Positions 1 through 48,272 of a stretch of 48,272 nucleotides of DNA are shown piece by piece. A program made the position numbers and the translations under genes. The stretch covers positions 1-48,272 of the forward strand of contig VMFQ01000016.1 of NCBI GenBank assembly GCA_007376125.1. Reading direction: 5' to 3'. The first letter of the stretch is position 1. Every line of letters begins with the position of its first letter. The notes under the pieces were generated by a model. That model did no database searches, had not been told where the DNA came from, and was given only the letters and a program-made list of their open reading frames with translations. Origin of the DNA: Parcubacteria group bacterium Gr01-1014_33. Its GTDB lineage: Bacteria > Patescibacteriota > Minisyncoccia > Sungbacterales > HO2-52-23.

Positions 1-103
1 TGCTGGGTGGCGAGTGGTAGCGAGCGGCGGCGGACTGGCTTCCTTAGTCGGTTTTCCGTTCGTAGTAGGTTCGCGCAAAGTGTATAATTACAGCACCAGA
101 TAT

Positions 104-129
104 AAACAAAAGGCGTTCAACGGAACGCC
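104..129 (-). terminator. Rho-independent terminator after the 157..471 gene
   Basis: 7-bp stem GGCGTTC/GAACGCC (112..129) with loop AACG. On the minus strand it is followed by TTTTGTTT (104..111). Confidence 0.5.
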
Positions 130-156
130 CGGGAAAAATTTTCTATCAAGCGAATA

Positions 157-471
157 CTAAAGAATGATCTCACAACACTCCTTATCAAACAGGAGTTGAT
201 CAACAAATTTACCATTTTTCATCCACCATTGATATGCATCTGAACTTTTCTCTGATCGTTTTTCTAACAGTTTACCAAATGCGAGTTGCGCATCTACAAT
301 GTAGCCGTCCATATCGGAACGCTTCTTAGACAGTACTCTATGAAATTGGGGCTTATCTGCATGAGCATCCTCGGTCACAGGAATAATTGTAATCTCGCAT
401 CCTATCCACGCATCACGAACCCAGTCAGGCGCCTCGCCTTTCGGACGAGATGTTATACATATCTTTGCCAT
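157..471 (-). CDS. Hypothetical small protein (104 aa)
   Basis: The ORF is open 157..552. The internal ATG at 471 (MAKICITSRPKGEAP...) follows GGAGGGGAG. No recognisable domain. Confidence 0.5.
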   Translation of the reverse strand: MAKICITSRPKGEAPDWVRDAWIGCEITIIPVTEDAHADKPQFHRVLSKKRSDMDGYIVDAQLAFGKLLEKRSEKSSDAYQWWMKNGKFVDQLLFDKECCEIIL

Positions 472-545
472 GGCTCCCCTCCTTGATAGTGTAAATGAAC
501 TAAAAATTTTTATCTTAAGGGTACCACATTTCTCAAAAAAAATAA

Positions 546-1271
546 ATGCCATCTACTAAACTTCTCTACCTTGAAAATTTTTCGCTCCTTGAGTGTGAAT
601 CAAAAGTTTTGGAAATCCTCCCGGAGAACGAAAAGGTAACTTTAACTTTGGATCAGACCATATTTTATCCTCAAGGCGGAGGACAGCCGTATGATACCGG
701 AATTATTGAGTCGGCAAACGGAAAATTCATAGTTGAAGAAGTGCGCTCCACAGATGGATTAGTGCGACACATCGGAAAACTTGAAAACGGAAATTTCACA
801 AAAGGCGAGGAGGTAAAATGTTTGGTGGACGGCGCGCGACGAATGCTCCATAGCAGAATCCATTCGGCGGGGCATCTCGTAGATTGGGCTATTGAAAAAT
901 TAGGAATCCCATGGACTCCTGATCCTCGCGGATACCATTATCCGAATGGACCATATGTTACGTACAACGGCAGTCTGGATGGACTTGACAAAGAGAAGCT
1001 AAAAGCTGATATTGAGCAGTTGTGCACTGAAGCAATCGCAAAAGGCCGAGAAGTGAATATCCTATTCATGACTAAAGATGAAATGCAATCTATCTGCCGC
1101 TCTATTCCTAATAACCTGCCGGAACCCGCTCGGGTAATCATGTTTGGCAGTGACTTCGGGGTCCCTTGCGGCGGTACGCACGTGGCGAATTTGTCGGAGA
1201 TTAAAAGTGTGACAATTCGTAAAATTAAGCCGGAGGGAGAAAATATCAGAGTTGGGTATGACGTCTTATGA
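546..1271 (+). CDS. alaX: AlaX-type alanyl-tRNA editing protein (tRNA_SAD domain)
   Basis: 241 aa with the zinc motifs HSRIHSAGH (HxxxH) and CGGTH (CxxxH), typical of the Ala/Thr-tRNA synthetase second additional domain. Confidence 0.75.
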   Translation: MPSTKLLYLENFSLLECESKVLEILPENEKVTLTLDQTIFYPQGGGQPYDTGIIESANGKFIVEEVRSTDGLVRHIGKLENGNFTKGEEVKCLVDGARRMLHSRIHSAGHLVDWAIEKLGIPWTPDPRGYHYPNGPYVTYNGSLDGLDKEKLKADIEQLCTEAIAKGREVNILFMTKDEMQSICRSIPNNLPEPARVIMFGSDFGVPCGGTHVANLSEIKSVTIRKIKPEGENIRVGYDVL

Positions 1272-1387
1272 GGCCGGGTCTCGTAAACTTCGCCCAGTGT
1301 AATTCTTGACTTTTCTTTTCAAAAAGGTAAGATGTCTGCAGCACAACGGTATTGAAATCTCGCTAAATCCATGCAAGGAGGCAAATC

Positions 1388-1669
1388 ATGGTACATTGGT
1401 TTCTCGCGCGTGATGGAGACAATGTTGTTAAGTTGTTCCAACCAACGACAGGTATTCCTGACAATATTAAAGTCTGCCAGAACATCCTCAATGATGAGTG
1501 GGAGGTATTGAAAATCTTCAATGAAGAAACCTCTGCATTCCTTAGCTCTTTGTTTAATTTTGACCAAATCGCGTCCTACGGCCGAATCTTCGACTACTTG
1601 AATGAAATAATTGATGGTGTAGCAGAAGTTGCTCGAATACCTCTGTCACCAGAAGAGTCAACTTCTTAA
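1388..1669 (+). CDS. Hypothetical protein (93 aa)
   Basis: ATG preceded by AGGAGG 7 nt upstream, and a terminator follows. The antisense ORF 1319..1567 lacks these signals. Confidence 0.5.
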   Translation: MVHWFLARDGDNVVKLFQPTTGIPDNIKVCQNILNDEWEVLKIFNEETSAFLSSLFNFDQIASYGRIFDYLNEIIDGVAEVARIPLSPEESTS

Positions 1670-1698
1670 TAAACCTGAAATCGTGTAGCCCAAAGCCA

Positions 1699-1727
1699 AG
1701 TCCTGAAATATACAGGACTTTTTGTTT
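1699..1727 (+). terminator. Rho-independent terminator
   Basis: AGTCCTG-AAATATA-CAGGACT followed by TTTTTGTTTG. Confidence 0.6.
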
Positions 1728-1761
1728 GCTCATCAATGAAAAATCTGCTACATTCCATTCA

Positions 1762-2517
1762 ATGATCGTAAATCCCATAAAAACCCGAGTGCTTGTGCCG
1801 CCGCAGGATGATTTGCTTGCGGTTATTCGAGATGCGCTTCCTCGGCTTGAAGAAAACTCAATTCTTGCCATTACTTCAAAAGTAGTGAGTATTTGGCAAG
1901 GACGGTGCATTCCCAAAGAAAAGTTTCCGGATAAAGATGAACTTGTTAAAAAAGAGGCGGATAAATACTTATCCCGCGATGTGGTTCCGCAAAAATGGAT
2001 TATGCATACGATCAAAAATAATCTTTTTATCCCGACTGCGGGAATTGATGAATCAAATGCAAATGGATACTATGTGCTCTGGCCGAAAAATCCTCAAGAT
2101 ACCGCACGCGCACTTTACGATTGGGCACGTGAGACGTACAAAATAAAAAACATTGGTATTATTATTACCGATTCGCATACTATTCCCTTGCGGCGCGGAA
2201 CGCTTGGCATTTCGCTTGCTCACTTTGGATTTATTCCGGTGAAGGATTACCGAAAGGAAACGGATCTTTTCGGTCGGCCATTTGCCATGACACTTTTAGA
2301 CATTGCAGACGGCCTTGCGGCCGCGGCAGTGGTTGCAATGGGAGAAGGAAAAGAATCAACTCCGCTTGCACTCATACGCGATATTCCCTTTGTTGAATTT
2401 GTTGAAACGCCGCCTCCGGAAACATCCGATACCTCGCTTGAAATTCCAGAAAAAGAAGACCTCTATTATCCGTTTCTCTCAAGTGTTCCGTGGGAAAAAG
2501 GCGAAGGAGGAGTGTAG
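1762..2517 (+). CDS. CofE-like gamma-glutamyl ligase (F420-0:gamma-glutamyl ligase family, possibly folate-related)
   Basis: Motifs ITSKVVSIWQG, IPTAGIDESNA and IIITDSHT. ATG at 1762 was chosen because the upstream terminator overlaps the TTG at 1726. Confidence 0.65.
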   Translation: MIVNPIKTRVLVPPQDDLLAVIRDALPRLEENSILAITSKVVSIWQGRCIPKEKFPDKDELVKKEADKYLSRDVVPQKWIMHTIKNNLFIPTAGIDESNANGYYVLWPKNPQDTARALYDWARETYKIKNIGIIITDSHTIPLRRGTLGISLAHFGFIPVKDYRKETDLFGRPFAMTLLDIADGLAAAAVVAMGEGKESTPLALIRDIPFVEFVETPPPETSDTSLEIPEKEDLYYPFLSSVPWEKGEGGV

Positions 2518-3086
2518 CCGCTTCTTTTTAGCCGTTTGAGGACATAGTAGATCGCACATGTTGTTCCCATTCCCACCACTGCCCCGCCCGCAATATCGCT
2601 TGGCCAGTGGACGCCGATTGCGACTCGCGCCATGCCCACGAGAAGCGCGCCAATAAAAAATGGAATGCTCCATTTTGGACGATATAAAAATACCGCTGTC
2701 GCAAGCGCAAATACGACCGAGGCATGCCCGGATGGAAACGAGGACGTGTTTTTTTCGGCAATAAGATTTGCGTATTCTATTAAATTCCACATACCGTTGG
2801 TAATTGCAAAAGGTCTTGGCCGGTAGTACAAAAAGCGGATGAGTTCCGTAACACCCACGCGCGCAGTAAGCGCGGACAATGCCGTAAAGAGAGAAAGCGT
2901 AAGCGCGCCTCGTGAGGATTTCTGCCGTTCCAAAATACGGAAAAAAAACGGCAGAATAATGGCGCATGCGATCATCACAAACCAAAAGTATGTCGCAAAA
3001 AATATGATTACGCCGTCTAAAATCGGCGATACTCCCGCCCAAGAATTGAGAAAATAAAGTATAAAAAAATCTATCCCGCTTATCAT
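2466..3086 (-). CDS. PAP2-family phosphatase (undecaprenyl-diphosphatase-like membrane protein)
   Basis: PAP2 motifs SFPSGHAS and GVHWPSDIAGG, with multiple TM segments. The start overlaps the folD stop. Confidence 0.75.
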   Translation of the reverse strand: MISGIDFFILYFLNSWAGVSPILDGVIIFFATYFWFVMIACAIILPFFFRILERQKSSRGALTLSLFTALSALTARVGVTELIRFLYYRPRPFAITNGMWNLIEYANLIAEKNTSSFPSGHASVVFALATAVFLYRPKWSIPFFIGALLVGMARVAIGVHWPSDIAGGAVVGMGTTCAIYYVLKRLKRSGYTPPSPFSHGTLERNG

Positions 3087-3934
3087 ATTTTCGCAAGAGT
3101 TAGGAGATTTTTAAAAAGCATTGCAACGGTCAAAGGACCCACACCTCCGGGAACCGGAGTGATATGCGATGCCTTTTGAGAGACCGAATCAAAATCAATA
3201 TCGCCCACCAGTTTCCCTTCGGATTCGGATGTACCGGCATCAATCACGACTGCCCCTTCTTTTACCATGTCGCCAGTAACAGAGTGCGGCTTGCCTATCC
3301 CTGAAATGATAATATCCGCTTGCAGAATCAGTGATTGGGGATTCGGAGAATTTTCCGTAATCACGCTCACCGTCGCGCCTTGCTGTAACATCCAGAGCGC
3401 GATTGGGCGGCCCACCAAATTCCCCGCGCCTAAAATCACGATATTTTTTTCGGTATAAGGAATCGCATATTCTTCAAAAAGCGCCTTTACCGCTCCGGCA
3501 ACCGGAGGCATAATAGGGCTAAAGCCCGAGGCTCGCCCTGTAGGGTGTTTTCCGACTATAAAACTTCCGAGCGCGCGGCCGGACAGCATATCCACATCCT
3601 TTTCCGGAACCACCGAGTTTAAAATATATTGCTTATTTATCTGCGGAGGCAGGGGAAGTTGAATAATCACTCCGGTATTTTTTTTCTCGTGCACGATTTC
3701 GGCAATACGCTTGCGAAGTTCGTTTGTGGTAATCGCCTCTTTAAAGGGATACACTCGGACGTCAATCCCGATTGATTCTCCGGTTTTCTTTTTTTGCTCT
3801 ATAAATTTTCTCACCACCGGATCCTCGCCCACCACGACAACCGCGAGCCGGAGTTTTCTCGGAAACTTCTTTATTTCTTCGGCAAGTCCCGAAAGAATTT
3901 TTTGCGAAAGCGCTTTTCCATCAAGTATTATCAT
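3083..3934 (-). CDS. folD: Bifunctional methylenetetrahydrofolate dehydrogenase/cyclohydrolase
   Basis: 283 aa. The N-terminus MIILDGKALSQKI, GAGNLVGRP and VPGGVGPLTVAML are characteristic of FolD. Confidence 0.9.
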   Translation of the reverse strand: MIILDGKALSQKILSGLAEEIKKFPRKLRLAVVVVGEDPVVRKFIEQKKKTGESIGIDVRVYPFKEAITTNELRKRIAEIVHEKKNTGVIIQLPLPPQINKQYILNSVVPEKDVDMLSGRALGSFIVGKHPTGRASGFSPIMPPVAGAVKALFEEYAIPYTEKNIVILGAGNLVGRPIALWMLQQGATVSVITENSPNPQSLILQADIIISGIGKPHSVTGDMVKEGAVVIDAGTSESEGKLVGDIDFDSVSQKASHITPVPGGVGPLTVAMLFKNLLTLAKI

Positions 3935-4020
3935 GCTCTAATGCTACATTAAAAAAACAAAAGAAGGAAGTTCATTTCCTTCTCGTTGGTTGATACTCTT
4001 TTTTGAGGAACAAATCTGCG

Positions 4021-4233
4021 CTACCACAATACGCCAATCTTAGACAGCTTGTAGAGTGTAATCACCGCTGTTCCTAAACCGATAACGCCGAGGAAAATCC
4101 CCCAGATCATACACAACCTGCGATCACGAGGCGATTGAGGTAAATTTGAAGTGCCGGAGCGAAGCCGCCTATAGAGAAATATAATTACGACGATTACGAA
4201 AAAAGAGAAAAAGATTAATGCTATCGTCCGCAT
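4021..4233 (-). CDS. Small membrane protein (70 aa)
   Basis: ATG at 4233 preceded by GGAGGAATAACA. Two hydrophobic helices. Confidence 0.45.
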   Translation of the reverse strand: MRTIALIFFSFFVIVVIIFLYRRLRSGTSNLPQSPRDRRLCMIWGIFLGVIGLGTAVITLYKLSKIGVLW

Positions 4234-4279
4234 TGTTATTCCTCCTACCAAGTGGATTTCAAGGATGATAGGAACCACA

Positions 4280-4558
4280 TCATATTTTTTTTTTGGGATC
4301 CTGCGGAGAATTGGATTTGGAACCGGGAAAATACGTTTCAAATAGAGCAGAAAGAAAAATAGCAAGAATAACGAGAAAGAATCCGGTAAAAATGCCTGAA
4401 GTTGCAAGAACAGCTATGGTCATATTGCCAAAGTCCGCCTTACCGCGAAGAATCGCAATCATATTACCAAGAGGACTCCCATCCGCCCAGTACAGAAAAT
4501 AGATCCATCCCACCAACATTATCGCTACGGATCCAGTAAACTCTAATGTCTTCTGCAT
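4280..4558 (-). CDS. Small membrane protein (92 aa)
   Basis: Hydrophobic ORF with no recognisable domain. Confidence 0.4.
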   Translation of the reverse strand: MQKTLEFTGSVAIMLVGWIYFLYWADGSPLGNMIAILRGKADFGNMTIAVLATSGIFTGFFLVILAIFLSALFETYFPGSKSNSPQDPKKKI

Positions 4559-4573
4559 TTCTGGTTCCTCCCT

Positions 4574-4761
4574 TCAAGTCGCAAACCTTTTGCAAAGATC
4601 TTTTATCTTATTCAGTGTCGCCCGTGCCGCATCTTTTGTCAACGCCTCGTGAATCAATTCCGCAATCACTTTCATTTCTTTTTCTTTCATCCCCACACCT
4701 AAAGTATAGGCGTGGGGATAATGCCGCGGGTGGTTACCGAGGAAGTGCCAAGACGGATGCC
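4574..4761 (-). pseudogene. glyA: Displaced 3' fragment of a second glyA allele (last ~52 codons)
   Basis: Encodes ...MKEKEMKVIAELIHEALTKD...DLCKRFAT, against the intact glyA C-terminus MKEKEMKVIAELIHEALTKD...DLCQKFRI. 56 nt are identical (4635..4690 = 6287..6342). It is interrupted by a 32-nt insertion. Confidence 0.8.
4691..4722. repeat. Mini palindromic insertion with an AT duplication inside the glyA remnant
   Basis: Intact copy reads tttctttcAT|gccgcggg; the remnant reads tttctttcAT-ccccacacctaaagtataggcgtggggata-AT-gccgcggg. The arms are CCCCACACC/GGCGTGGGG. Confidence 0.65.
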
Positions 4762-4769
4762 TAAAAAAA

Positions 4770-5213
4770 TCATCCGACCAAAGTGTTAATACTTTTTCGT
4801 TCACTCCATTCCTCAAGAAAAGCAATTTTCCGTTTTACTTCGTCAAATAAAATTCCTGACCGAGAAAATACTCCTTCGCGGCCAAGGATCGGCGGAACGT
4901 GAGCATCTACAAATATCATTGGGATGTGCAATCTGAATCCATTAAACTCTGCTTTCACGTTGTGTCGGTAACCAAAAAATTCTTCGGCAAAAATTCCACG
5001 CACAATCAATCTTTTTCCACCGGCAACGTGTATTCCAAGTTCAGCCGCATCACTCGCAGGGAGAACACTTGTGGTCGCTCCAGAATCTACATGAAAGAGA
5101 GCGCGTATGCCACGCCCCCCATTTCCTAATATAAAAAGTTCAGCCGCAGGAAAAACCTCTATACGGCTATCTTCTCGAAATTGAATCCCATAGGGAAAAA
5201 CAAAACGGCTCAT
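4770..5213 (-). CDS. Retropepsin-like (clan AA) aspartic protease
   Basis: Active-site signature FHVDSGATTSVL (D-S-G-A). ATG at 5213 forms an ATGA overlap with the upstream ORF stop. Confidence 0.65.
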   Translation of the reverse strand: MSRFVFPYGIQFREDSRIEVFPAAELFILGNGGRGIRALFHVDSGATTSVLPASDAAELGIHVAGGKRLIVRGIFAEEFFGYRHNVKAEFNGFRLHIPMIFVDAHVPPILGREGVFSRSGILFDEVKRKIAFLEEWSERKSINTLVG

Positions 5214-5413
5214 ACGCGATATACTACGGTCAGCCCCCTTGGCACGCTTACTACGAGTATATCGCGCCATGTCGTCTTTGGGAACTTGCGACGCGCCTTC
5301 ATTAAAACCTCGCTTGTCGTCATCCCCGACGCAATAATTTTTTCTCTCACAATCGCCACTTGCTTCCCTCCGTATTTTTTGACATCAATAATGGGAGTAA
5401 CAGTTTTTTTCAT
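5210..5413 (-). CDS. Small protein partnered with the protease (resembles DUF5678)
   Basis: 67 aa, KKYGGKQVAIVREKIIASG pattern. Translationally coupled to the protease by ATGA. The family call is from memory. Confidence 0.45.
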   Translation of the reverse strand: MKKTVTPIIDVKKYGGKQVAIVREKIIASGMTTSEVLMKARRKFPKTTWRDILVVSVPRGLTVVYRV

Positions 5414-5480
5414 AACTCTATTCTACCATGACGTTTATCAAAAATCAAAAAGGAAGCGCGATGGCTTCCTATTGCTATTG

Positions 5481-6212
5481 CTAAAAAGTGGCGACATAAG
5501 GGTTCTTCCTTGTAAATTTTGTAAGATAGTACTTTGGTGCGTTGATAACTCCTTCCTGGATATTTTCCATGTTAAAAAGATTTTGATCCAACCGAAAGAG
5601 AGAATCATAATTTATGAATGCGCCCTTATAGGCGAGTACCCTCGCAATCTCCTTTTCAACCTCACTGCAATACGCATCGTTATCAATGATAAATCCATCT
5701 AAACCAGCTGCAAATATGCACACTGAACTATCAGGAAGCAATCGTAAAAATCCAAGTGCATCTTGCTTGACCAAAGTAGCAGGAATAAGTTCTTTTTTAT
5801 AATATCTTTTTATTATGTATCCCCACGAACGTCCGGGTTCCGCATATTCAAACTCCGCCTTTAAGTCATCGAGATGGTATGGTTCTACACCGATATATCC
5901 TCGTGCGTTAGCAAACATTGCGATACGATAGCCATTCTCGGTTGCCCCCGCACCCAGATCTACAATAATTTGACCATTAAATTCCCTTAGAAAATCCAGA
6001 AGCCGATCTTTCGTAGCGGCTCTCGCGCTCGCTCTCACAAGCTCATCTGATCGCGGAGTTGCCAAATCTGGTGTTGGAGAACGATTCCTAAACCATGTTG
6101 ATTGAGTTTCAACACTGGAATTGATAGATGGGATAAGGTATTCCGCTTGGACAATAGGGATAGCTATACTCTCTCGCTCTTGCTCTGGATCCAATTCGGG
6201 TTGTTCTCTCAT
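5481..6212 (-). CDS. Class I SAM-dependent methyltransferase-like protein
   Basis: Motif I IIVDLGAGATENG. ATG at 6212 lies 13 nt after the glyA stop, with GAAGGGG upstream. Confidence 0.5.
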   Translation of the reverse strand: MREQPELDPEQERESIAIPIVQAEYLIPSINSSVETQSTWFRNRSPTPDLATPRSDELVRASARAATKDRLLDFLREFNGQIIVDLGAGATENGYRIAMFANARGYIGVEPYHLDDLKAEFEYAEPGRSWGYIIKRYYKKELIPATLVKQDALGFLRLLPDSSVCIFAAGLDGFIIDNDAYCSEVEKEIARVLAYKGAFINYDSLFRLDQNLFNMENIQEGVINAPKYYLTKFTRKNPYVATF

Positions 6213-6225
6213 CAATTTTACCCCT

Positions 6226-7485
6226 TCATATCCTGAATTTTTGACAAAGATCTTTCACACCTCTTTTAATACCAGATACAGTATCCTTTGTCAACGCCTC
6301 GTGAATCAATTCCGCAATCACTTTCATTTCTTTTTCTTTCATGCCGCGGGTGGTGACTGATGGAGTGCCAAGGCGGATGCCGGACGGATCAAACGGGGAA
6401 CGGGTGTCGTAGGGAATTGTGTTTCTGTTTACCACAATTCCTACGGCCTCTAATTTGTCTTGCGCTTCTCTTCCTGAAATTCCCATGTTGGTTAAATCAA
6501 TCAGCATTAAGTGGTTATCGGTGCCTCCCGATACTAATTGAAATCCGAGTTTTTGCAATGCATGTGCGAGCGCTTTTGCATTCTTCACAATCTGGTGTCC
6601 GTATTTTTTGAATTCCGGACGCATTGCCTCGCCCAATGCCACCGCGATTGCCGCGGTCTGGTTGTCATGCGGTCCACCTTGGAGCCCGGGGAATACCGCA
6701 CGGTCAATTGCGCGGGCAATGCTTACCTCCTTTTCATTTACTTTTATCATCTTATCATTTCGTGCAAATATTAATGCACCCCGCGGACCGCGAAGAGTTT
6801 TATGGGTGGTAGTTGTCACCACATCTGCATACGGGAAAGGAGAAGAGTGGGCACCTGCCGCAATGAGCCCTGCGATATGCGCCATATCAACCATAAAAAA
6901 TGCTTTTACCTCTTTTGCAATTTTGCCGAATTTTTTAAAATCTAGAGTGCGTGGATATGCAGTAGTTCCCGCAAGAATTAGTTTTGGTTTTTCTCGTCGT
7001 GCGAGCGTATGCACTTCGTTATAATCTATCAATCCTTTTTTATCTACTCCGTAATGTATTGGCTTAAATAGCCGACCGGAGAAATTTACTGGATCACCAT
7101 GACTAAGATGTCCTCCACATGAAAGATTAAGTCCCATAAATTTATCCCCGAGCTGAAGTAAAGCGAAATAAACCGCCATATTAGCAGGGGAACCGGAAAG
7201 CGCCTGCACGTTTACTCCCCATTCTTTACCGAGCCGAAATACTTTCCGCGCCCGTTCTTGCGCCAAAATTTCAATTTTATCCGCAACCGCATTCCCCGCA
7301 TAATACCGCTTTCCCGGATACCCTTCCGAGTATTTATTGATAAAAGACGAACCAACCGCTTCAAGCACCGCATGAGAAACAATATTTTCCGAAGGAATCA
7401 AATCAAGCGTCTCTTGCTGACGCTTTGTTTCTTCGGCAATCAATATTGTCACCTCAACATCGCTTTTCTTCAACTCTCCAGACAT
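6226..7485 (-). CDS. glyA: Serine hydroxymethyltransferase
   Basis: 419 aa with LIPSENIVS, GYPGKRYY and TTTTHKTLRGPRG (PLP lysine region). Confidence 0.95.
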   Translation of the reverse strand: MSGELKKSDVEVTILIAEETKRQQETLDLIPSENIVSHAVLEAVGSSFINKYSEGYPGKRYYAGNAVADKIEILAQERARKVFRLGKEWGVNVQALSGSPANMAVYFALLQLGDKFMGLNLSCGGHLSHGDPVNFSGRLFKPIHYGVDKKGLIDYNEVHTLARREKPKLILAGTTAYPRTLDFKKFGKIAKEVKAFFMVDMAHIAGLIAAGAHSSPFPYADVVTTTTHKTLRGPRGALIFARNDKMIKVNEKEVSIARAIDRAVFPGLQGGPHDNQTAAIAVALGEAMRPEFKKYGHQIVKNAKALAHALQKLGFQLVSGGTDNHLMLIDLTNMGISGREAQDKLEAVGIVVNRNTIPYDTRSPFDPSGIRLGTPSVTTRGMKEKEMKVIAELIHEALTKDTVSGIKRGVKDLCQKFRI

Positions 7486-7508
7486 GGAATTAAAAACAAA
7501 ATCACGCC

Positions 7509-8201
7509 TTATTTGATAAAACTCAACACATATTTCCTGTTTATCAAAAATTCAAGGTTTACCACCTTTTTTTCGGTAAGCAGATAAAGGAGATTATTGA
7601 GTATAACATACGCGCCCGCTATACCGAATGTAAAAAGAATTCGCTCCATCGCCACCACCGGAATCAGAGACACCCATACGGGCTTGGGAAGATGAAACGC
7701 CCAAATCCATAATGCTCCACCCACCGCATGGGCGGTAAATGTCGCTCCGAGCGAGCGGGCGACAAGCGAACGATCGCGGAAAAAATGACACGCAATAGGG
7801 ATGAGCCAGTATAAAGAATAATACCACACTGAACGGCCAACAGGATGAAGATTAAAAACGGCAATCGCAATGAGCGGGATAAGAACATTTAATTTACCTT
7901 TTCTCCCAAAATAAAGCGCGGCAAAGAGCATGGGAAAAAATCGGATAATCGTTCCTGCATCCACTACTTCCGCTCCGTGAAGCAGAAAATTAAAAAACTG
8001 CATCAGCGCCACGGCAATGATTCCCGGAATCGTTCCAATAAATCCAGCCGCGATTGGCCCAAAAAAATCAAAGAGTGTAAAACTGACACGCGATCCCGCA
8101 AGTCGCGTAAAAGGGACTTGGAGCGCGCCAAGCCCGAGAAGAGCAAAAATGACAATAAAAAGCAGATTTCTTCTATGAAAATAGTTTTTAAAATTTTCCA
8201 T
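7509..8201 (-). CDS. Polytopic membrane protein (possible vitamin/folate-type transporter, by context only)
   Basis: About 6 TM helices. Sits between glyA and the DHFR-like gene. No motif recognised. Confidence 0.5.
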   Translation of the reverse strand: MENFKNYFHRRNLLFIVIFALLGLGALQVPFTRLAGSRVSFTLFDFFGPIAAGFIGTIPGIIAVALMQFFNFLLHGAEVVDAGTIIRFFPMLFAALYFGRKGKLNVLIPLIAIAVFNLHPVGRSVWYYSLYWLIPIACHFFRDRSLVARSLGATFTAHAVGGALWIWAFHLPKPVWVSLIPVVAMERILFTFGIAGAYVILNNLLYLLTEKKVVNLEFLINRKYVLSFIK

Positions 8202-8210
8202 GATACTGCA

Positions 8211-8714
8211 TTACTTTATTACTTTGTAATGGAGTACGAACGTTTGACTGCTTAATTTTCTAATATTGAGAAGCTGGAGCGAAAAGTCCTTTCTCATATT
8301 TTCGAATATAGCGATGCTGCGGCCAAAAATTTTTGGCTCCACCGTAATCATCATTTCATCCACCAGTCCTTTTTCTAAAAACTGGCTATACACTGACGCG
8401 CCGCCTACAACTGCGACTGAATGAAACCCGCGTTTTTCCAGGTCCTTTAGAACTTCCTTAAGAGGCCTGGCGGTAAATTCTACAAAATTCTTTTTTGTTT
8501 TTGGCATGCGACGGGTAAGCACAATGCGCATCCATCCCGGTCGGAATTGCTTTACCGCATCATACGTTGCCCTTCCCATAATCGCAACCCCGTGTCGCCG
8601 CATCTCCGCGAAAAAAAATTTCCTGTCTTCCGGAGAATTCCAACGCACCTCTTCTTTGCGCGAGTGAGCAATTTTACCGTTGAGGGTCATTACTGCATAA
8701 AAGATTACTTTCAT
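8211..8714 (-). CDS. RibD C-terminal domain / dihydrofolate reductase-like protein
   Basis: MKVIFYAVMTLNGKIA..., IMGRATYD and VVGGASVY resemble PF01872-type reductases. Confidence 0.7.
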   Translation of the reverse strand: MKVIFYAVMTLNGKIAHSRKEEVRWNSPEDRKFFFAEMRRHGVAIMGRATYDAVKQFRPGWMRIVLTRRMPKTKKNFVEFTARPLKEVLKDLEKRGFHSVAVVGGASVYSQFLEKGLVDEMMITVEPKIFGRSIAIFENMRKDFSLQLLNIRKLSSQTFVLHYKVIK

Positions 8715-8744
8715 GTTATTGTAACGCCAATACGCGAATAAATA

Positions 8745-9137
8745 CTACGGTAATTGAGCATTAACAATTCTTTTTGGCTTTAGGTACTTCTGACAGAAAT
8801 TTACCAAGATTCCTAATTTTAATTTCGATGCCTCTAAGTAACGGAGTAACTGATAATACTCTACTTTGCCCATGAATATGATTGCCTTGATCTCAACCAC
8901 AATCTTATTATCTATAATGAAATCCGCTTTATTCTTATCCATGCCCGTAATCGAAAGCAACTTTTCGCGCTCATAGGGGAGTTTCTCCTCTTTTAAGAAT
9001 ACCTCAATGACATCACAATATTGTTTTTCCCGCGCGTGCCTTCCTAATGTATTATGCGCCTTATACAAAATACCAAAAATCGTATATGAAAGCTCTTTGT
9101 GCAGGAGGTCTTTATTATTAGCGTCATTCGCATGCAT
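8745..9137 (-). CDS. GxxExxY-family (PD-(D/E)XK-like) protein
   Basis: 130 aa. ELSYTIFGILYKAHNTLG..EKQY, DFIIDNKIVVEIKA and LLRYLEASKLKLGILVNF match the family layout. Confidence 0.6.
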   Translation of the reverse strand: MHANDANNKDLLHKELSYTIFGILYKAHNTLGRHAREKQYCDVIEVFLKEEKLPYEREKLLSITGMDKNKADFIIDNKIVVEIKAIIFMGKVEYYQLLRYLEASKLKLGILVNFCQKYLKPKRIVNAQLP

Positions 9138-9150
9138 TCGCGTATTGGCG

Positions 9151-9828
9151 TTATAGTTGATTTACTTCCCAATCCAAGTGCATCTGCGGAATCATCATGT
9201 TGGGATGCCATGTGCGTTTTAATTCTTCAATACTTTGCGAACGCTGATACTTGCCGCCTTCGCCCACGTAATCCGGCGCCTCTTTTAATGGCTCCACTTC
9301 ATAAAACACCATCTGGCCAACACGTCTGCCCACCACAAGGGGAATGGTAAAATACTGTGAGTTATTCGTGATCTCCATGGTCCAGCGATTGAAATATCCC
9401 ACATCTCCCCAGCCCGCGTCTTTGCAGACCTCAATAAAATTTCTGCCGAGGGACGAGCGCGAATACATTTTTGCCGCCACTTTGTTGCGTCCACCAATAA
9501 ACTCTTCGGTATGTCCTAAAATCGTTTCCCCGGGCTTTAACAGAATCACCCGATCGCTCGGCTTTACATTGGCGAGTTTTAATCCGAGCCGTTTTTCTAC
9601 TTCGTGCGCGCCTTTCGCTTGATGCGGCCCTTGCCACACGCTCCGCGTTGAATTTTCGTCATAGAGATTATGCACGGTCGCGCGCCCTTCCGGATGCCCC
9701 TCGCGCCAAAACCACTCGCCAAGCGAGATGTCATAACTTACGGTTTTGAGTTTTCGCTCGTCAAAGGGATCAATCACGATATTCCCTTCGCGCCAGTGCC
9801 GTAAAATTGCATCGCGGGACAATAGCAT
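9151..9828 (-). CDS. dcd: dCTP deaminase family protein (long form)
   Basis: N-terminus MLLSRDAILRHWREGNIVIDPFD...SYDISLG and a dUTPase-like core. Confidence 0.7.
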   Translation of the reverse strand: MLLSRDAILRHWREGNIVIDPFDERKLKTVSYDISLGEWFWREGHPEGRATVHNLYDENSTRSVWQGPHQAKGAHEVEKRLGLKLANVKPSDRVILLKPGETILGHTEEFIGGRNKVAAKMYSRSSLGRNFIEVCKDAGWGDVGYFNRWTMEITNNSQYFTIPLVVGRRVGQMVFYEVEPLKEAPDYVGEGGKYQRSQSIEELKRTWHPNMMIPQMHLDWEVNQL

Positions 9829-9861
9829 ATCTCTATCTTATGCCTTTGGATAGAGATTTGT

Positions 9862-9900
9862 AAAGTAAAAGAAGTCCCGCATCCAAACGGACTGCGGGAT
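9862..9900 (-). terminator. Rho-independent terminator after the 9903..10346 gene
   Basis: Minus strand: ATCCCGCA-N11-TGCGGGAC followed by TTCTTTTACTTT. Confidence 0.55.
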
Positions 9901-9902
9901 TG

Positions 9903-10346
9903 CTATAAAAAATGAGGTTCTGTAGCATGATCTACTGATAAGCTTTGCACCACTTGCCACATATCCCGAATACCCTCATTGATGAACCCTTGAATGCGGG
10001 AAGAAGGAAGAATCGGCACGATAAGTGGGTATATCTTTCTATGAATCAATGTTGCGGTAAGCGGGAGGCAAAATACTTGACTATTTTTCTTCACAAAAAT
10101 ACGAGGGAAAACAACTAAGAGGCGTTCTACTCGCGGGAGAATTTGCTGCTCAAAGAAGGGGATTCGAGCAGCAACCACAATTTCTCTTGTCATCCCCTCA
10201 CCCATCCATGCGAGAACCCAGCCCCACGATTCATTCAATAAAAGAGGGTGTTTAGCAAGCGAGGTCTCTTTTGAAAATTTAGTCACTATCCCGCTTACCA
10301 TAGCGTGATACTCTTTCGGTATATCTGCGTCATATAATTCAGACAT
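9903..10346 (-). CDS. Hypothetical protein (147 aa)
   Basis: ATG at 10346 preceded by GAGGAGGAGGGGGAT. The longer ORF to 10496 runs into a repeat element. Confidence 0.5.
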   Translation of the reverse strand: MSELYDADIPKEYHAMVSGIVTKFSKETSLAKHPLLLNESWGWVLAWMGEGMTREIVVAARIPFFEQQILPRVERLLVVFPRIFVKKNSQVFCLPLTATLIHRKIYPLIVPILPSSRIQGFINEGIRDMWQVVQSLSVDHATEPHFL

Positions 10347-10438
10347 ATCCCCCTCCTCCTCTTGCATCTGTCTCAAAAATAAAAGATCCAAAGTTATTAT
10401 AGCACGGAATTTATGATTGTAGCAAGAAAAAGGATCGT

Positions 10439-10583
10439 AACCCCTCACCGCTTTGTCATTGCGAGTCCCGCTTTCAGCGGGACGCGGCAATCCCATTTCT
10501 CCGAGGTTTTAGATTGCTTCGCCAAAACGCATTAAGAATGCGTTTTGGCTCGCAATGACGGAAGAAAGGCGTGAGGGGTTTAC
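10439..10583. mobile_element. MITE-like palindromic element with a 10-bp target-site duplication
   Basis: Terminal inverted repeats AACCCCTCAC..GTCATTGCGAG / CTCGCAATGAC..GTGAGGGGTT. Internal hairpins TCCCGCT-TTC-AGCGGGA and GCCAAAACGCATT-AAG-AATGCGTTTTGGC. Flanked by direct AAAGGATCGT at 10429..10438 and 10584..10593. Confidence 0.6.
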
Positions 10584-10614
10584 AAAGGATCGTGTGATAA
10601 TTCTCTGATACCGT

Positions 10615-11253
10615 CTAATTGGCAATATTTAAAATCCTATCTAATTCTTCCTTTGAGACTAATCCGCTCCTCAATACAATCGCCTCTCTCCCGCTAAAAT
10701 CAACCACGGTGGAAGACGCGCCTTTGATTTCTCCGGCGTCAATGACAAGATCCGGTTGAAACGCGATATCATCAAAATACTTTTTTATTTCCTCAATATC
10801 TTTTGCCGGCGACTCGTTTGAAATGTTTGCCGAGGTTTGTACCAGCGGAAAATCCAATTTTTGCAGAAGCTCCAAAAGCCATGGATAATCAGGAATCCGT
10901 ATCCCGATTTTATCGCTCCCGCCGGTAAGAACTGGCGGCAGATTTTCTTTGTGGTGAAAGAGAACCGTTACTTGCCCGGGCCAGATACGCTCTAAAAATC
11001 GGGATTTTGCATCCGAGATATAGGCGAGCGTGCGTGCCACGGGGATATCGCGCACAAAAATAGGAAATACTTTTTCACTTGGGCGTTTCTTGAGGGCAAA
11101 AATCTTTTTTATCGCTTCTTCGTTTCGCGCATCGCCAAGGATTCCGTATATCGTATCGGTCGGCGCCACCATCACGCCCCCGGATGATAGCGTTTCTTTT
11201 GCCCCCGAAAGCGTTTCTTGATATGTATGTTCGTTGAGACGTCGCACCTCCAT
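10615..11253 (-). CDS. tsaC: L-threonylcarbamoyladenylate synthase (YrdC/Sua5 family)
   Basis: 212 aa with APTDTIYGILGDA, KKRPSEKVFPIFV and VQTSANISN. Confidence 0.85.
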   Translation of the reverse strand: MEVRRLNEHTYQETLSGAKETLSSGGVMVAPTDTIYGILGDARNEEAIKKIFALKKRPSEKVFPIFVRDIPVARTLAYISDAKSRFLERIWPGQVTVLFHHKENLPPVLTGGSDKIGIRIPDYPWLLELLQKLDFPLVQTSANISNESPAKDIEEIKKYFDDIAFQPDLVIDAGEIKGASSTVVDFSGREAIVLRSGLVSKEELDRILNIAN

Positions 11254-11254
11254 G

Positions 11255-12208
11255 TTATTTTACAAGTTTGAGCAGAACCTGCGCAAGCCGATCTGGGTCA
11301 TGGCGAATAAAGCCGCGAGATCGGATAAAGTTCCCAAAAATATATTTTTTATTTTTATCAAGCTCCCCCTTTTCTACACACTCGGATGATTCGTGCTCGT
11401 ATCGCGCGCGCCGGCTCGCAGATGGCCGTGTTGTGTTTATGCACACATAGTCAAGGACGTCCTTTCCGAGATATTTCTCAAGCGCGGATGTAAAATCCGC
11501 CGCGGCAAAGCCGTGCGTTTCGCCCCATTTTGTCATTATGTTGGTAACGTATACTTTTCGGCCGCGCGATTTTTTGATAGCGCGCGGGATCCCCTTTACC
11601 AAGAAATTGGGAATAATGCTTGTGTAAAGATCACCTGGGCCGATCACGATTACATCCGCGGTACGAATCGCGCGGATCGCTTCTCTATTTGCCCGCGCCG
11701 CCGGTTCAAGCCACACATTTATGATTTTCAACTTTCCGTCATGTTTCGGAATATCAATGTTAGTTTCTCCGCGGATAACAGTTCCATCTTCAAGCTCGGC
11801 AAAGAGGCGCGCGTTTCTGCGCGCTACCGGCAACACTTCTCCGCGCACGCCAAGGAGGCGCCCCGCTTCTTTGATTGCGCGCGGGAAATCTCCGGTAATG
11901 CGCTCAAGCGCGGTAAGAATAATGCTCCCGCAACTATACCCCTTAAGCCGCCCTTCTTGAAACCGATAGTTAAAAAGATCAAAGAGCACTTGATCATTGG
12001 GAAACGCCATTGCGAGAAGGGCTTTCCGCATATCGCCCGGAGGCAAAATCCCGAATTCTTCGCGCAGTACCCCGTTGGGGCCTCCATCGTCTGCGGAAGA
12101 TACGATCGCGGTTAAATCAACCGGATATTGTTTTAAGCCGGAAAGTGCCGTAAATACGCCCGTTCCTCCTCCGATCACTACGATTTTTGGCGGAGAATTT
12201 TTTCGCAT
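11255..12208 (-). CDS. yvcK: YvcK/CofD-family protein (gluconeogenesis factor-like, UPF0052)
   Basis: KIVVIGGGTGVFTALSGLK, IVSSADDGG and VIGPGDLYTSIIPN. Confidence 0.8.
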   Translation of the reverse strand: MRKNSPPKIVVIGGGTGVFTALSGLKQYPVDLTAIVSSADDGGPNGVLREEFGILPPGDMRKALLAMAFPNDQVLFDLFNYRFQEGRLKGYSCGSIILTALERITGDFPRAIKEAGRLLGVRGEVLPVARRNARLFAELEDGTVIRGETNIDIPKHDGKLKIINVWLEPAARANREAIRAIRTADVIVIGPGDLYTSIIPNFLVKGIPRAIKKSRGRKVYVTNIMTKWGETHGFAAADFTSALEKYLGKDVLDYVCINTTRPSASRRARYEHESSECVEKGELDKNKKYIFGNFIRSRGFIRHDPDRLAQVLLKLVK

Positions 12209-12816
12209 AGCGTTTTTGCTTCGCTCATATTTTTTACCACTGCATCCGCGTGGGCGCTTTTTGAGACAGTGCGCCGCCTTCTCATCTGGATAACCATTGC
12301 CTGCGGAAATTCTTTTTTCACTTTATCCGCAATTTCTTTTTTATCGTCAATAAAAATAAAAGCTCTGTCTCCGTGACCGACAACGCGCGCCAGTGGCTCT
12401 TTTTTTGACACACTTTTTACTACGAACACTTGCTTAAAAAACGGCGTAAGCTTACTTGCCTTGATTTTCTCGCGCTGGAACGAATGACCGGTGCTTACCA
12501 AAAAAAGGGGAACTTTTTGCATTTTAAAATATGACAAGAATTCCTCCGCGTCTGGATAGACGTAACGAAAAGACATTTTTACAAACATAGAAATCGCCCG
12601 CGCAAGTTCTTCTTTATGAAGACGAGGATACTGTTTTTGCAGAATGGCAAGATGGACATCTGGTGCGTAGTATCCGCCCGTTTTTATTTTTGCCGCGTGA
12701 TATGTGGATTGGTATGCGGCTTTGGATATCCCAAAACGCTTAAAAACCAAGGTGTAGTCTTTTTTAAACCGTTCGTCGTCAAGGAGCACTCCGTCAAAAT
12801 CAAGCACAATATTCAT
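12178..12816 (-). CDS. HAD-superfamily hydrolase
   Basis: N-terminal DxD motif MNIVLDFDGVLLD and a late FIDDK motif. Confidence 0.7.
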   Translation of the reverse strand: MNIVLDFDGVLLDDERFKKDYTLVFKRFGISKAAYQSTYHAAKIKTGGYYAPDVHLAILQKQYPRLHKEELARAISMFVKMSFRYVYPDAEEFLSYFKMQKVPLFLVSTGHSFQREKIKASKLTPFFKQVFVVKSVSKKEPLARVVGHGDRAFIFIDDKKEIADKVKKEFPQAMVIQMRRRRTVSKSAHADAVVKNMSEAKTLCEKILRQKS

Positions 12817-12825
12817 ACATTTTAT

Positions 12826-13281
12826 TCAAAGCGAAATACGATACACATTGGCTTCCCGCTTTATAAAACCCATTTTCAGATACCACTGATTTGCCTTTTT
12901 TCTGTTCCGGCGGCTGGTAAGATTAAGGTGCACGGCGCCTTTTGCCCGCGCATGCGCTATCAGTTCTTTGACCAGCGCACTCCCAAGGCCGCGGTTGCGA
13001 TATTCTTTACCAATCACCACGTCCTCCATCCACGCGCAAAGAAACATGGGGATTCTCATAAGCACGATTGTTCCCATGCCAACAATACGCGTTCCGTCCC
13101 ATACGACAAAAAGCGCGTTATTTTCATCAGAAAGTATTTTTTTTAATTCTGCGGGCGCGAGCGGTTTTGCGGACGAGGATAGCTGGGGCAGTAACCCATT
13201 GATATCTTCGTGTGCGCGATCGCTATAGTGGGTTAAACGACTGACGGTAATCATTGTTTTAGCATAATTATTGCTCATCAT
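12826..13281 (-). CDS. GNAT-family N-acetyltransferase
   Basis: Acetyl-CoA motif YRNRGLGSALVKELIAHARAKG. Confidence 0.75.
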   Translation of the reverse strand: MMSNNYAKTMITVSRLTHYSDRAHEDINGLLPQLSSSAKPLAPAELKKILSDENNALFVVWDGTRIVGMGTIVLMRIPMFLCAWMEDVVIGKEYRNRGLGSALVKELIAHARAKGAVHLNLTSRRNRKKANQWYLKMGFIKREANVYRISL

Positions 13282-13365
13282 ATAAAAATTTTTGCTTATC
13301 GCGCCGCGCTCATCTTCTCCAAAAAAGAACCCGCTTGTTTTGTCAAAACGGGAAATTGCAGAAAA

Positions 13366-13682
13366 CTATTCGTTTATTTCTTCTTCCACCCTGTCTCCGC
13401 CGGAATGATACTTTCCTAATGAGAGAACAGGTACAACAAAAGCAGTACATAAGAAGATAACCTGCCCTATACACTGGAACACATAGCAAAGCCCGATGGA
13501 TATAAAAAGCCCGAGGTAGAGTGGAAATGCTATTAGAACTATCTGTCCCAACGTTCGGAAAAAAAAATAAACAAAGGGGTCGGATGCCTCATTTCATCAC
13601 GAAAAACAAGGAAAGCCAACACCAACCCAACACATATCCAAATGCCAAAGAATAAACCCGTGCCCCATTGTATGTATCCCAT
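13366..13682 (-). pseudogene. Small membrane protein gene split at an A9/T9 homopolymer
   Basis: An RBS (GGGGAGGAG) precedes ATG 13682, giving a 47-aa hydrophobic ORF ending at 13539. The hydrophobic ORF 13366..13551 continues in another frame. One extra T in the run at 13559..13567 would fuse them. Confidence 0.35.
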
Positions 13683-13745
13683 AACCGGCTCCTCCCCTTT
13701 TTTATTTCAAAAGAACTTTATTTTCTGTATATACTTTACTCCACC

Positions 13746-13850
13746 ACTACGCTTTTTGCAAGATTTCTCGGTTTGTCCACCCTGCACCAATTCCGATCAG
13801 GCCACTACCCAACAGAGGATATGTGTCTCGGTAGCGCCTGCGGCTTTTGT
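13746..13850 (-). pseudogene. glmS: Decayed glmS 3' remnant just downstream of the current glmS stop
   Basis: The minus strand reads ...RVDKPRNLAKSVVVE-stop (stop at 13746..13748), against the intact ...DVDKPRNLAKSVTVE-stop. Upstream there is a PLLG.. match with frame breaks. Confidence 0.65.
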
Positions 13851-13902
13851 TGTCGTTACACAGGATTCATTCCAGAACTGGTACGGGGCACACATCATAC
13901 CC

Positions 13903-15030
13903 TTATTCCACAGTCACTGACTTTGCAAGGTTCCGTGGCTTGTCTACGTCGTATCCCCTTAATACCCCGAAATGGTACGCAAAAAGCTGGAGCGGGACTA
14001 CCGCAAGAAGAGGATTTAGGATCTCAAGTGTACGAGGTATAAAAATAATGTCATCCGCAAGGTCCTTCATATTTTCATCGCCTTCAGTTGCGATCGCAAT
14101 AATCGGCCCCCTGCGCGCTTTTAACTCCTGTATATTAGAAAGCATTTTTTCGTATACCGAGTCCTGCGGCGCAATGCACACCGAAGGAAAATTTTCGTGA
14201 ATCATTGCGATTGGCCCGTGCTTCATCTCGCCCGCGCCGTATCCTTCCGCATGCACATACGAGACCTCTTTTAATTTAAGCGCGCCCTCGTATGCGACCG
14301 GCAAATTATATTTTCTTCCCAAAAAGAAAAAGTTCTCGGCATATTGATACTTTTGGGCGAGTTTCTGAACTGCATTGTTTTGTTGGAGAATGTTTCGCAT
14401 CGCTTCAGGGATGCGCGAAAGTTGATCTAAAATTTTTTGCCCATGGCCCCGACTCATACCACGCGCTCTGCCAAGCATAAGCGCAAACAAGGTTAAGAGG
14501 GCAACTTGCGAAGTAAACGCTTTTGTGGAAGCCACTCCTATTTCCGGCCCCACATGCTGATATACTCCCGCATCGGTTTCGCGGGCGATGGTAGATCCTA
14601 CCACATTGACAATTCCGAGCGTGGGAATGCCTGCTTTTTTTGCCTCACGAAGTGCTGCAAGAGTATCTGCGGTTTCTCCAGATTGGGAAATCGCCAAAAA
14701 AATATCTCCTTTCTGAAATACCGGACTGCGGTAGCGAAATTCAGACGCCACATCAATTTTTGCCGGAATCCCGGCACATTCTTCAAAGAGATACTCTCCT
14801 ATGCGCCCGGCAAATGCGGCGGTCCCGCAGGCGGAAATCAAAATACGTTTTGCATCTTTTAATTTGTCTTCCGCGTCCCGTAATCCTCCCAGCCGCGCGG
14901 TACCGCTTTCTTTTACCATCCGCCCGCGGATGGAGTTTTCAACTGCTTCCGGCTCTTCAAAGATTTCCTTGAGCATAAAATGCGGGTATCCGCCTTTTTG
15001 CGCGCGTGAGCACCGCAATCTCGCCATCAT
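13903..15030 (-). CDS. glmS: Glutamine--fructose-6-phosphate aminotransferase, SIS-domain part (frame-broken from the N-terminal part)
   Basis: KGGYPHFMLKEIFEEPEAV, two SIS domains, and C-terminal DKPRNLAKSVTVE. It is out of frame with 14957..15655. Confidence 0.85.
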   Translation of the reverse strand: MMARLRCSRAQKGGYPHFMLKEIFEEPEAVENSIRGRMVKESGTARLGGLRDAEDKLKDAKRILISACGTAAFAGRIGEYLFEECAGIPAKIDVASEFRYRSPVFQKGDIFLAISQSGETADTLAALREAKKAGIPTLGIVNVVGSTIARETDAGVYQHVGPEIGVASTKAFTSQVALLTLFALMLGRARGMSRGHGQKILDQLSRIPEAMRNILQQNNAVQKLAQKYQYAENFFFLGRKYNLPVAYEGALKLKEVSYVHAEGYGAGEMKHGPIAMIHENFPSVCIAPQDSVYEKMLSNIQELKARRGPIIAIATEGDENMKDLADDIIFIPRTLEILNPLLAVVPLQLFAYHFGVLRGYDVDKPRNLAKSVTVE

Positions 15031-15655
15031 CTAAATACACAATCTGCTTCGTGTGTGCGAGCAGGGCGGATGCGTCTGATGCGACAAAGTATTCTCCTTT
15101 GCCGATGCCTAACAAAAGCGGGCTAAAATTTCTCGCGGCGATAAGTTTCTCCGGCTCTTTTGCATACATAATGCAAAGACCGTATGTGCCGCGGATTTTT
15201 TTAAGGGTGTTTCTCGCCGCATCTTCAAACGGCGCGCCCCCAAGTTCTTCTTCAATCAAATGAGCAATAACCTCCGTATCGGTTTCGGACTTAAAGCGAT
15301 GGCCTTTTTGCAAAAGTTCGTTTTTTAATTCCCTGTGGTTTTCAATGATGCCGTTATGGACAAGCCAAATTTCGCCCTTGCAATCGGAGTGGGGATGCGC
15401 ATTTTCTTCGGTAACCCCGCCGTGCGTTGCCCATCGGCTATGCCCGATTCCGAGAGTTCCTTTCACATCGTCCGCGTTCAGCAATTTTTCTTCAAGCATC
15501 GCGATTTTTCCCAATGCTTTTTCGTAAAACACGCTTTTGTGTTTGCATACGGCAACGCCCGCGGAATCATATCCGCGGTACTCCATTTTTTTTAGCCCTT
15601 CCATGAGAATCGGAAGCGCGTTTTGTTTTCCGATGTATCCGATGATGCCACACAT
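14957..15655 (-). CDS. glmS: Glutamine--fructose-6-phosphate aminotransferase, glutaminase (Ntn) domain part
   Basis: Starts MCGIIGYIG (catalytic Cys2), with GIGHSRWATHG and LVHNGIIEN. The frame ends shortly after LDDGEIAVLTR. Confidence 0.85.
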   Translation of the reverse strand: MCGIIGYIGKQNALPILMEGLKKMEYRGYDSAGVAVCKHKSVFYEKALGKIAMLEEKLLNADDVKGTLGIGHSRWATHGGVTEENAHPHSDCKGEIWLVHNGIIENHRELKNELLQKGHRFKSETDTEVIAHLIEEELGGAPFEDAARNTLKKIRGTYGLCIMYAKEPEKLIAARNFSPLLLGIGKGEYFVASDASALLAHTKQIVYLDDGEIAVLTRAKRRIPAFYAQGNL

Positions 15656-15703
15656 AGTTTTCCTATTATAAAACGCTATTTTCCCTCTTAATGTATCACA
15701 TTA

Positions 15704-15732
15704 GAAAAAAACAGAGGCACTTGTTGTGCCTC
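15704..15732 (-). terminator. Rho-independent terminator between the HExxH gene and glmS
   Basis: Minus strand: GAGGCAC-AACAA-GTGCCTC followed by TGTTTTTTT. Confidence 0.7.
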
Positions 15733-15760
15733 GTAACGATAGAAACAGGACTCCTCACCC

Positions 15761-16309
15761 TCAATCGTGGATTTGGATACAGGCGCGAAATTCTTCACAT
15801 ATAGGTGATTCGGCAATGTCTTCGCAAAATGCGATAGCTTTCTGCTCTCTTATCTGCCATAAGGACAGGGGAAGGGGTATCACGCCAAGAATGACTAACC
15901 AAGCACCTATTCCACCCAAATTAAGCGCTAAAGGATGAGATTCTCCTACAAAAAGGGAAACTCCTAATGCTCCCAAGGAACACAGTGCGCCCGTCATACA
16001 GACTTCGTATCTCCAGATAAACGCCCATCTACTTACCGACCACCAATGGCCAAGTTCGTGCAAAAGATGGTCAAGGATCGCATTTCGGATATATTCTTTG
16101 CTTACGGAAAGGCGTAGACGCACATCAATATGGTTAATAACTATCTTATTGAATAAAGGAATAAAATATGCCGGCGCTCTTTGCTTTCTGTTGTTCAAAA
16201 ACTGAATCCATGGGCAACGCTTTTTAGAAAAACGCAACCGCAAGATCTTTTCGAAACGATCATTGTCAAACTCCAAGATATATGGACTATCCCTTAACTG
16301 TCGGATCAT
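15761..16309 (-). CDS. HExxH metallopeptidase-like membrane protein
   Basis: HLLHELGHWW zinc motif followed by C-terminal TM helices. ATG at 16309 preceded by AGGAGGG. Confidence 0.5.
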   Translation of the reverse strand: MIRQLRDSPYILEFDNDRFEKILRLRFSKKRCPWIQFLNNRKQRAPAYFIPLFNKIVINHIDVRLRLSVSKEYIRNAILDHLLHELGHWWSVSRWAFIWRYEVCMTGALCSLGALGVSLFVGESHPLALNLGGIGAWLVILGVIPLPLSLWQIREQKAIAFCEDIAESPICEEFRACIQIHD

Positions 16310-16395
16310 GAGAAACCCTCCTTGCAAGATTTATACTATCCGAATTTAAACAACTATATTAAAGTTTACATACCGATAGGGAATTGTCAAATTTT

Positions 16396-19300
16396 TCAAA
16401 CTACAAAATTGATAAGCTTATTCTGGACAAAAATAATTTTCTTCGGCTCTGTGGTAAGAAACTTTCGGACTTGTTCAATTTGCATTGCGGCATCTTTTGC
16501 CTCTTTTTCTTTGGCACCCATCGGAAGTGTTGCGCGCCCGCGCAATTTACCGTTTACTTGGATCACGAGTTCAAACGTGTCTTCTTGAATGAGCTTCGGA
16601 TTGTATTTAGGCCACAGCTCAAGATGAATAGACCGAAAGGTTGTAGGTTGTAGGTTGTAGGTTGTAGAAAAAATTCTTTGCCACAATTCTTCAGAAATGT
16701 GTGGCGCAAAAGGCGCAAGAAGTTTCAAGAAAACGTTTATATCCTCTCCGCTCACCTTCTCCTTGTTTGATTCAAACTCATTTAACAAAACCATAAGCGC
16801 CGAGATCGCGGTGTTGTATTGCAAATTCTCAATATCTTCGGTAACTTTTTTGGTTGTCTGATGCAGTATCTTTTGTATTTTTGATTTGGGATTTGGGACT
16901 TTTTTGGAAATTGGGATTTGGGATCTGAGATTTTGCGAGATTTGTACCTGACCAAACCTCCAGACGCGCTCAAGAAATCTGGTGATCCCCTTTATGCCCG
17001 TATCGCGAAAATCTCCCCCCTGTTCAAACGGCCCCAAAAACATAAGATACATCCGCAGAGCGTCCGCGCCGTAGGCGCGGATGTATTCATCCGGATTCAC
17101 GACATTCCCTTTGGACTTGGACATCTTGGCGCCGTCTTTGATTAAGAGGCCGTGCGCGCGAAATTTCGCAAACGGCTCTTCAAAGTGCGTAAGCCCCCAG
17201 TCGGAAAACACCATCGCGAGAAACCGCGAATACAAGAGATGCAGGACCGAGTGCTCCGCGCCGCCGATATACATGTGCACCGGAAGCCATTTTTTTGTAA
17301 TTGCCGGATTCCATGGTTTTTTCTCCTCGCGAACCGATGGATAACGCAAAAAATACCAGGCAGAATCCAAAAACGTATCCGAAACATCAGTTTCCCGCCT
17401 TGCCCACGATTTGCACTTTGGGCAACGGACTTTATAAAACCTTTCAACTGATGCAAGGGGGGATTTTCCCGTGCCCGTAGGACGAAATTTTTTAATGTAG
17501 GGCAACCGCACCGGCAAGTCCTTTTCCGGAACAGGATGCCATCCTAATCCGTCCGAAGTCGGACTTCCATCGGAAGTCCGACTTCGCTTTGCGCAATTTT
17601 CGCAAAAAATCATAGGAATTGGGGGCCCCCAGTAACGCTGGCGTGAAATCAGCCAATCGCGAAGGCGGTAATGTACAGTTCGTTTCCCTTTCACAAATTT
17701 CGTAATCTCCCATTTTGCTTTTTCAGAGTCCGTACCGGTAAATTTTCCTGAATTTATCAAAATGCCGGAATTTGTATGCACGCGTTGATGGAAAATTGAC
17801 GGGGCACTCGTCGTATCATACCTAAGCTCAATGGCGCGTCCAACTGCTTGCTTTAAAAAACGAATCCAATGATCATGTTCGTGATTATAGTTGTTCCGCT
17901 CTAGGTTCTCGAGAATTTCTCCTGCACTTACCCACTCCACTATGAAGTCTTCGTGTGTCTCAAGTTTTTGTTCCTGAACTGCAGTTGTTTTTAGTATCAC
18001 TAAAAAGCAGGTTGCCTTGGCAAAACGATCCACATTGCGAGGAATATTGTGATAATGAGCAAATGCCGTCTCAATCTGTTCAACATGAACGAAATCATAA
18101 TATCCGCTTTCCTCTTTTATCTCCCGCAAAATTCCTTTTTCAATATCTTCCCCCTCCTCTACTCCTCCGGAGAATAGTCCGTACCATTCTCGTTCTCCCT
18201 TTTTCCAATGGGCTATCGCATACTTTTGCGTTTCAGGATCAAAAACTACTCCGGAACCACCATCTCTGAATTCCTCTTTATTGCGTTTCTCGCCAGTTTC
18301 TGGAGCAACAATCTGACGAATCGGCAAATCAAACTTCTTTGCAAACTCAAAGTCGCGCTCGTCGTGTGCAGGAACTGCCATAATCGCGCCCGTGCCTATA
18401 TTACCCAGAACATAATCTGCAACCCAAATTGGAATCATTTCCCCATTTGCCGGATTGATTGCTTTTACTCCTTTTAGTTCAACTCCGGTTTTTTCTTTGC
18501 TCGCGGCAATTCGCTCTTCTTCAGATTTCGATTTCGCGTTTTGGATGTATCCTCGGACTTCCCCATAATTCATAATTCCTGATTCCTGATTCATCAGCAT
18601 CGGATGCTCCGGCGCCACCACCAAATACGTCGCCCCGAAAAGCGTATCCGCCCTTGTGGTAAATACCTCAATAAACGCTGACTCACGCTGACTGGACGCG
18701 GACTTACGCAGAATTTCCGTGTTAGTCCGCGTCGTGTCCGCGTAGTTCCGCGAGAGAGCGAACTTTATAAGTGCGCCCTCCGATCTCCCGATCCAATTCC
18801 TCTGCGCGATTTTTATCCGCTCGGACCAATCAATTTTTTCTAAATTCTTCAAAAGCCGTTCCGCATAATCAGTAATCTTAAAAAACCACTGCTCCAAATC
18901 TTTTTTGTGGACTTTTGATCCGCACCTCTCACATTCCCCGGAAATCACCTGCTCATCCGCAAGCACTGTTTTGCACGAAGGACACCAATTTACGGCTTGC
19001 TTCTTTCTATATGCGAGACCCTCTTTAAAGAGCCGCACAAAAATCCATTGAGTCCATTTATAGTATTCGGGATCGTACGTTTCAAGCCGCTCTTGCCACG
19101 CAAAGCCGTTTCCGATCATCTGGAGCTGGCGATAAAAATTCTTTTCGGTGATCCGCGAAAGTTCCATCGGATGTTTTCCGATTTTCAACGCATAATTTTC
19201 AGAATGTATTCCAAACCCGTCCAGCCCAATCGGCTCAAATACATCATACCCTTGCATCCGCTTAAAACGCCCATAAATATCCGCGCCGGTAAATGCATAC

Positions 19301-19485
19301 ATATTTCCCACATGAAGCCCTTCCGCCGATGGGTACGGAAACATCATGAGGTTATAAAATGGCTTTTTTGCGCGCGTCCCTATTCCGCGTCTTCGTGGTC
19401 GGGCAAGTAAATCCGGCTCATAGATTTTTCCCTTAAGCCAACGCGCTTGCCATTTGGATTCAATTTTTTGAGGGAAGTAACGCAT
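16396..19485 (-). CDS. leuS: Leucyl-tRNA synthetase with a nested Nudix domain and several short insertions
   Basis: HIGH-type motif PYPSAEGLHVGN, CP1 motifs TTRADTLFGATY and GTGAIMAVPAHDERDFEFA, RLRDWLISRQRYWG and KMSKSKGN. Start chosen at MRYFPQKIESKWQ. Confidence 0.9.
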   Translation of the reverse strand: MRYFPQKIESKWQARWLKGKIYEPDLLARPRRRGIGTRAKKPFYNLMMFPYPSAEGLHVGNMYAFTGADIYGRFKRMQGYDVFEPIGLDGFGIHSENYALKIGKHPMELSRITEKNFYRQLQMIGNGFAWQERLETYDPEYYKWTQWIFVRLFKEGLAYRKKQAVNWCPSCKTVLADEQVISGECERCGSKVHKKDLEQWFFKITDYAERLLKNLEKIDWSERIKIAQRNWIGRSEGALIKFALSRNYADTTRTNTEILRKSASSQRESAFIEVFTTRADTLFGATYLVVAPEHPMLMNQESGIMNYGEVRGYIQNAKSKSEEERIAASKEKTGVELKGVKAINPANGEMIPIWVADYVLGNIGTGAIMAVPAHDERDFEFAKKFDLPIRQIVAPETGEKRNKEEFRDGGSGVVFDPETQKYAIAHWKKGEREWYGLFSGGVEEGEDIEKGILREIKEESGYYDFVHVEQIETAFAHYHNIPRNVDRFAKATCFLVILKTTAVQEQKLETHEDFIVEWVSAGEILENLERNNYNHEHDHWIRFLKQAVGRAIELRYDTTSAPSIFHQRVHTNSGILINSGKFTGTDSEKAKWEITKFVKGKRTVHYRLRDWLISRQRYWGPPIPMIFCENCAKRSRTSDGSPTSDGLGWHPVPEKDLPVRLPYIKKFRPTGTGKSPLASVERFYKVRCPKCKSWARRETDVSDTFLDSAWYFLRYPSVREEKKPWNPAITKKWLPVHMYIGGAEHSVLHLLYSRFLAMVFSDWGLTHFEEPFAKFRAHGLLIKDGAKMSKSKGNVVNPDEYIRAYGADALRMYLMFLGPFEQGGDFRDTGIKGITRFLERVWRFGQVQISQNLRSQIPISKKVPNPKSKIQKILHQTTKKVTEDIENLQYNTAISALMVLLNEFESNKEKVSGEDINVFLKLLAPFAPHISEELWQRIFSTTYNLQPTTFRSIHLELWPKYNPKLIQEDTFELVIQVNGKLRGRATLPMGAKEKEAKDAAMQIEQVRKFLTTEPKKIIFVQNKLINFVV
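16639..16667. repeat. Tandem heptamer (GGTTGTA)x4 inside leuS
   Basis: Four perfect 7-nt units. Encodes TTYNLQPTT. Confidence 0.85.
16883..16944. repeat. Degenerate heptamer tract (GATTTGG-type) inside leuS
   Basis: gatttgggatttggga ... attgggatttgggatctgagattttgcgagatttg. Encodes QISQNLRSQIPISKKVPNPKSKIQ. Confidence 0.6.
17534..17586. repeat. Compound palindrome inserted in frame in leuS
   Basis: GGATGCCATCC, then GAAGTCGGACTTC and GAAGTCCGACTTC. Encodes RSRTSDGSPTSDGLGW between CENCA and HPVPEKDLPV. Confidence 0.6.
17790..18298 (-). other. Nudix hydrolase domain nested in the LeuRS CP1 domain
   Basis: Perfect Nudix box GGVEEGEDIEKGILREIKEESGY (Gx5Ex7REUxEExGU). It lies between the LeuRS segments FDLPIRQIVAPE and NSGILINSGKFTG. 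Confidence 0.7.
18565..18592. repeat. Tandem heptamers ATAATTC x2 and CTGATTC x2 inside leuS
   Basis: Direct reading. Encodes NQESGIMNY. Confidence 0.75.
18694..18733. repeat. Hairpin-forming insertion in leuS
   Basis: GACGCGGACT (18694..18703) pairs with AGTCCGCGTC (18724..18733). It lies within a ~75-nt extra segment encoding RNYADTTRTNTEILRKSASSQRESA, ahead of IEVFTTRADT. Confidence 0.5.
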
Positions 19486-19492
19486 AAAATAT

Positions 19493-19521
19493 AGTGTAGC
19501 CGCAATCCCTTGGCTTGACAA
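19493..19521 (-). promoter_or_regulatory. Sigma-70-like promoter for leuS, implying a near-leaderless mRNA
   Basis: Minus strand: TTGTCA-17 nt-TACACT, then 7 nt to the ATG at 19485. No SD sequence. Confidence 0.4.
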
Positions 19522-19588
19522 GCCGCGCATAGAACTTTATGGTAGACGTAAATAGTTCTCTTTTTTTCAGCATTGTGGGAGGAGTCGT

Positions 19589-19978
19589 ATGAGCGCGCAC
19601 CCCATAACAATTTCTCAAGCGTACCGCGTCTATCAAGAGGTTATCGCTATTGTCTCACAGAATCCCATCCATACAAGCGATCTATATAAAATAGCGGTGA
19701 GCGCCGAATGTGTGCAGGAAACACTCAATGGGAGCAGATACAAAATAGACATTGCAGAACTCGGAACAGCGGATAAAGAAGCAATATATCGCCTTGGAAC
19801 GAGAATCCCCGTGTCGGTGCAACATTATACCGCCTGCCTTCTCATCTACGATTTAGGGCGATGGGAATGCTATGTGCAGACTCAATTTTCCATAAGAACA
19901 TATCGCAACTTTCTGGTGGAACTCCATCCCGATGATATCGCGTTTCTCACAGATACCGCGCATCCCAAAGCAGTATAG
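19589..19978 (+). CDS. Hypothetical protein (129 aa)
   Basis: ATG preceded by GGGAGGAG. No recognisable domain. Confidence 0.5.
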   Translation: MSAHPITISQAYRVYQEVIAIVSQNPIHTSDLYKIAVSAECVQETLNGSRYKIDIAELGTADKEAIYRLGTRIPVSVQHYTACLLIYDLGRWECYVQTQFSIRTYRNFLVELHPDDIAFLTDTAHPKAV

Positions 19979-19998
19979 AGTTTTAAGAATCCACAGAA

Positions 19999-20943
19999 TC
20001 ATTCTCTGGCTATAGCAAGTCCAAAGAGAGAGAATGTATTTTTTACAGTGGTTTCGCTGACATTGTTCAGCGAAACTTTTTTTATTTCCGCCATCTTTCT
20101 TGCCACTTCACTAATATACGCAGGTTCATTCCGTTTCCCGCGATACGGCGCGGGCGTTACATACGGCGCGTCTGTTTCAAGCAAAATCCGATCAAGCGGA
20201 ATAAACTTTATAACCTCTTCGTAGTCGCTTGCCCCGTTAGAGGCCCGCGCTGAAGGCGCGGCAGTCGCTTCTGGCGACTTGCCTCTAACAGGGCGCGCGA
20301 ATGTGATCACCCCTCCGAAAGAAAATGAAAACCCGAGATCAAGAAGTTTCCGCGCATCATCCACAGTGCCGGTAAAGAAATGGATCACGCCGGGGTTAGG
20401 AAGTAGGTTAGAGGTAGTAGGTTGTAGGATTGAAATCAGGTCAGAAAATGCATTCCGGCAGTGAACCATCAATGGTTTTTTCACATCCGCCGCAAGTTCA
20501 ATTTGTTTTAAAAATACATCTTTTTGTTTCTCTTTCGTCTCCTCGCTTAAACGGTAGTAATCAAGTCCGCATTCCCCTATCCCCACAACTTTTGAATCTT
20601 CGGCTAAATTTTTGTAATACTCGTAGTCAAACTCTTCAGCTCGAGAAGTAAAACCTTTTTCCTCTCCGACATTCTCATATTCTTGAGAATATGGGAATGT
20701 TCCGAGCTCCTGCTCATCGTGATATGATTTTTCCGTATGAATAGGATGGAGACCGACCGTTGCATACACTCCTTCCGAATATCTGTGCGCGGTCTCAATC
20801 GCAGATTTTGAAGTATCGCGCTGGGTGCCCACGTTTATCATCCACACCCCCGCATCCAACGCGCGCCGAATAACCGTATCCCGATCATCGTGGAATGCGG
20901 CAAATTGAGTATGGGTATGGACATCAAATAATCGCGGAGTCAT
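19999..20943 (-). CDS. tatD: TatD-family metal-dependent hydrolase/DNase
   Basis: LFDVHTHTQ (HxH), GECGLDY and LLETDAPYVTPAPYRGKRNEP. Start chosen at MTPRLFDVHTH. Confidence 0.85.
   Translation of the reverse strand: MTPRLFDVHTHTQFAAFHDDRDTVIRRALDAGVWMINVGTQRDTSKSAIETAHRYSEGVYATVGLHPIHTEKSYHDEQELGTFPYSQEYENVGEEKGFTSRAEEFDYEYYKNLAEDSKVVGIGECGLDYYRLSEETKEKQKDVFLKQIELAADVKKPLMVHCRNAFSDLISILQPTTSNLLPNPGVIHFFTGTVDDARKLLDLGFSFSFGGVITFARPVRGKSPEATAAPSARASNGASDYEEVIKFIPLDRILLETDAPYVTPAPYRGKRNEPAYISEVARKMAEIKKVSLNNVSETTVKNTFSLFGLAIARE
20232..20293. repeat. Cloverleaf-like palindromic element inserted in frame in tatD
   Basis: Outer arms CCCCGTTAGAGGC/GCCTCTAACAGGG. Inner hairpins CCGCGC-TGAAG-GCGCGG and AGTCGC-TTCTG-GCGACT. 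Encodes the extra PVRGKSPEATAAPSARASNG. Confidence 0.65.
20394..20428. repeat. Degenerate heptamer tract (NNGTAGG x5) inside tatD
   Basis: ggttagg aagtagg ttagagg tagtagg ttgtagg. Encodes LQPTTSNLLPNP. Confidence 0.7.
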
Positions 20944-21108
20944 ATAATCAGCAATGGTGCGGTCCCGATTTTTTGTCCACAAAAATCGAGGATCCTCGAT
21001 TTGCTCTGCCAATCGGGATAAATTGGGTGTGGGCATGGATGTCAAACAAGAACGGCGTAGACATTCATGTTGTATAAGTATACACTAAATTAGTAAATCT
21101 TAGAATGA

Positions 21109-21684
21109 GTGTTTATGGAAAAATTTGAAGGAAGAAAGCAAATGGAATTAGAAAAACCTCCGTTTCTCTATCACGGATCTCCTAATCGAAACATTCAAGG
21201 GTTTGAGCCGCGCACCAGCAGTGGGACAGGAGAGAAATTAGGAACACAAGTGTATGCGTCTCAAGACATGGCAGTTGCTTCTATATTTTTATTAAACCCA
21301 GAGCGGACTTGGTCTGCGGGAAAATTTAATGATGTACTTTTCGCAGTCATACCGATAAACCGGGATGAGTTCATTAAAAACGATAAAGGCGGATGTATCT
21401 ATGTACTTCCGAGTGATCACTTCGAATCAGATCCGAAACATGGTATGGGAGAATATGAATGGCATTCTCCCCAAAAAGTAAAACCGATTAAAAAGATGCA
21501 ATTTTCTTCTGCTCTTGATGCGGCCATTCAAAATGGAGTTCAAGTATATTTGGTAGATAAAGAGACCTTCCAACGCATTGAGAAATCAAAAGATCATGGA
21601 CTGTTGATCCTACAAAAACTGGAATCAGAAAATCAAAGAAGAGGGATAAATATAAAATCATTACACGCTACTACCAATTCATAA
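21109..21684 (+). CDS. Hypothetical protein (191 aa)
   Basis: Long ORF on the opposite strand to its neighbours, with PPFLYHGSP near the N-terminus. No family recognised. Confidence 0.5.
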   Translation: MFMEKFEGRKQMELEKPPFLYHGSPNRNIQGFEPRTSSGTGEKLGTQVYASQDMAVASIFLLNPERTWSAGKFNDVLFAVIPINRDEFIKNDKGGCIYVLPSDHFESDPKHGMGEYEWHSPQKVKPIKKMQFSSALDAAIQNGVQVYLVDKETFQRIEKSKDHGLLILQKLESENQRRGINIKSLHATTNS

Positions 21685-21710
21685 TCGCGGGAATAAACCC
21701 CCCGCTTTTT

Positions 21711-22093
21711 CTATTTCCCAATGATCCGATATTCTCCTTCTCTAATCAGAACAAGCTTGCCAGAAAGATTTTTTCCCGCTCTTAACAGCTTTAACAAATA
21801 TGCAAGAGCATTCAGAGGACTCTGGTTTCGCAACCGGATTAAAATGACGCCCGGATGAGTTCTTACTGGGAAACGAACCAGATTTCCAAAATCTTTATCG
21901 TGAGTCACAATAATCCGTCTTTCGCGCCGCGCAAATTCCATAATATCCTCGTCCGGTCTTTCCTCGTACCCGACACTTCGGGACGCATGCCTGAAGCAAG
22001 TAACTCCAAAATAAATTCTACCGATATCCTGGTCCCTTTTATGATCGGTTTTCCTTGAAGAATATTTGGATTAAACGTAATTCTATTTTCCAT
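21711..22093 (-). pseudogene. Degraded DUF433 antitoxin / DUF5615 toxin pair fused by an internal deletion
   Basis: The DUF433 N-terminus NPNILQGKPIIKGTRISVEFILELLASG runs, with a frame change, into a DUF5615 C-terminal half DEDIMEFARRERRIIVTHDKDFG...GVILIRL. The DUF433 tail and the DUF5615 head are missing. Confidence 0.55.
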
Positions 22094-22123
22094 GCTTCAA
22101 TTATATCCAAAGTAGTATAGAAA

Positions 22124-22213
22124 TCAAGTGTGTAAAATAACCGCATCCTGATCCTCGCAAAATGCGGCAAATTGGGTATGGGTGTGGACGTCAAAAAATG
22201 ATGGATTAGACAT
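22124..22213 (-). pseudogene. tatD: tatD 5' remnant (about 27 codons)
   Basis: Encodes MSNPSFFDVHTHTQFAAFCEDQDAVILHT-stop, against intact tatD ...RLFDVHTHTQFAAFHDDRDTVI. The DNA match gcggcaaattgggtatgggtgtggacgtc parallels 20895..20925. Confidence 0.75.
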
Positions 22214-22281
22214 GTTATTTTCATTATGCTACTGTTCTTATAAAGTCGTTCTTTAATAGAAAGTACAAGGAGGATGTAAAA

Positions 22282-22434
22282 ATGGCGAAGTCAAAATTTG
22301 CTTTAGGATTATTGAAAAAATTTGGACAATCAAAAGTCCTTTGTGGATTTAATGCCACCAGAAGTAAATGTCGCGCCAAGATAAAGGAGTCTAATAGAAA
22401 AATGAGGCGAGGGAAATATCCTTCTTTGCGATAA
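22282..22434 (+). CDS. Small basic protein (50 aa), hypothetical
   Basis: AGGAGG lies 7 nt upstream of the ATG. MAKSKFALGLLKKFGQSK...RRGKYPSLR. Below the ORF-track length cutoff. Confidence 0.35.
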   Translation: MAKSKFALGLLKKFGQSKVLCGFNATRSKCRAKIKESNRKMRRGKYPSLR

Positions 22435-22454
22435 TAAAATTAAAACAGTCTGCC

Positions 22455-23930
22455 TTACGACGACAACCGCGGGAATAATATCCCCGCTTTTTTTATTTTC
22501 AAGACCGAATTTTCAAAAGAAATTTGTTCGCGGATTTTTTTTGTCGTATCCGGTAAAAACGGCTCAAGGAGATTTGCGATTTCAAGGATAGCCAGCGAAA
22601 GATCTATAATCACCTGCGGCTTTTCCTGTTCCCACGGCTTTTCCTCGTTGATATATTTATCCGCCGCTTTGATAATTTGCCATACATATTCTAATGTGGA
22701 ATGGAACCGAAATTCGCGCATTGCAACCTCGTAATTTTCTCGGACCTCTTGAATAATAGTAACTAATTCTTGATTTGTGATTTGTGATTCGTGATTTGTG
22801 ATTCGCGCCTTTTCCCCAAGCGCCGCCACGCGCGCCACCAAGTTCCCCAGTCCGTTTGCAAGGTCTCCGTTATACCTATCCTCAAACTTTTTGTAACTAA
22901 AATCACCATCTTCCCACGCGGGAATTTCACGCAGGAGATAATAGCGTACCGGATCGGTGCCGTATTTTTCAACAAGTTCAATTGGATCAATCACGTTACC
23001 GAGCGTCTTTGACATCTTTTGCCCCTCAACCGTAATATACCCGTGCACAAAAAGGGTTTTGGGAAGTTCTAATTTTGCCGAAAGAAGAAACGCGGGCCAA
23101 TACACCGCATGGAACCGTGTGATACCTTTTCCAATCACATGGAGATCCGCAGGCCACCACTTTTGGTACGTCGCCTCATCCCAGCCAAAACCGATGCCTG
23201 ATTGATAAATATTTAATGCGTCAAACCATACATATATCTTTTGAGTATCGTCTCCCGGCACCGGCACGCCCCAATTTTTTGCGCGCGCGTTTGAGCGAGA
23301 AATGCTTAAGTCCTGAAGCGGTTCTCTCAAAAATGCGAGCATCTCGTTTTTGCGTGTTTCAGGGATTATTGTAAGTGTGTCCGAAGCAATAAGCCGGATA
23401 AGATCATCCTGATAGCGAGAAAGCCGGAAAAAATAATTTTCCTCGGAGACGATATCAAGTTTTCTCCCCGGATGTTCAAAACATTCGCCGTTTTTACCTA
23501 ACTCGTCCGGAGTATAAAACATTTCGCATCCCACGCAATAAAGACCCTCATACATTTTTTTATAGATATCTCCGTTTTGCGCGCATAAGCGCCACAACTC
23601 TTGGCTTGACGGATAGTGGTGATCTTTGTCGCTTCCTTTTTGAAAAACGTCAAATTGGACATTGTAGCGGCGCGCAAGATCCAAAAAGAGTTTTGCGTTT
23701 TCATCAACAAAATCCTGTACATCTCTGCCCGCCTGCTCTGCCGCCTGAACATTTTTAAGCGCGTTTTCATCGCTTCCGCAAAGGAGGAGTGTTTCTTTCC
23801 CGCGCATGCGCTGGTAGCGAGCGATGGTATCGCTTTGGACAAATTCCAGCGCGTGTCCAATATGCGGCTTTGCATTCACATAGGGAATGGCGTTTGTGAT
23901 ATAAAATTTTTTTGCGGTCTCTTTCTTCAT
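22455..23930 (-). CDS. metG: Methionyl-tRNA synthetase
   Basis: YITNAIPYVNAKPHIGHALE (HIGH-type) and KMSKTLGNVIDP. Confidence 0.92.
   Translation of the reverse strand: MKKETAKKFYITNAIPYVNAKPHIGHALEFVQSDTIARYQRMRGKETLLLCGSDENALKNVQAAEQAGRDVQDFVDENAKLFLDLARRYNVQFDVFQKGSDKDHHYPSSQELWRLCAQNGDIYKKMYEGLYCVGCEMFYTPDELGKNGECFEHPGRKLDIVSEENYFFRLSRYQDDLIRLIASDTLTIIPETRKNEMLAFLREPLQDLSISRSNARAKNWGVPVPGDDTQKIYVWFDALNIYQSGIGFGWDEATYQKWWPADLHVIGKGITRFHAVYWPAFLLSAKLELPKTLFVHGYITVEGQKMSKTLGNVIDPIELVEKYGTDPVRYYLLREIPAWEDGDFSYKKFEDRYNGDLANGLGNLVARVAALGEKARITNHESQITNQELVTIIQEVRENYEVAMREFRFHSTLEYVWQIIKAADKYINEEKPWEQEKPQVIIDLSLAILEIANLLEPFLPDTTKKIREQISFENSVLKIKKAGILFPRLSS
22771..22805. repeat. Tandem heptamer (TGATTYG)x5 inside metG
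   Basis: tgatttg tgatttg tgattcg tgatttg tgattcg. Encodes ITNHESQITNQ. Confidence 0.85.
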
Positions 23931-23957
23931 ATATGTACTTGTATCTTATCCGAAAAT

Positions 23958-24695
23958 TTATGGTTTTTCAAGGTTAAAAATATGGTCTCCGCTTTTGATC
24001 GCAAATCGTTCTGCCGCGCTCCCGCCTTGCACCACAATTTCAAGAAACCGATTTTCTCCCACGCCCGAACTTCCTCTGATACACGCGCTTGCCTGATCCG
24101 GCACATCTTTTAGGCGGGCAATATACGGAAGCGCGCCCCATAGCGTTTCTATTGTCTTGCCTTGTGTAAAATCTATTTCGCGCAGAAGAAGCGTTGTCTT
24201 GCAATTGCCAAAGTTATCTACCCACCAGACCATAGGAAGCATATCAGGAATTTTATCAATTGAGCAAATATCTCCCGGAAGATCGTGATGGGCGAGAAGA
24301 TACGCCGCAATCCGCGGAAGAAAATCATAACTGCGAAATTGTGTTTCCGCGATATAATGCTTACTGTGTTCCACTGCTAATCCAGATTTTACGAGTTCTT
24401 CTATTGCCCGCGCAGTGTCAATAATGCGGAGGGATGCGGCCAATCCGAGCTTTTTTACAAGCGAGAACGTGATGTCGTCAATTGTCCCCACGACAAGCGT
24501 TTCTCCATGCCAAAAGTAGCCGAAAGGGCTTCCGTTTTTCCATTTCTTCGCATTGCCATGCCGTGGGGCTACATTAACCAAGATCGCGCCTTTGCGTCCC
24601 TCAAGCGCGTCAATAAGATTACCCGCCGCCTCTCCATCGTCTGTTACGCCGATAAACGCAACCGCAGAATCAAAAAGACTTGAAACACGCGCCAT
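23958..24695 (-). CDS. DUF62-like protein (SAM hydroxide adenosyltransferase / SAM-cleaving family), tentative
   Basis: VWWVDNFGNCKTT and C-terminal GENRFLEIVVQGGSAAERFAIKSGD resemble the DUF62 C-terminal barrel. The N-terminus LVNVAPRHG is divergent. Confidence 0.4.
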   Translation of the reverse strand: MARVSSLFDSAVAFIGVTDDGEAAGNLIDALEGRKGAILVNVAPRHGNAKKWKNGSPFGYFWHGETLVVGTIDDITFSLVKKLGLAASLRIIDTARAIEELVKSGLAVEHSKHYIAETQFRSYDFLPRIAAYLLAHHDLPGDICSIDKIPDMLPMVWWVDNFGNCKTTLLLREIDFTQGKTIETLWGALPYIARLKDVPDQASACIRGSSGVGENRFLEIVVQGGSAAERFAIKSGDHIFNLEKP

Positions 24696-24808
24696 TTGCC
24701 TACCTGCGGCATTTGCGTCGCGACAATCATTAATTACTACCGTGCTTATAAATAAAAAACCTCCGGACGGAGAAAATTTTTACTGTTTCTCGTAAAGAAA
24801 AACAAAAA

Positions 24809-24874
24809 TTACCCCACGTGGAAGAGGTTCATCATCCGCATCATCATCATCATCATGGAATTTTTGTTATCCAT
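24809..24874 (-). promoter_or_regulatory. Candidate leaderless Met-rich leader peptide MDNKNSMMMMMMRMMNLFHVG
   Basis: ATG at 24874 lies 7 nt after a -10 box. The tract is (ATG)6 CGG (ATG)2. A weak hairpin plus T-tract follows (24751..24772), then the DUF62-like gene and metG. Confidence 0.35.
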
Positions 24875-24881
24875 ATTAAAC

Positions 24882-24910
24882 ATGGTATCGCAATTCTAAA
24901 ATCAAGTCAA
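24882..24910 (-). promoter_or_regulatory. Sigma-70-like promoter upstream of the Met-rich peptide
   Basis: Minus strand: TTGACT-17 nt-TACCAT. Confidence 0.35.
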
Positions 24911-24968
24911 TTTCCTAGAGAAATAGACGCTCCCTTTGCATCTTCAGCAAACGAGAATCTCCACACAA

Positions 24969-25388
24969 TTATTTCCGTTTTCTGTGCCAATACATTGCGC
25001 CGAGAAGTCCTCCGAGCGTATCAAACATAAGATCACCAATATTGTCCGCGTATGTCATAATGCTTGCCTGACCGAGTATGAGTACCTGATAGCGATCAAT
25101 TATGAGTTCGTACCATTCCCATAACACACCGAGCACTATGGCACCCGCAACGTAGAGCGCGATTTCCATCCAGAAAGGAATTTCAATGCGATGCGAGAGC
25201 CGCGCGTACGAAACAAGCTCCCGAGTGAAAAAAAATGCGTACACGCCCCCGACAATATGCAACACATTGCTTATTTCCCATGCGGTCCACGATTGAGGAT
25301 TGATAGTCCAGACAAGGATATAGGCGCTTAGCACGATACCGCCCCCTACCCCCAGAAGAGAGTAAATCTTTTTTTTATGAGGTTGCAT
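24969..25388 (-). CDS. Membrane protein (139 aa), hypothetical
   Basis: Four predicted hydrophobic helices. No motif recognised. Confidence 0.55.
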   Translation of the reverse strand: MQPHKKKIYSLLGVGGGIVLSAYILVWTINPQSWTAWEISNVLHIVGGVYAFFFTRELVSYARLSHRIEIPFWMEIALYVAGAIVLGVLWEWYELIIDRYQVLILGQASIMTYADNIGDLMFDTLGGLLGAMYWHRKRK

Positions 25389-25537
25389 GTCTGCTATTGA
25401 CCTTTCACAGTTACCTTAACGCAGGGAGGTTCAAAAATGGCTTATTTTAGGGATTTTTTAAGATACGACTTGTTAAGCTGATAGTGAAAGATCAATAAGA
25501 TATAGAACTTTCGCGTTTGATGAAAATCACGAACGTT

Positions 25538-25616
25538 TGTCATTCCCGTGAAAGCGGGAATCCAGTGTTCATGCTCTATACGGTGTTTCTGGATTCCCGC
25601 TTTCACGGGAATGACA
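25538..25616. repeat. Nested inverted repeat (two 27-nt arms, each itself a hairpin)
   Basis: GTCATTCCCGTGAAAGCGGGAATCCAG (25538..25564) and its exact reverse complement (25590..25616). It lies immediately downstream of the AI-2E gene stop. Confidence 0.8.
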
Positions 25617-25643
25617 GTAAACGCGTAAGTCCTAAGATATTTT

Positions 25644-26687
25644 CTACTCCGGCATCAATGCGCGTTTCTTTTTATCCCAATCGTCCAGAAATTCCGCCCC
25701 AATCGCCGTAAGCGGAACCGCAAGGAGAATTCCGAAGATGCCGCCGAGTTTCCCGCCCACTAAAAGTGCGAGCACGACGATCAATGGGCTTAGTCCTATT
25801 GCTTTTCGCATAACCACCGGCACGATTATGTGGCTTTCCATCTGCTGCACCGCAACAAAGAGAATCGCCGTGGATATACCGAGCAAAGGCGAGGCAAGAA
25901 ACGCGGCAGACACCGCGGGGACCGCGGCAAGGATAGGGCCTACAACCGGAATAATTTCAAACACCGCGGAGAGAAGCGCGAAAAGGAGCGCATACCGTAC
26001 GCCAAGCATCGTGAGTCCGAAGAAAATGAAAAATCCGACTATCGCGCCGAGAAGTATCTGCGTTTGAAGCCATCGCCCAAGTTTTTTTTGCGCGCGCGTC
26101 CAAAGATCCAATACATACGGCTCTTGGTCCAGAGGCGTTACAAGCCGCAAGAAACTTTCAATTCCTCTCTCTTGCGCCGCAAGATAAAACGAGAATACAA
26201 TAATCAGCGCAAATGAGAAAATGCCTCCGAATATCCCTGCCGCAAAATTAACCACGCCTCCGCTTATCTTGCCGGCAAACTCCGTAGGGATACGGAAAAA
26301 TAAATCGGCGTTATCGGAAAGAAACGGAGTAAGAGAGAAAAATCCAAGGTGTTCAATTTCCGTCAAAAATTGGGATTGGAGCGCGGGAAATGTGGTACTC
26401 ACTGTTTGAAGCTCCTCCGCAACCAAAGGAAAGATGAGATAGATGATAAATGCGGCAAACGCGGCAAGCCCGATATATATCAAAAGCGCGCCCAAAATTC
26501 GCGGCACCTTTCTTTTTTGGAGCCAGCGTATCGCCGGCTCAATGGCGGATGCCACAATCACGGCGAAAATCAACGAGAATATAATGTCGCTTATGTAGTA
26601 CACCGCGGCAAGCGCAATAATGATTGCAAAAAAACGAAGAAAGGTCGCGGTAGAGATATTGAGATAGTGTGATTCTTTCTGGTTCAT
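25644..26687 (-). CDS. AI-2E family transporter (PerM/UPF0118)
   Basis: 347 aa, about 8 TM helices, with the typical IPVVGPILAAVPA and GGIFGILLAVPL segments. Confidence 0.8.
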   Translation of the reverse strand: MNQKESHYLNISTATFLRFFAIIIALAAVYYISDIIFSLIFAVIVASAIEPAIRWLQKRKVPRILGALLIYIGLAAFAAFIIYLIFPLVAEELQTVSTTFPALQSQFLTEIEHLGFFSLTPFLSDNADLFFRIPTEFAGKISGGVVNFAAGIFGGIFSFALIIVFSFYLAAQERGIESFLRLVTPLDQEPYVLDLWTRAQKKLGRWLQTQILLGAIVGFFIFFGLTMLGVRYALLFALLSAVFEIIPVVGPILAAVPAVSAAFLASPLLGISTAILFVAVQQMESHIIVPVVMRKAIGLSPLIVVLALLVGGKLGGIFGILLAVPLTAIGAEFLDDWDKKKRALMPE

Positions 26688-26702
26688 AGTAAAAAACTTG
26701 AT

Positions 26703-27971
26703 CTAAAAAGCGCCGAGAATTTTTTGAAACATCTCCTTATCCTTACACGGCCCGATCATCGCAAGATGCAGTTTCTCCGGACGCATGAGTTCTCGCGAAA
26801 CCTCTCGGATATCCTCGGCAGTTACCCCGTCAATTTTCGCAAACACTTCTTCCGCAGTCATTGGTTTTCCGGTGATCATCTCCTCGGTCCCCACGAAACT
26901 TGCCACCGCGTTTGATTGCTCAAGCCCGATTAACGTAGTGCCGCGGATATAGTTTTTTACGCGTTTTAATTCTTCCTCCGACACAAGTTCTTGCGTTATT
27001 TTTTTATATTCCTCAAGCGCGGCTTGGATTGTTTTCTCCACGTTTTTATGATCCACTCCCGCGTACGTTACCAATTGCCCTCGGTTTGAGTACGACTCGT
27101 GGCTTGTCCATACGGTGTAGGCAAGTCCCAGTTTTTCCCGAATTCTATCCCACATGCGCGCGCTCCACGATCCGCCAAGGAGCGTTGCGAGGACATCCGC
27201 GGCATAGCGTTTTTCATGGAACGCATCGTACCCGTGGAATCCGAGCGCAATATGCGTCTGATCCGTCTCTTTATACTCAAGCGCAATACGCTCCGCGTCC
27301 GGCTCCCGATATTCGGCTTTTTTCCGAAACGGCGCATCATGCCGGATACCGGAAAAAAGTTCCTTTATCTTTTGAAATGTTTTTTCCTCATCAAAGTTTC
27401 CGGCAACCACCACCGCGGTGTCTCCCGCCACATATTGATGATGAAAATAATTTACAAAATCGTCCCGCGCAAGCCCGCGGATAACTTTTTCTTCTCCGAT
27501 CACGTCGCGTCCCGCTGGCTGATCTCCGTATAAGAGCCGTTCCCATACCCACCAAATATAGAGCGTGGGCGTGTCGCGATCTTTATGCATTTCTTCTATT
27601 ATTACCTGCCGCTCGCGCTCAATTTCTCCTTCCGTAAGGAGAGAATTATTATAAATATCGGCAAGCAAATCCAAAGATTGGTCAAGATATGTTTTCGCGG
27701 CCTTTATGTGATAACCCGTAATTTCGTGCGATGTAAACGCGTTTGAAATGGAACCCATGCTGTCAAGCTCGTGTTTAATCTCATCCGGCGTGGGACGGTT
27801 TTTCGTGCCTTTAAAAAACATGTGCTCCAAGAAATGCGAAATTCCGTTAATCTCGCGCGATTCATAATCCGATCCAGTGCCGCACAAAACAAGTATGGTT
27901 ACCGTATTTGTCCCCTGCATGGGCGCAGTAATAATCCTCAAACCATTGTCTAACGTAGTTTTTTTAAACAT
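26703..27971 (-). CDS. M16-family (pitrilysin/insulinase-like) zinc peptidase
   Basis: Inverted zinc motif HFLEHMFFKGT (HxxEH). Confidence 0.85.
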   Translation of the reverse strand: MFKKTTLDNGLRIITAPMQGTNTVTILVLCGTGSDYESREINGISHFLEHMFFKGTKNRPTPDEIKHELDSMGSISNAFTSHEITGYHIKAAKTYLDQSLDLLADIYNNSLLTEGEIERERQVIIEEMHKDRDTPTLYIWWVWERLLYGDQPAGRDVIGEEKVIRGLARDDFVNYFHHQYVAGDTAVVVAGNFDEEKTFQKIKELFSGIRHDAPFRKKAEYREPDAERIALEYKETDQTHIALGFHGYDAFHEKRYAADVLATLLGGSWSARMWDRIREKLGLAYTVWTSHESYSNRGQLVTYAGVDHKNVEKTIQAALEEYKKITQELVSEEELKRVKNYIRGTTLIGLEQSNAVASFVGTEEMITGKPMTAEEVFAKIDGVTAEDIREVSRELMRPEKLHLAMIGPCKDKEMFQKILGAF

Positions 27972-27993
27972 AGAGTTACACGCACCGTCCTAT

Positions 27994-28365
27994 TTATATC
28001 TCTACTAGACCAAGACTAATTTTAAGCGCACCACCAACTCGAATCATGGTATCAGATGTGATCATGCCTACGCGCCGGATTAAGCGTACGTTATCAATAG
28101 TGCGTATCTGATTGAGAAGTATTGCCGATTCTTCCGTTAATCCCCCTTCGCCTCTCTGGACTAATACTTCCGTAGGATAGAGCGGTGGATTAAATTGTGA
28201 AGTGACCGCCGCAACGATGGTTACAGGACTATGTGCATTTGCCACATCATTTTGAAGAATGAGTGCAGGACGAGTTTTTCTGATTTCCGCGCCAAGAGTA
28301 GGATCAAAATTCACCAGCCAAATTTCACTCCGCCGTGGCGTACTTATTTTCTTCTTTTTTTCCAT
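27994..28365 (-). CDS. mazF: MazF/PemK-type mRNA interferase toxin
   Basis: RSEIWLVNFDPTLGAEIRKTRPALILQND and LNQIRTIDNVRL. Confidence 0.85.
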   Translation of the reverse strand: MEKKKKISTPRRSEIWLVNFDPTLGAEIRKTRPALILQNDVANAHSPVTIVAAVTSQFNPPLYPTEVLVQRGEGGLTEESAILLNQIRTIDNVRLIRRVGMITSDTMIRVGGALKISLGLVEI

Positions 28366-28601
28366 ATATCATGAAGAGAGGACCATTCTTGGGCGATTCC
28401 AAGATCCCGTTCGGCCCTCCGAAGCGCACCCTCACGAAGTTGTTTTCGTATTTGCGCGCGCCCCATCTCTCGGATATAAAATCGGATCGCCTCATCAACA
28501 AGACGACTCCGCTCACCCCGCTCTGCTACCTTATCAACAAGTCGTATAGCCGTGGGAGAAAGGGTAATATTAACCCTTTTATGTGTTGCTAATTTATTCA
28601 T
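28344..28601 (-). CDS. Ribbon-helix-helix antitoxin partner of MazF
   Basis: KRVNITLSPTAIRLVDKVAE (RHH beta-strand plus helix). It overlaps the mazF start by 22 nt. Confidence 0.7.
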   Translation of the reverse strand: MNKLATHKRVNITLSPTAIRLVDKVAERGERSRLVDEAIRFYIREMGRAQIRKQLREGALRRAERDLGIAQEWSSLHDIWKKRRK

Positions 28602-28611
28602 AATTCTAGTA

Positions 28612-28630
28612 TACACACTGATAGTGTGTA
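28612..28630. promoter_or_regulatory. Palindromic candidate operator overlapping the TA promoter
   Basis: TACACAC-TGATA-GTGTGTA lies 11 nt upstream of the antitoxin ATG. TATACT -10-like hexamer is adjacent. Confidence 0.4.
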
Positions 28631-28720
28631 GTCAACCGTATTCATACACAGGTTTGATTCCAGTCTCGATCCAAATCCTCATTATTCTCTTTGCAAGGTG
28701 TACCTTCGTTCATGATACTA

Positions 28721-30100
28721 TTATACAAAACTCTTCTGGAGAAAAGAATTTAATTCTTCATTTCTCACCCTCTCTTGCTCCATGGTATCCCTATCGCGCA
28801 CAGTTACGGTGTCATCTTCAAGCGTTTGATGATCTATCGTGACACACCACGGCGTTCCGATTTCATCTTGCCTCCGGTAGCGTTTGCCTATGTTTCCGAT
28901 GTCGTCAAAGACAATAGGTTGTAGGTTGTAGGAAGTAGTTTGTAGGTTTTTGTAAACTTCACGCGCTTTCTCCACTAATTGCGGCTTATTCGCCAAAAGC
29001 GGAAATACCGCAACTTTTATTGGCGCGAGTTTTGGATGAAGTTTCAGTACCGTGCGTTTTTCTTTTCCTTCGCCTTCTTCGCGATATGCGTCAATAAGAA
29101 AAAAGAGTGCTGCACGGTCCACTCCGCCGGATGTTTCAATGACCCATGGCGTTACCCATTCGCGCGTCTCGTCGTCAAAATACGCGAGACGCTCGCCTGA
29201 AAATTTGGAATGCCGCGACAAATCCCAATCGCCACGGTTATGAATTCCTTCAAGCTCTTTCCATCCGCCGAATGGTGAATCGTATTCAATATCCCACGCC
29301 GCTTTTGCATAGTGCGCTTTTTCATCCTCCTCATGCTTCCGAAACCGCACATGCGATTTCTCCATCCCGAGCGAGATATACCATTTTATTCTCTCTTCTT
29401 TCCAATATCCGAACCAATCGTCCGGCATCCATTTTCCGCGTAAATCCGCGTTGCTGTCACCGTGAGTCCGCACGGTTCTGCTTGCTAAAGGCGAGCAGAA
29501 CCATTGGAGTTCCATTTGTTCAAATTCGCGCGAACGAAATGTGAAATTTCCAGGAGTAATTTCATTGCGGAATGCTTTTCCGATCTGCGCGATTCCAAAC
29601 GGCAATTTGCGCCAGCTTGAGTCAAGGATATTTTTGAAATTAACATGAACGCCCTGCGTGATCTCACCGCGAAGATAGACGGATAATTTTCCTTCTTCCA
29701 CCGCACCAAGTTTCGCCTCTACAAGAAGATTGAATTTTCTCGGCTCGGTCCATTCCACTTTTTCCTTTTTCTTCTTGTGTATCTCCTCGTGTGCTTTTAT
29801 TTCGTCCTCGTGATCCGCGCGCACGCGCGTATGACATTTCTTGCACTCTACTAAAGGATCAGTAAAGGCATCCGTATGCCCCGACGCCTCCCATACTTTC
29901 GGGTTCATTAAAATCGCGGCATCCAACCCCACGGTATCGTCTCGCCCATACACCATCGTTTTCCAAAACTCGCGCTTGATATTGTTTTTAAGCTCCACTC
30001 CCAAAGGCCCATAATCCCACATTCCGGCAAGCCCTCCATAGATTTCCGATCCCGGGAAAATAAAACCACGCCTCTTGGCAAGCGATATAATTTTTTCCAT
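28721..30100 (-). CDS. glyQS: Glycyl-tRNA synthetase (alpha2 GlyQS type)
   Basis: MEKIISLAKRRGFIFPGSEIYGGL, FRNEITPGNFTFRSREFEQMELQWF and IGKRYRRQDEIGTPWCVTID. GGAGG lies 5 nt before the ATG at 30100. Confidence 0.9.
   Translation of the reverse strand: MEKIISLAKRRGFIFPGSEIYGGLAGMWDYGPLGVELKNNIKREFWKTMVYGRDDTVGLDAAILMNPKVWEASGHTDAFTDPLVECKKCHTRVRADHEDEIKAHEEIHKKKKEKVEWTEPRKFNLLVEAKLGAVEEGKLSVYLRGEITQGVHVNFKNILDSSWRKLPFGIAQIGKAFRNEITPGNFTFRSREFEQMELQWFCSPLASRTVRTHGDSNADLRGKWMPDDWFGYWKEERIKWYISLGMEKSHVRFRKHEEDEKAHYAKAAWDIEYDSPFGGWKELEGIHNRGDWDLSRHSKFSGERLAYFDDETREWVTPWVIETSGGVDRAALFFLIDAYREEGEGKEKRTVLKLHPKLAPIKVAVFPLLANKPQLVEKAREVYKNLQTTSYNLQPIVFDDIGNIGKRYRRQDEIGTPWCVTIDHQTLEDDTVTVRDRDTMEQERVRNEELNSFLQKSFV
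28917..28944. repeat. Heptamer tract (GGTTGTA-type) inside glyQS
   Basis: ggttgta ggttgta ggaagta gtttgta. Encodes LQTTSYNLQP. Confidence 0.75.
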
Positions 30101-30205
30101 TATATCCTCCATATTGCCCACTCTATCAGAAAACCTTGAAGAAATAAAGGGCATACACGAGACCGCCAATTTTGATGAATCTACCGCCGCTGATACTCTC
30201 TTCAT

Positions 30206-30235
30206 AAAAAAACGCCAACCACAATGGATCGGCGT
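30206..30235 (-). terminator. Rho-independent terminator ending the J-domain operon
   Basis: Minus strand: ACGCCGA-N10-TTGGCGT followed by TTTTTTT. Confidence 0.6.
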
Positions 30236-30255
30236 ATGACCTGACTCAATTTATC

Positions 30256-31551
30256 CTACGTTACGTTTAGCACAATATGAGACATAAAAATAGGATGGTT
30301 TTTCTGCATTAAATTTCCAAGTATTTTCGCTCCGTTGATTTCTTTCTTTGGCATCCGCGGTAATTTTGGTTCCTCAAACGACACAATAGCCCTGCCGGGA
30401 TATAGGAATGGTTCAACTTCGTGAAGGATGTTCTCCGGTATTTCAACCCGATACAACTTATTATGCGGGGAATCTTTCCGATGGAAGAGCCCTTTATAAA
30501 GATCTATTGATCCCAAAACATGCAACCGTTGAGATTCGTTAACCGCATCCCCGACGATTGTTTGATCGCTGATAAATAATTTCTGCGGCGCAATAATCAT
30601 ATCTGTGACACATCTATCTCCAAACACGCGAGAAAGCTCACGGAGTATTATCCAGTATCTCTGCAATTCATCATGTGTCCACTTAGCCGTATATGTCTCC
30701 TCTATAACTCCTCCATAATCTTTACGAAGAAGATGAGCAATTTTGGGCATCTCCAACTCATGCATTGCGAGCTCATAACTCCATCGGATAGCGGGAGCTT
30801 TATACCCCGACTTTCTTGCTCTTTCAATAAGAACTGACACAGATTCAACCTCAAGGTGAAACGCATTGACCGTACTCTGTAATCCGGTAATAAGTTCATC
30901 AGAAATCTCAAGTTCTTCTTCAGACCAGCGGCTCTTCCTCTTTCTGGGAAGTTTCCGCAATACTTGTGCGTATTCTTCTCTTATCTTTAATAATCCTTCC
31001 CGTTGCGGAGCATGCGGTGAGAAAGTGAAAGCAAATGTTACTACTGTTAACTCTGTGCGCTCAATCACAGACTTTATGGCATCGCCTTCAGAAAATCGTG
31101 TTGCTCGCCCGATCAAATAACCACGAGTCCATTCGTGGAAATGTCGCCTTTTCGCTATATCTTCTTGCGCTTTACGCAACGACTCTTCAAGCTCTCTCAC
31201 TTTTCCTTGTGAGTTTTGGATTTGGATTGCAAGCGTCCGTTCCTCTCTGCGCTGGTATGAATGCATCTCACGAAATTCAGCGATTGCCCGTTCAAAAATG
31301 CCGCGATCTTCCAAAAGATTAAATGCTTCGGAGTATCGCTTGGCTATTTCACTTGTTTCGGCATCACGACCGAAATGATCGGGATGGACTTTTGCCAAAA
31401 GAAACCGTGCACTTCTCCTGCAGTAGTCATAGAGATCGTCATTTGAAAGACCAAGCATCAAAATATCCGGCGACAAACGAATCATCTCTAGGGGATTCTC
31501 TTTGCGCTCTTCGCCCTTTAACTTGCGTACCAGCTCTCGCGAGTAACTCAT
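30256..31551 (-). CDS. J-domain protein with an uncharacterised ~330-aa C-terminal region
   Basis: MLGLSNDDLYDYCRRSARFLLAKVHPDHF...AKRYSEAFNLLEDR (HPD tripeptide), then a coiled-coil-like segment and an unknown domain. Confidence 0.6.
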   Translation of the reverse strand: MSYSRELVRKLKGEERKENPLEMIRLSPDILMLGLSNDDLYDYCRRSARFLLAKVHPDHFGRDAETSEIAKRYSEAFNLLEDRGIFERAIAEFREMHSYQRREERTLAIQIQNSQGKVRELEESLRKAQEDIAKRRHFHEWTRGYLIGRATRFSEGDAIKSVIERTELTVVTFAFTFSPHAPQREGLLKIREEYAQVLRKLPRKRKSRWSEEELEISDELITGLQSTVNAFHLEVESVSVLIERARKSGYKAPAIRWSYELAMHELEMPKIAHLLRKDYGGVIEETYTAKWTHDELQRYWIILRELSRVFGDRCVTDMIIAPQKLFISDQTIVGDAVNESQRLHVLGSIDLYKGLFHRKDSPHNKLYRVEIPENILHEVEPFLYPGRAIVSFEEPKLPRMPKKEINGAKILGNLMQKNHPIFMSHIVLNVT

Positions 31552-32217
31552 TTATTCCTCCTCCTCGTTATGTTCCCATGTGGATGAAGACGCAAACGAA
31601 GAGAGAAGTGTAATTATATCATCAACACAACTCACATTGGGGAGAGCGCAATTTTTACTGCCGTTAGCGGCGATATCGGCAACGTTTTTGACAATGACCG
31701 CAAATGCTTTGCGATGAGACATCTTCATCCGTCGTTCTTCCATGATTTCATCCAGAGATTCGGCAATCATGGAAAGTATATCTTCCGCATCTTCACCATA
31801 TGCTTGCACTAAATGAGCGGCAGTGCGCCATCCGATAAAGTATCCTTGTTCTTTCTGCCAATGTAAAAGATTCATCGTAAGAGAAAGCTGATCAATGATT
31901 TTCTCGCCTTTATTGGAATAAATATTTTCACCCAACTTGCGATCTTCAAGGTCGTGATTTGATAGCCACTGGCCATTTGTAAAGTAGAGATAAATACTTC
32001 TGAAAGTTTCTGGATGGAGAGGCACTCGCCAATCCACGGTAAGGTGAAGAAACATGTCCTGCTCAAGCTTTTGAGGCAATGCCTTTTGTACGCGAGCAAT
32101 AAGGGTATCCGCCTTCCAACCGAGTCGGTTTGACAAGGAACGCACGTTTGGGTCACTCGGAACAAGCGACACTCCTTCATTCTTTGTGATATACCAACGA
32201 TATTTTTCTTCTGCCAT
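31552..32217 (-). CDS. Hypothetical protein (221 aa) with an acidic C-terminal tail, coupled to the J-domain gene
   Basis: Its TAA stop abuts the next ATG (GAATAAATG). GGAGGAGGGG precedes its start. Confidence 0.55.
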   Translation of the reverse strand: MAEEKYRWYITKNEGVSLVPSDPNVRSLSNRLGWKADTLIARVQKALPQKLEQDMFLHLTVDWRVPLHPETFRSIYLYFTNGQWLSNHDLEDRKLGENIYSNKGEKIIDQLSLTMNLLHWQKEQGYFIGWRTAAHLVQAYGEDAEDILSMIAESLDEIMEERRMKMSHRKAFAVIVKNVADIAANGSKNCALPNVSCVDDIITLLSSFASSSTWEHNEEEE

Positions 32218-32264
32218 GGATCCCCTCCTCCAGAATTTATTATAATTTTAAGGAACTTGTGAGC

Positions 32265-32293
32265 ATAGTAACTCTTTATCCTCCCAATGTCAA
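32265..32293 (-). promoter_or_regulatory. Sigma-70-like promoter of the two-gene J-domain operon
   Basis: Minus strand: TTGACA-17 nt-TACTAT, about 45 nt upstream of the ATG at 32217. Confidence 0.45.
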
Positions 32294-32351
32294 GGTTTTG
32301 TGGTAATCTGTACCACTTCTCAATCTGCGTCCACAGGAAGAAAATACACAA

Positions 32352-34274
32352 TCATTTTACCACCCGCCAATCGTTAAAATTCGTAAGAGAATCTTGCGTA
32401 AGTTCGGTGGTGAGTGCAGAAATAGTTTCCTCGCGTTTCTCTCCGGTAAAGCGATCCGTGGCGGAGAAACGGATCGCGCCAGTCAGCCCTACAGCTTTGC
32501 CGACATCTGCTTCCGCGGGTGTGAGCGCCAACTGAAACGCGGCGGCAAGCGCCGGAGTGCGCACGCCCACGCCCGCTTTTATTTCCCCGATGCTCCAGCG
32601 CGCACGACCCGTTGCCGCGTCAAAAAACATCCGTGCCTCCGGCGGCGAAAACGAATTTACCCATTTCACGTTCGGAGGAATGGGAATAATGATTTCCGCA
32701 TCGCCAAGATCGTTGGTAAAATTTCTCACCTCAAGGATAACAGAATAGACTGTCTTTTTCCCGACTTGGGGAGGAAGAGTCCCCTCGCCCGGAATAGGCG
32801 AGGAGCGAAATACCGCGCGCCCTGCAAAAATAATCTTACTCTGGACTTTGAGCCATACATCGTCTTGGGACGTAAGATCCGCGCCTTGAAATTCTTCGGG
32901 CGGAGTTGCCGCTTCAATCCGCGCCCCTATATGCACTGTTACATTTTTATCATCCGCGGTGCGCACCGCGGGACGAGCTCTCGTCCGTATGGAAAATCCA
33001 AGTTCTCCTTCTTTTCCAGGCTCAAGCGAACCAATGTCTTCGGTCGTGCTGGGATTCCAGATAATCATACGCGTTGCCGCGTCAAACGCCCCTCCTTTTT
33101 GTATGGAAAGAGTTTGAAAATCAACAATATCGCCCTCTAACAATACTTTTACAAAAACATTCCTGATTATTGTCTCGGTGTTATTTTTATAACGCACCAC
33201 GACTCGGAGTTCATCCCCGGGTTTGACAATTGCATCGCGCGCTCCTTCGGCGAGAATCTCAACGAGAAGCGGTCTGACCGCGATCCGCACGTCTCCCGCG
33301 GCTTCGGTATAGGGAGTCCACTCTTTTGTCCCGGGATCAAACACGCCAATGCCCGCGCGAAATGATTTGAGTTCACCCTCATCACCAGTGATTTTCCCGC
33401 GCACAACAATTCTGCCGTCTCGCGCCGGATCAAGCGTTCCTACTTCCCAAAGCATGTCTCCCACGCTTGGGACAGGATCACTTGAGACAAAGGTAAATCC
33501 GGGCGGGTACTCTACGCGGACCGAGAGGTGGTCAAACGGAAGGGAAGCGTGAGAGGTGTAGTCAAGCGTCATCTCCATTTCTTGGCCGCGCGATACCGTT
33601 TGCGGCAATCCCCAGGAAAGCGCGACCGGGACTCCTTGGATTGTGATTATTTTTACGGCACGCGCCGAGAACCGCGCGCGGAGCGTTTCCGGTTGATACA
33701 AAAGAATCGCCTCCACTTTTTTTTCTTCCCCTTCGCGGCCGAAAAGCCGGCCGGTAAACTCAACCGTTTTTTCCGCGCCCGGTTCAAGATCCTCAATTTT
33801 TTGTATGATCCTTTGCGGAGCGAGACGCCATCCGTCGTTTTGGGAGACGAGGGATCCCGAGGGAAGCAGAAACGCAAGCTCAACTTGCGTAAGCCGCCCG
33901 CGCGAGGTATTGGTAAATGAAACTGGAACTGTGATTATCTCTCCGGCGCTTACGCTGTCCCTTGCAGGAATCACGATTTGGGCTTCCTGACCTTTGCTTC
34001 CGATATAGAAAAAAACAAACGCCGCGGCGCCGATTATAAAAAAGAGTCCGAGTCCGCCTATCAAAAAAGGGAACAATCGGCGCACGGAGGAAGATTTTTT
34101 TTCAGCCGGCGTCCGCCGCTTCTCTTCTTGCCAATAGGGACCGGAACGATGCCGAAATTTTGGAAACACCACGCGCGACTTCATCCGGCTTTTAAGTTCC
34201 GCTTCCTGTGACTTTTCATAGAGTGCACGCTCAAGATCTTCGAGTTTTGCCATAGTATAGCTGGCGCAAAACAA
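32352..34274 (-). CDS. Large membrane-anchored, beta-rich surface protein (hypothetical)
   Basis: A basic N-terminus and a single TM (LFPFLIGGLGLFFIIGAAAFVFFYI), followed by ~540 aa of repeated beta-sandwich-like segments. The start may be MAKLEDLE at 34253. Confidence 0.6.
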   Translation of the reverse strand: MFCASYTMAKLEDLERALYEKSQEAELKSRMKSRVVFPKFRHRSGPYWQEEKRRTPAEKKSSSVRRLFPFLIGGLGLFFIIGAAAFVFFYIGSKGQEAQIVIPARDSVSAGEIITVPVSFTNTSRGRLTQVELAFLLPSGSLVSQNDGWRLAPQRIIQKIEDLEPGAEKTVEFTGRLFGREGEEKKVEAILLYQPETLRARFSARAVKIITIQGVPVALSWGLPQTVSRGQEMEMTLDYTSHASLPFDHLSVRVEYPPGFTFVSSDPVPSVGDMLWEVGTLDPARDGRIVVRGKITGDEGELKSFRAGIGVFDPGTKEWTPYTEAAGDVRIAVRPLLVEILAEGARDAIVKPGDELRVVVRYKNNTETIIRNVFVKVLLEGDIVDFQTLSIQKGGAFDAATRMIIWNPSTTEDIGSLEPGKEGELGFSIRTRARPAVRTADDKNVTVHIGARIEAATPPEEFQGADLTSQDDVWLKVQSKIIFAGRAVFRSSPIPGEGTLPPQVGKKTVYSVILEVRNFTNDLGDAEIIIPIPPNVKWVNSFSPPEARMFFDAATGRARWSIGEIKAGVGVRTPALAAAFQLALTPAEADVGKAVGLTGAIRFSATDRFTGEKREETISALTTELTQDSLTNFNDWRVVK

Positions 34275-34368
34275 AAACGTAACATTCCACAGGCGAATAT
34301 TGGCTTAAATAAGCCATTTCAACAACTCAAAATGTACGAATTTGTTTTGCGGGTGCTATAGTACCTAA

Positions 34369-34467
34369 TTCACTTAATTTTGAAACCCCGATACTGCGGA
34401 TACAATAGCTTATATAAAGACAACTTTTGATATCAAATACAGATTTTAGGCATCAAAATTAAGTGAA
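34369..34467. repeat. Perfect 15-bp inverted repeat enclosing 69 nt in a 256-bp intergenic region
   Basis: TTCACTTAATTTTGA (34369..34383) and TCAAAATTAAGTGAA (34453..34467). Confidence 0.8.
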
Positions 34468-34530
34468 CGGACTCGTAGTATAAGTATACACCTTTCGGAA
34501 CCCGTTTGAAAAGACGTTTCAGACGGTTTG

Positions 34531-35040
34531 TTAGCTCGTTTCCGCATCACCAAGGCACGCGCGCACACGATTTTCAAAACTGCGGAAAAAAGCGTCCGCG
34601 TCATGCGTAAAGGATAGTGCTTCCCGGCCGCTACTTTCAAAAACATCGCGCCGCCTATCCTCAAATTTGCTTTTATCAAGCAAAATAAAACTCTCTATAA
34701 TCTCCCGCCACAACACGCTATCTCTTTCACCTTCAAGACAAAGATCATCAATCAACCCTGCCATGCCAAGCCCGACCACAAGTTTTTCGCCGTATTCCCA
34801 AAGCCCGGGCCAGAGAGCAATCATGGATGCGTAGGTAAGTCGAAACCCGGCGCTCGCGGGAATAAATCCGATCGTTGCGGTATGAAGCAGTTCAAGATGA
34901 CTTTTAAGTTTCGCGTCTCCTTTTTTCACGCCTTGCGCGCGCATGCGAATTTTCCCAAAGTCCTTGGTATACGCCGTAACAAGCGCATCTGCCTCGCCAA
35001 TGTCAATTTTTTTGAGAATTATTCCTTGGGTGAAATAAAT
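34531..35040 (-). CDS. recO: RecO-like recombination mediator (short, with no canonical start codon)
   Basis: The frame is open upstream of the listed Met. ...TQGIILKKIDIGEADALVTAYTKDFGKIRMRAQGVKKGDAKLKSHLE matches the RecO N-terminal OB-fold pattern. Only ATT/ATA/CTG codons are available as starts. Confidence 0.5.
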   Translation of the reverse strand: MYFTQGIILKKIDIGEADALVTAYTKDFGKIRMRAQGVKKGDAKLKSHLELLHTATIGFIPASAGFRLTYASMIALWPGLWEYGEKLVVGLGMAGLIDDLCLEGERDSVLWREIIESFILLDKSKFEDRRRDVFESSGREALSFTHDADAFFRSFENRVRACLGDAETS

Positions 35041-35055
35041 AAGAAGATGAAGCAG

Positions 35056-35152
35056 GAATTATGAATTAGGAATTAGGAGAATAACATCAGGAAGACAAAT
35101 AGAGCCAACTCTCTTTTATTCATAATTCATGATTCCTTACTCCTGATTCCAA
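35056..35152. repeat. Imperfect inverted repeat built from GAATTAG/ATTCATA heptamer-type units
   Basis: ggaattatgaattaggaattaggag ... attcataattcatgattccttactcctgattcc. It lies between the ileS stop and the recO start. Confidence 0.6.
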
Positions 35153-36178
35153 TTAAGCGATTCCCACTCTTGCGCTCCCCTCTTCAAAAGAAATTTCGCG
35201 ATTTGTTTTTGTGGCGTCTTTCCCAAAATGAATACTCCGGGCGCGCACGTCTTTGAGAAGTTTCTTTTCCCAACGCCCAAGCAATATTTGCAATGCGTTG
35301 TCCGCTTCAATCGCAAGCATGATTATATCTTTGGGAGTAAGCCCAAGCTCCCGCCGCATTTCCTGGATATTTCGTATAAGCTCACGGATGATTCCCTCTT
35401 CTTTAAGTTCGGTGGTGATATTCATATCGAGCCGCATTTCTTTTCCAAACGTAATTTTTTTCACATTTATTTCTTCTTTTATTAGATTCAAGAGTTGGGA
35501 TTTTTTTCGTAATTCCGTATTTGTAATTCGTAATTCGGCGAGAGGTTGTCGCACCCGAATTCCCGCTTCCGCGCGAAGCCGGAGCGCATGAGAGGCGATT
35601 CTCCGAATACGCTCCATATCTTCTTCAAGTTCTTTTTTGATCGCGCCTTTGTTTACGCTTGGCCATGGTTCAAGATGCACGGACACTATTTTTTTGTCCG
35701 ATACTTCTTTGAAAATCATTTCCGCAAGAAACGGCGTTATGGGCGCGGTAAGACGGCTCAATCCCAAAAGCGCCTCTTGGAGCGCACGCAACGCCTGCCG
35801 TCCTTCGAGAGTGTGCGCCTTCATGCGTTCGCGCGATCTTCGCACATACCAAAGCGATAGATCCTGCACAAAATCAAAGAGCGCTTTTGTCGCGCGGTTG
35901 AGTGTATAATTTTCAAACGCATCCGTTACTTCGCGATTCGCGCTATTGAGCCGCGAGAGTATCCATTGATCCAGTGCACCACTGGAGAAGATAAAAGAGT
36001 GAAGCGGATTGAGTCTGCGCCGAATTTTGCGACAACCTCCATTGGATCTGGATAGTTTTTCAAGCGTTTGGACATTTTTGCCCCGTCTTGGGCAAGGATC
36101 GTGCCGTGCGCATTCACATGCCGATATGCGGTTTTCCCGAAAAGCGCCACTGCAAGCACTAAAAGTGAGTAAAACCAC
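35153..36178 (-). CDS. ileS: Isoleucyl-tRNA synthetase, anticodon-binding/C-terminal part (out of frame with the N-terminal part)
   Basis: True homology starts at ALDQWILSRLNSANREVTDAFENY...LSLWYVRRSRER (about 35965). The residues before that are an out-of-frame read of the N-terminal part. Confidence 0.8.
   Translation of the reverse strand: MVLLTFSACSGAFRENRISACECARHDPCPRRGKNVQTLEKLSRSNGGCRKIRRRLNPLHSFIFSSGALDQWILSRLNSANREVTDAFENYTLNRATKALFDFVQDLSLWYVRRSRERMKAHTLEGRQALRALQEALLGLSRLTAPITPFLAEMIFKEVSDKKIVSVHLEPWPSVNKGAIKKELEEDMERIRRIASHALRLRAEAGIRVRQPLAELRITNTELRKKSQLLNLIKEEINVKKITFGKEMRLDMNITTELKEEGIIRELIRNIQEMRRELGLTPKDIIMLAIEADNALQILLGRWEKKLLKDVRARSIHFGKDATKTNREISFEEGSARVGIA
35508..35538. 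repeat. Heptamer tract (CGTAATT-type) inside the ileS C-terminal part
   Basis: cgtaatt ccgtatt tgtaatt cgtaatt. Encodes ELRITNTELR. Confidence 0.7.
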
Positions 36179-38487
36179 CCGCGCGTCTGATCAAGTCCTT
36201 CGTCAATAAAATCTGCCGGGAATCCGATCCCCTTTTTCGGATCAAATATCTTTTTGTTCTCAAACGGATAATGCCATTGGCCGTATGGCATTGAGCCGGA
36301 TTCAAACCAGCAGTCAAACACTTCCGGTATCCGTTCATACACTCCGCCGCACACGCACGGGAATTGTATCGCATCAATAAACGGGCGATGTACGTCAACA
36401 ATGCCAAATCGGTTTCTAGGGATCTGCCGCACCTTCAATGGATATATTTCTCCATATCTCAAGAAATCCCGATACCTTTTCCCTTTACGAAGGTTCTTTG
36501 TTCCTTCATTGTCCAATCCTTGCCCTGCGGCGGCAAGCATCCATAAAGGAGCATCGTGACCCACAAAAAATATTGTTTTCCCTTTATACTGCCGTTCATA
36601 CTCTTCCAAGAGACCAAAGACGCGCGTTGCCACATCGCGTAAATGCTCACCCCCTTGCGGGCGTTTTGTAAACCACTCCCCGAATGAAGAAAAAAAATGT
36701 TCATACTCTTTTCCAGTTTTTCTCTCAAAAATACCGAAATGAATCTCACGCAATCGCTCATCCTCCTGTATCTCATTTACTGATAAGATTTTGGCGGCAA
36801 TCTTTGCGCTTTCCTTCGCCCGATTCACCGGAGAGCAAACGACCAAATCCGGCTTTATGCCAAATCGCAAGAACTTCTTTGCCGCCTGTTCCACATCACG
36901 ACGACCTTCCTCGGTCAGACCATATCCATCATTTCCACTTATTACTACTCCTTTTATATTCGTCTCGGCTCTGCCATGGCGCATAATAAAATATCTGTTT
37001 TGTGGTCTTCCAATTTTTTGCTCCAGTTCCTGAAGTGATCCTATTATTTCCTGTTTCCCGCATTTTTTGCACCGCCACACCGGCAAAGGCGCGCCCCAAA
37101 AACGCGAACGCGAAATCGCCCAATCGCGCGCGCCTTCAAGCCATTTTCCAAATCTCCCTTCTTTTATATGCTCCGGTACCCATGTGATTTTTTTGTTGAT
37201 CTTCACGAGATCATCGCGGATCGCCGCAACATTCACAAACCAAGAGACCGCCGCGTAGTTTAAAAGCGGCGTATCGCATCTCCAGCAATGCGGATAGGAG
37301 TGTGTAATTTCTTCTTTTGAAAAAAGCGTTCCGGATTTTTCAAGATACTCTATGATTTTTTTATCGGTCGCCTGCGGATCGCCTTTTGGTTTTACCGGAA
37401 GTCCTGCAAAGTCCTTTACTTCCGGCTTACATTTTCCGTCCATTGAAATATGCTGGACAAACGGAAGTTTTTTTTCTTTTCCCAAATTCATGTCTTCCTC
37501 GCCAAACGCAGGCGCAACATGCACAATTCCGGTTCCTTCGTCTGTGGTAACAAAATCTGCCGGATAGATCTTCCATCCGCTTTCGCGGTTTTCAAGTTTT
37601 GGATCGTTCGCGTAATAGTCAAAGAGGGGTTTATATTTTTTACCAATAAGTTTTTTTGTATCAATTTTTTCGATCTTCGCTCCCTCGGGGACTACTTTTG
37701 AATTTTTTGCCGCAATATAGGAATTCCCGTCTTCTTCAAATTTCACATACTCAATCCCCGGATGTACCGCAAGCGCAACATTTCCGGGAAGAGTCCAAGG
37801 AGTAGTAGTCCACGCAAGTAAAAATGTATTCGGCTCATCTTCAAGCTCAAATTTTACCATAACCGAAATATCTTTAATATCTTTATACCCTTGCGTTACT
37901 TCAAAATTTGCAAGCGTGGTCTCACAGCGCGGACACACATGCATTGACTTGTGTCCTTCATATATAAGGGTCTTGTCGTAAAGGGTCTTAAAAATCCACC
38001 AGATCGTTTCGGAATACTTCCAGTCCATTGTTTTGTAATCCCGCTCCATATCCACCCATCTGCCGATCCGCGGGATCACTTTTTTCCATTCGTCCGCGTA
38101 GCGCAACACGCCCTCTTCTGCGCGACGGTTAAATTTCCCTATTCCGTATGTTTCAATATCCTTTTTTGTTTTGAGTTTGAGTTCCTGCTCAATAATATTT
38201 TCCAAAGGAAGCCCGTGGCAATCCCATCCCCAACGCCGCTCCACATATTTCCCCTTCATTGTCTGATATCGCGGAATCGCGTCTTTTATAATAGAAGCCA
38301 AAATATGCCCGTAGTGAGGAAGTCCGGTGGCAAACGGCGGCCCGTCGTAAAACACAAAACGCGGAGCGTTTTTTCGTTTTTCCAAACTCTTCTCAAAAAT
38401 TTTGTTCTCCTCCCAAAACTTCAGTATCTCTTCCTCCCGCTCGCTAAAACTCTTTTGTTTTTTCTCTTCGTGTTTTTCTCCTTGCAT
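35926..38487 (-). CDS. ileS: Isoleucyl-tRNA synthetase (type 2), catalytic and editing part with a nested histidine-phosphatase domain
   Basis: GPPFATGLPHYGHIL, the CP1 editing region, WRCKKCG zinc knuckle and KMSKRLKNYPDP. The frame ends 13 codons after LLSSPVV. Confidence 0.88.
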   Translation of the reverse strand: MQGEKHEEKKQKSFSEREEEILKFWEENKIFEKSLEKRKNAPRFVFYDGPPFATGLPHYGHILASIIKDAIPRYQTMKGKYVERRWGWDCHGLPLENIIEQELKLKTKKDIETYGIGKFNRRAEEGVLRYADEWKKVIPRIGRWVDMERDYKTMDWKYSETIWWIFKTLYDKTLIYEGHKSMHVCPRCETTLANFEVTQGYKDIKDISVMVKFELEDEPNTFLLAWTTTPWTLPGNVALAVHPGIEYVKFEEDGNSYIAAKNSKVVPEGAKIEKIDTKKLIGKKYKPLFDYYANDPKLENRESGWKIYPADFVTTDEGTGIVHVAPAFGEEDMNLGKEKKLPFVQHISMDGKCKPEVKDFAGLPVKPKGDPQATDKKIIEYLEKSGTLFSKEEITHSYPHCWRCDTPLLNYAAVSWFVNVAAIRDDLVKINKKITWVPEHIKEGRFGKWLEGARDWAISRSRFWGAPLPVWRCKKCGKQEIIGSLQELEQKIGRPQNRYFIMRHGRAETNIKGVVISGNDGYGLTEEGRRDVEQAAKKFLRFGIKPDLVVCSPVNRAKESAKIAAKILSVNEIQEDERLREIHFGIFERKTGKEYEHFFSSFGEWFTKRPQGGEHLRDVATRVFGLLEEYERQYKGKTIFFVGHDAPLWMLAAAGQGLDNEGTKNLRKGKRYRDFLRYGEIYPLKVRQIPRNRFGIVDVHRPFIDAIQFPCVCGGVYERIPEVFDCWFESGSMPYGQWHYPFENKKIFDPKKGIGFPADFIDEGLDQTRGWFYSLLVLAVALFGKTAYRHVNAHGTILAQDGAKMSKRLKNYPDPMEVVAKFGADSIRFTLLSSPVVHWINGYSRGSIARIAK
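36410..37005 (-). other. Histidine phosphatase (PGM/PhoE-like) domain nested in IleRS
   Basis: All signature elements are present: IMRHGRAETN, CSPVNRAKESA, LREIHFGIFE, GGEHLRDVATR and FFVGHDAPL. It lies between IIGSLQELEQKIG and VDVHRPFIDAIQFPCVCGG. Confidence 0.7.
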
Positions 38488-38522
38488 AGGTACTATTCTA
38501 CCGATTTTCCGCCAAATAGCAA

Positions 38523-38547
38523 GAAAAAATGCCAAGCGAAGCTTGGC
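38523..38547 (-). terminator. Rho-independent terminator upstream of ileS
   Basis: Minus strand: GCCAAGC-TTC-GCTTGGC followed by ATTTTTTC. Confidence 0.6.
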
Positions 38548-38590
38548 GATTGGTTGACAGGACTCGATGCAACTGGATAATCTTTAACCC

Positions 38591-39100
38591 TTACTTAGCA
38601 TCTGGAACGGAATCCTTGCCTAATTTTCTGTCAAGAAGTTCTTGCCCGCGCTTTTCCAACAATTCTCTGAACTCGCGCAGTGCATCATTCAGCTTTTCTA
38701 TACTCTCAATAGCTTCCTTCGCAACCTGTTCTGTTGCTCTCGATAAATCGCCAGAATTGGGAGCAGTATTTTGTCGTTCCGTTTTTCCGCCACTTTCTCC
38801 TTCAGCTCCATGCACCCATCTCGGGAAGGCAGCAAGAAGAGATAGCTCAAGAAGTCCTATTACAATGACACGGCTTACATTTCCGCTAAACCTGCCCAAT
38901 ACTCCATTCCCGATTGACTCACCTTCATAAGAGATAGATTTTACTTGATTTGAAGATAATACGCCGTTGTGTTTTTGGGTAATCTCTTCAATAGCCATTC
39001 TCATAGCATCAGGCGGTATTTCTGGCATAAGGAGATTTCCGGTTTTGTTTTGTTGCTCAAAAGAATCAGGATAGAATGATTCTGTCATAATTATAAGCAA
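38591..39100 (-). CDS. Hypothetical protein (about 165 aa)
   Basis: Long ORF with one central hydrophobic segment. The start is either 39100 or MTESF at 39088. Confidence 0.5.
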   Translation of the reverse strand: MLIIMTESFYPDSFEQQNKTGNLLMPEIPPDAMRMAIEEITQKHNGVLSSNQVKSISYEGESIGNGVLGRFSGNVSRVIVIGLLELSLLAAFPRWVHGAEGESGGKTERQNTAPNSGDLSRATEQVAKEAIESIEKLNDALREFRELLEKRGQELLDRKLGKDSVPDAK

Positions 39101-39106
39101 AAACTC

Positions 39107-39376
39107 TTAATTCTTTAATGAAAAAAGGGACTGGAGGTGATGTATTTCCTCTTCTACAATTTTATCCCACTCTTGGTGGTCTTCATTGGCTAATGCCTTC
39201 TCTTTACGTTCTTGAATGATGCGAAATCTTCCGATCTGATCCGGCAGTAGCTCAAATAATTTCAAAATGCTCTCACATGCTACGGGCGAGAGATCACCCA
39301 ATCGAGAAAGCCAAAACGCTCGATCCTCTTCTGAGACTTCCTTCCTGTTTAAAAGCTTTTGAAGGTTATCGTTCAT
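39107..39376 (-). CDS. Hypothetical protein (89 aa)
   Basis: ORF directly upstream of 38591..39100 on the same strand. No domain recognised. Confidence 0.45.
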   Translation of the reverse strand: MNDNLQKLLNRKEVSEEDRAFWLSRLGDLSPVACESILKLFELLPDQIGRFRIIQERKEKALANEDHQEWDKIVEEEIHHLQSLFSLKN

Positions 39377-39449
39377 ACCTATTTTTTAAGAATCTTTGCC
39401 TGCCTGCTCACATAAAGTATCATCAGTATAATTTCCTTTTCCGTGATAG

Positions 39450-39700
39450 TCAAATAAAGTTATACACATGAGATGGGGATCTCTCCTCAACAATCTCAAG
39501 CGCACGGAGATTTACGTTATGCGTTACCACCTCGCGCGCCTGCGAAAAATTCATCCATCGCACCTCGTGAAATTCTTCAAAATCAACCTTAAATTCTTTC
39601 CCATCCAGAGAGCGAAGAAACCATGTATCGTAGTGTTCTTTACAGTATCGTGAGAACTTTGTTCGTATCCCTAACGAGAACGCGGATGGGAACGGATTCC
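39450..39700 (-). pseudogene. C-terminal half of a Nudix hydrolase gene (no start codon)
   Basis: The open frame reads GNPFPSAFSLGIRTKFSRYCKEHYDTWFLRSLDGKEFKVDFEEFHEVRWMNFSQAREVVTH...-stop. This is the region that follows the Nudix box in RppH/ApaH-like Nudix proteins. Confidence 0.45.
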
Positions 39701-39787
39701 CACCACACCAAAAGCCACAATGAGAACGAGTATCCCCAACAGGAAAAGATTAAGTGGCGTAAAAAGAAGTTGAAACATATCCCAATA

Positions 39788-41500
39788 TCACATCTCCTCC
39801 GGAGCGTCAATGCCTAAAAGTGAAAGCCCTTTTGCGAGCGTGAGCGCGACAAGAGAAATAAGCGAGAGACGAAATTGTTTTTTTGCGGGATCGCTTTCCT
39901 GCAGAACCGGATGCGAATGATAAAATTCGTTCGCAAGTTTTGCAAGATTATAAAGGTAGTTCGCCAGGATATTAGGCATAAAATCTTCAAGCGCGTCTTC
40001 TATGGTTTCGCCCAACCGGAGCCCTGCGGCAACAAGCCGGTGTTCAAGAGAATCAAGTCCTATCGTGTTAGACACCGAGTGTTCAACATCTTGATCGGTT
40101 GTTTTACGCAAAATGCTTTTAAGCCGCGCATAAGTATATTGGATATACGGACCGGTATTCCCCTCAAACGAAAGCGCCTCGTCCCACTTGAATATAATAT
40201 CCGAGCGGCGGTTATGAGAAAGATCAAAATATTTTAATGCGCCAATCCCCACTTTGTGAGCCACTACATTTGCATTTTCCAAATCTGGATTTTTTTCTTT
40301 AATCACTTCCCGCGCGCGGTGAATCGCCTCATCGCAAACTGCCTCAAGCGAAATTATATTTCCCGCGCGCGTACTTATCGCGCCGGTCGGAAGCGACATA
40401 AAACCATATTCAACATGCTCGCTCTCATTCACTCCCTCAAATCTCAAGAGTTCAGCAACCCGAAATACCTGCTTGAAATGATGCGATTGGCGGACATCCA
40501 CAAGATATAAATTTTTCCAAAAGTTCCAGTGTTCTTTTCTATACTTAATAGTAGCGAGATCGCGCAAGAGATATGTGGACGCACCATCAGATTTAACAAG
40601 AATAGCTTGATCCAACCCTTCATTTTCTAAATCAACTATAACCGCTCCCTCTTCTGTTTTCTTTGCCACGCCTTTTTCTAGAGTAAGCGTAACAATCGCG
40701 GGCATATCGTTTTCATACGAGCTCTCGCCTTTGTGTTCGTCAAATGAAAGAAGCCCGAGACGCGAGGCACTCTCTTCAAGTTTTTCCATTGAAATCTCCA
40801 CCATCCATTGCCATATTTTCCGATTCTCGGTATCACCTTTTTCGAGCTTCGCAAATTCGGCTTTTCCAAACTCATTCGCATTTTCATCTTTGTTTGCCGT
40901 CTGATACAATACTTCAAGCTGGCTAAACGGATCTTCCTCTATTTTCTTTTTGGTGTCCTTATCCGCCTGTTTATACGCCCAAAGTAAAATCCCGAATTGC
41001 GTTCCCCAGTCGCCCACATGGGTATCCGAAACCGCATGATATCCTTGCGAGTCTAACGTCCGTTTGATTGCGTCTCCAATGACCGCGGATCGCAAGTGCC
41101 CGACGTGCGGCCGCTTGGCAATATTCAGCTGCAAATATTCAACCATTACTGTTTTGCCTTGCCCGTCTTTACTTTTGCCCCATTCATCAGGATTTTGTAA
41201 AACGCCTTCTATCCGCGCAAGCAATTCTTTATCTGATAGTATAAAATTTATAAACCCGGGGGGCACGACTTCAATTTTCCTAAGTTCCGGATTCTTTGCC
41301 TCAAGTTCCACAGAAAGAAGAGCCACAATTTCCATCGGGCTTTGTTTGAGAGTATGCGCCAAAATCAGCGCGGCGTTTGTCGCGTAATCCCCATGCTCCG
41401 GATTTTCCGGAATTTCAACCGAAAACTCGGGTATTGCAATATCCCCGAATTTATTTCGTATCGCTTCCGAAATTGCATTTTTGAGATTGGCGCGTAGCAT
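39788..41500 (-). CDS. argS: Arginyl-tRNA synthetase
   Basis: 570 aa with NIAKRPHVGHLRSAVIGD (HIGH-type), the catalytic core and the DALR anticodon-binding C-terminus. Confidence 0.92.
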   Translation of the reverse strand: MLRANLKNAISEAIRNKFGDIAIPEFSVEIPENPEHGDYATNAALILAHTLKQSPMEIVALLSVELEAKNPELRKIEVVPPGFINFILSDKELLARIEGVLQNPDEWGKSKDGQGKTVMVEYLQLNIAKRPHVGHLRSAVIGDAIKRTLDSQGYHAVSDTHVGDWGTQFGILLWAYKQADKDTKKKIEEDPFSQLEVLYQTANKDENANEFGKAEFAKLEKGDTENRKIWQWMVEISMEKLEESASRLGLLSFDEHKGESSYENDMPAIVTLTLEKGVAKKTEEGAVIVDLENEGLDQAILVKSDGASTYLLRDLATIKYRKEHWNFWKNLYLVDVRQSHHFKQVFRVAELLRFEGVNESEHVEYGFMSLPTGAISTRAGNIISLEAVCDEAIHRAREVIKEKNPDLENANVVAHKVGIGALKYFDLSHNRRSDIIFKWDEALSFEGNTGPYIQYTYARLKSILRKTTDQDVEHSVSNTIGLDSLEHRLVAAGLRLGETIEDALEDFMPNILANYLYNLAKLANEFYHSHPVLQESDPAKKQFRLSLISLVALTLAKGLSLLGIDAPEEM

Positions 41501-41523
41501 AAAAATACTCTACAAAATTTTAC

Positions 41524-41548
41524 AAAAAATAAAAGGACTAAAGGTCCT
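41524..41548 (-). terminator. Rho-independent terminator after hepT
   Basis: Minus strand: AGGAC-CTTTA-GTCCT followed by TTTTATTTTTT. Confidence 0.5.
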
Positions 41549-41577
41549 GCGTATGAAAGCTGTGAAGCGGCAGAGTG

Positions 41578-41922
41578 CTATTCGGATAGTTTTGCGAGAA
41601 TGTTCTCTACATGCATCTTGAATATCGGGAGATCCTTCTCAATCGTGTTCCATACCATCTCCACATCAACGCCGAAATATTCGTGGATAAGAATATCTCG
41701 CATTCCCGCGATATTGTTCCATGGGATTTGCGCATATTGTTGCCGCACCTCAACGGGCAAGTTTTTTGTTGCCTCGCTAATAATCGCAAGCCGCCTCATC
41801 ACCGCATCCTGCGTTTGCATGGAGGCAACGAATTCTTCTTTGGAGATACCTTTCGCATAGCGCTCTATCCATTCAATACTCTCCAAAATATGCCGAAGAA
41901 GTATTCTTGAATTCTTATCCAT
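41578..41922 (-). CDS. hepT: HepT-type HEPN toxin (DUF86)
   Basis: Rx4H motif GMRDILIHEYFGVD. Confidence 0.85.
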   Translation of the reverse strand: MDKNSRILLRHILESIEWIERYAKGISKEEFVASMQTQDAVMRRLAIISEATKNLPVEVRQQYAQIPWNNIAGMRDILIHEYFGVDVEMVWNTIEKDLPIFKMHVENILAKLSE

Positions 41923-42232
41923 ACAAAGAAATCTGCCCCCGCAAGATGGAATCTTGCAGGAGCGGCGAGAGAGATTGATAAGTGATCACATCAACCTTCA
42001 TCCCAAGCGCCTGTTCTAATTGGGTCTTAAGCGACGCCAAGTCAAGGAGCGTTTTTTGCCCCTCAAACTCTACCAAGAGATCAATGTCACTTGCACTGGT
42101 CGCCTCACCTCTTGCAAAGGAACCGAAAACAGCCGCGCGCCTCACGCCTGCGTGTCGCAAGATTATATTCGCTCGTTGCTTTATGTCTTCAACACTATTC
42201 ATGTTTTTATGATACCATACTTCTCCACTCAT
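41915..42232 (-). CDS. mntA: MntA-type nucleotidyltransferase antitoxin
   Basis: FGSFARGEATSASDIDLLVEF (GSx10DxD). There is an 8-nt overlap with hepT. Confidence 0.85.
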   Translation of the reverse strand: MSGEVWYHKNMNSVEDIKQRANIILRHAGVRRAAVFGSFARGEATSASDIDLLVEFEGQKTLLDLASLKTQLEQALGMKVDVITYQSLSPLLQDSILRGQISLYG

Positions 42233-42277
42233 GAGAAGCTCAATAAAAGGTAGCCCTCACAGCCCAACTTTTTCGAC

Positions 42278-42391
42278 TTATATGCGCGACGAATTTTCCG
42301 GAACAGAAACCGAAAACATGGGCATTGCAACATCCCCGAATTTTTCGGAAATCGCGTCCTGAATCACATGTGTCAGTTGCGCACGTACCAT
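42278..42391 (-). pseudogene. argS: argS 5' remnant (37 codons)
   Basis: MVRAQLTHVIQDAISEKFGDVAMPMFSVSVPEN, against intact MLRANLKNAISEAIRNKFGDIAIPEFSVEIPEN. Confidence 0.8.
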
Positions 42392-42528
42392 AATAGGTAG
42401 ATTAGCAGAGTTTGGACAAAACAAAAAGACCCCGTATCTTTTGGATATATTTCCGCCAATCAGCATACGACCCGATGTATTATAATTTATTCTACTATTT
42501 GTTTACGATCGTGAGTAATATGATTGAA

Positions 42529-42554
42529 TAAAAAAGGCCCGAAGACCTTTTTTC
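42529..42554 (-). terminator. Terminator-like hairpin after the RHH gene
   Basis: AAAAAGG-N8-CCTTTTT with A and T tracts on both sides. Confidence 0.4.
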
Positions 42555-42576
42555 AAAAATTGGTATTTCACAAACC

Positions 42577-42819
42577 TTACTTCTGCCGTTGCTTAAGAAA
42601 TGGTATCAATACCTCACGAACCCCTTCTGGTCTTTCGAGGCAAATTTTATTCCCCTTCCCTATTTCGTCAGCTGCCCACTGAAGAAGCCGCAAGGCATAC
42701 CGGATAGTTTGTGATCGAGAAGGTGCTTTAATCTTTCTCTGAAGCAAATCGAGATCAGTAATATCTTCATCTGTAAGATTCAACTGGAGTTTCTTACCCT
42801 GGTTTTTAGTTTCTGCCAT
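42577..42819 (-). CDS. Ribbon-helix-helix (CopG/Arc-like) protein, orphan antitoxin-like
   Basis: KKLQLNLTDEDITDLDLL...SRSQTIRYALRLL. Confidence 0.55.
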   Translation of the reverse strand: MAETKNQGKKLQLNLTDEDITDLDLLQRKIKAPSRSQTIRYALRLLQWAADEIGKGNKICLERPEGVREVLIPFLKQRQK

Positions 42820-42886
42820 TTATGTACCTCCTTTACATACATATAAATGAACATTGCGAAAAAGTGTGCTATGGTAATGGTATATC

Positions 42887-43375
42887 ATGTCCGACCTCTC
42901 TGTCAATCGCCGCGCACATTTTGACTACGAAATCCTCGCAACCTACGAGGCGGGAATTGAGTTGCTCGGATTTGAAGTAAAAGCGGTGAAAACCGGGCGG
43001 ATGAATTTGGCTGGGGCATTTGTCGTAATCCGCGGAGAAGAGGCCCACCCCCACACTAAAACGCAAAAACGTTTTAGTGTGGGGGCATGGCTCTTAAATG
43101 CGGCGATTGCCCCGTATCAGCCGAAAAATACGCCTGCGGATTATGAGCCCACGCGCTCGCGGCGGCTACTTTTGCATAAATCCGAAATTAAAGAACTACT
43201 TGGCCAGACAAGCCAAAAAGGTTTGACAATCATACCCTTAAAAGTGTATACTAAAAGAAATCGCGTGAAGGTCTTGATCGGCATTGCCCGCAGTAAAAAG
43301 AAAGGCGACAAGCGGGAAGTTATCAAACGAAGAGAAGCATCGCGCGAGATTGATCGCACGTTGAAACGGGGGTGA
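42887..43375 (+). CDS. smpB: SsrA-binding protein with a 14-aa insertion
   Basis: NRRAHFDYEILATYEAGIELLGFEVK and GARLLLHKSEIKEL-type motifs. tmRNA lies immediately downstream. Confidence 0.92.
   Translation: MSDLSVNRRAHFDYEILATYEAGIELLGFEVKAVKTGRMNLAGAFVVIRGEEAHPHTKTQKRFSVGAWLLNAAIAPYQPKNTPADYEPTRSRRLLLHKSEIKELLGQTSQKGLTIIPLKVYTKRNRVKVLIGIARSKKKGDKREVIKRREASREIDRTLKRG
43048..43085. repeat. Perfect 16-bp-stem hairpin inserted in frame in smpB
   Basis: CCCCCACACTAAAACG-CAAAAA-CGTTTTAGTGTGGGGG. It encodes the extra HPHTKTQKRFSVG between GEEA and WLLNAAIAPY. Confidence 0.8.
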
Positions 43376-43727
43376 CGGGATTCGACGGGTTTTGACCTTA
43401 TGGAAATCAGGTGGGAGAAGTACGGTATCTCCATAAATCTTCCGTACATCCAAATAAGTGCAAACTTATTTAACTCTTTTGGACGCCAACCCGCAATGGC
43501 GGTAGCGTAACAAAAGATCCCTATTCCGCCTCGCGCGGAGTAGCATCGGCTGGCTCACGCTCGTATGGCCAATCACCGGTGTTATATATCGAGCTTGACT
43601 CTTCCGACACTTGATGAGAAGAGCGACCCATATCAAGTAAATCCGTTCTCGCTTCGGCAAGGACTAAACCTGTATAAATTTCCATTGGGGAAAAATTCGG
43701 ATGGGAGTCCGACTCTCCCCACCTCCA
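43368..43727 (+). ncRNA. ssrA: tmRNA (SsrA)
   Basis: 5' end GGGGGTGACGGGATTCGACGGG. 3' T-arm GGGAG-TCCGACT-CTCCC plus acceptor CACCTCC-A. G3:U wobble in the acceptor stem. Tag ORF GCA..TAA (43460..43510) encodes ANLFNSFGRQPAMAVA. Confidence 0.9.
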
Positions 43728-43910
43728 CTTCATACAGAAAATAGAATAAAAAGTGAACTCCATTTTCTATTTTCTCACTTTCCAATCCAAAAACGCTACC
43801 GAATAAACCCCGCGCCTTTCTTTGCGCAGTACATACCGCACATTACTTTTATAAATTGAACGGGAGATATTAGAGAAGCCGCTACTTGCACAAGGAAAGG
43901 TGCGGGGTAA

Positions 43911-44009
43911 ATCATCACCATACAGAGACGTTATCGCATAAACCACTTTATACGAATATCACCTGTCCGCGTGATTGACGAGGACGGGAAAAACCTCGGG
44001 GAAGTTTAA
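43911..44009 (+). pseudogene. infC: infC N-terminal piece (non-ATG start region)
   Basis: ...RRYRINHFIRISPVRVIDEDGKNLGEV-stop. The only starts available are ATC/ATA, consistent with the unusual IF3 start codons. Confidence 0.6.
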
Positions 44010-44319
44010 GTATGACCGCGAGAAAGGAGAACGCGAACATGGCAAAAAGCAAAAGGAAACAGGCATAAAAGGAATTCGGATCGGATTTACCACGGGCACA
44101 CATGATTTGGAATTACGCGCCAAGAAAGCAAAAGAATTTCTTGAAGAAGGCGACAAAGTGCGGATTGACATGCGACTTGCCGGAAGGCAAAAAGCCCATC
44201 GCCCGCTTGCGCTTAAAAAATTCAATGAATTTCTCAATATGATCATGGTTGAATTTACCCTTGAGATGCCACCCAAAAACTCTCCTCAAGGAATAGGCGC
44301 GGTGATCACAAAAAAGTAG
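43975..44319 (+). CDS. infC: Translation initiation factor IF-3, linker plus C-terminal domain (frame-broken from the N-terminal piece)
   Basis: GKFKYDREKGEREHGKKQKE linker, then IKGIRIGFTTGTHDLELRAKKAKEFLEEGDKVRIDMRLAGRQ. Confidence 0.8.
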   Translation: MTRTGKTSGKFKYDREKGEREHGKKQKETGIKGIRIGFTTGTHDLELRAKKAKEFLEEGDKVRIDMRLAGRQKAHRPLALKKFNEFLNMIMVEFTLEMPPKNSPQGIGAVITKK

Positions 44320-44332
44320 TAATCGCGAATAC

Positions 44333-44417
44333 ACGAATCAAACGCAAATATACGAATGGGAATTCTTTTTCGTATATTCGTATATTAATCTTACATTCGT
44401 ATATTCGCGAATACTCT
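44333..44417 (+). repeat. 85-nt structured leader element, copy A (directly upstream of rpmI)
   Basis: acgaatcaaacgcaaatatacgaatg...cattcgtatattcgcgaatactct-ATG. Its internal arms GCAAATATACGAATG/CATTCGTATATTCGC pair. A second copy lies at 48023..48105. Confidence 0.75.
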
Positions 44418-44591
44418 ATGCGAAAAGCAGTTCTCAAACGAATCAAAATAACCAAAACCGGAAAACTGCTTCGCCGCCGCGCGGGGCAGAATCATTTTAA
44501 TTCAAAAGAGGCGCGGCACACCCAGCTTCGAAAAAAAGGGCTGAAAGGATTTAGTCCCACGATGGAGAAGAGAATGAGAGCATACATTTAG
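44418..44591 (+). CDS. rpmI: 50S ribosomal protein L35
   Basis: MRKAVLKRIKITKTGKLLRRRAGQNHFNSKEARHTQLRKKG... (57 aa, below the ORF-track cutoff). It sits between infC and rplT. Confidence 0.85.
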   Translation: MRKAVLKRIKITKTGKLLRRRAGQNHFNSKEARHTQLRKKGLKGFSPTMEKRMRAYI

Positions 44592-44669
44592 CTTCCCGAA
44601 TAGCATCACTAATTACCACGAATTATTCGCGAAGAATTCGGGGAAATTCGAGCATATATTTGTGAAATT

Positions 44670-45014
44670 ATGGTTCGAGTCAAACGGGGCGTTATTGCCC
44701 ATAAACGAAGAGAAAAAATCCTCAAATACACAAAAGGATTTAAATGGGGGCGGAAATCAAAAGAACGTTTTGCGAAAGACGCGCTTCTGCATGCGTGGTC
44801 ACATGCGTTTGTCGGGAGAAAACTAAAGAAGCGGAATGCGCGCCGGCTCTGGCAGACAAAAATTGGCGCAGGCGCGCGAACGCACGGCATATCGTATAGC
44901 GCGCTCATGGGAAAACTAAAGAAAAAAGATGTCGCGCTTGACCGAAAAATACTCGCGGCTATCGCCGAGTTGCATCCTGAGGTATTTAAGAAGATTCTCG
45001 AGAAAGTGAAATAG
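44670..45014 (+). CDS. rplT: 50S ribosomal protein L20
   Basis: MVRVKRGVIAHKRREKILKYTKGFKWGRK... Confidence 0.93.
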   Translation: MVRVKRGVIAHKRREKILKYTKGFKWGRKSKERFAKDALLHAWSHAFVGRKLKKRNARRLWQTKIGAGARTHGISYSALMGKLKKKDVALDRKILAAIAELHPEVFKKILEKVK

Positions 45015-45033
45015 AGTAAAATTCTATACAAAA

Positions 45034-45059
45034 ATCCCTCCGCCTCAAAACGGAAGGAT
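45034..45059. terminator. Bidirectional terminator between rplT and the ZIP gene
   Basis: ATCCCTCCG-N8-CGGAAGGAT, flanked by an A-run and a T-run. Confidence 0.6.
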
Positions 45060-45080
45060 TTTTTCTTATCTTTAAAGGAA

Positions 45081-45881
45081 TTACTCAAAAATGAAATGCG
45101 GCATCACAACGAGAAGCACTCCGATGGAGATGAAAAGAAGTTGGGCAAGAGAGTGGCGGAGGCGGGTGGACTCGTGAAGTTCCGGCATAAGATCGGTTGC
45201 GGCAAGATAGATAAAATTTCCCGCAACAAGCGCAAGGGCAATGGGTAAAATTGGCTCAAGAAAAGCTCCGAATATGTAGGTCAGAACCGCACCCAAAATT
45301 GTTGAAAGCGAAACGAAAAAGTTATACAAAAGCGCGCGGCTCTGCGCCATTCCTCCGTGAATTAACACCCCAAAATCTCCGATCTCTTGCGGTATCTCAT
45401 GGAATATCACTGCCATAGTAGTAAATATACCAAGCCGAGGATCTGCCAAGAATGCAAGCGCAATAATAATACCGTCAATGAAGTTATGCAGAAAATCTCC
45501 CCAGAGAATAAGGTAAGTATAGGTATGAACCGGACAATGCCCGTCGTGGCAATGATACCAAAAAAGAAACTTTTCAAGCACAAAAAAAAGAAAAATGCCT
45601 GCAAGTACAAAGGAAAGCACCAATTCCACTGCGCCGAAATTAATTACATGTACGATTTCATTCCCTATTAATGAGTCAGTGCCCAGATCTCCTGCCATCT
45701 TAATCGCTTCCGGAATCAATTCAAGAAATGCGACTCCCAAAAGCGCGCCAATCGCAAAGCTCACAATAAAGTGCGCGCCCCGTCTTATTCTCTCTTCTTC
45801 AAATATCGCAAGTGCACCGCCTGCGAATGAAACAACGCTTTCGGCGATAGAGGCTAACATTATCATCACAAGTGGTGTCAT
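45081..45881 (-). CDS. ZIP-family divalent metal transporter (ZupT-like)
   Basis: HEIPQEIGDFGVLIHGGM and HNFIDGIII motifs, with about 8 TM helices. Confidence 0.85.
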   Translation of the reverse strand: MTPLVMIMLASIAESVVSFAGGALAIFEEERIRRGAHFIVSFAIGALLGVAFLELIPEAIKMAGDLGTDSLIGNEIVHVINFGAVELVLSFVLAGIFLFFVLEKFLFWYHCHDGHCPVHTYTYLILWGDFLHNFIDGIIIALAFLADPRLGIFTTMAVIFHEIPQEIGDFGVLIHGGMAQSRALLYNFFVSLSTILGAVLTYIFGAFLEPILPIALALVAGNFIYLAATDLMPELHESTRLRHSLAQLLFISIGVLLVVMPHFIFE

Positions 45882-45918
45882 AATCAGTTTTTACTTGAGT
45901 AAGAAAAAGTTTGCATTT

Positions 45919-46143
45919 TTAAGATTGCATTTTTGCAACTCCTGTTTCTTCTTTTACTTCGCGCCGCACCGTCTTTTCTGTGGTCTCTCCTTTTTCAATA
46001 TGCCCTTTTGGAAAATCCCAATGGCCCAGTTTTGACTTTCCTGTTTTTTTATCCGCCTCGTCGGTATGTTGCAAAAGGAGATATTCTCTTCCCTTTTTTG
46101 TTTCGCGAAATATGACTGCACCGGCAGAACGTTCTATTGGCAT
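45919..46143 (-). pseudogene. N-terminal half of a Nudix hydrolase, truncated just after the Nudix box
   Basis: SAGAVIFRE...GHWDFPKGHIEKGETTEKTVRREVKEETGV, then AKMQS-stop. The junction carries the direct repeat AAAAATGCAA x2. Confidence 0.6.
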
Positions 46144-46297
46144 ACGGTTGATTTTTATTGTATGGTCTATTAAAATTGCGGTAAGAAACGAATGATCGTG
46201 TCAGCATCTTCAGCATCTTTTCCGCAGGCCACGCATTTATAATATTTTTCTTCTCCGCCCTAAACCCGCATTGCGGGTCGGGCGACGCAACACACGA

Positions 46298-48022
46298 CTA
46301 TCTTTCCTTAAGAAATTTAAGCATCTCCTTCAAAGGATGCGCATTGATAATATCTCCGCGTGTAGCCCACCCCCGGCGGGCTTGTCCGATACCCATTTCC
46401 AGATACTTGAAATGATTCACCGAATGTGCGTCCGAATCAATCGCCATCTTCACGCCTGCGTCCACGCACTTTCGCACATATTCATCTTTTATATCAAGCC
46501 GATCCGGATATGCGTCAATTTCAAGCACAGTGTTGGTACGACGCGCCGCTTTAATGATCTCGTCAATATCAAGCTCAATAGGTCCGCGCTTATGTATCAC
46601 CCGCGTGGTTAAGTGAAAAATAATGTCCACATTCGGATTTTCCATTGCGCGGATTATACGTTTTGTCTGTTCGGCGCGCGAAAGGGTAAAGTGGCTATGC
46701 GCCGCCGCGCCCGCTACATCAAGTTTTTTAAGCACGTCATCTTCAATATCAAGTGTTCCGTTTTTCATGATATTTACCTCCGCGCCTTTCAAAACTTTAA
46801 ACTTTAAATCTTTATACTTGCGATTGATTTTATCAATCGCCTCCATCTGCCGTAAAAGTTTTTTTTCGTCAGCCCCACCGGTCATCGCAAGCGACTTCGT
46901 ATGATCGGTGATCGCGATATAGCGAAGTCCCGCTGACATGGCGGCGCGCGCCATTTCCTCAATGGAATTTTCCCCGTCGGTCCAATCCGTTTGCATTTGG
47001 AGATCGCCTTGTATATCGCTGTAGCCGATTAATCTTGGCAATTTATTTTCTTGCGCCGCCTTTATTTCTCCCATATTCTCCCGCATTTCCGGCTCAATAT
47101 AGCGTAGTCCCAACTTTTCGTACACCTCTTCTTCCGTTCTCCCCGCAATCATCTTCTCTCCTTTGAAAAGCCCATATTCATTCAGTTTCCACCCTTTTTG
47201 TATCGCGATTTCGCGAAGCGCGATATTGTGCTCCTTTGATCCGGTAAAGTAATTCAACGCCGCGCCCCATGATTCTTTTGGCACCACTCGGAGATCCGCA
47301 TCAAGCCCGTTTTTTAATTTTACCAGGGTTTTGGTGGTGCCTTTCGCGTATACATGCGCTATGAACGGCAGTTTCAAAAATTGTTCCATCACACGCGCCG
47401 GTCTCTTCGAAGCCGCGAGAATATCTATATCTCCTATGGTTTCTTTCCTGCGGCGCACTGATCCGGCGACAAGCGCGCGCGCTACTTCGGGGAACAATTG
47501 AATCATTTTTTCAAGCGAACGAATTTCGGCAAGCGCGAACCCAAGCGCTTGCCTGCCGCCGGATTGTTTCAGAAATTCAATCCCCTTTAAAATTTTTTGT
47601 TCTGATTTTTCTCCAAAGCGTTCCAACGCGCGAATTTTTCCGGCGCGCGCGGCTTTTTCTAAATCGTTTACTGCGCGAACCCGAAGTTTTTCCCAAAGCA
47701 GTTTTACCATTTTGGGACCCACGCCTTCAATCGCAACAAGTCCCAACACGTCTATCGGATATTTTCTCTTAAAATCGCGGTACTCTTTGAAACTGCCTTT
47801 TTTAAAGAGTTCCTCAATATGCCCGGCAATGCCTTTGCCCACTCCGGGGATTTCCATGAGCGCGTCCGTTCCTCCGGTTTTGTAAATCTCCTCTGCCTCG
47901 CGCGCATACGTCTCAATTCCAAGCGCCGCCGCTTCGTATGCCTGCGGTTTGAACGAAACACCTTCCATTTCAAAAAACGCCGCTATCTCCCGAAGGATTT
48001 TTAAGATTTCTCGGTTGGTCAT
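46298..48022 (-). CDS. polX: Family X DNA polymerase with a C-terminal PHP domain
   Basis: HhH motifs IPGVGKGIA and IEGVGPKM, the pol-beta NT motif GSVRRRKETIGDIDIL, and PHP motifs ITDHT and AIDSDAH. Start at MTNREIL. Confidence 0.88.
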   Translation of the reverse strand: MTNREILKILREIAAFFEMEGVSFKPQAYEAAALGIETYAREAEEIYKTGGTDALMEIPGVGKGIAGHIEELFKKGSFKEYRDFKRKYPIDVLGLVAIEGVGPKMVKLLWEKLRVRAVNDLEKAARAGKIRALERFGEKSEQKILKGIEFLKQSGGRQALGFALAEIRSLEKMIQLFPEVARALVAGSVRRRKETIGDIDILAASKRPARVMEQFLKLPFIAHVYAKGTTKTLVKLKNGLDADLRVVPKESWGAALNYFTGSKEHNIALREIAIQKGWKLNEYGLFKGEKMIAGRTEEEVYEKLGLRYIEPEMRENMGEIKAAQENKLPRLIGYSDIQGDLQMQTDWTDGENSIEEMARAAMSAGLRYIAITDHTKSLAMTGGADEKKLLRQMEAIDKINRKYKDLKFKVLKGAEVNIMKNGTLDIEDDVLKKLDVAGAAAHSHFTLSRAEQTKRIIRAMENPNVDIIFHLTTRVIHKRGPIELDIDEIIKAARRTNTVLEIDAYPDRLDIKDEYVRKCVDAGVKMAIDSDAHSVNHFKYLEMGIGQARRGWATRGDIINAHPLKEMLKFLKER

Positions 48023-48105
48023 AGAGTAATCGCAAATATACGAATGTAAGAGTAATATACGAATATACAAATCCTTTCTCATTCGTATATTTGCGTTTGA
48101 TTCGT
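48023..48105 (-). repeat. 85-nt structured leader element, copy B (directly upstream of polX, inverted relative to copy A)
   Basis: The reverse complement reads acgaatcaaacgcaaatatacgaatg...cattcgtatatttgcgattactct-ATG. The outer ~26 nt on each side are nearly identical to copy A. Confidence 0.75.
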
Positions 48106-48272
48106 AATTCCGAGATTACTCCTTGAGATGGTTTCAAAACTATTTCGTTGGGAAATTTTAGATTCTTGAGCTGCGCCGAGAAAGACGAGCAAAAAGAGTT
48201 GAGGCGTAGTAGAACTACGGCGATACTCTTTTTGCGAAGTCTGACGAAGGCGTAGCCGAGAATCTGAAATTG

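Follow-up and report, generated by a model that had tools for sequence, protein, structure and literature searches.

A Nudix hydrolase domain nested in the CP1 editing domain of a Patescibacterial leucyl-tRNA synthetase

The leuS locus

The window analyzed here is a 48,272-nucleotide stretch of DNA from Parcubacteria group bacterium Gr01-1014_33. It encodes a leucyl-tRNA synthetase (LeuRS) on the minus strand, as are all leuS features given below. The leuS ORF (ORF list) occupies 16396..19530 and reads 1044 amino acids from its first ATG; homologues begin at MRY.P.KIE, and the likely true start is M16 (nt 19485), which reproduces the protein length of 1029 amino acids in the initial annotation of this DNA. 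The product scores 860 bits against the NCBIfam model TIGR00396 (leuS_bact), above the equivalog cut-off of 548.4. Its full-length AF2 model has the LeuRS fold, with TMt of 0.78-0.84 to the LeuRS structures of T. thermophilus (Tth), E. coli and N. gonorrhoeae.

The signatures of both LeuRS active sites were located in the translation. The HIGH-type signature is HVGN (aa 73-76; 19303..19314), a lineage variant in which Asn replaces the last His; relatives do not vary at H73 or G75. In the KMSKS signature (aa 802-806; 17113..17127), K802, K805 and S806 are invariant and M803 and S804 nearly so. The Thr-rich editing motif TTRADT (aa 291-296; 18643..18660) has T291, T292, R293, D295 and T296 invariant in 48 relatives; motifs of this type have a role in post-transfer editing, as established in the LeuRS literature. 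The second editing-site motif, AHDERD (aa 388-393; 18352..18369), carries conserved Asp residues, and D390, R392 and D393 are invariant among relatives. Judged from these motifs, the synthetic site and the editing site are both intact.

The gene order MetRS-TatD-LeuRS-GlmS...CofD-Sua5-SHMT is shared by the window and the chromosome of a Nudix-bearing metagenome-assembled genome (MAG). The same order is found in a complete genome with an insert-free LeuRS of 808 amino acids, and around a LeuRS that carries both a Ser hydrolase and a Nudix domain. This syntenic, orthologous position suggests that the gene is the ordinary housekeeping leuS of the organism, and its product would still charge and proofread tRNA-Leu. 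Two other genes of the window, those for IleRS and GlmS, are apparently frameshifted.

A Nudix domain within CP1

The Pfam LeuRS editing domain (PF13603) matches aa 244-420, corresponding to positions 1-155 of the 185 in the profile. From the Pfam match and the translation, the N-terminal part of CP1 was assigned to aa 244-409 (18304..18801). It contains a filler loop (aa 259-283; 18682..18756) at what we term site 1, which falls in a gap of the alignment to T. thermophilus LeuRS and is modeled at pLDDT of about 55. In a phmmer comparison with T. thermophilus LeuRS (1h3n), the alignment ends at query residue 409 (Tth 363) and restarts at 582 (Tth 374), so that 172 in-frame residues (aa 410-581) stand in place of a 10-residue CP1 loop. 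Between the same anchors, insertion-free orthologues have 20 residues and the query 181. The alignment places the C-terminal part of CP1 at aa 582-622 (17665..17787; ..NSGKFTG..VHYR), from which the chain returns to the catalytic core.

The inserted module (17788..18303, by the T. thermophilus alignment) is made up of N-terminal strands, the Nudix core and, at its C terminus, an extension of two helices. These borders agree to within a few bases with the 17790..18298 proposed in the initial annotation, and the alignment sharpens its estimate of about 170 extra in-frame residues between conserved LeuRS segments. Pfam NUDIX (PF00293) matches aa 428-544 with 36.9 bits (cut-off 21.1; E 4.3e-9). 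The Nudix box read from the translation, GGVEEGEDIEKGILREIKEESGY (aa 455-477; 18100..18168), satisfies the pattern Gx5Ex7REUxEExGU at all positions and is the textbook box it had been taken for. When all six frames of the window were translated, a relaxed Nudix-box pattern had two matches only, in the LeuRS insert and in one small Nudix ORF. When aa 405-585 were modeled alone with AF2, the pLDDT was 96.1 and the pTM 0.91. Foldseek returned 589 PDB matches to this model at E <= 0.001, and the top ones are all Nudix proteins with a probability of 1.0. The insert is a complete, well-conserved Nudix domain, with a predicted alpha/beta/alpha sandwich fold. In the full-length model the module has pLDDT of 87-97, junctions included, and the junctions are predicted to be rigid.

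The initial annotation regarded the segment as a true domain insertion rather than decay, and this holds: the ORF is uninterrupted, the profile matches to both guest (Pfam PF00293) and host (NCBIfam leuS_bact) exceed their thresholds, fold and relatives agree with them, and TTRADT and AHDERD leave the CP1 signatures around the insert intact. With 172 residues against 10 in T. thermophilus and a significant Nudix profile, the segment is not an ordinary variable region of CP1.

We considered an intein or mobile element and rejected it. Pfam finds no Hint or intein family, and the junctions, ..IVA/PETG.. and ..IFH/QRVH.., lack on reading the nucleophiles of the Cys/Ser/Thr plus His-Asn pattern. 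Base composition along leuS shows no step at the insert borders, and there is thus no sign of recent acquisition.

Distribution among relatives

A survey of relatives found a Nudix domain at the same CP1 site in 58 of the 120 closest LeuRS clusters. When instead the best representative clusters of the domain were examined, 112 of 150 had LeuRS flanks around it. Among the Patescibacteria sequences of public databases, a Nudix domain in LeuRS is thus widespread, neither rare nor unique. An identical Nudix-bearing LeuRS of 1005 amino acids was found in independent assemblies. The possibility of an assembly chimera can be set aside because of the recurrence at one site (58/120) and because forms with and without the domain occupy the same MetRS-TatD-LeuRS-GlmS locus. 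The initial annotation knew of no described LeuRS with this architecture. That part stands, in that full-text literature searches turned up no paper on a LeuRS-Nudix or other synthetase-Nudix architecture; the sequences themselves are nevertheless common. NCBIfam has no LeuRS-Nudix model, and at NCBI the proteins bear no more specific name than "class I tRNA ligase family protein".

In relatives, two CP1 sites host from zero to three Nudix and/or alpha/beta-hydrolase domains. Site 1 holds an alpha/beta hydrolase in proteins P0003, P0029 and P0034 and Nudix copies in P0121, P0123, P0125 and P0127. An M17 peptidase likewise carries this Nudix module as a nested domain. On a tree of the LeuRS host core, presence of the Nudix domain requires 24 state changes; the number of losses is uncertain, since this is a quick neighbor-joining tree.

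Across 43 inserts, whose identity to the query is only 21-53%, the box never varies at its first Gly, the Glu of RE, the two residues of EE or the Gly after them. In one subgroup of short-type inserts, Gln replaces the first box Glu and the Arg is gone; some short-type copies may therefore be impaired. The insert evolves faster than its host, with a mean identity of 52% or 35% against 67%. A dN/dS comparison of insert and host in 19 gene pairs met saturated dS in all but one near-identical pair.

Free-standing copies and origin of the module

Other Patescibacteria carry a free-standing gene for a module of about 170 amino acids that is 47-59% identical to the nested one over its entire length. 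Examples are L009:3986-4498 in a Nomurabacteria MAG and L043:3989-4492 in a Zambryskibacteria MAG. Both forms share the N-terminal strand E-x-G-x-KR-x-NEERRDGG, the Nudix box, the post-box Tyr and the C-terminal helices HW..FL..V.RAIELGYD. Unlike the insert, the free-standing copies are separate proteins of about 165-200 amino acids with no linkage to leuS: no leuS was found within 4 kb of them, and their gene contexts vary. By sequence comparison, the nested module is derived from this free-standing Patescibacterial Nudix gene or has a single origin with it.

In a tree of long-type modules, 51 of them free-standing and 50 nested, the two forms fall into separate clades, with 2 state changes. 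The nested copies are one lineage, as would be expected from a single capture with later vertical inheritance and repeated losses. A genome scan with the long-type insert profile found free and nested forms together in none of 80 assemblies, each represented by one locus; these are the best 80 of at least 124 loci, and the MAGs among them are incomplete.

Similarity to RppH and Ap(n)A hydrolases

The best match to the insert, by profile (E 2.1e-11) as well as by fold (E 1.4e-9, TMt 0.72; 20% identity), is the Enterococcus faecalis MutT/Nudix protein 2azw, a structural-genomics entry that has no assigned substrate and so gives no functional transfer. Next in the Foldseek results come many entries, among them the Ap4A complex 7sp3, of E. 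coli RppH (NudH/YgdP), which hydrolyzes Ap(n)A and removes pyrophosphate from RNA 5' ends. RppH has the same Nudix fold as the insert (TMq 0.56-0.61; E about 1e-8 in Foldseek) at 16-19% sequence identity, but it is a free-standing protein without the two C-terminal helices of the insert; TM-scores of about 0.6 would suit any Nudix protein. An insert profile search also detected lupin Ap4A hydrolase (E 4.6e-9), whereas the single insert sequence gave weak, generic matches to PDB sequences (CTP pyrophosphohydrolase, NUDT7, MTH1; E about 1e-3).

Proteins of the RppH/Ap(n)A branch are marked by an aromatic Tyr about 16-18 residues past the box, which stacks on the base. The insert carries such a Tyr at +16, in the post-box segment ..AFAHYHN.. 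(18040..18099), and hhalign of the insert profile to E. coli RppH (probability 94.5%; the sequence used is identical to 6d13_B) aligns this Tyr with RppH Y77. The best NCBIfam models for the insert are likewise RppH, at 26 bits against an equivalog cut-off of 118 (NF001936); the free-standing orthologues reach 25-29 bits, with cut-offs of at least 116. Profile and fold thus point to the RppH/Ap(n)A branch, yet at levels below every family threshold, and we do not claim membership in the family.

Possible functions of the nested domain

The explanation we favor, with moderate confidence, is that the insert is an active accessory enzyme resembling RppH and Ap(n)A hydrolases, which was captured once into a permissive CP1 loop of a housekeeping LeuRS, has often been lost and replaces the free gene. 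In this reading, a surface loop of CP1 carries a complete Nudix pyrophosphohydrolase module. Because even very divergent copies keep the metal-binding Glu residues unchanged, the module is predicted to be catalytically active, with Mg2+ held on the glutamates of REIKEE and the pyrophosphate bond of a nucleoside-diphosphate-X being cut. As the nearest characterized relatives are RppH and the Ap(n)A hydrolases, our leading guess by analogy is that the substrates are dinucleoside polyphosphates of the Ap4A type or 5'-triphosphate or Np4-capped RNA ends. It would be carried by a permissive loop in a protein that is essential and constitutively made, taking the place of a free-standing gene. It would not be integral to leucylation, and any gain from nearness to LeuRS by-products would be secondary. 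Several observations argue for an accessory rather than an integral role: the 24 state changes required by the tree of the host core, hot spots that also take alpha/beta hydrolases and extra Nudix copies, the Nudix module in the M17 peptidase, a His phosphatase in IleRS (see below), and free copies that are not linked to leuS. Counting against an accessory role are the rigid predicted junctions, the retention of the long-type module in many lineages and the lack of any genome with both forms, all of which would fit a functional coupling to LeuRS as well.

Such a coupling, in which Nudix domain and LeuRS act together, we regard as unlikely. The domain might destroy Ap4A, Ap3A or other by-products, provide an extra proofreading step by removing mis-activated adenylates, or work on the bound tRNA at its 5' end, close to the 3' end that visits CP1. 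Aminoacyl-tRNA synthetases are known sources of Ap4A, the nearest characterized relatives hydrolyze Ap4A and RNA 5' ends, and the insert lies within the editing domain, its junctions being predicted with confidence. Moreover, this organism has phospho(di)esterase-type inserts in two of its class Ia synthetases, and the mutual exclusion of nested and free copies in 80 genomes (the best 80 of at least 124 loci) is a hint of the Rosetta-stone type. Against this, orthologous LeuRS at the same locus often lack the domain, unrelated alpha/beta hydrolases are found at the same sites, a peptidase houses this Nudix too, and the free-standing orthologues are not near leuS. Aminoacyl-adenylates, furthermore, are acyl-phosphates, whereas Nudix enzymes normally cut pyrophosphate bonds. 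On the suggestion in the initial annotation that a tethered hydrolase could act on Ap4A or adenylates, the evidence is weak in both directions: the RppH/Ap(n)A relatives and the branch Tyr speak for it, while frequent absence, unlinked free copies and nesting in M17 speak against a role specific to LeuRS. If coupling were true, it would tie a synthetase to Ap4A or RNA-end metabolism in a directly testable way.

A broader proposal is that the nested hydrolases (Nudix and alpha/beta hydrolase in LeuRS CP1, His phosphatase in IleRS) are a lineage-wide functional extension of the class Ia synthetases of Patescibacteria, with the Nudix domain acting in cis on LeuRS products or ligands such as Ap4A-type dinucleotides from the synthetic site or the 5' end of a bound tRNA. 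We consider this doubtful; if true, aminoacylation would be coupled to nucleotide pyrophosphohydrolysis, a synthetase-linked clearance or signaling not described in bacteria.

It appears less probable still that the Nudix fold is non-catalytic and serves as a structural, tRNA-binding or NrtR-like ligand-sensing element that modulates LeuRS without hydrolysis. The degenerate box of the short-type subgroup (E to Q, Arg lost), the presence of NrtR Nudix domains among the structural matches and the faster evolution of the insert would suit such a role. The perfect box of the query, the invariance of its metal-binding Glu residues and of the box Gly residues in the 43 aligned inserts despite 21-53% identity, and the same intact box in the free-standing orthologues argue against it.

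That the arrangement is an artefact (a chimeric assembly, a decaying gene or an ordinary variable CP1 loop) is very improbable: the two apparently frameshifted genes indicate that the assembly or the genome is not flawless, but the architecture recurs in dozens of assemblies that are independent and come from several sources, the insert G+C of 0.42-0.43 lies inside the range of the gene, and the open leuS frame, the NUDIX score, the pLDDT of 96 and the absence of a Hint domain all speak for a genuine insertion.

Comparison with other composite enzymes

A domain-insertion survey of 2026 described the LeuRS editing domain as an insertion-only module that is never a host (PMC13114784). Here the same domain is host to one to three enzyme domains, so that a Nudix domain lies inside CP1, which lies inside the Rossmann fold. 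The pattern extends to many Patescibacteria lineages and to a second synthetase, and may be typical of these reduced genomes, where permissive loops of essential proteins would take up small housekeeping hydrolases. As the NCBI names are so general, leuS and ileS can seem to be missing from such genomes.

The second synthetase is the IleRS of the window, for which the initial annotation had noted a nested phosphatase; a His_Phos_1 domain (PF00300, 110.5 bits) is indeed nested at aa 516-682, and 118 of 120 IleRS relatives have the His phosphatase. Together with the IleRS that embeds a GNAT domain (NCBIfam NF040702, ileS_w_GNAT), it resembles LeuRS-Nudix in being a class Ia synthetase with a small internal enzyme domain. 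Host, guest fold and insertion site are all different. A further parallel is provided by the bifunctional NadM-Nudix enzymes of the Synechocystis slr0787 type, which combine in one polypeptide a HIGH-motif Rossmann nucleotidyltransferase, of the same superclass as the class I synthetases, with a Nudix domain acting on a related nucleotide. In contrast to LeuRS-Nudix, these are end-to-end fusions rather than nested domains, their Nudix domain is an ADP-ribose pyrophosphatase, and the host is not a tRNA synthetase.

The leuS gene and its nested Nudix domain

The leuS ORF (16396..19530, minus strand) is listed with 1044 aa, the numbering used here; because homologues begin at M16 (MRYFPQKIE.KWQ), the true product is probably 1029 aa, in agreement with the initial annotation. 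With 860 bits in NCBIfam leuS_bact (cut-off 548), the ORF encodes a LeuRS of the bacterial type. Pfam places the LeuRS editing domain (CP1) at aa 244-420, covering profile positions 1-155 of 185 only, and directly after it a NUDIX match (aa 428-544; E 4.3e-9; 36.9 bits, above the gathering score of 21.1). The alignment with T. thermophilus LeuRS (1h3n) breaks at residue 409 (T. thermophilus 363) and picks up at residue 582 (374); thus 172 residues (17788..18303, minus strand) stand for a 10-residue loop of the T. thermophilus editing domain. The Nudix box, GGVEEGEDIEKGILREIKEESGY (18100..18168, minus strand), matches every position of Gx5Ex7REUxEExGU, and a relaxed form of the pattern occurs only twice in six frames of the whole window. 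The nesting of a Nudix domain in CP1, with a perfect box, thereby stands as initially annotated.

Structure prediction indicates that the insert is a folded domain in an intact LeuRS. The AlphaFold2 model of aa 405-585, built with 43 homologous inserts, has a pLDDT of 96.1 and a pTM of 0.91, and its top Foldseek matches in the PDB are Nudix enzymes only (probability 1.0, TMq about 0.6), with 2azw in first place and numerous E. coli RppH entries next. Confidence in the full-length model (pLDDT 82, pTM 0.72) peaks in the Nudix region, both junctions included (pLDDT 87-97), and the LeuRS body of that model superposes on the T. thermophilus, E. coli and N. gonorrhoeae enzymes with TMt of 0.78-0.84. 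The motifs HVGN, KMSKS, TTRADT and AHDERD are all found in the translation, with key residues invariant or nearly so among 48 relatives. From these conserved motifs and the superposition we infer that synthetic and editing functions are retained.

The HIGH signature of this LeuRS reads HVGN (19303..19314, minus strand), Asn replacing the last His in this LeuRS clade; HIGG or HIGA is seen in some relatives. T. thermophilus LeuRS has a leucine-specific domain ahead of KMSKS (about 55 residues, 578-634) that is without counterpart here (aa 797-799, about 17130..17140 in the window). An extra segment of 16 residues (aa 643-658) is modelled with low pLDDT.

The gene order MetRS - TatD - LeuRS - small ORF - GlmS ... 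CofD - Sua5 - SHMT was seen in four places. LeuRS contains the Nudix domain in the window and in an 804-kb MAG chromosome, both a Ser-hydrolase and a Nudix domain in a Sungbacteria contig, and no insert (808 aa) in the complete 923-kb genome CP066690.1. The four syntenic leuS genes are therefore orthologues differing in the presence or absence of nested domains; paralogy is rejected by the common gene order, by which the LeuRS of the window is judged to be the housekeeping orthologue.

Distribution and insertion sites in CP1

A search of 5.8 billion proteins found the same Pfam combination in many LeuRS of Patescibacteria (Candidatus Sungbacteria and relatives). Several TPA assemblies bear organism labels ('Saccharibacteria', 'Gammaproteobacteria') that seem unreliable. 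One of the relatives, P0009, is the same protein in independent ENA/NCBI and Logan assemblies. An assembly artefact is essentially excluded by these observations. When 1.84 billion representatives were searched exhaustively with a profile, 147 clusters reached E <= 1e-30 and 821 reached E <= 1e-10; LeuRS sequence flanks the domain in 112 of the best 150 representative clusters, and a further 30 are short free-standing proteins.

Two variable CP1 sites were measured in the 120 best LeuRS clusters: site 1 at the start of CP1, where the LeuRS of the window has a disordered filler of 25 residues (aa 259-283), and site 2, the insertion point of its Nudix domain. Both sites are empty in 49 clusters. 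Site 2 alone is occupied by Nudix in 41 (the present LeuRS among them), by an alpha/beta (Ser) hydrolase in three and by other sequence in two. An alpha/beta hydrolase at site 1 is accompanied by Nudix at site 2 in 17 clusters, by a second alpha/beta hydrolase in one and by nothing in seven. These hydrolases (Ser_hydrolase PF06821 / Abhydrolase), frequently with a GHSxG motif, are nested at site 1 in the relatives P0003, P0029 and P0034 and at site 2 in P0018, P0046, P0048 and P0069. Some LeuRS (P0121-P0130) carry two or three Nudix copies over both sites.

Origin of the Nudix module

Inserts of the type found here, the long type, comprise about 160 extra aa with a C-terminal two-helix extension (HW..FL..V.RAIELGYD); short-type inserts are more diverse. 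The long-type profile, run against one genome per GTDB species, detected at least 124 relatives. Of the best 80 loci, about 30 lie within LeuRS and about 50 are free-standing genes encoding ~165-200 aa; the latter share 47-59% identity with the present module over its full length. Each of these 80 loci comes from a separate assembly, and the two forms thus never occur together in a sampled genome. No leuS was found within 4 kb of the free-standing copies, whose neighbours are variable. A quick NJ tree of 101 modules sets the nested copies apart from the free ones at a cost of just two state changes. Because the two clades are separate and no sampled genome has both, we read this as a single event in which a resident Nudix gene was captured by the CP1 loop and the fused copy replaced the free one.

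On a host-core tree, likewise a quick NJ tree, Nudix presence is clustered but labile, requiring 24 changes, whereas shuffled labels need 40 on average and never fewer than 30. Given a single origin, this points to frequent loss or exchange of leuS alleles. Mean identity is 67% for host cores, 52% for long inserts and 35% for short inserts; dN/dS is saturated.

Other genes in the window and its relatives

A 25-kb stretch (16396..41500) contains five aminoacyl-tRNA synthetase genes: LeuRS, MetRS (22455..23930), a class II enzyme with an HGTP anticodon domain (28721..30205), IleRS and ArgRS (39788..41500); the MetRS-TatD-LeuRS order is kept in relatives. IleRS (35153..38535, minus strand) contains a nested His_Phos_1 domain (PF00300, 110.5 bits, aa 516-682), also present in 118 of its 120 closest relatives, which span many Paceibacteria lineages, are ~1150-1200 aa long and bear no more specific name than 'class I tRNA ligase family protein'. 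Its frame breaks at 35926..36178 (minus strand), shortly after KMSK at ..LLSSPVVHWINGYSRGSIARIAK*, and the expected LDQWILSRLN.. is in another frame, so that the gene is divided between overlapping ORFs of 869 and 341 aa; this appears to be a frameshift, real or an assembly error. GlmS (glutamine-fructose-6-phosphate aminotransferase; 13903..15655, minus strand), a single gene of 613-614 aa at this position in relatives, is split into overlapping ORFs of 232 and 375 aa, the second apparent frameshift in 48 kb.

In a 74-aa ORF (45919..46143, minus strand) the N-terminal half and box of a Nudix domain (..GHWDFPKGHIEKGETTEKTVRREVKEETGV..) are well formed; the ORF ends a few residues past the box and is followed after 38 nt by a membrane-protein gene. 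It resembles the remnant of a truncated Nudix gene, of another type than the LeuRS insert. The representative search also returned P0187 (1318 aa), in which nested GNAT, Nudix and GNAT domains divide Peptidase_M17 (leucyl aminopeptidase family) into three parts, the Nudix being of the same family as the LeuRS insert.

Role of the nested domain

Six columns are invariant among 43 inserts that are 21-53% identical to the present one: five box residues (the first Gly, the RE glutamate, both residues of EE and the Gly after them) and a Trp near the C-terminal strand. Such invariance is the signature of selection on a predicted metal-binding site. In one short-type subgroup the first box Glu is replaced by Gln and the Arg is lost.

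We lean towards an accessory, catalytically active Nudix enzyme that would be tethered in a permissive LeuRS loop, because many orthologous LeuRS do without it, the same two loops take unrelated alpha/beta hydrolases, its family is nested in the M17 aminopeptidase P0187 too, and IleRS of this lineage nearly always has a nested His phosphatase. Taken together, these observations suggest that the lineage tends to nest small enzymes inside large essential proteins. Coupling of the Nudix domain to LeuRS chemistry via Ap4A or adenylates, as first speculated, would fit the RppH/ApnA likeness of the insert, the rigid junctions of the predicted model and the complementarity of free and nested forms; we nevertheless think it unlikely, since the domain is dispensable and adenylates are not pyrophosphates. 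A purely structural or sensing role is quite improbable given the invariant glutamates.

Comparison with known enzymes

Evidence on the specificity of this putative accessory enzyme is soft. Profile search of PDB sequences matched 2azw, a protein with no known substrate, at 2e-11 and lupin Ap4A hydrolase at 4.6e-9. The fold search favours RppH, including the Ap4A complex 7sp3. RppH models are also the best NCBIfam matches for nested and free forms, but the scores of 25-29 bits fall far short of the cut-offs (at least 116). An hhalign comparison with E. coli RppH (probability 94.5%; sequence checked against 6d13_B) places a conserved Tyr of the insert, 16 residues after the box, on RppH Y77; a Tyr at this position is a mark of ApnA hydrolases and RppH. 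The module may thus work like the RppH/ApnA-hydrolase branch, though it is not a demonstrable member.

A full-text literature search found no description of a Nudix domain in LeuRS or any other aminoacyl-tRNA synthetase, and NCBI names the public LeuRS-Nudix sequences only 'class I tRNA ligase family protein'. In a 2026 survey the LeuRS editing domain figures only as an inserted module, with zero instances as host (PMC13114784). Both folds are already known, as are extra domains in synthetases generally.

What the first reader, a model, noticed from the sequence alone, without database searches (positions are those of the whole stretch)
24740..24910. Candidate leaderless Met-rich leader peptide upstream of a DUF62-like gene and metG
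On the minus strand, a TTGACT-17-TACCAT promoter is followed 7 nt later by an ATG. This is the same -10-to-ATG spacing seen at leuS. The ATG opens MDNKNSMMMMMMRMMNLFHVG-stop, which has 9 Met among 21 codons and contains (ATG)6 CGG (ATG)2. Downstream there are short, mutually exclusive pairings: TTTCT/AGAAA, GAGAAA/TTTCTC, and CTCC-GTCC-GGAG followed by GTTTTTTATTT. Next come a DUF62-like gene (a SAM-cleaving family) and methionyl-tRNA synthetase. This layout resembles amino-acid leader-peptide attenuators such as trpL and hisL. I am not aware of a methionine-codon-sensing version being established. Caveats: the stems are short and AU-rich, and the Met run could be a plain trinucleotide microsatellite.
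Basis: inference. Interest (0 to 1): 0.65.

Follow-up and report, generated by a model that had tools for sequence, protein, structure and literature searches.

The report
Methionine-sensing leader peptide attenuator
A 21-codon mini-gene packed with methionine codons sits in front of a SAM-cleaving-type enzyme gene and the methionyl-tRNA synthetase gene. The same mini-gene, followed by a switchable terminator, recurs in about half of the distantly related Patescibacteria examined, so it is very probably a ribosome-read sensor of methionine supply, a type I could not find described.

Summary
On the minus strand there is TTGACT-17-TACCAT, an ATG 7 nt later, MDNKNSMMMMMMRMMNLFHVG-stop, then a weak hairpin and a U-run.

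It is not a chance microsatellite. In 80 loci from diverse Patescibacteria (DUF62-like proteins 43-56% identical), 41 carry an ATG-started 14-34-codon ORF with a Met cluster (MMMxMM) upstream of the DUF62-like gene. Of 35 dense ATG-codon clusters in 953 kb scanned, 33 lie there.

- All 41 leaders are followed by a hairpin plus U-run.
- The 3' end of the leader ORF pairs with the terminator's 5' arm. Cognate duplexes have a median of -15.2 kcal/mol against -9.9 for non-cognate ones (p = 2e-9).
- Both helices covary on an alignment that was not fitted to structure.
- A covariance model built without the window finds 24838-24750 as its only significant hit (33.9 bits).
- Promoter spacing and the absence of SD motifs indicate leaderless leader ORFs.

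The conserved target is the DUF62-like gene; the metG linkage is specific to this lineage. The DUF62-like gene really starts at 24749 with ATA, directly after the U-run.

No Rfam, NCBIfam or Pfam family matches, and no paper in the searched library describes it. No transcript data exist, so function is inferred.

The parts
24905..24910 (-). -35-like hexamer TTGACT
   Evidence: Read directly and listed by the promoter scan. 18 of 36 relatives have a TTGnnn-like -35, a 16-19 nt spacer and TAnnnT in the same position relative to their leader ATG.
24882..24887 (-). -10-like hexamer TACCAT, 7 nt before the leader ATG. The predicted transcript starts at or next to the ATG, so it is leaderless.
   Evidence: Across the family, TAnnnT ends 4-10 nt before the leader ATG in 22 of 36 loci (8.7 expected), with peaks at 6 and 9 nt. 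An SD-like motif occurs in 1 of 36. No transcription start site data exist.
24809..24874 (-). Leader ORF: MDNKNSMMMMMMRMMNLFHVG plus TAA
   Evidence: Homologous Met-cluster sORFs occur in 41 relatives. No Pfam or NCBIfam family matches.
24830..24856 (-). Regulatory codon run (ATG)6 CGG (ATG)2: 8 Met codons within 9 codons
   Evidence: 33 of 35 dense ATG-codon clusters in 953 kb of related loci lie within 300 nt upstream of a DUF62-like gene on the same strand. This is the only such cluster in the window.
24824..24829 (-). Segment 1 (AACCUC), inside the leader ORF directly after the Met run. It can pair with segment 2 (GGGGU, -5.5 kcal/mol) or with the GGAGG of the terminator's 3' arm.
   Evidence: Conservation of this segment in the family was not tested.
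24797..24815 (-). Segment 2, the antiterminator 5' strand GGGGUAAUUUUUGUUUUUC. It contains the leader stop codon, starts 17 nt after the first base of the last Met codon, and is a near-copy of segment 4 plus the U-run.
   Evidence: Folding gives -12.8 kcal/mol for the 2:3 structure. In relatives the equivalent segment starts 9-31 nt (mostly 10-23) after the last Met codon and pairs with the terminator's 5' arm.
24769..24791 (-). Segment 3 (GAGAAACAGUAAAAAUUUUCUCC), the shared strand. It pairs either with segment 2 (antiterminator) or with segment 4 (terminator).
   Evidence: In the masking model the terminator forms with a ribosome at the stop codon and does not form with a ribosome stalled at the last Met codon (row WIN).
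24760..24773 (-). Terminator-like hairpin UCUCC-GUCC-GGAGG (-5.3 kcal/mol)
   Evidence: It is aligned to the terminator helix of the family model R1.
24750..24759 (-). U-tract UUUUUUAUUU, running up to the start codon of the DUF62-like gene
   Evidence: The same TTTTTTATTT followed by ATG occurs in the closest DUF62 relatives L202 and L204.
23958..24749 (-). Regulated gene: a divergent DUF62/SAM_HAT-fold protein (263 aa). The start codon position holds ATA.
   Evidence: Pfam SAM_HAT_C scores 28 bits against a cutoff of 25.5. The N-terminus is fixed by alignment to relatives. The AlphaFold2 model has pLDDT 90.7. Foldseek top hits are DUF62 SAM hydrolases and chlorinases, E 3e-12 to 3e-9, TM 0.57-0.70.
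22455..23930 (-). metG (methionyl-tRNA synthetase, 491 aa), 27 nt downstream with no terminator in between. It is possibly co-transcribed, and it also has its own promoter-like site at 23971-23943.
   Evidence: The linkage is not conserved.

Best explanation
This is a ribosome-mediated (leader-peptide) transcription attenuator that senses the supply of charged methionine tRNA.

Proposed mechanism (shown in sequence and folding only; the response itself is inferred):
1. A promoter (TTGACT-17-TACCAT) starts a transcript at or next to the AUG of a 21-codon leader ORF, so the ORF is leaderless.
2. When Met-tRNA is plentiful, the ribosome runs through the eight Met codons to the UAA at 24811-24809. 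There it covers segment 2 (GGGGUAAUUUUUGUUUUUC).
3. Segment 3 then pairs with segment 4, giving the UCUCC-GUCC-GGAGG hairpin plus U-tract. Transcription stops just before the DUF62-like gene, and the start region is also occluded.
4. When Met-tRNA is scarce, the ribosome stalls in the AUG run (or never initiates). Segment 2 stays free and pairs with segment 3 as soon as it is made. The terminator cannot form and RNA polymerase reads into the DUF62-like gene and, in this genome, probably on into metG.

The regulated enzyme has the fold of SAM hydrolases and halogenases. As established knowledge of that family (not tested here), all characterised members release L-methionine from S-adenosylmethionine. 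The logic would then be: release methionine from SAM, and here also make more MetRS, when methionine runs short.
For: Shown by sequence and computation:
- The Met-cluster sORF is conserved, in the Met frame and on the gene's strand, in 41 of 79 usable DUF62-like loci from diverse Patescibacteria whose proteins are only 43-56% identical. It is also present in the two closest relatives, L202 and L204.
- 33 of 35 dense ATG-codon clusters in 953 kb lie in the 300 nt upstream of these genes.
- All 41 leaders are followed by a hairpin plus U-run, median -12.7 kcal/mol.
- The leader's 3' part pairs with the terminator's 5' arm. Cognate median is -15.2 against -9.9 kcal/mol for non-cognate (Mann-Whitney p = 2e-9). 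In 27 of 33 loci the pairing beats shuffles at p <= 0.05.
- On a MAFFT alignment not fitted to structure, the terminator helix is 82% paired (covariation 0.320 against 0.223, 0 of 500 shuffles as high). The antiterminator is 73% paired (0.282 against 0.221, 1 of 500).
- With a ribosome footprint at the stop codon the terminator forms in 36 of 41 loci. With the ribosome stalled at the last Met codon it forms in 22 of 41. The window itself switches: formed at the stop, not formed when stalled.
- A covariance model built from 28 relatives, without the window, hits 24838-24750(-) at 33.9 bits, E 8e-5. The next hit scores 14.9 bits. The model also recovers leaders it was not trained on.
- Leaderless geometry: TAnnnT ends 4-10 nt before the leader ATG in 22 of 36 loci (8.7 expected), and SD-like motifs occur in 1 of 36.
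- The enzyme fold is DUF62.
Against: - There are no RNA data for the window or for two relatives that were tried. The transcription start site, the premature 3' end and the starvation response are therefore all inferred.
- The window's terminator is short and weak (5 bp, -5.3 kcal/mol).
- With segment 2 free, the equilibrium fold of the window still allows an extended terminator (-14.6 against -12.8 kcal/mol). In 22 of 41 loci the terminator remains the minimum-energy fold in the 'stalled' state. The switch must therefore be kinetic, as it is in classical attenuators.
- The DUF62-like gene has ATA where 74 of 79 relatives have ATG, so expression of this copy may be impaired.
- Methionine shortage also limits initiation at the leader AUG.
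- Coupling of transcription and translation in these bacteria has not been studied.
- The enzyme's N-terminal domain is divergent and its activity is untested.
Confidence: 0.75

Rival explanations
1. Translational attenuation. The hairpin acts mainly by hiding the ribosome-binding or start region of the DUF62-like gene rather than by terminating transcription. A ribosome stalled in the Met run would open that region, as with the mycobacterial poly-Cys leaderless sORFs or ermC.
For: - In the window the 3' arm GGAGG lies 10 nt before the start codon, and the U-run is the spacer.
- In several relatives the hairpin also ends 6-12 nt before the ATG (L066, L070, L078, L080, L025, L040, L055).
- The minimum-energy fold of 24835-24745 pairs AACCUCUU in the leader with GGAGGUUU.
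Against: - In other family members the hairpin plus U-run lies roughly 90-165 nt upstream of the start codon (L007, L009, L023, L031), where it cannot occlude the start.
- Every member has a U-run directly after the stem, the signature of intrinsic terminators.
- This genome rarely uses SD motifs (about 5 of 40 genes).
- The two mechanisms may act together in the window.
Confidence: 0.13
2. The sORF encodes a functional Met-rich small peptide, for example a metal-binding or antioxidant peptide, a trans-acting regulator, or a substrate or partner of the DUF62-like enzyme. The downstream hairpin would then be an ordinary terminator.
For: - The peptide is conserved next to one enzyme family.
- Leader peptides with trans functions are known, for example peTrpL (PMC7298713, seen in the search list).
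Against: - Only the Met cluster is conserved. Length (14-34 codons), flanking residues and the C-terminus vary freely.
- The 3' coding part is constrained at the RNA level, through complementarity to the terminator arm.
- An ordinary terminator between a promoter and the only gene it could serve makes sense only as an attenuator.
- No protein family matches.
Confidence: 0.06
3. Ligand-dependent nascent-peptide arrest. The MMMxMM peptide stalls the ribosome in response to free methionine or SAM (as TnaC does with tryptophan), rather than through shortage of Met-tRNA.
For: - The motif MMMxMM, often followed by T, S, A or P, is somewhat more regular than a simple codon run.
- The regulated enzyme is of a SAM-cleaving type.
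Against: - The spacing and number of Met residues vary widely: 3 to 8 Met, with interruptions by many different residues.
- The geometry (regulatory codons 9-31 nt before the antiterminator strand, stop codon within or just after it) is that of starvation-sensing attenuators.
- Ligand-induced stalling would switch on a Met-releasing enzyme when Met or SAM is high, which is plausible only if the enzyme's role is SAM disposal.
Confidence: 0.05
4. A plain (ATG)n microsatellite, or a chance ORF, with no function.
For: The six perfect ATG repeats in the window could have grown by slippage.
Against: - Conservation across the family, positional enrichment of 33 of 35 clusters, and linked terminator and antiterminator.
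- The covariance-model hit.
- A scan of metagenomes shows what plain (ATG)n microsatellites look like: none of the 120 loci returned lies next to a DUF62-like gene.
Confidence: 0.01

Closest known systems
Classical amino-acid leader-peptide attenuators of Proteobacteria (trpL, hisL, pheL, leuL, thrL, ilvL; Rfam Trp/His/Phe/Leu/Thr leader families)
   Same: - A short ORF with a run of codons for the sensed amino acid.
- An intrinsic terminator before the first structural gene.
- A mutually exclusive antiterminator whose 5' strand is masked by a ribosome that reaches the stop codon.
   Different: - The codons are Met (AUG, also the start codon). I found no description of a Met-specific version.
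- The leader ORF appears leaderless and has no SD.
- The host is Patescibacteria.
- The target is not a biosynthetic operon but a SAM-cleaving-type enzyme.
- There is no sequence match to any Rfam leader family (Phe_leader 16 bits against a cutoff of 55).
pheM-pheST attenuator of E. coli, and the His leader peptide upstream of hisS paralogues in Bacilli (PMC2965389)
   Same: A leader peptide rich in the cognate amino acid controls, by attenuation, an operon that contains the matching aminoacyl-tRNA synthetase. In the window, metG lies 27 nt behind the regulated gene.
   Different: The synthetase is not the conserved target here. metG follows the leader cassette in only 2 of 80 loci, and the closest MetRS relatives have no leader at metG.
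Polycysteine leaderless short ORFs of mycobacteria, the 'Cys ribulon' (bioRxiv 10.1101/834739)
   Same: - A leaderless sORF that begins at the transcript's 5' AUG.
- A run of one amino acid's codons.
- Ribosome stalling remodels a downstream RNA structure to switch on genes that supply that amino acid.
   Different: - There the stalled ribosome frees a sequestered ribosome-binding site (translational control). Here every family member carries a hairpin plus U-run typical of transcription termination.
- The amino acid is Cys there and Met here.
- The host is Actinobacteria there and Patescibacteria here.
Other methionine and SAM sensors: SAM riboswitches (S-box and others) and Met T-boxes
   Same: Cis-acting 5' leader with terminator and antiterminator alternatives, controlling methionine or SAM metabolism genes.
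   Different: There is no aptamer or T-box structure, and Rfam finds nothing. The sensor here is a translating ribosome reading Met codons.
DUF62 / SAM_HAT enzymes: SAM hydrolases MJ1651 and PH0463, chlorinase SalL, fluorinase (for the regulated gene)
   Same: - Two-domain fold (Foldseek E 3e-12 to 3e-9, TM 0.57-0.70).
- The Pfam SAM_HAT_C domain.
- The alignment consensus contains DNFGNCKT and GSSG...FLEI stretches. From memory, these resemble canonical DUF62 C-terminal motifs; I did not check them against a DUF62 alignment.
   Different: - Only 14-20% identical.
- The N-terminal domain is divergent: TIINDCRD and LVNVAPR in the alignment, in place of what I recall as the canonical TDFG and DPGVG motifs. 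That comparison is from memory, not tested.
- Activity and stereoselectivity are untested.

Membership tests
Ribosome-mediated (leader-peptide) transcription attenuators | A short ORF in the 5' leader carrying a cluster of codons for the amino acid linked to the regulated gene | tested here: met
   21 codons, with 8 Met codons within 9. A Met cluster is conserved in 41 relatives, and 33 of 35 clusters are positioned upstream of the gene.
Ribosome-mediated (leader-peptide) transcription attenuators | An intrinsic terminator (stem-loop plus U-tract) between the leader ORF and the regulated gene | tested here: met
   Window: UCUCC-GUCC-GGAGG plus U6AU3, -5.3 kcal/mol, weak. Relatives: 41 of 41, median -12.7 kcal/mol. 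The helix covaries.
Ribosome-mediated (leader-peptide) transcription attenuators | A mutually exclusive antiterminator that uses the terminator's 5' arm, with its other strand placed so that a ribosome at the stop codon masks it and a ribosome stalled at the regulatory codons does not | tested here: met
   Cognate against non-cognate duplexes, p = 2e-9. Segment 2 starts 9-31 nt (mostly 10-23) after the last Met codon. Masking model: 36 of 41 against 22 of 41 loci, and the window switches. Covariation beats all but 1 of 500 shuffles.
Ribosome-mediated (leader-peptide) transcription attenuators | A transcript start upstream of the leader ORF, and premature 3' ends at the U-tract | not testable with these tools
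   No RNA runs exist for the window or for L046 and L048. Only promoter-like hexamers are available.
Ribosome-mediated (leader-peptide) transcription attenuators | Read-through rises when the cognate aminoacyl-tRNA is limiting | not testable with these tools
   This needs an experiment.
Rfam amino-acid leader families (Phe_leader, Trp_leader, His_leader, Leu_leader, Thr_leader and others) | A score at or above the family's gathering threshold | tested here: not met
   In the window only tmRNA passes. The best match in the region is Phe_leader at 16.4 bits against 55. Nothing is found at the leaders of 20 relatives.
Patescibacterial Met-leader element upstream of DUF62-like genes (family defined here) | A match to a covariance model built from relatives only | tested here: met
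   R1 was built from 28 relatives with the window excluded. It hits window 24838-24750(-) at 33.9 bits, E 8e-5 (E-values are rough). The next hit scores 14.9 bits. Untrained members L202, L034, L204, L018, L047, L031 and L046 are also found at the expected place.
Leaderless amino-acid-run sORF attenuators (mycobacterial Cys ribulon type) | The sORF starts at the 5' end of the transcript (leaderless) | tested here: inconclusive
   The -10 hexamer lies 7 nt before the ATG in the window. The family peaks at 6 and 9 nt, and SD-like motifs occur in 1 of 36. No transcription start site mapping is available.
Leaderless amino-acid-run sORF attenuators (mycobacterial Cys ribulon type) | The stalled ribosome frees a sequestered ribosome-binding site of the downstream gene (translational control) | tested here: inconclusive
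   GGAGG in the hairpin lies 10 nt before the start codon in the window. In several relatives, however, the hairpin lies roughly 90-165 nt upstream, and this genome rarely uses SD motifs.
DUF62 / SAM_HAT (regulated gene) | The two-domain SAM_HAT fold and the C-terminal domain signature | tested here: met
   Pfam SAM_HAT_C scores 28 bits against a cutoff of 25.5. The model has pLDDT 90.7. The nine best Foldseek hits are all chains of DUF62-family structures. A profile search of PDB sequences gives E 0.03 to (R)-SAM hydrolase.
DUF62 / SAM_HAT (regulated gene) | Cleavage of SAM with release of L-methionine | not testable with these tools
   This needs an enzyme assay. The N-terminal domain motifs differ from what I recall of canonical members (for the sequences here; the canonical motifs are from memory).

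The most novel reading that the evidence does not exclude
This would be the first methionine-specific ribosome-mediated attenuator. It is a leaderless poly-Met leader ORF, widespread in Patescibacteria, that switches on a divergent SAM-cleaving enzyme (and here also MetRS) when Met-tRNA is short.

Because AUG is both the start codon and the sensed codon, and a conserved segment-1 pairing has not been shown, failure to initiate and failure to elongate would both give read-through. That would make it a one-codon sensor of the whole methionine charging state.

It would also assign a physiological role, methionine recovery from SAM, to a large uncharacterised enzyme family of these reduced-genome bacteria.
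Probability: 0.55. Interest if true: 0.8.

Novelty: new variant of a known kind. Interest (0 to 1): 0.72.

Why it matters
Almost nothing is known about gene regulation in Patescibacteria (the candidate phyla radiation). These are tiny-genome, largely uncultivated bacteria that depend on others for amino acids.

- A conserved, sequence-recognisable methionine sensor gives a first handle on how they respond to nutrient supply.
- It extends leader-peptide attenuation to an amino acid for which I could not find an example. In other bacteria methionine control relies on SAM riboswitches, T-boxes or repressors (my own knowledge of the field, not checked here).
- It shows the mechanism working with leaderless mRNAs.
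- It gives a testable function, methionine recovery from SAM, for a large family of divergent DUF62-like enzymes.
- It also provides a compact module (about 125 nt from the leader ATG to the end of the U-tract) that could be tested in cell-free systems.

Tried and rejected
- **Population variation.** Only one run holds the organism, at about 12x as contigs. No variants of repeat length can be seen, so the slippage test could not be done.
- **RNA evidence.** No RNA runs exist for the window or for relatives L046 and L048.
- **Metagenome pattern scan** with ATGATGATGNNNATGATGAC, meant to find Met leaders in front of other genes. 
- **RNAalifold on a MAFFT alignment** recovered only 4 terminator pairs because of register shifts. 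I replaced it with per-locus energy tests and pair counting with named structures.
- **Rfam** and **Pfam and NCBIfam** on the peptides found nothing.
- **His-rich reading of the plus strand** (ORF 24818-25030): rejected. In relatives the cluster is always on the gene's strand, between a promoter and a terminator of that strand.
- **metG as the main target:** rejected.
- **ATG 24695 as the start of the DUF62-like gene:** rejected.
- **SD sequestration as the general mechanism:** put aside. The hairpin lies far from the start codon in several relatives, and this genome rarely uses SD motifs.
Full report
**1. The observation**

- TTGACT lies at 24910-24905. After a 17-nt spacer, TACCAT lies at 24887-24882. 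The promoter scan also lists this pair.
- Seven nucleotides later an ATG (24874) opens MDNKNSMMMMMMRMMNLFHVG, with TAA at 24811-24809.
- The run (ATG)6 CGG (ATG)2 occupies 24856-24830.
- Downstream are the short AU-rich pairings and the hairpin UCUCC-GUCC-GGAGG (24773-24760), followed by UUUUUUAUUU.

The mechanical ORF list starts the ORF at an in-frame ATG at 24883 that overlaps the -10 hexamer. This is the only trinucleotide repeat in the window and the only dense ATG-codon cluster. The 91 nt from 24835 to 24745 fold better than all 200 shuffles (z = -3.4). The longer stretch 24880-24696 is not exceptional (z = -1.4). Rfam has no family here; the best weak match is Phe_leader at 16 bits against a threshold of 55.

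**2. The surroundings**

The window comes from a Patescibacteria (CPR) genome in groundwater. On the minus strand the order is: peptidase M16, AI-2E transporter, a 139-aa membrane protein, the finding, a DUF62-like gene, metG, TatD, leuS.

The DUF62-like gene is mis-started in the mechanical annotation. Relatives begin M-x-x-T-I-I-N-D-C-R-D, and the window encodes ...VVINDCRDANAAGRQ in frame upstream of the ATG at 24695. In 74 of 79 usable relatives the start at the aligned position is ATG. The window has ATA there (24749-24747).

The 'terminator' U-run therefore runs right up to the start codon. The two closest relatives read TTTTTTATTT-ATG where the window reads TTTTTTATTT-ATA.

The protein matches Pfam SAM_HAT_C just above threshold. 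An AlphaFold2 model (pLDDT 90.7) has DUF62-family chains as its nine best Foldseek hits: SAM hydrolases MJ1651 and TM, a Thermus homologue, and chlorinases SalL and ClA2 (E 3e-12 to 3e-9, TM 0.57-0.70, 14-20% identity). As established knowledge of this family (not tested here), all characterised members cleave SAM at C5' and release L-methionine. Recent work describes the hydrolases as acting on the inactive (R)-sulfonium epimer (bioRxiv 10.1101/2025.08.29.672840).

**3. The decisive comparison**

I fetched 80 loci encoding relatives of the DUF62-like protein from one-genome-per-species contigs (43-56% identity; Yanofsky-, Kaiser-, Komeili-, Uhr-, Moran-, Falkow-, Wildermuth-, Magasanik-, Nomura-, Dojka-, Staskawicz-, Lipton-bacteria and others). 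After fixing each gene start, I listed small ORFs in the 300-350 nt upstream.

In 41 of 79 usable loci an ATG-started ORF of 14-34 codons contains a Met cluster and ends upstream of the gene, in most loci 50-100 nt before it. Two apparent further cases, L038 and L053, were judged false. Examples:
- MIARNSMMMRMMTPAHGG
- MNVKAQIEMMMAMMTLKNEGTFSYI
- MNITQQKMMMPMMMMTSTGGGCVFSA
- MTHLKTTMMNMMSTP

Only the Met cluster is conserved. Length, flanking residues and C-termini vary.

As a control, I counted windows of six codons holding at least four ATG. They occur 35 times in 953 kb (both strands of all loci). 33 of the 35 lie within 300 nt upstream of the DUF62-like gene on its strand. The two closest relatives, fetched separately, carry MIFQPKKLNTMMRMMTCDKRRLEFR and a variant with one Met changed to Val. 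The plain-microsatellite reading is excluded at the family level.

**4. Anatomy of the switch**

- Every one of the 41 leaders is followed, after its stop codon, by a stem-loop and U-run (median -12.7 kcal/mol, range -27 to -4; earlier passes).
- The sequence between the Met cluster and the terminator contains a near-copy of the terminator's 3' arm plus U-run. For example, in L004, GAAGGCGCCTTTCTC in the ORF matches GAAGGCCGCTTTCTTTT in the terminator. Both are complementary to GAGAAAGCGGCCTTC between them.
- Duplex energies between this segment and the terminator's 5' arm have a median of -15.2 kcal/mol for cognate pairs and -9.9 for non-cognate pairs from other loci (Mann-Whitney p = 2e-9). 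In 27 of 33 loci the pairing beats shuffles at p <= 0.05.
- The antiterminator strand begins 9-31 nt (mostly 10-23) after the last Met codon. It usually lies inside the ORF's 3' end or overlaps the stop codon. That is the geometry in which a terminating ribosome masks it and a ribosome stalled on the Met codons does not.
- In a simple masking model the terminator forms in 36 of 41 loci with the ribosome at the stop codon, and in 22 of 41 with the ribosome stalled at the last Met codon. In the window it forms in the first state and not in the second.
- On a MAFFT alignment of 28 relatives that was not fitted to any structure:
  - the terminator helix is 82% paired, with covariation 0.320 against 0.223 in shuffles (0 of 500 as high);
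  - the mutually exclusive antiterminator is 73% paired, with 0.282 against 0.221 (1 of 500);
  - both beat most slid registers.

**5. The window's own copy**

A covariance model built from those 28 relatives, without the window, finds 24838-24750(-) as the only significant hit in 48 kb (33.9 bits, E 8e-5, rough; next hit 14.9 bits). It also recovers leaders it was not trained on.

| Segment | Sequence | Coordinates |
|---|---|---|
| 1 | AACCUC | 24829-24824 |
| 2 (includes the stop codon) | GGGGUAAUUUUUGUUUUUC | 24815-24797 |
| 3 | GAGAAACAGUAAAAAUUUUCUCC | 24791-24769 |
| 4 | GGAGG, then the U-tract | 24764-24760, then 24759-24750 |

Folding energies are -12.8 kcal/mol for 2:3, -5.3 for the 3:4 hairpin and -5.5 for 1:2. 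This copy has the longest Met run and one of the weakest terminators in the family. With segment 2 free, an extended terminator is still slightly favoured at equilibrium (-14.6 kcal/mol). The switch must therefore be kinetic, as in classical attenuators.

**6. Leaderless start**

In 22 of 36 relatives a TAnnnT hexamer ends 4-10 nt before the leader ATG (8.7 expected from shuffles). There are sharp peaks at 6 nt (13 loci) and 9 nt (8 loci), and 18 loci also have a TTGnnn-like -35. An SD-like motif precedes the leader ATG in 1 of 36. The window's spacing of 7 nt fits.

Genes across the window mostly lack SD motifs, and several have a -10-like hexamer just upstream of the start codon. No start-site data exist, so 'leaderless' rests on promoter geometry.

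**7. What is regulated**

The conserved partner of the leader is the DUF62-like gene. In about a third of leader-bearing loci nothing follows on the same strand, and elsewhere the next genes differ. metG follows it in only 2 of 80 loci.

The closest MetRS relatives (67-70% identity, Sungbacteria) keep the synteny M16, AI-2E, a small gene, metG, TatD, leuS. They have no DUF62-like gene there and no Met cluster upstream of metG. In the window's lineage the leader plus DUF62 cassette therefore sits inserted in front of metG. With a 27-nt gap and no terminator, read-through would probably carry into metG. metG also has its own promoter-like site.

**8. Mechanism and rivals**

Best explanation (confidence 0.75): a ribosome-mediated transcription attenuator that responds to Met-tRNA supply. 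It switches on an enzyme expected to release methionine from SAM and, in this genome, probably MetRS as well.

The structure and its conservation are shown. The response to methionine, the transcript ends and the enzyme activity are inferred.

Rivals:
- Translational occlusion of the start region. This is plausible as an added layer in the window, where GGAGG lies 10 nt before the start. It is not general, since the hairpin lies roughly 90-165 nt upstream in some relatives.
- A functional Met-rich peptide.
- Ligand-dependent nascent-chain arrest.
- Chance.

One open point: methionine shortage also limits initiation at the leader AUG. Whether the untranslated leader defaults to read-through or to termination depends on a segment 1:2 pairing. 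That pairing exists weakly in the window, and I did not test it across the family.

**9. Comparison with known systems and novelty**

It works like trpL, hisL and pheL, and like pheM-pheST or the His leader at hisS (PMC2965389). It shares the leaderless amino-acid-run sORF with the mycobacterial poly-Cys attenuators (bioRxiv 10.1101/834739).

It is not a member of any Rfam leader family. The peptides match no Pfam or NCBIfam family. Eight full-text searches found no description of a methionine-codon leader peptide attenuator or of such an element in Patescibacteria. That library holds open-access papers and preprints only, so an earlier report in a subscription journal cannot be excluded.

I rate it a new variant of a known kind: a new amino-acid specificity, a new phylum, a new target, and a leaderless architecture.

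**10. Limits**

- There are no transcript or population data.
- The window's DUF62-like gene has an ATA start, which may mean weak expression or recent decay.

Noticed in passing
window 24747-24749 (-): The start-codon position of the DUF62-like gene holds ATA, where 74 of 79 relatives have ATG. The conserved N-terminal coding sequence upstream of the annotated ATG 24695 is intact. The closest relatives read TTTTTTATTT-ATG where the window reads TTTTTTATTT-ATA. This could be a rare non-canonical start, or a recent start-codon loss.
   Followed up: partly
whole window (gene starts listed): Only about 5 of 40 genes have an SD-like motif. Several have a TAnnnT hexamer 5-9 nt before the start codon, for example leuS (TACCAT, 8 nt, ATG) and 39788-41500 (TAGAGT, 6 nt, ATG). 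This suggests widespread leaderless mRNAs in this genome.
   Followed up: partly
window 16396-19530 (-), residues 428-544: Leucyl-tRNA synthetase carries an inserted NUDIX hydrolase domain next to its editing domain. The same architecture is listed for the LeuRS of a Sungbacteria relative (L206).
   Followed up: no
window 16638-16667 and 22771-22803: Perfect or near-perfect 7-nt tandem repeats (4.3 and 4.7 copies) lie inside leuS and metG. In metG they encode a stretch (ITNHESQITNQ) that falls in a linker that is variable among relatives.
   Followed up: partly
L205-L210 compared with window 19999-27971: The closest MetRS relatives (67-70% identity, Sungbacteria) share the gene order M16 peptidase, AI-2E transporter, small gene, metG, TatD, leuS, but lack the leader plus DUF62 cassette. 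The cassette appears to have been inserted in front of metG in the window's lineage.
   Followed up: yes
L205 and L207, about 2290-2500: About 200 nt upstream of metG in two relatives contains a long, nearly perfect inverted repeat (roughly 110 nt, GC-rich). Rfam has no match. It may be a structured RNA or a small mobile element.
   Followed up: no
L011, L014, L037, L039, L051 (about 130 nt upstream of the DUF62-like gene): DUF62-like loci without a Met leader still show a promoter-like site, then 60-90 nt without any sORF, then a hairpin plus U-run directly before the ATG. This may be a different, ORF-less attenuator for the same gene. Rfam finds nothing.
   Followed up: partly
L052, L059, L062, L076 (upstream of the DUF62-like gene): These loci share a conserved stretch, GGTATTCCTCGCTATTTCCCATCACA ... 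CCCTTCAGCCAAGGG, followed by T-rich sequence. It looks like the 3' end of a conserved RNA or element. Rfam has no match.
   Followed up: partly
L201 2355-3813; L001 1723-2154: Other methionine-related neighbours of the DUF62-like gene. In L201 a methionine sulfoxide reductase (PMSR) and a methyltransferase lie directly upstream; that locus has no leader and a TTG start. In L001 a 143-aa ORF resembling the MetRS C-terminal domain lies directly downstream.
   Followed up: no
window 43368-43730 (+); 27994-28365 (-): A tmRNA gene (109.5 bits) and a MazF/PemK-type toxin gene.
   Followed up: no

Follow-up and report, generated by a model that had tools for sequence, protein, structure and literature searches.

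A PhoE-type histidine phosphatase nested in the isoleucyl-tRNA synthetases of Patescibacteria, probably the fused form of a conserved two-gene module

Aminoacyl-tRNA synthetases are among the best-studied enzymes, and extra catalytic domains nested within them are rare and usually informative. The classical inserted accessory catalytic module is CP1, the editing domain of IleRS, ValRS and LeuRS, which is universal and acts on aminoacyl-tRNA. NCBI curators also recognize an IleRS with an additional nested N-acetyltransferase domain (ileS_w_GNAT, NF040702). Among histidine phosphatases (HPs), the broad-specificity PhoE (YhfR) of B. stearothermophilus (1H2E/1EBB) is a stand-alone enzyme of about 200 aa, and the Rv2228c-type RNase H/acid phosphatase (NF005567) provides a precedent for the fusion of a phosphatase of the HP type to a nucleic-acid enzyme. 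In the open-access literature, we found no description of an HP in or beside IleRS, nor of a NUDIX domain in LeuRS. Here we analyze a window of 48,272 nucleotides from Parcubacteria group bacterium Gr01-1014_33 (contig VMFQ01000016.1) in which both arrangements, an HP in IleRS and a NUDIX domain in LeuRS, are present.

The ileS open reading frame spans 35926..38535 and, like every synthetase gene, domain, motif and lesion located below, lies on the minus strand. Its product matches Pfam tRNA-synt_1 (3e-130) and scores 722 bits against the ileS equivalog model TIGR00392, above the cut-off of 621. TIGR00392 and the motifs define a first host segment (aa 1-493, 37009..38487, start ATG at 38487). 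Within it lie PHYGH (38305-38319), which is the HIGH motif, WTTTPWTLPGN (37780-37812) and GTGIVHVAPAFG (37501-37536), which are editing motifs of CP1, and WRCKKCGK (37054-37077), which forms the first half of a Zn knuckle. The editing-motif string GTGIVHVAP was also present in a motif check. A second host segment (35926..36423), recognized by its motifs, contains ..IPRNRFGIVDVHRPFID, the other half of the Zn knuckle, PCVCGG (36343-36360), FDCWFESG (36295-36318) and KMSKR (36064-36078). HIGH, KMSKS and the editing motifs of the host are invariant among relatives, and the IleRS C-terminal domains Anticodon_1 and DUF5915 are found by Pfam in a downstream frame. The nearest proteins to the window product are from Candidatus Sungbacteria (65% identity). 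The full-length model (pLDDT 90.5, pTM 0.88) best fits type-2 IleRS structures, the nearest being those of Priestia megaterium IleRS2 (8C8U/8C9D), yeast (8WND/7D5C) and Thermus (1ILE), with E of about 1e-66 and a TMq of 0.61-0.70 in a query of which the insert makes up 23%.

Comparison with an insert-free close relative (P0275) places the insert at about aa 494-688 of the 853-aa ORF. It is flanked in frame by WRCKKCGK and by VDVHRPFID..PCVCGG, which are 6-15 residues apart in insert-free IleRS. The HP occupies a surface loop of a type-2 IleRS that joins one Cys pair of the small Zn knuckle to the other. By the published class Ia nomenclature (PMC11685878), we infer that this loop falls within CP3, a region of the Rossmann-fold core. 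The original prediction, made from the window alone, was that a complete PhoE-type phosphatase is nested in a type-2 IleRS at 36410-37005. This is fully supported, with one half of the Zn knuckle on each side, and the position is essentially exact because the comparison with P0275 gives nt 36424-37008. The phosphatase motifs that it quoted are all present and in frame, with the flanks as described, the match to the expected profile is strong (PF00300, 1.1e-31), and in relatives the site is either filled by this enzymatic domain or bridged by a short linker.

The insert (36424..37008, ~195 aa) belongs to branch 1 of the histidine phosphatase superfamily and is PhoE/CobC-like, as indicated by profile, catalytic core and a predicted alpha/beta fold. 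His_Phos_1 covers aa 516-682 of the ileS product with 110.5 bits (cut-off 21.7), and the isolated segment matches the same profile at 5e-33 (114.9 bits). The catalytic elements lie in frame: the RHG motif, R503-H504-G505 (36973-36981); SPVNRAKES, which carries R556 (36808-36834); LREIHFG, with E581 (36733-36753); GGEHLRDVATR, with G613-E614 and R622 (36622-36654); and FFVGHDAPLW, with the distal H644 (36541-36570). N510 is also part of the set. The best PDB sequence match is PhoE (1EBB/1H2E, 7e-12), with which the catalytic residues align: R503-H504-G505, R556, E581, R622 and H644 are matched to R9/H10, R59, E83 and H151 of PhoE, and equivalents of its whole set (R9/H10/N16/R59/E83/H151) are aligned in the window HP. 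The predicted fold is confident (AF2 pLDDT 93, pTM 0.90), and a Foldseek search of the PDB gave 302 matches with E<=1e-3, led by PhoE, CobC, PspA and Rv2419c, with 1H2E at the top (TM 0.73, rmsd 2.3 Å, 28% identity). Across 74 species, the R, H, R, E (of GGE), R and H are kept in every one, the catalytic G in 73, the proton-donor E in 72 and the N in 71, at an overall identity of about 40%. Judged by its sequence, the nested HP is complete with every catalytic residue and apparently active.

Alternatively, the insert could be catalytically dead, recruited purely as a scaffold or to bind something such as the tRNA backbone or a partner protein. In favor of this, nested copies carry E, D or N directly after their distal His, where free-standing ones have Gly, and the insertion of multiple copies in some proteins (P0205) could hint at a binding role. 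However, retention of the superfamily's catalytic residues in 71-74 of the 74 species, despite such low identity elsewhere, and their conservation in the multi-copy proteins as well make a dead insert very improbable.

The nested HP is a trait of a large clade and extends beyond this genome. An insert at the same site is present in intact IleRS ORFs of 1130-1270 aa from at least 80 GTDB species genomes, in 118 of the 119 best protein clusters, and in 83 of the top 150 representatives at 50% identity. Sungbacteria, Taylorbacteria, Lloydbacteria and others form, with this genome, a large group of Paceibacteria in which the HP is inside IleRS and the separate gene is absent. Each of the 80 nested genome loci has exactly one HP domain. 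The insert-free P0275, which is closely related to P0212 of Sungbacteria, has lost the domain, and IleRS can thus function without it. Neighbor-joining trees, which carry no support values, did not recover a single origin of the nested state; the HP-domain tree is star-like and resolves nothing, and a tree of the host alone, built from IleRS after excision of the insert, suggests that the nested and free-standing states have interchanged more than once. The HP-containing proteins are labeled by NCBI merely as "class I tRNA ligase family protein", which leaves room for better annotation.

The same distribution bears on whether the insert is an artefact of chimeric assembly, or a selfish, intein-like mobile element that is lost from the mature protein. 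The same domain occurs at several sites in essential genes, as a mobile element might, and the window ileS does have one assembly-like or mutational lesion elsewhere. But the nested junctions are identical across 80 genomes, 18 metagenome loci and 118 protein clusters. The original prediction had named a chimeric assembly as grounds for rejecting it, and the recurrence of the same junctions in more than 190 independent assemblies refutes such a chimera. Pfam detected no intein or homing-endonuclease domain, and the junction columns are variable, with no conserved Cys/Ser/Thr nucleophile: near the C-terminal junction there is PHN (PRN in the window) and then variable residues. An intein or homing element is rejected on these grounds, and we regard an artefact or selfish element of either kind as scarcely credible.

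The lesion in the window ileS lies downstream of the insert and had been overlooked in the original prediction. By alignment to relatives, about 46 conserved codons are missing and there is a frameshift near nt 35975 (35965..35985). The missing segment corresponds to residues 862-906 of L002 (RAESLNLSEKGV...SSNI) and is nearly invariant in 84 relatives; CAGTGGTGCA at the lesion can be read in both frames. The second host segment ends at a premature stop after LLSSPVVH and 15 out-of-frame residues, and the remainder of IleRS continues in the other frame from ALDQWILSRLN (35153..35977; Anticodon_1 4.9e-31, DUF5915 4.2e-17, and BLASTP matches to relatives). The window gene is an 853-aa frame plus a C-terminal part in another frame, whereas the relatives are intact, and the intact ORFs of 1130-1270 aa rule out a naturally split ileS in relatives. 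Since the gene is disrupted, the window's own allele may be without a functional product. A broken ileS on a 733-kb contig (L001) is probably a sequencing-error artefact. A search with a 278-aa query protein matched only fragments, of up to 485 aa.

In many lineages of Patescibacteria, an HP gene and ileS are separate genes that are a few bases apart or overlap. The closest free-standing relatives of the nested HP are genes of about 195 aa immediately upstream of an insert-free ileS, and a C-terminal extension of about 30 aa is common to the nested HP and its free-standing CPR relatives. In this arrangement, the HP gene directly separates argS from the gene of an insert-free IleRS of 931-954 aa, and the intergenic gaps are 1-11 nt. 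ArgRS is usually just before the free-standing HP, and the gene order is the same in the window, where ArgRS (39788..41500) is the conserved upstream neighbor of the HP-IleRS module; the wider synteny of the free-standing loci agrees with the window too. A scan of metagenomes, seeded by the HP profile alone, yielded 62 free-standing and 18 nested loci. IleRS was downstream on the same strand in all 53 free-standing loci that had enough downstream sequence to be evaluated, and in 50 of these it was within 220 nt.

The nested and free-standing HPs are complementary, and both are never present at one locus. There was no free-standing copy within +-4 kb of the 80 nested genome loci. Nor was there an HP remnant in the 1.3-kb spacer between ArgRS and IleRS in the window, and a six-frame profile search of the window gave the nested copy only. 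A 169-aa ORF in this spacer (38591-39100) had no Pfam match.

Because the free-standing HP adjoins an insert-free ileS and the two forms do not co-occur, we conclude, with a probability of roughly 0.7, that the HP in IleRS is the fused form of a two-gene module conserved across Patescibacteria, in which the HP is an accessory to IleRS. The presence of the same HP gene directly upstream of ileS in related bacteria argues that the partnership is conserved. A lineage-specific link between phosphatase and synthetase had been part of the original prediction, and it is supported at the gene level by this upstream gene elsewhere in Patescibacteria and further by the separation of the two forms. The original prediction went further, to a coupling of aminoacylation with phosphoester or nucleotide hydrolysis, which is a conjecture at the biochemical level. 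The gene fusion and the gene neighborhood together predict a functional partnership of HP and IleRS, which appears to be previously undescribed.

Gene order in streamlined CPR genomes can last without a functional link, and the HP could instead be a metabolic passenger. It would then be a housekeeping sugar-phosphate phosphatase of the GpmB/PhoE type, or a short phosphoglycerate mutase, functionally unrelated to IleRS; having inherited its adjacency to ileS, it would have moved by accident into a tolerant surface loop and would persist only for the sake of an activity that the cell requires. Among its best similarities in NCBIfam are archaeal short dPGM, GpmB and PspA, and JGI names the relatives "probable phosphoglycerate mutase" or "PhoE". 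One free-standing homologue (P0073) adjoins a ROK kinase and not a synthetase, in a sugar-metabolism context with HAD and GlmS. Loss of the domain is tolerated by IleRS, as in P0275, and synthetases are known to be permissive hosts for insertions (PMC13114784). However, the HP reaches the cut-off of no NCBIfam equivalog model, including those for phosphoglycerate mutases (dPGM_arch, 76.7 of 225 bits; GpmB, 43.1 of 261; PRK01295, 37 of 316). The linkage to ileS in 53 of 53 evaluable loci spans divergent lineages, and both this and the complementarity of the two forms at a locus speak against a passenger. Nor would a single-copy metabolic enzyme be expected to have inserted independently elsewhere in IleRS and as many as four times in a ValRS. 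We think that a passenger is unlikely.

If the HP is instead the fused accessory of IleRS, it would be an active phosphomonoesterase, with His504 as nucleophile and Glu581 as proton donor, and would act beside IleRS as an accessory activity. We postulate that operon coupling came first and fusion later, giving a fixed 1:1 output of HP and IleRS, and that aminoacylation itself would be independent of the HP. The likeliest classes of substrate might be a nucleotide-type phosphomonoester that arises or binds at the synthetase, or tRNA with a phosphate on its 3' end.

Other synthetases also carry inserted domains. LeuRS in the window (16396..19530) has, nested at aa 428-544, a NUDIX domain (PF00293, 4e-9) whose NUDIX box, GGVEEGEDIEKGILREIKEESGY, is complete, in agreement with the earlier claim that two class Ia synthetases in the window each host a different phosphohydrolase. 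Members of the HP family also occupy further sites in IleRS, and up to four positions in a ValRS, and their catalytic residues are retained. One protein (P0244) has an extra insert. We speculate that an IleRS-linked HP could be a dedicated accessory of class Ia synthetases that cleans up a phosphorylated substrate at the synthetase, although we hold this as tentative and decidedly improbable. Such an HP might, for example, strip the 2'/3'-terminal phosphate of a tRNA that has been damaged or modified by a toxin and so enable charging, or it might break down either a nucleotide by-product that carries a phosphate or an inhibitor that mimics an adenylate. If this were true, the HP, together with the LeuRS NUDIX domain, the GNAT-IleRS and the P0244 insert, would point to unrecognized cis-acting repair or detoxification modules on Patescibacteria synthetases.

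What appears from its sequence to be a second active hydrolase is thus embedded in IleRS across a large clade of uncultivated bacteria. Should its targets be nucleotides, inhibitors of synthetases or the ends of tRNAs, the HP would give the translation apparatus a new accessory function, and it might throw light on how translation is protected or tuned in organisms with minimal genomes. If the HP is a passenger only, it would be a clear natural case in which an entire enzyme, once encoded by an upstream gene, has come to lie in a loop of the neighboring gene's product.

The HP resembles PhoE in its short form and catalytic set. It differs in being embedded in IleRS, in its additional C-terminal extension, and in the residue that follows the distal His (H-D/E/N, where PhoE has H-G). 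Its top NCBIfam similarities, at 2e-22 and 6e-22, are to the alpha-ribazole phosphatase CobC (TIGR03162) and the Rv2228c-type bifunctional enzyme (NF005567), and both scores are far below the cut-offs (77.9 versus 162.9 bits and 79.9 versus 326). In Rv2228c the phosphatase is joined end-to-end, whereas here it is nested. The host has the DUF5915 C-terminal domain in common with type-2 (eukaryote-like, mupirocin-resistant type) IleRS, but the Zn-knuckle loop of solved IleRS structures holds no extra domain. NF040702 likewise describes an IleRS with an extra nested enzyme, but the inserted fold is different (the window IleRS scores 281 bits against a cut-off of 1999), and NCBIfam has no equivalent model for HP-containing IleRS. 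Like the HP, CP1 is a hydrolytic domain nested in the Rossmann-fold core. CP1 has a different fold, however, and is intact here, and the HP is a second, lineage-specific nested enzyme in another loop.

The window's IleRS has a histidine phosphatase (HP) domain nested in frame, as the original prediction proposed. The IleRS open reading frame (35926..38535, minus strand; 869 aa in full, 853 aa if translation starts at the ATG at 38487) matches tRNA-synt_1 at 3e-130 in Pfam, and His_Phos_1 (PF00300) lies inside that match, at aa 516-682 of the 869-aa ORF (1.1e-31). The segment first singled out (36410-37005) scores 5e-33 against PF00300 on its own, and the phosphatase motifs quoted for it are all present and in frame. 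Alignment to P0275, an insert-free close relative, bounds the insert at nt ~36424-37008 (breakpoint between IGSLEELKMKQGKSG and DIPRNRDGEIDLHRPYID). The two flanks had been said to be joined otherwise by a short linker, and they are just 6-15 residues apart in insert-free IleRS's. We consider the nested domain confirmed, far beyond chance.

The insert is most similar to PhoE. AlphaFold2, run on an alignment of 96 sequences, modelled the insert with confidence (pLDDT 93.0, pTM 0.90), and the model's top PDB match is PhoE (TM 0.73, rmsd 2.3 A, 175 columns), followed by CobC, PspA and Rv2419c. By sequence, the nearest solved structure is PhoE of Bacillus stearothermophilus (1EBB/1H2E; 7e-12), and then phosphoglycerate mutase entry 9MMH, PspA and CobC. 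PhoE residues R9/H10, N16, R59, E83 and H151 align with R503/H504, N510, R556, E581 and H644 of the window's protein. The insert falls below every NCBIfam equivalog cut-off (79.9 bits against 326 for RNase H/acid phosphatase, 77.9 against 162.9 for CobC, and 76.7 against 225 for archaeal dPGM), so we class it as a generic, short histidine phosphatase of branch 1. An intein at this position is very unlikely.

The host scores above the NCBIfam ileS equivalog cut-off (722 versus 621 bits), and its HIGH (PHYGH), KMSKS (KMSKR) and CP1 editing motifs are present and invariant across an 85-sequence alignment. A model of the full 853 aa (pLDDT 90.5, pTM 0.88) best matches type-2 IleRS structures (P. 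megaterium IleRS2, yeast, Candida and Thermus; E ~1e-66), whereas type-1 structures match at E ~1e-47 or weaker. The insertion site is a small Zn knuckle, between its two Cys pairs (WRCKKCGK ... PCVCGG; halves at 37054-37077 and 36343-36360), and the knuckle with its insert sits between the core motifs WGAPLPVW and FDCWFESG. The four Cys are kept in 48 of 74 species and jointly lost in the other 26. A published nomenclature distinguishes CP core, CP1, CP2 and CP3 (PMC11685878). From this nomenclature and general knowledge of the class, we infer that the site lies in the CP3 region.

The nested HP is neither an artefact nor private to the window's genome. With the insert plus flanks (278 aa) as query, a scan that took a single genome for each GTDB species found at least 80 loci, each matching the query over its full length without a break (36-46% identity). 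All of the nested loci listed (at least 80) are from Patescibacteria/CPR MAGs (Taylorbacteria, Lloydbacteria, Nomurabacteria, Paceibacterota and Parcubacteria). Wherever the contig is long enough, the nested ileS is a single open frame of 1130-1270 aa, and it is very unlikely that the fusion is a chimera. In a whole-protein search, PF00300 was found in 118 of the 119 non-self clusters listed, and the closest clusters among the matches listed were from Candidatus Sungbacteria (65% identity). NCBI names these relatives 'class I tRNA ligase family protein'. At one locus on a 733-kb contig with window-like synteny (L001, 4337-7857), gene calling breaks the HP-containing ileS into four pieces (489, 195, 113 and 186 aa), which probably stem from indels introduced in a long-read assembly rather than from a gene that is truly split.

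The active site of the nested HP is strongly conserved. Catalytic R, H, R, E (of GGE), R and H are present in 74 of 74 species, and the G of RHG, the proton-donor E and an N in 73, 72 and 71, respectively, whereas the remainder of the domain averages ~40% identity. This pattern argues that catalysis has been retained, and we regard a dead scaffold as very unlikely.

HP also exists as a separate gene next to ileS. When 1.84 billion representatives were searched exhaustively with the insert, IleRS's with HP at the window's position made up 83 of the top 150 matches; the remaining top matches were stand-alone proteins of ~190-210 aa with an identical signature, including the C-terminal extension. 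Gene-context look-ups placed the free-standing genes directly upstream of a class I synthetase. On long contigs, ArgRS and an insert-free IleRS of 931-954 aa flank HP directly, only 1-11 nt separating the genes, and the wider order is PolX, NUDIX, L20, L35, IF3, SmpB, ArgRS, HP, IleRS, RecO, DUF11-like, ProRS. The genes shared with the window are in the same order there (PolX, truncated NUDIX, SmpB, ArgRS, IleRS, RecO, DUF11-like, ProRS). In a metagenome scan seeded with the free-standing HP profile alone, HP was free-standing at 62 of the 80 loci listed and nested at 18. Where a free-standing locus extended 400 nt or more beyond HP (53 cases), IleRS invariably followed downstream on the same strand, within 220 nt in 50 of them and mostly overlapping or within 10 nt, and ArgRS ended no more than 300 nt upstream of HP in 42 of 54. 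Each of 80 nested genome loci examined had exactly one HP domain, and a free-standing copy was absent from the 4 kb on either side. Of 63 evaluable nested loci, 49 had ArgRS upstream of ileS. Nested and free-standing HP thus complement each other, the former corresponding, in fused form, to a gene that elsewhere accompanies ileS. In a Nealsonbacteria-type genome (loci L091 and L092, 4597-5959), an RVT_1 reverse transcriptase and bAvd, both hallmarks of diversity-generating retroelements, separate ArgRS from the HP-IleRS pair.

The architecture varies among relatives. One IleRS (P0082) has an HP at the window's site and a second in the linker that leads into the anticodon-binding domain. Another (P0112; locus L173, 5001-9260) has two copies at two other sites, and is found in six assemblies, on contigs of up to 1.06 Mb and in a different genomic context. 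In a ValRS (P0205), HP occurs four times. RHG, R, E and H are all retained in copies one to three, and the fourth, cut off by the end of the sequence, still has RHG and R. A 1352-aa IleRS (P0244) has HP at the usual site plus a ~190-aa insert in the CP1 region (about aa 250-440) that contains an HSLGA motif and has no Pfam match; this is possibly a small alpha/beta-hydrolase. P0275 (locus L083, 57-2969), sister to the intact Sungbacteria fusion P0212, has cleanly lost HP (KQGKSG joined to DIPRNRDGEIDLHRP). Thus, the domain can be lost without destroying the synthetase. A neighbor-joining tree of HP gave no resolution. In a neighbor-joining tree of IleRS minus the insert, all 85 nested hosts and 8 of free-standing type form one superclade and 21 of free-standing type lie apart; this tree of hosts, which has no support values, hints at more than one transition between the two forms.

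The synthetic and editing sites of the IleRS are thus complete, and it carries a structurally complete HP whose active-site residues are strongly constrained, and gene order indicates that HP is elsewhere co-transcribed with ileS. We postulate, with a probability of roughly 0.7, that HP is a conserved, catalytically active partner module of IleRS. It would be a phosphomonoesterase, with a phospho-His504 intermediate and Glu581 as acid/base, acting beside IleRS at fixed stoichiometry, and fusion would have taken over from operon coupling. Because P0275 lost HP, the domain would be accessory, and charging could proceed without it. Such dispensability is also compatible with a housekeeping phosphatase or mutase that merely shared a common ancient operon and became trapped in a permissive loop, as are the similarity to GpmB, dPGM and PspA and a free-standing homologue (P0073) in a ROK-kinase context. 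However, the strict linkage to ileS and the repeated, multi-copy insertion into IleRS and ValRS fit less well with a passenger, and we think this, the main alternative, unlikely.

The window's ileS is itself damaged. About 46 conserved residues after LLSSPVV, nearly invariant in relatives (residues 862-906 in L002), are missing, and the rest of the gene (Anticodon_1, DUF5915), from ALDQWILSRLN, is in another frame. The anticodon-binding and C-terminal domains are in a separate ORF (35153..36178, minus strand); the region concerned is 35153-36000 (minus strand), with the junction near 35974-35977. All relatives have an intact ileS. The junction string CAGTGGTGCA is readable in either frame, as might be expected of a deletion between short repeats. 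The missing stretch may be truly deleted, reflect a minority variant or stem from misassembly. In its assembled form, the gene is unable to encode a complete IleRS. Some 450 nt separate the lesion from the insert, and the finding of a nested HP stands regardless. A second gene may be broken as well: an ORF that encodes 74 aa, including a NUDIX box (GHIEKGETTEKTVRREVKEETGV; ORF at 45919-46143, minus strand), adjoins the PolX gene (46298-48082), and relatives have a NUDIX gene of 151-153 aa there, so the ORF looks truncated. The tmRNA gene (43368-43728; tag ANLFNSFGRQPAMAVA) comes straight after SmpB (42887-43375, plus strand), with which it overlaps by a few bases.

A second synthetase in the window hosts a different hydrolase, as had also been claimed. 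LeuRS (16396-19530, minus strand; 1044 aa) has a NUDIX domain nested after its CP1 editing domain (aa 428-544, nt ~17899-18249; Pfam 4e-9), with a complete and perfect NUDIX box (GGVEEGEDIEKGILREIKEESGY; 18100-18168). PDB comparison revealed generic MutT-type similarity. It is plausible that two synthetases with two hydrolases are no coincidence.

We found no description of the HP-IleRS architecture, the HP-ileS operon or LeuRS-NUDIX in full-text searches of the open-access literature. The PF00133 plus PF00300 architecture is already visible in public databases as precomputed Pfam domains. What is new is a nested, conserved histidine phosphatase in a class Ia synthetase, with an operonic free-standing counterpart. 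Nested accessory domains are a known kind of feature in class Ia synthetases, and an NCBIfam exception model already recognizes an IleRS with a nested GNAT domain.
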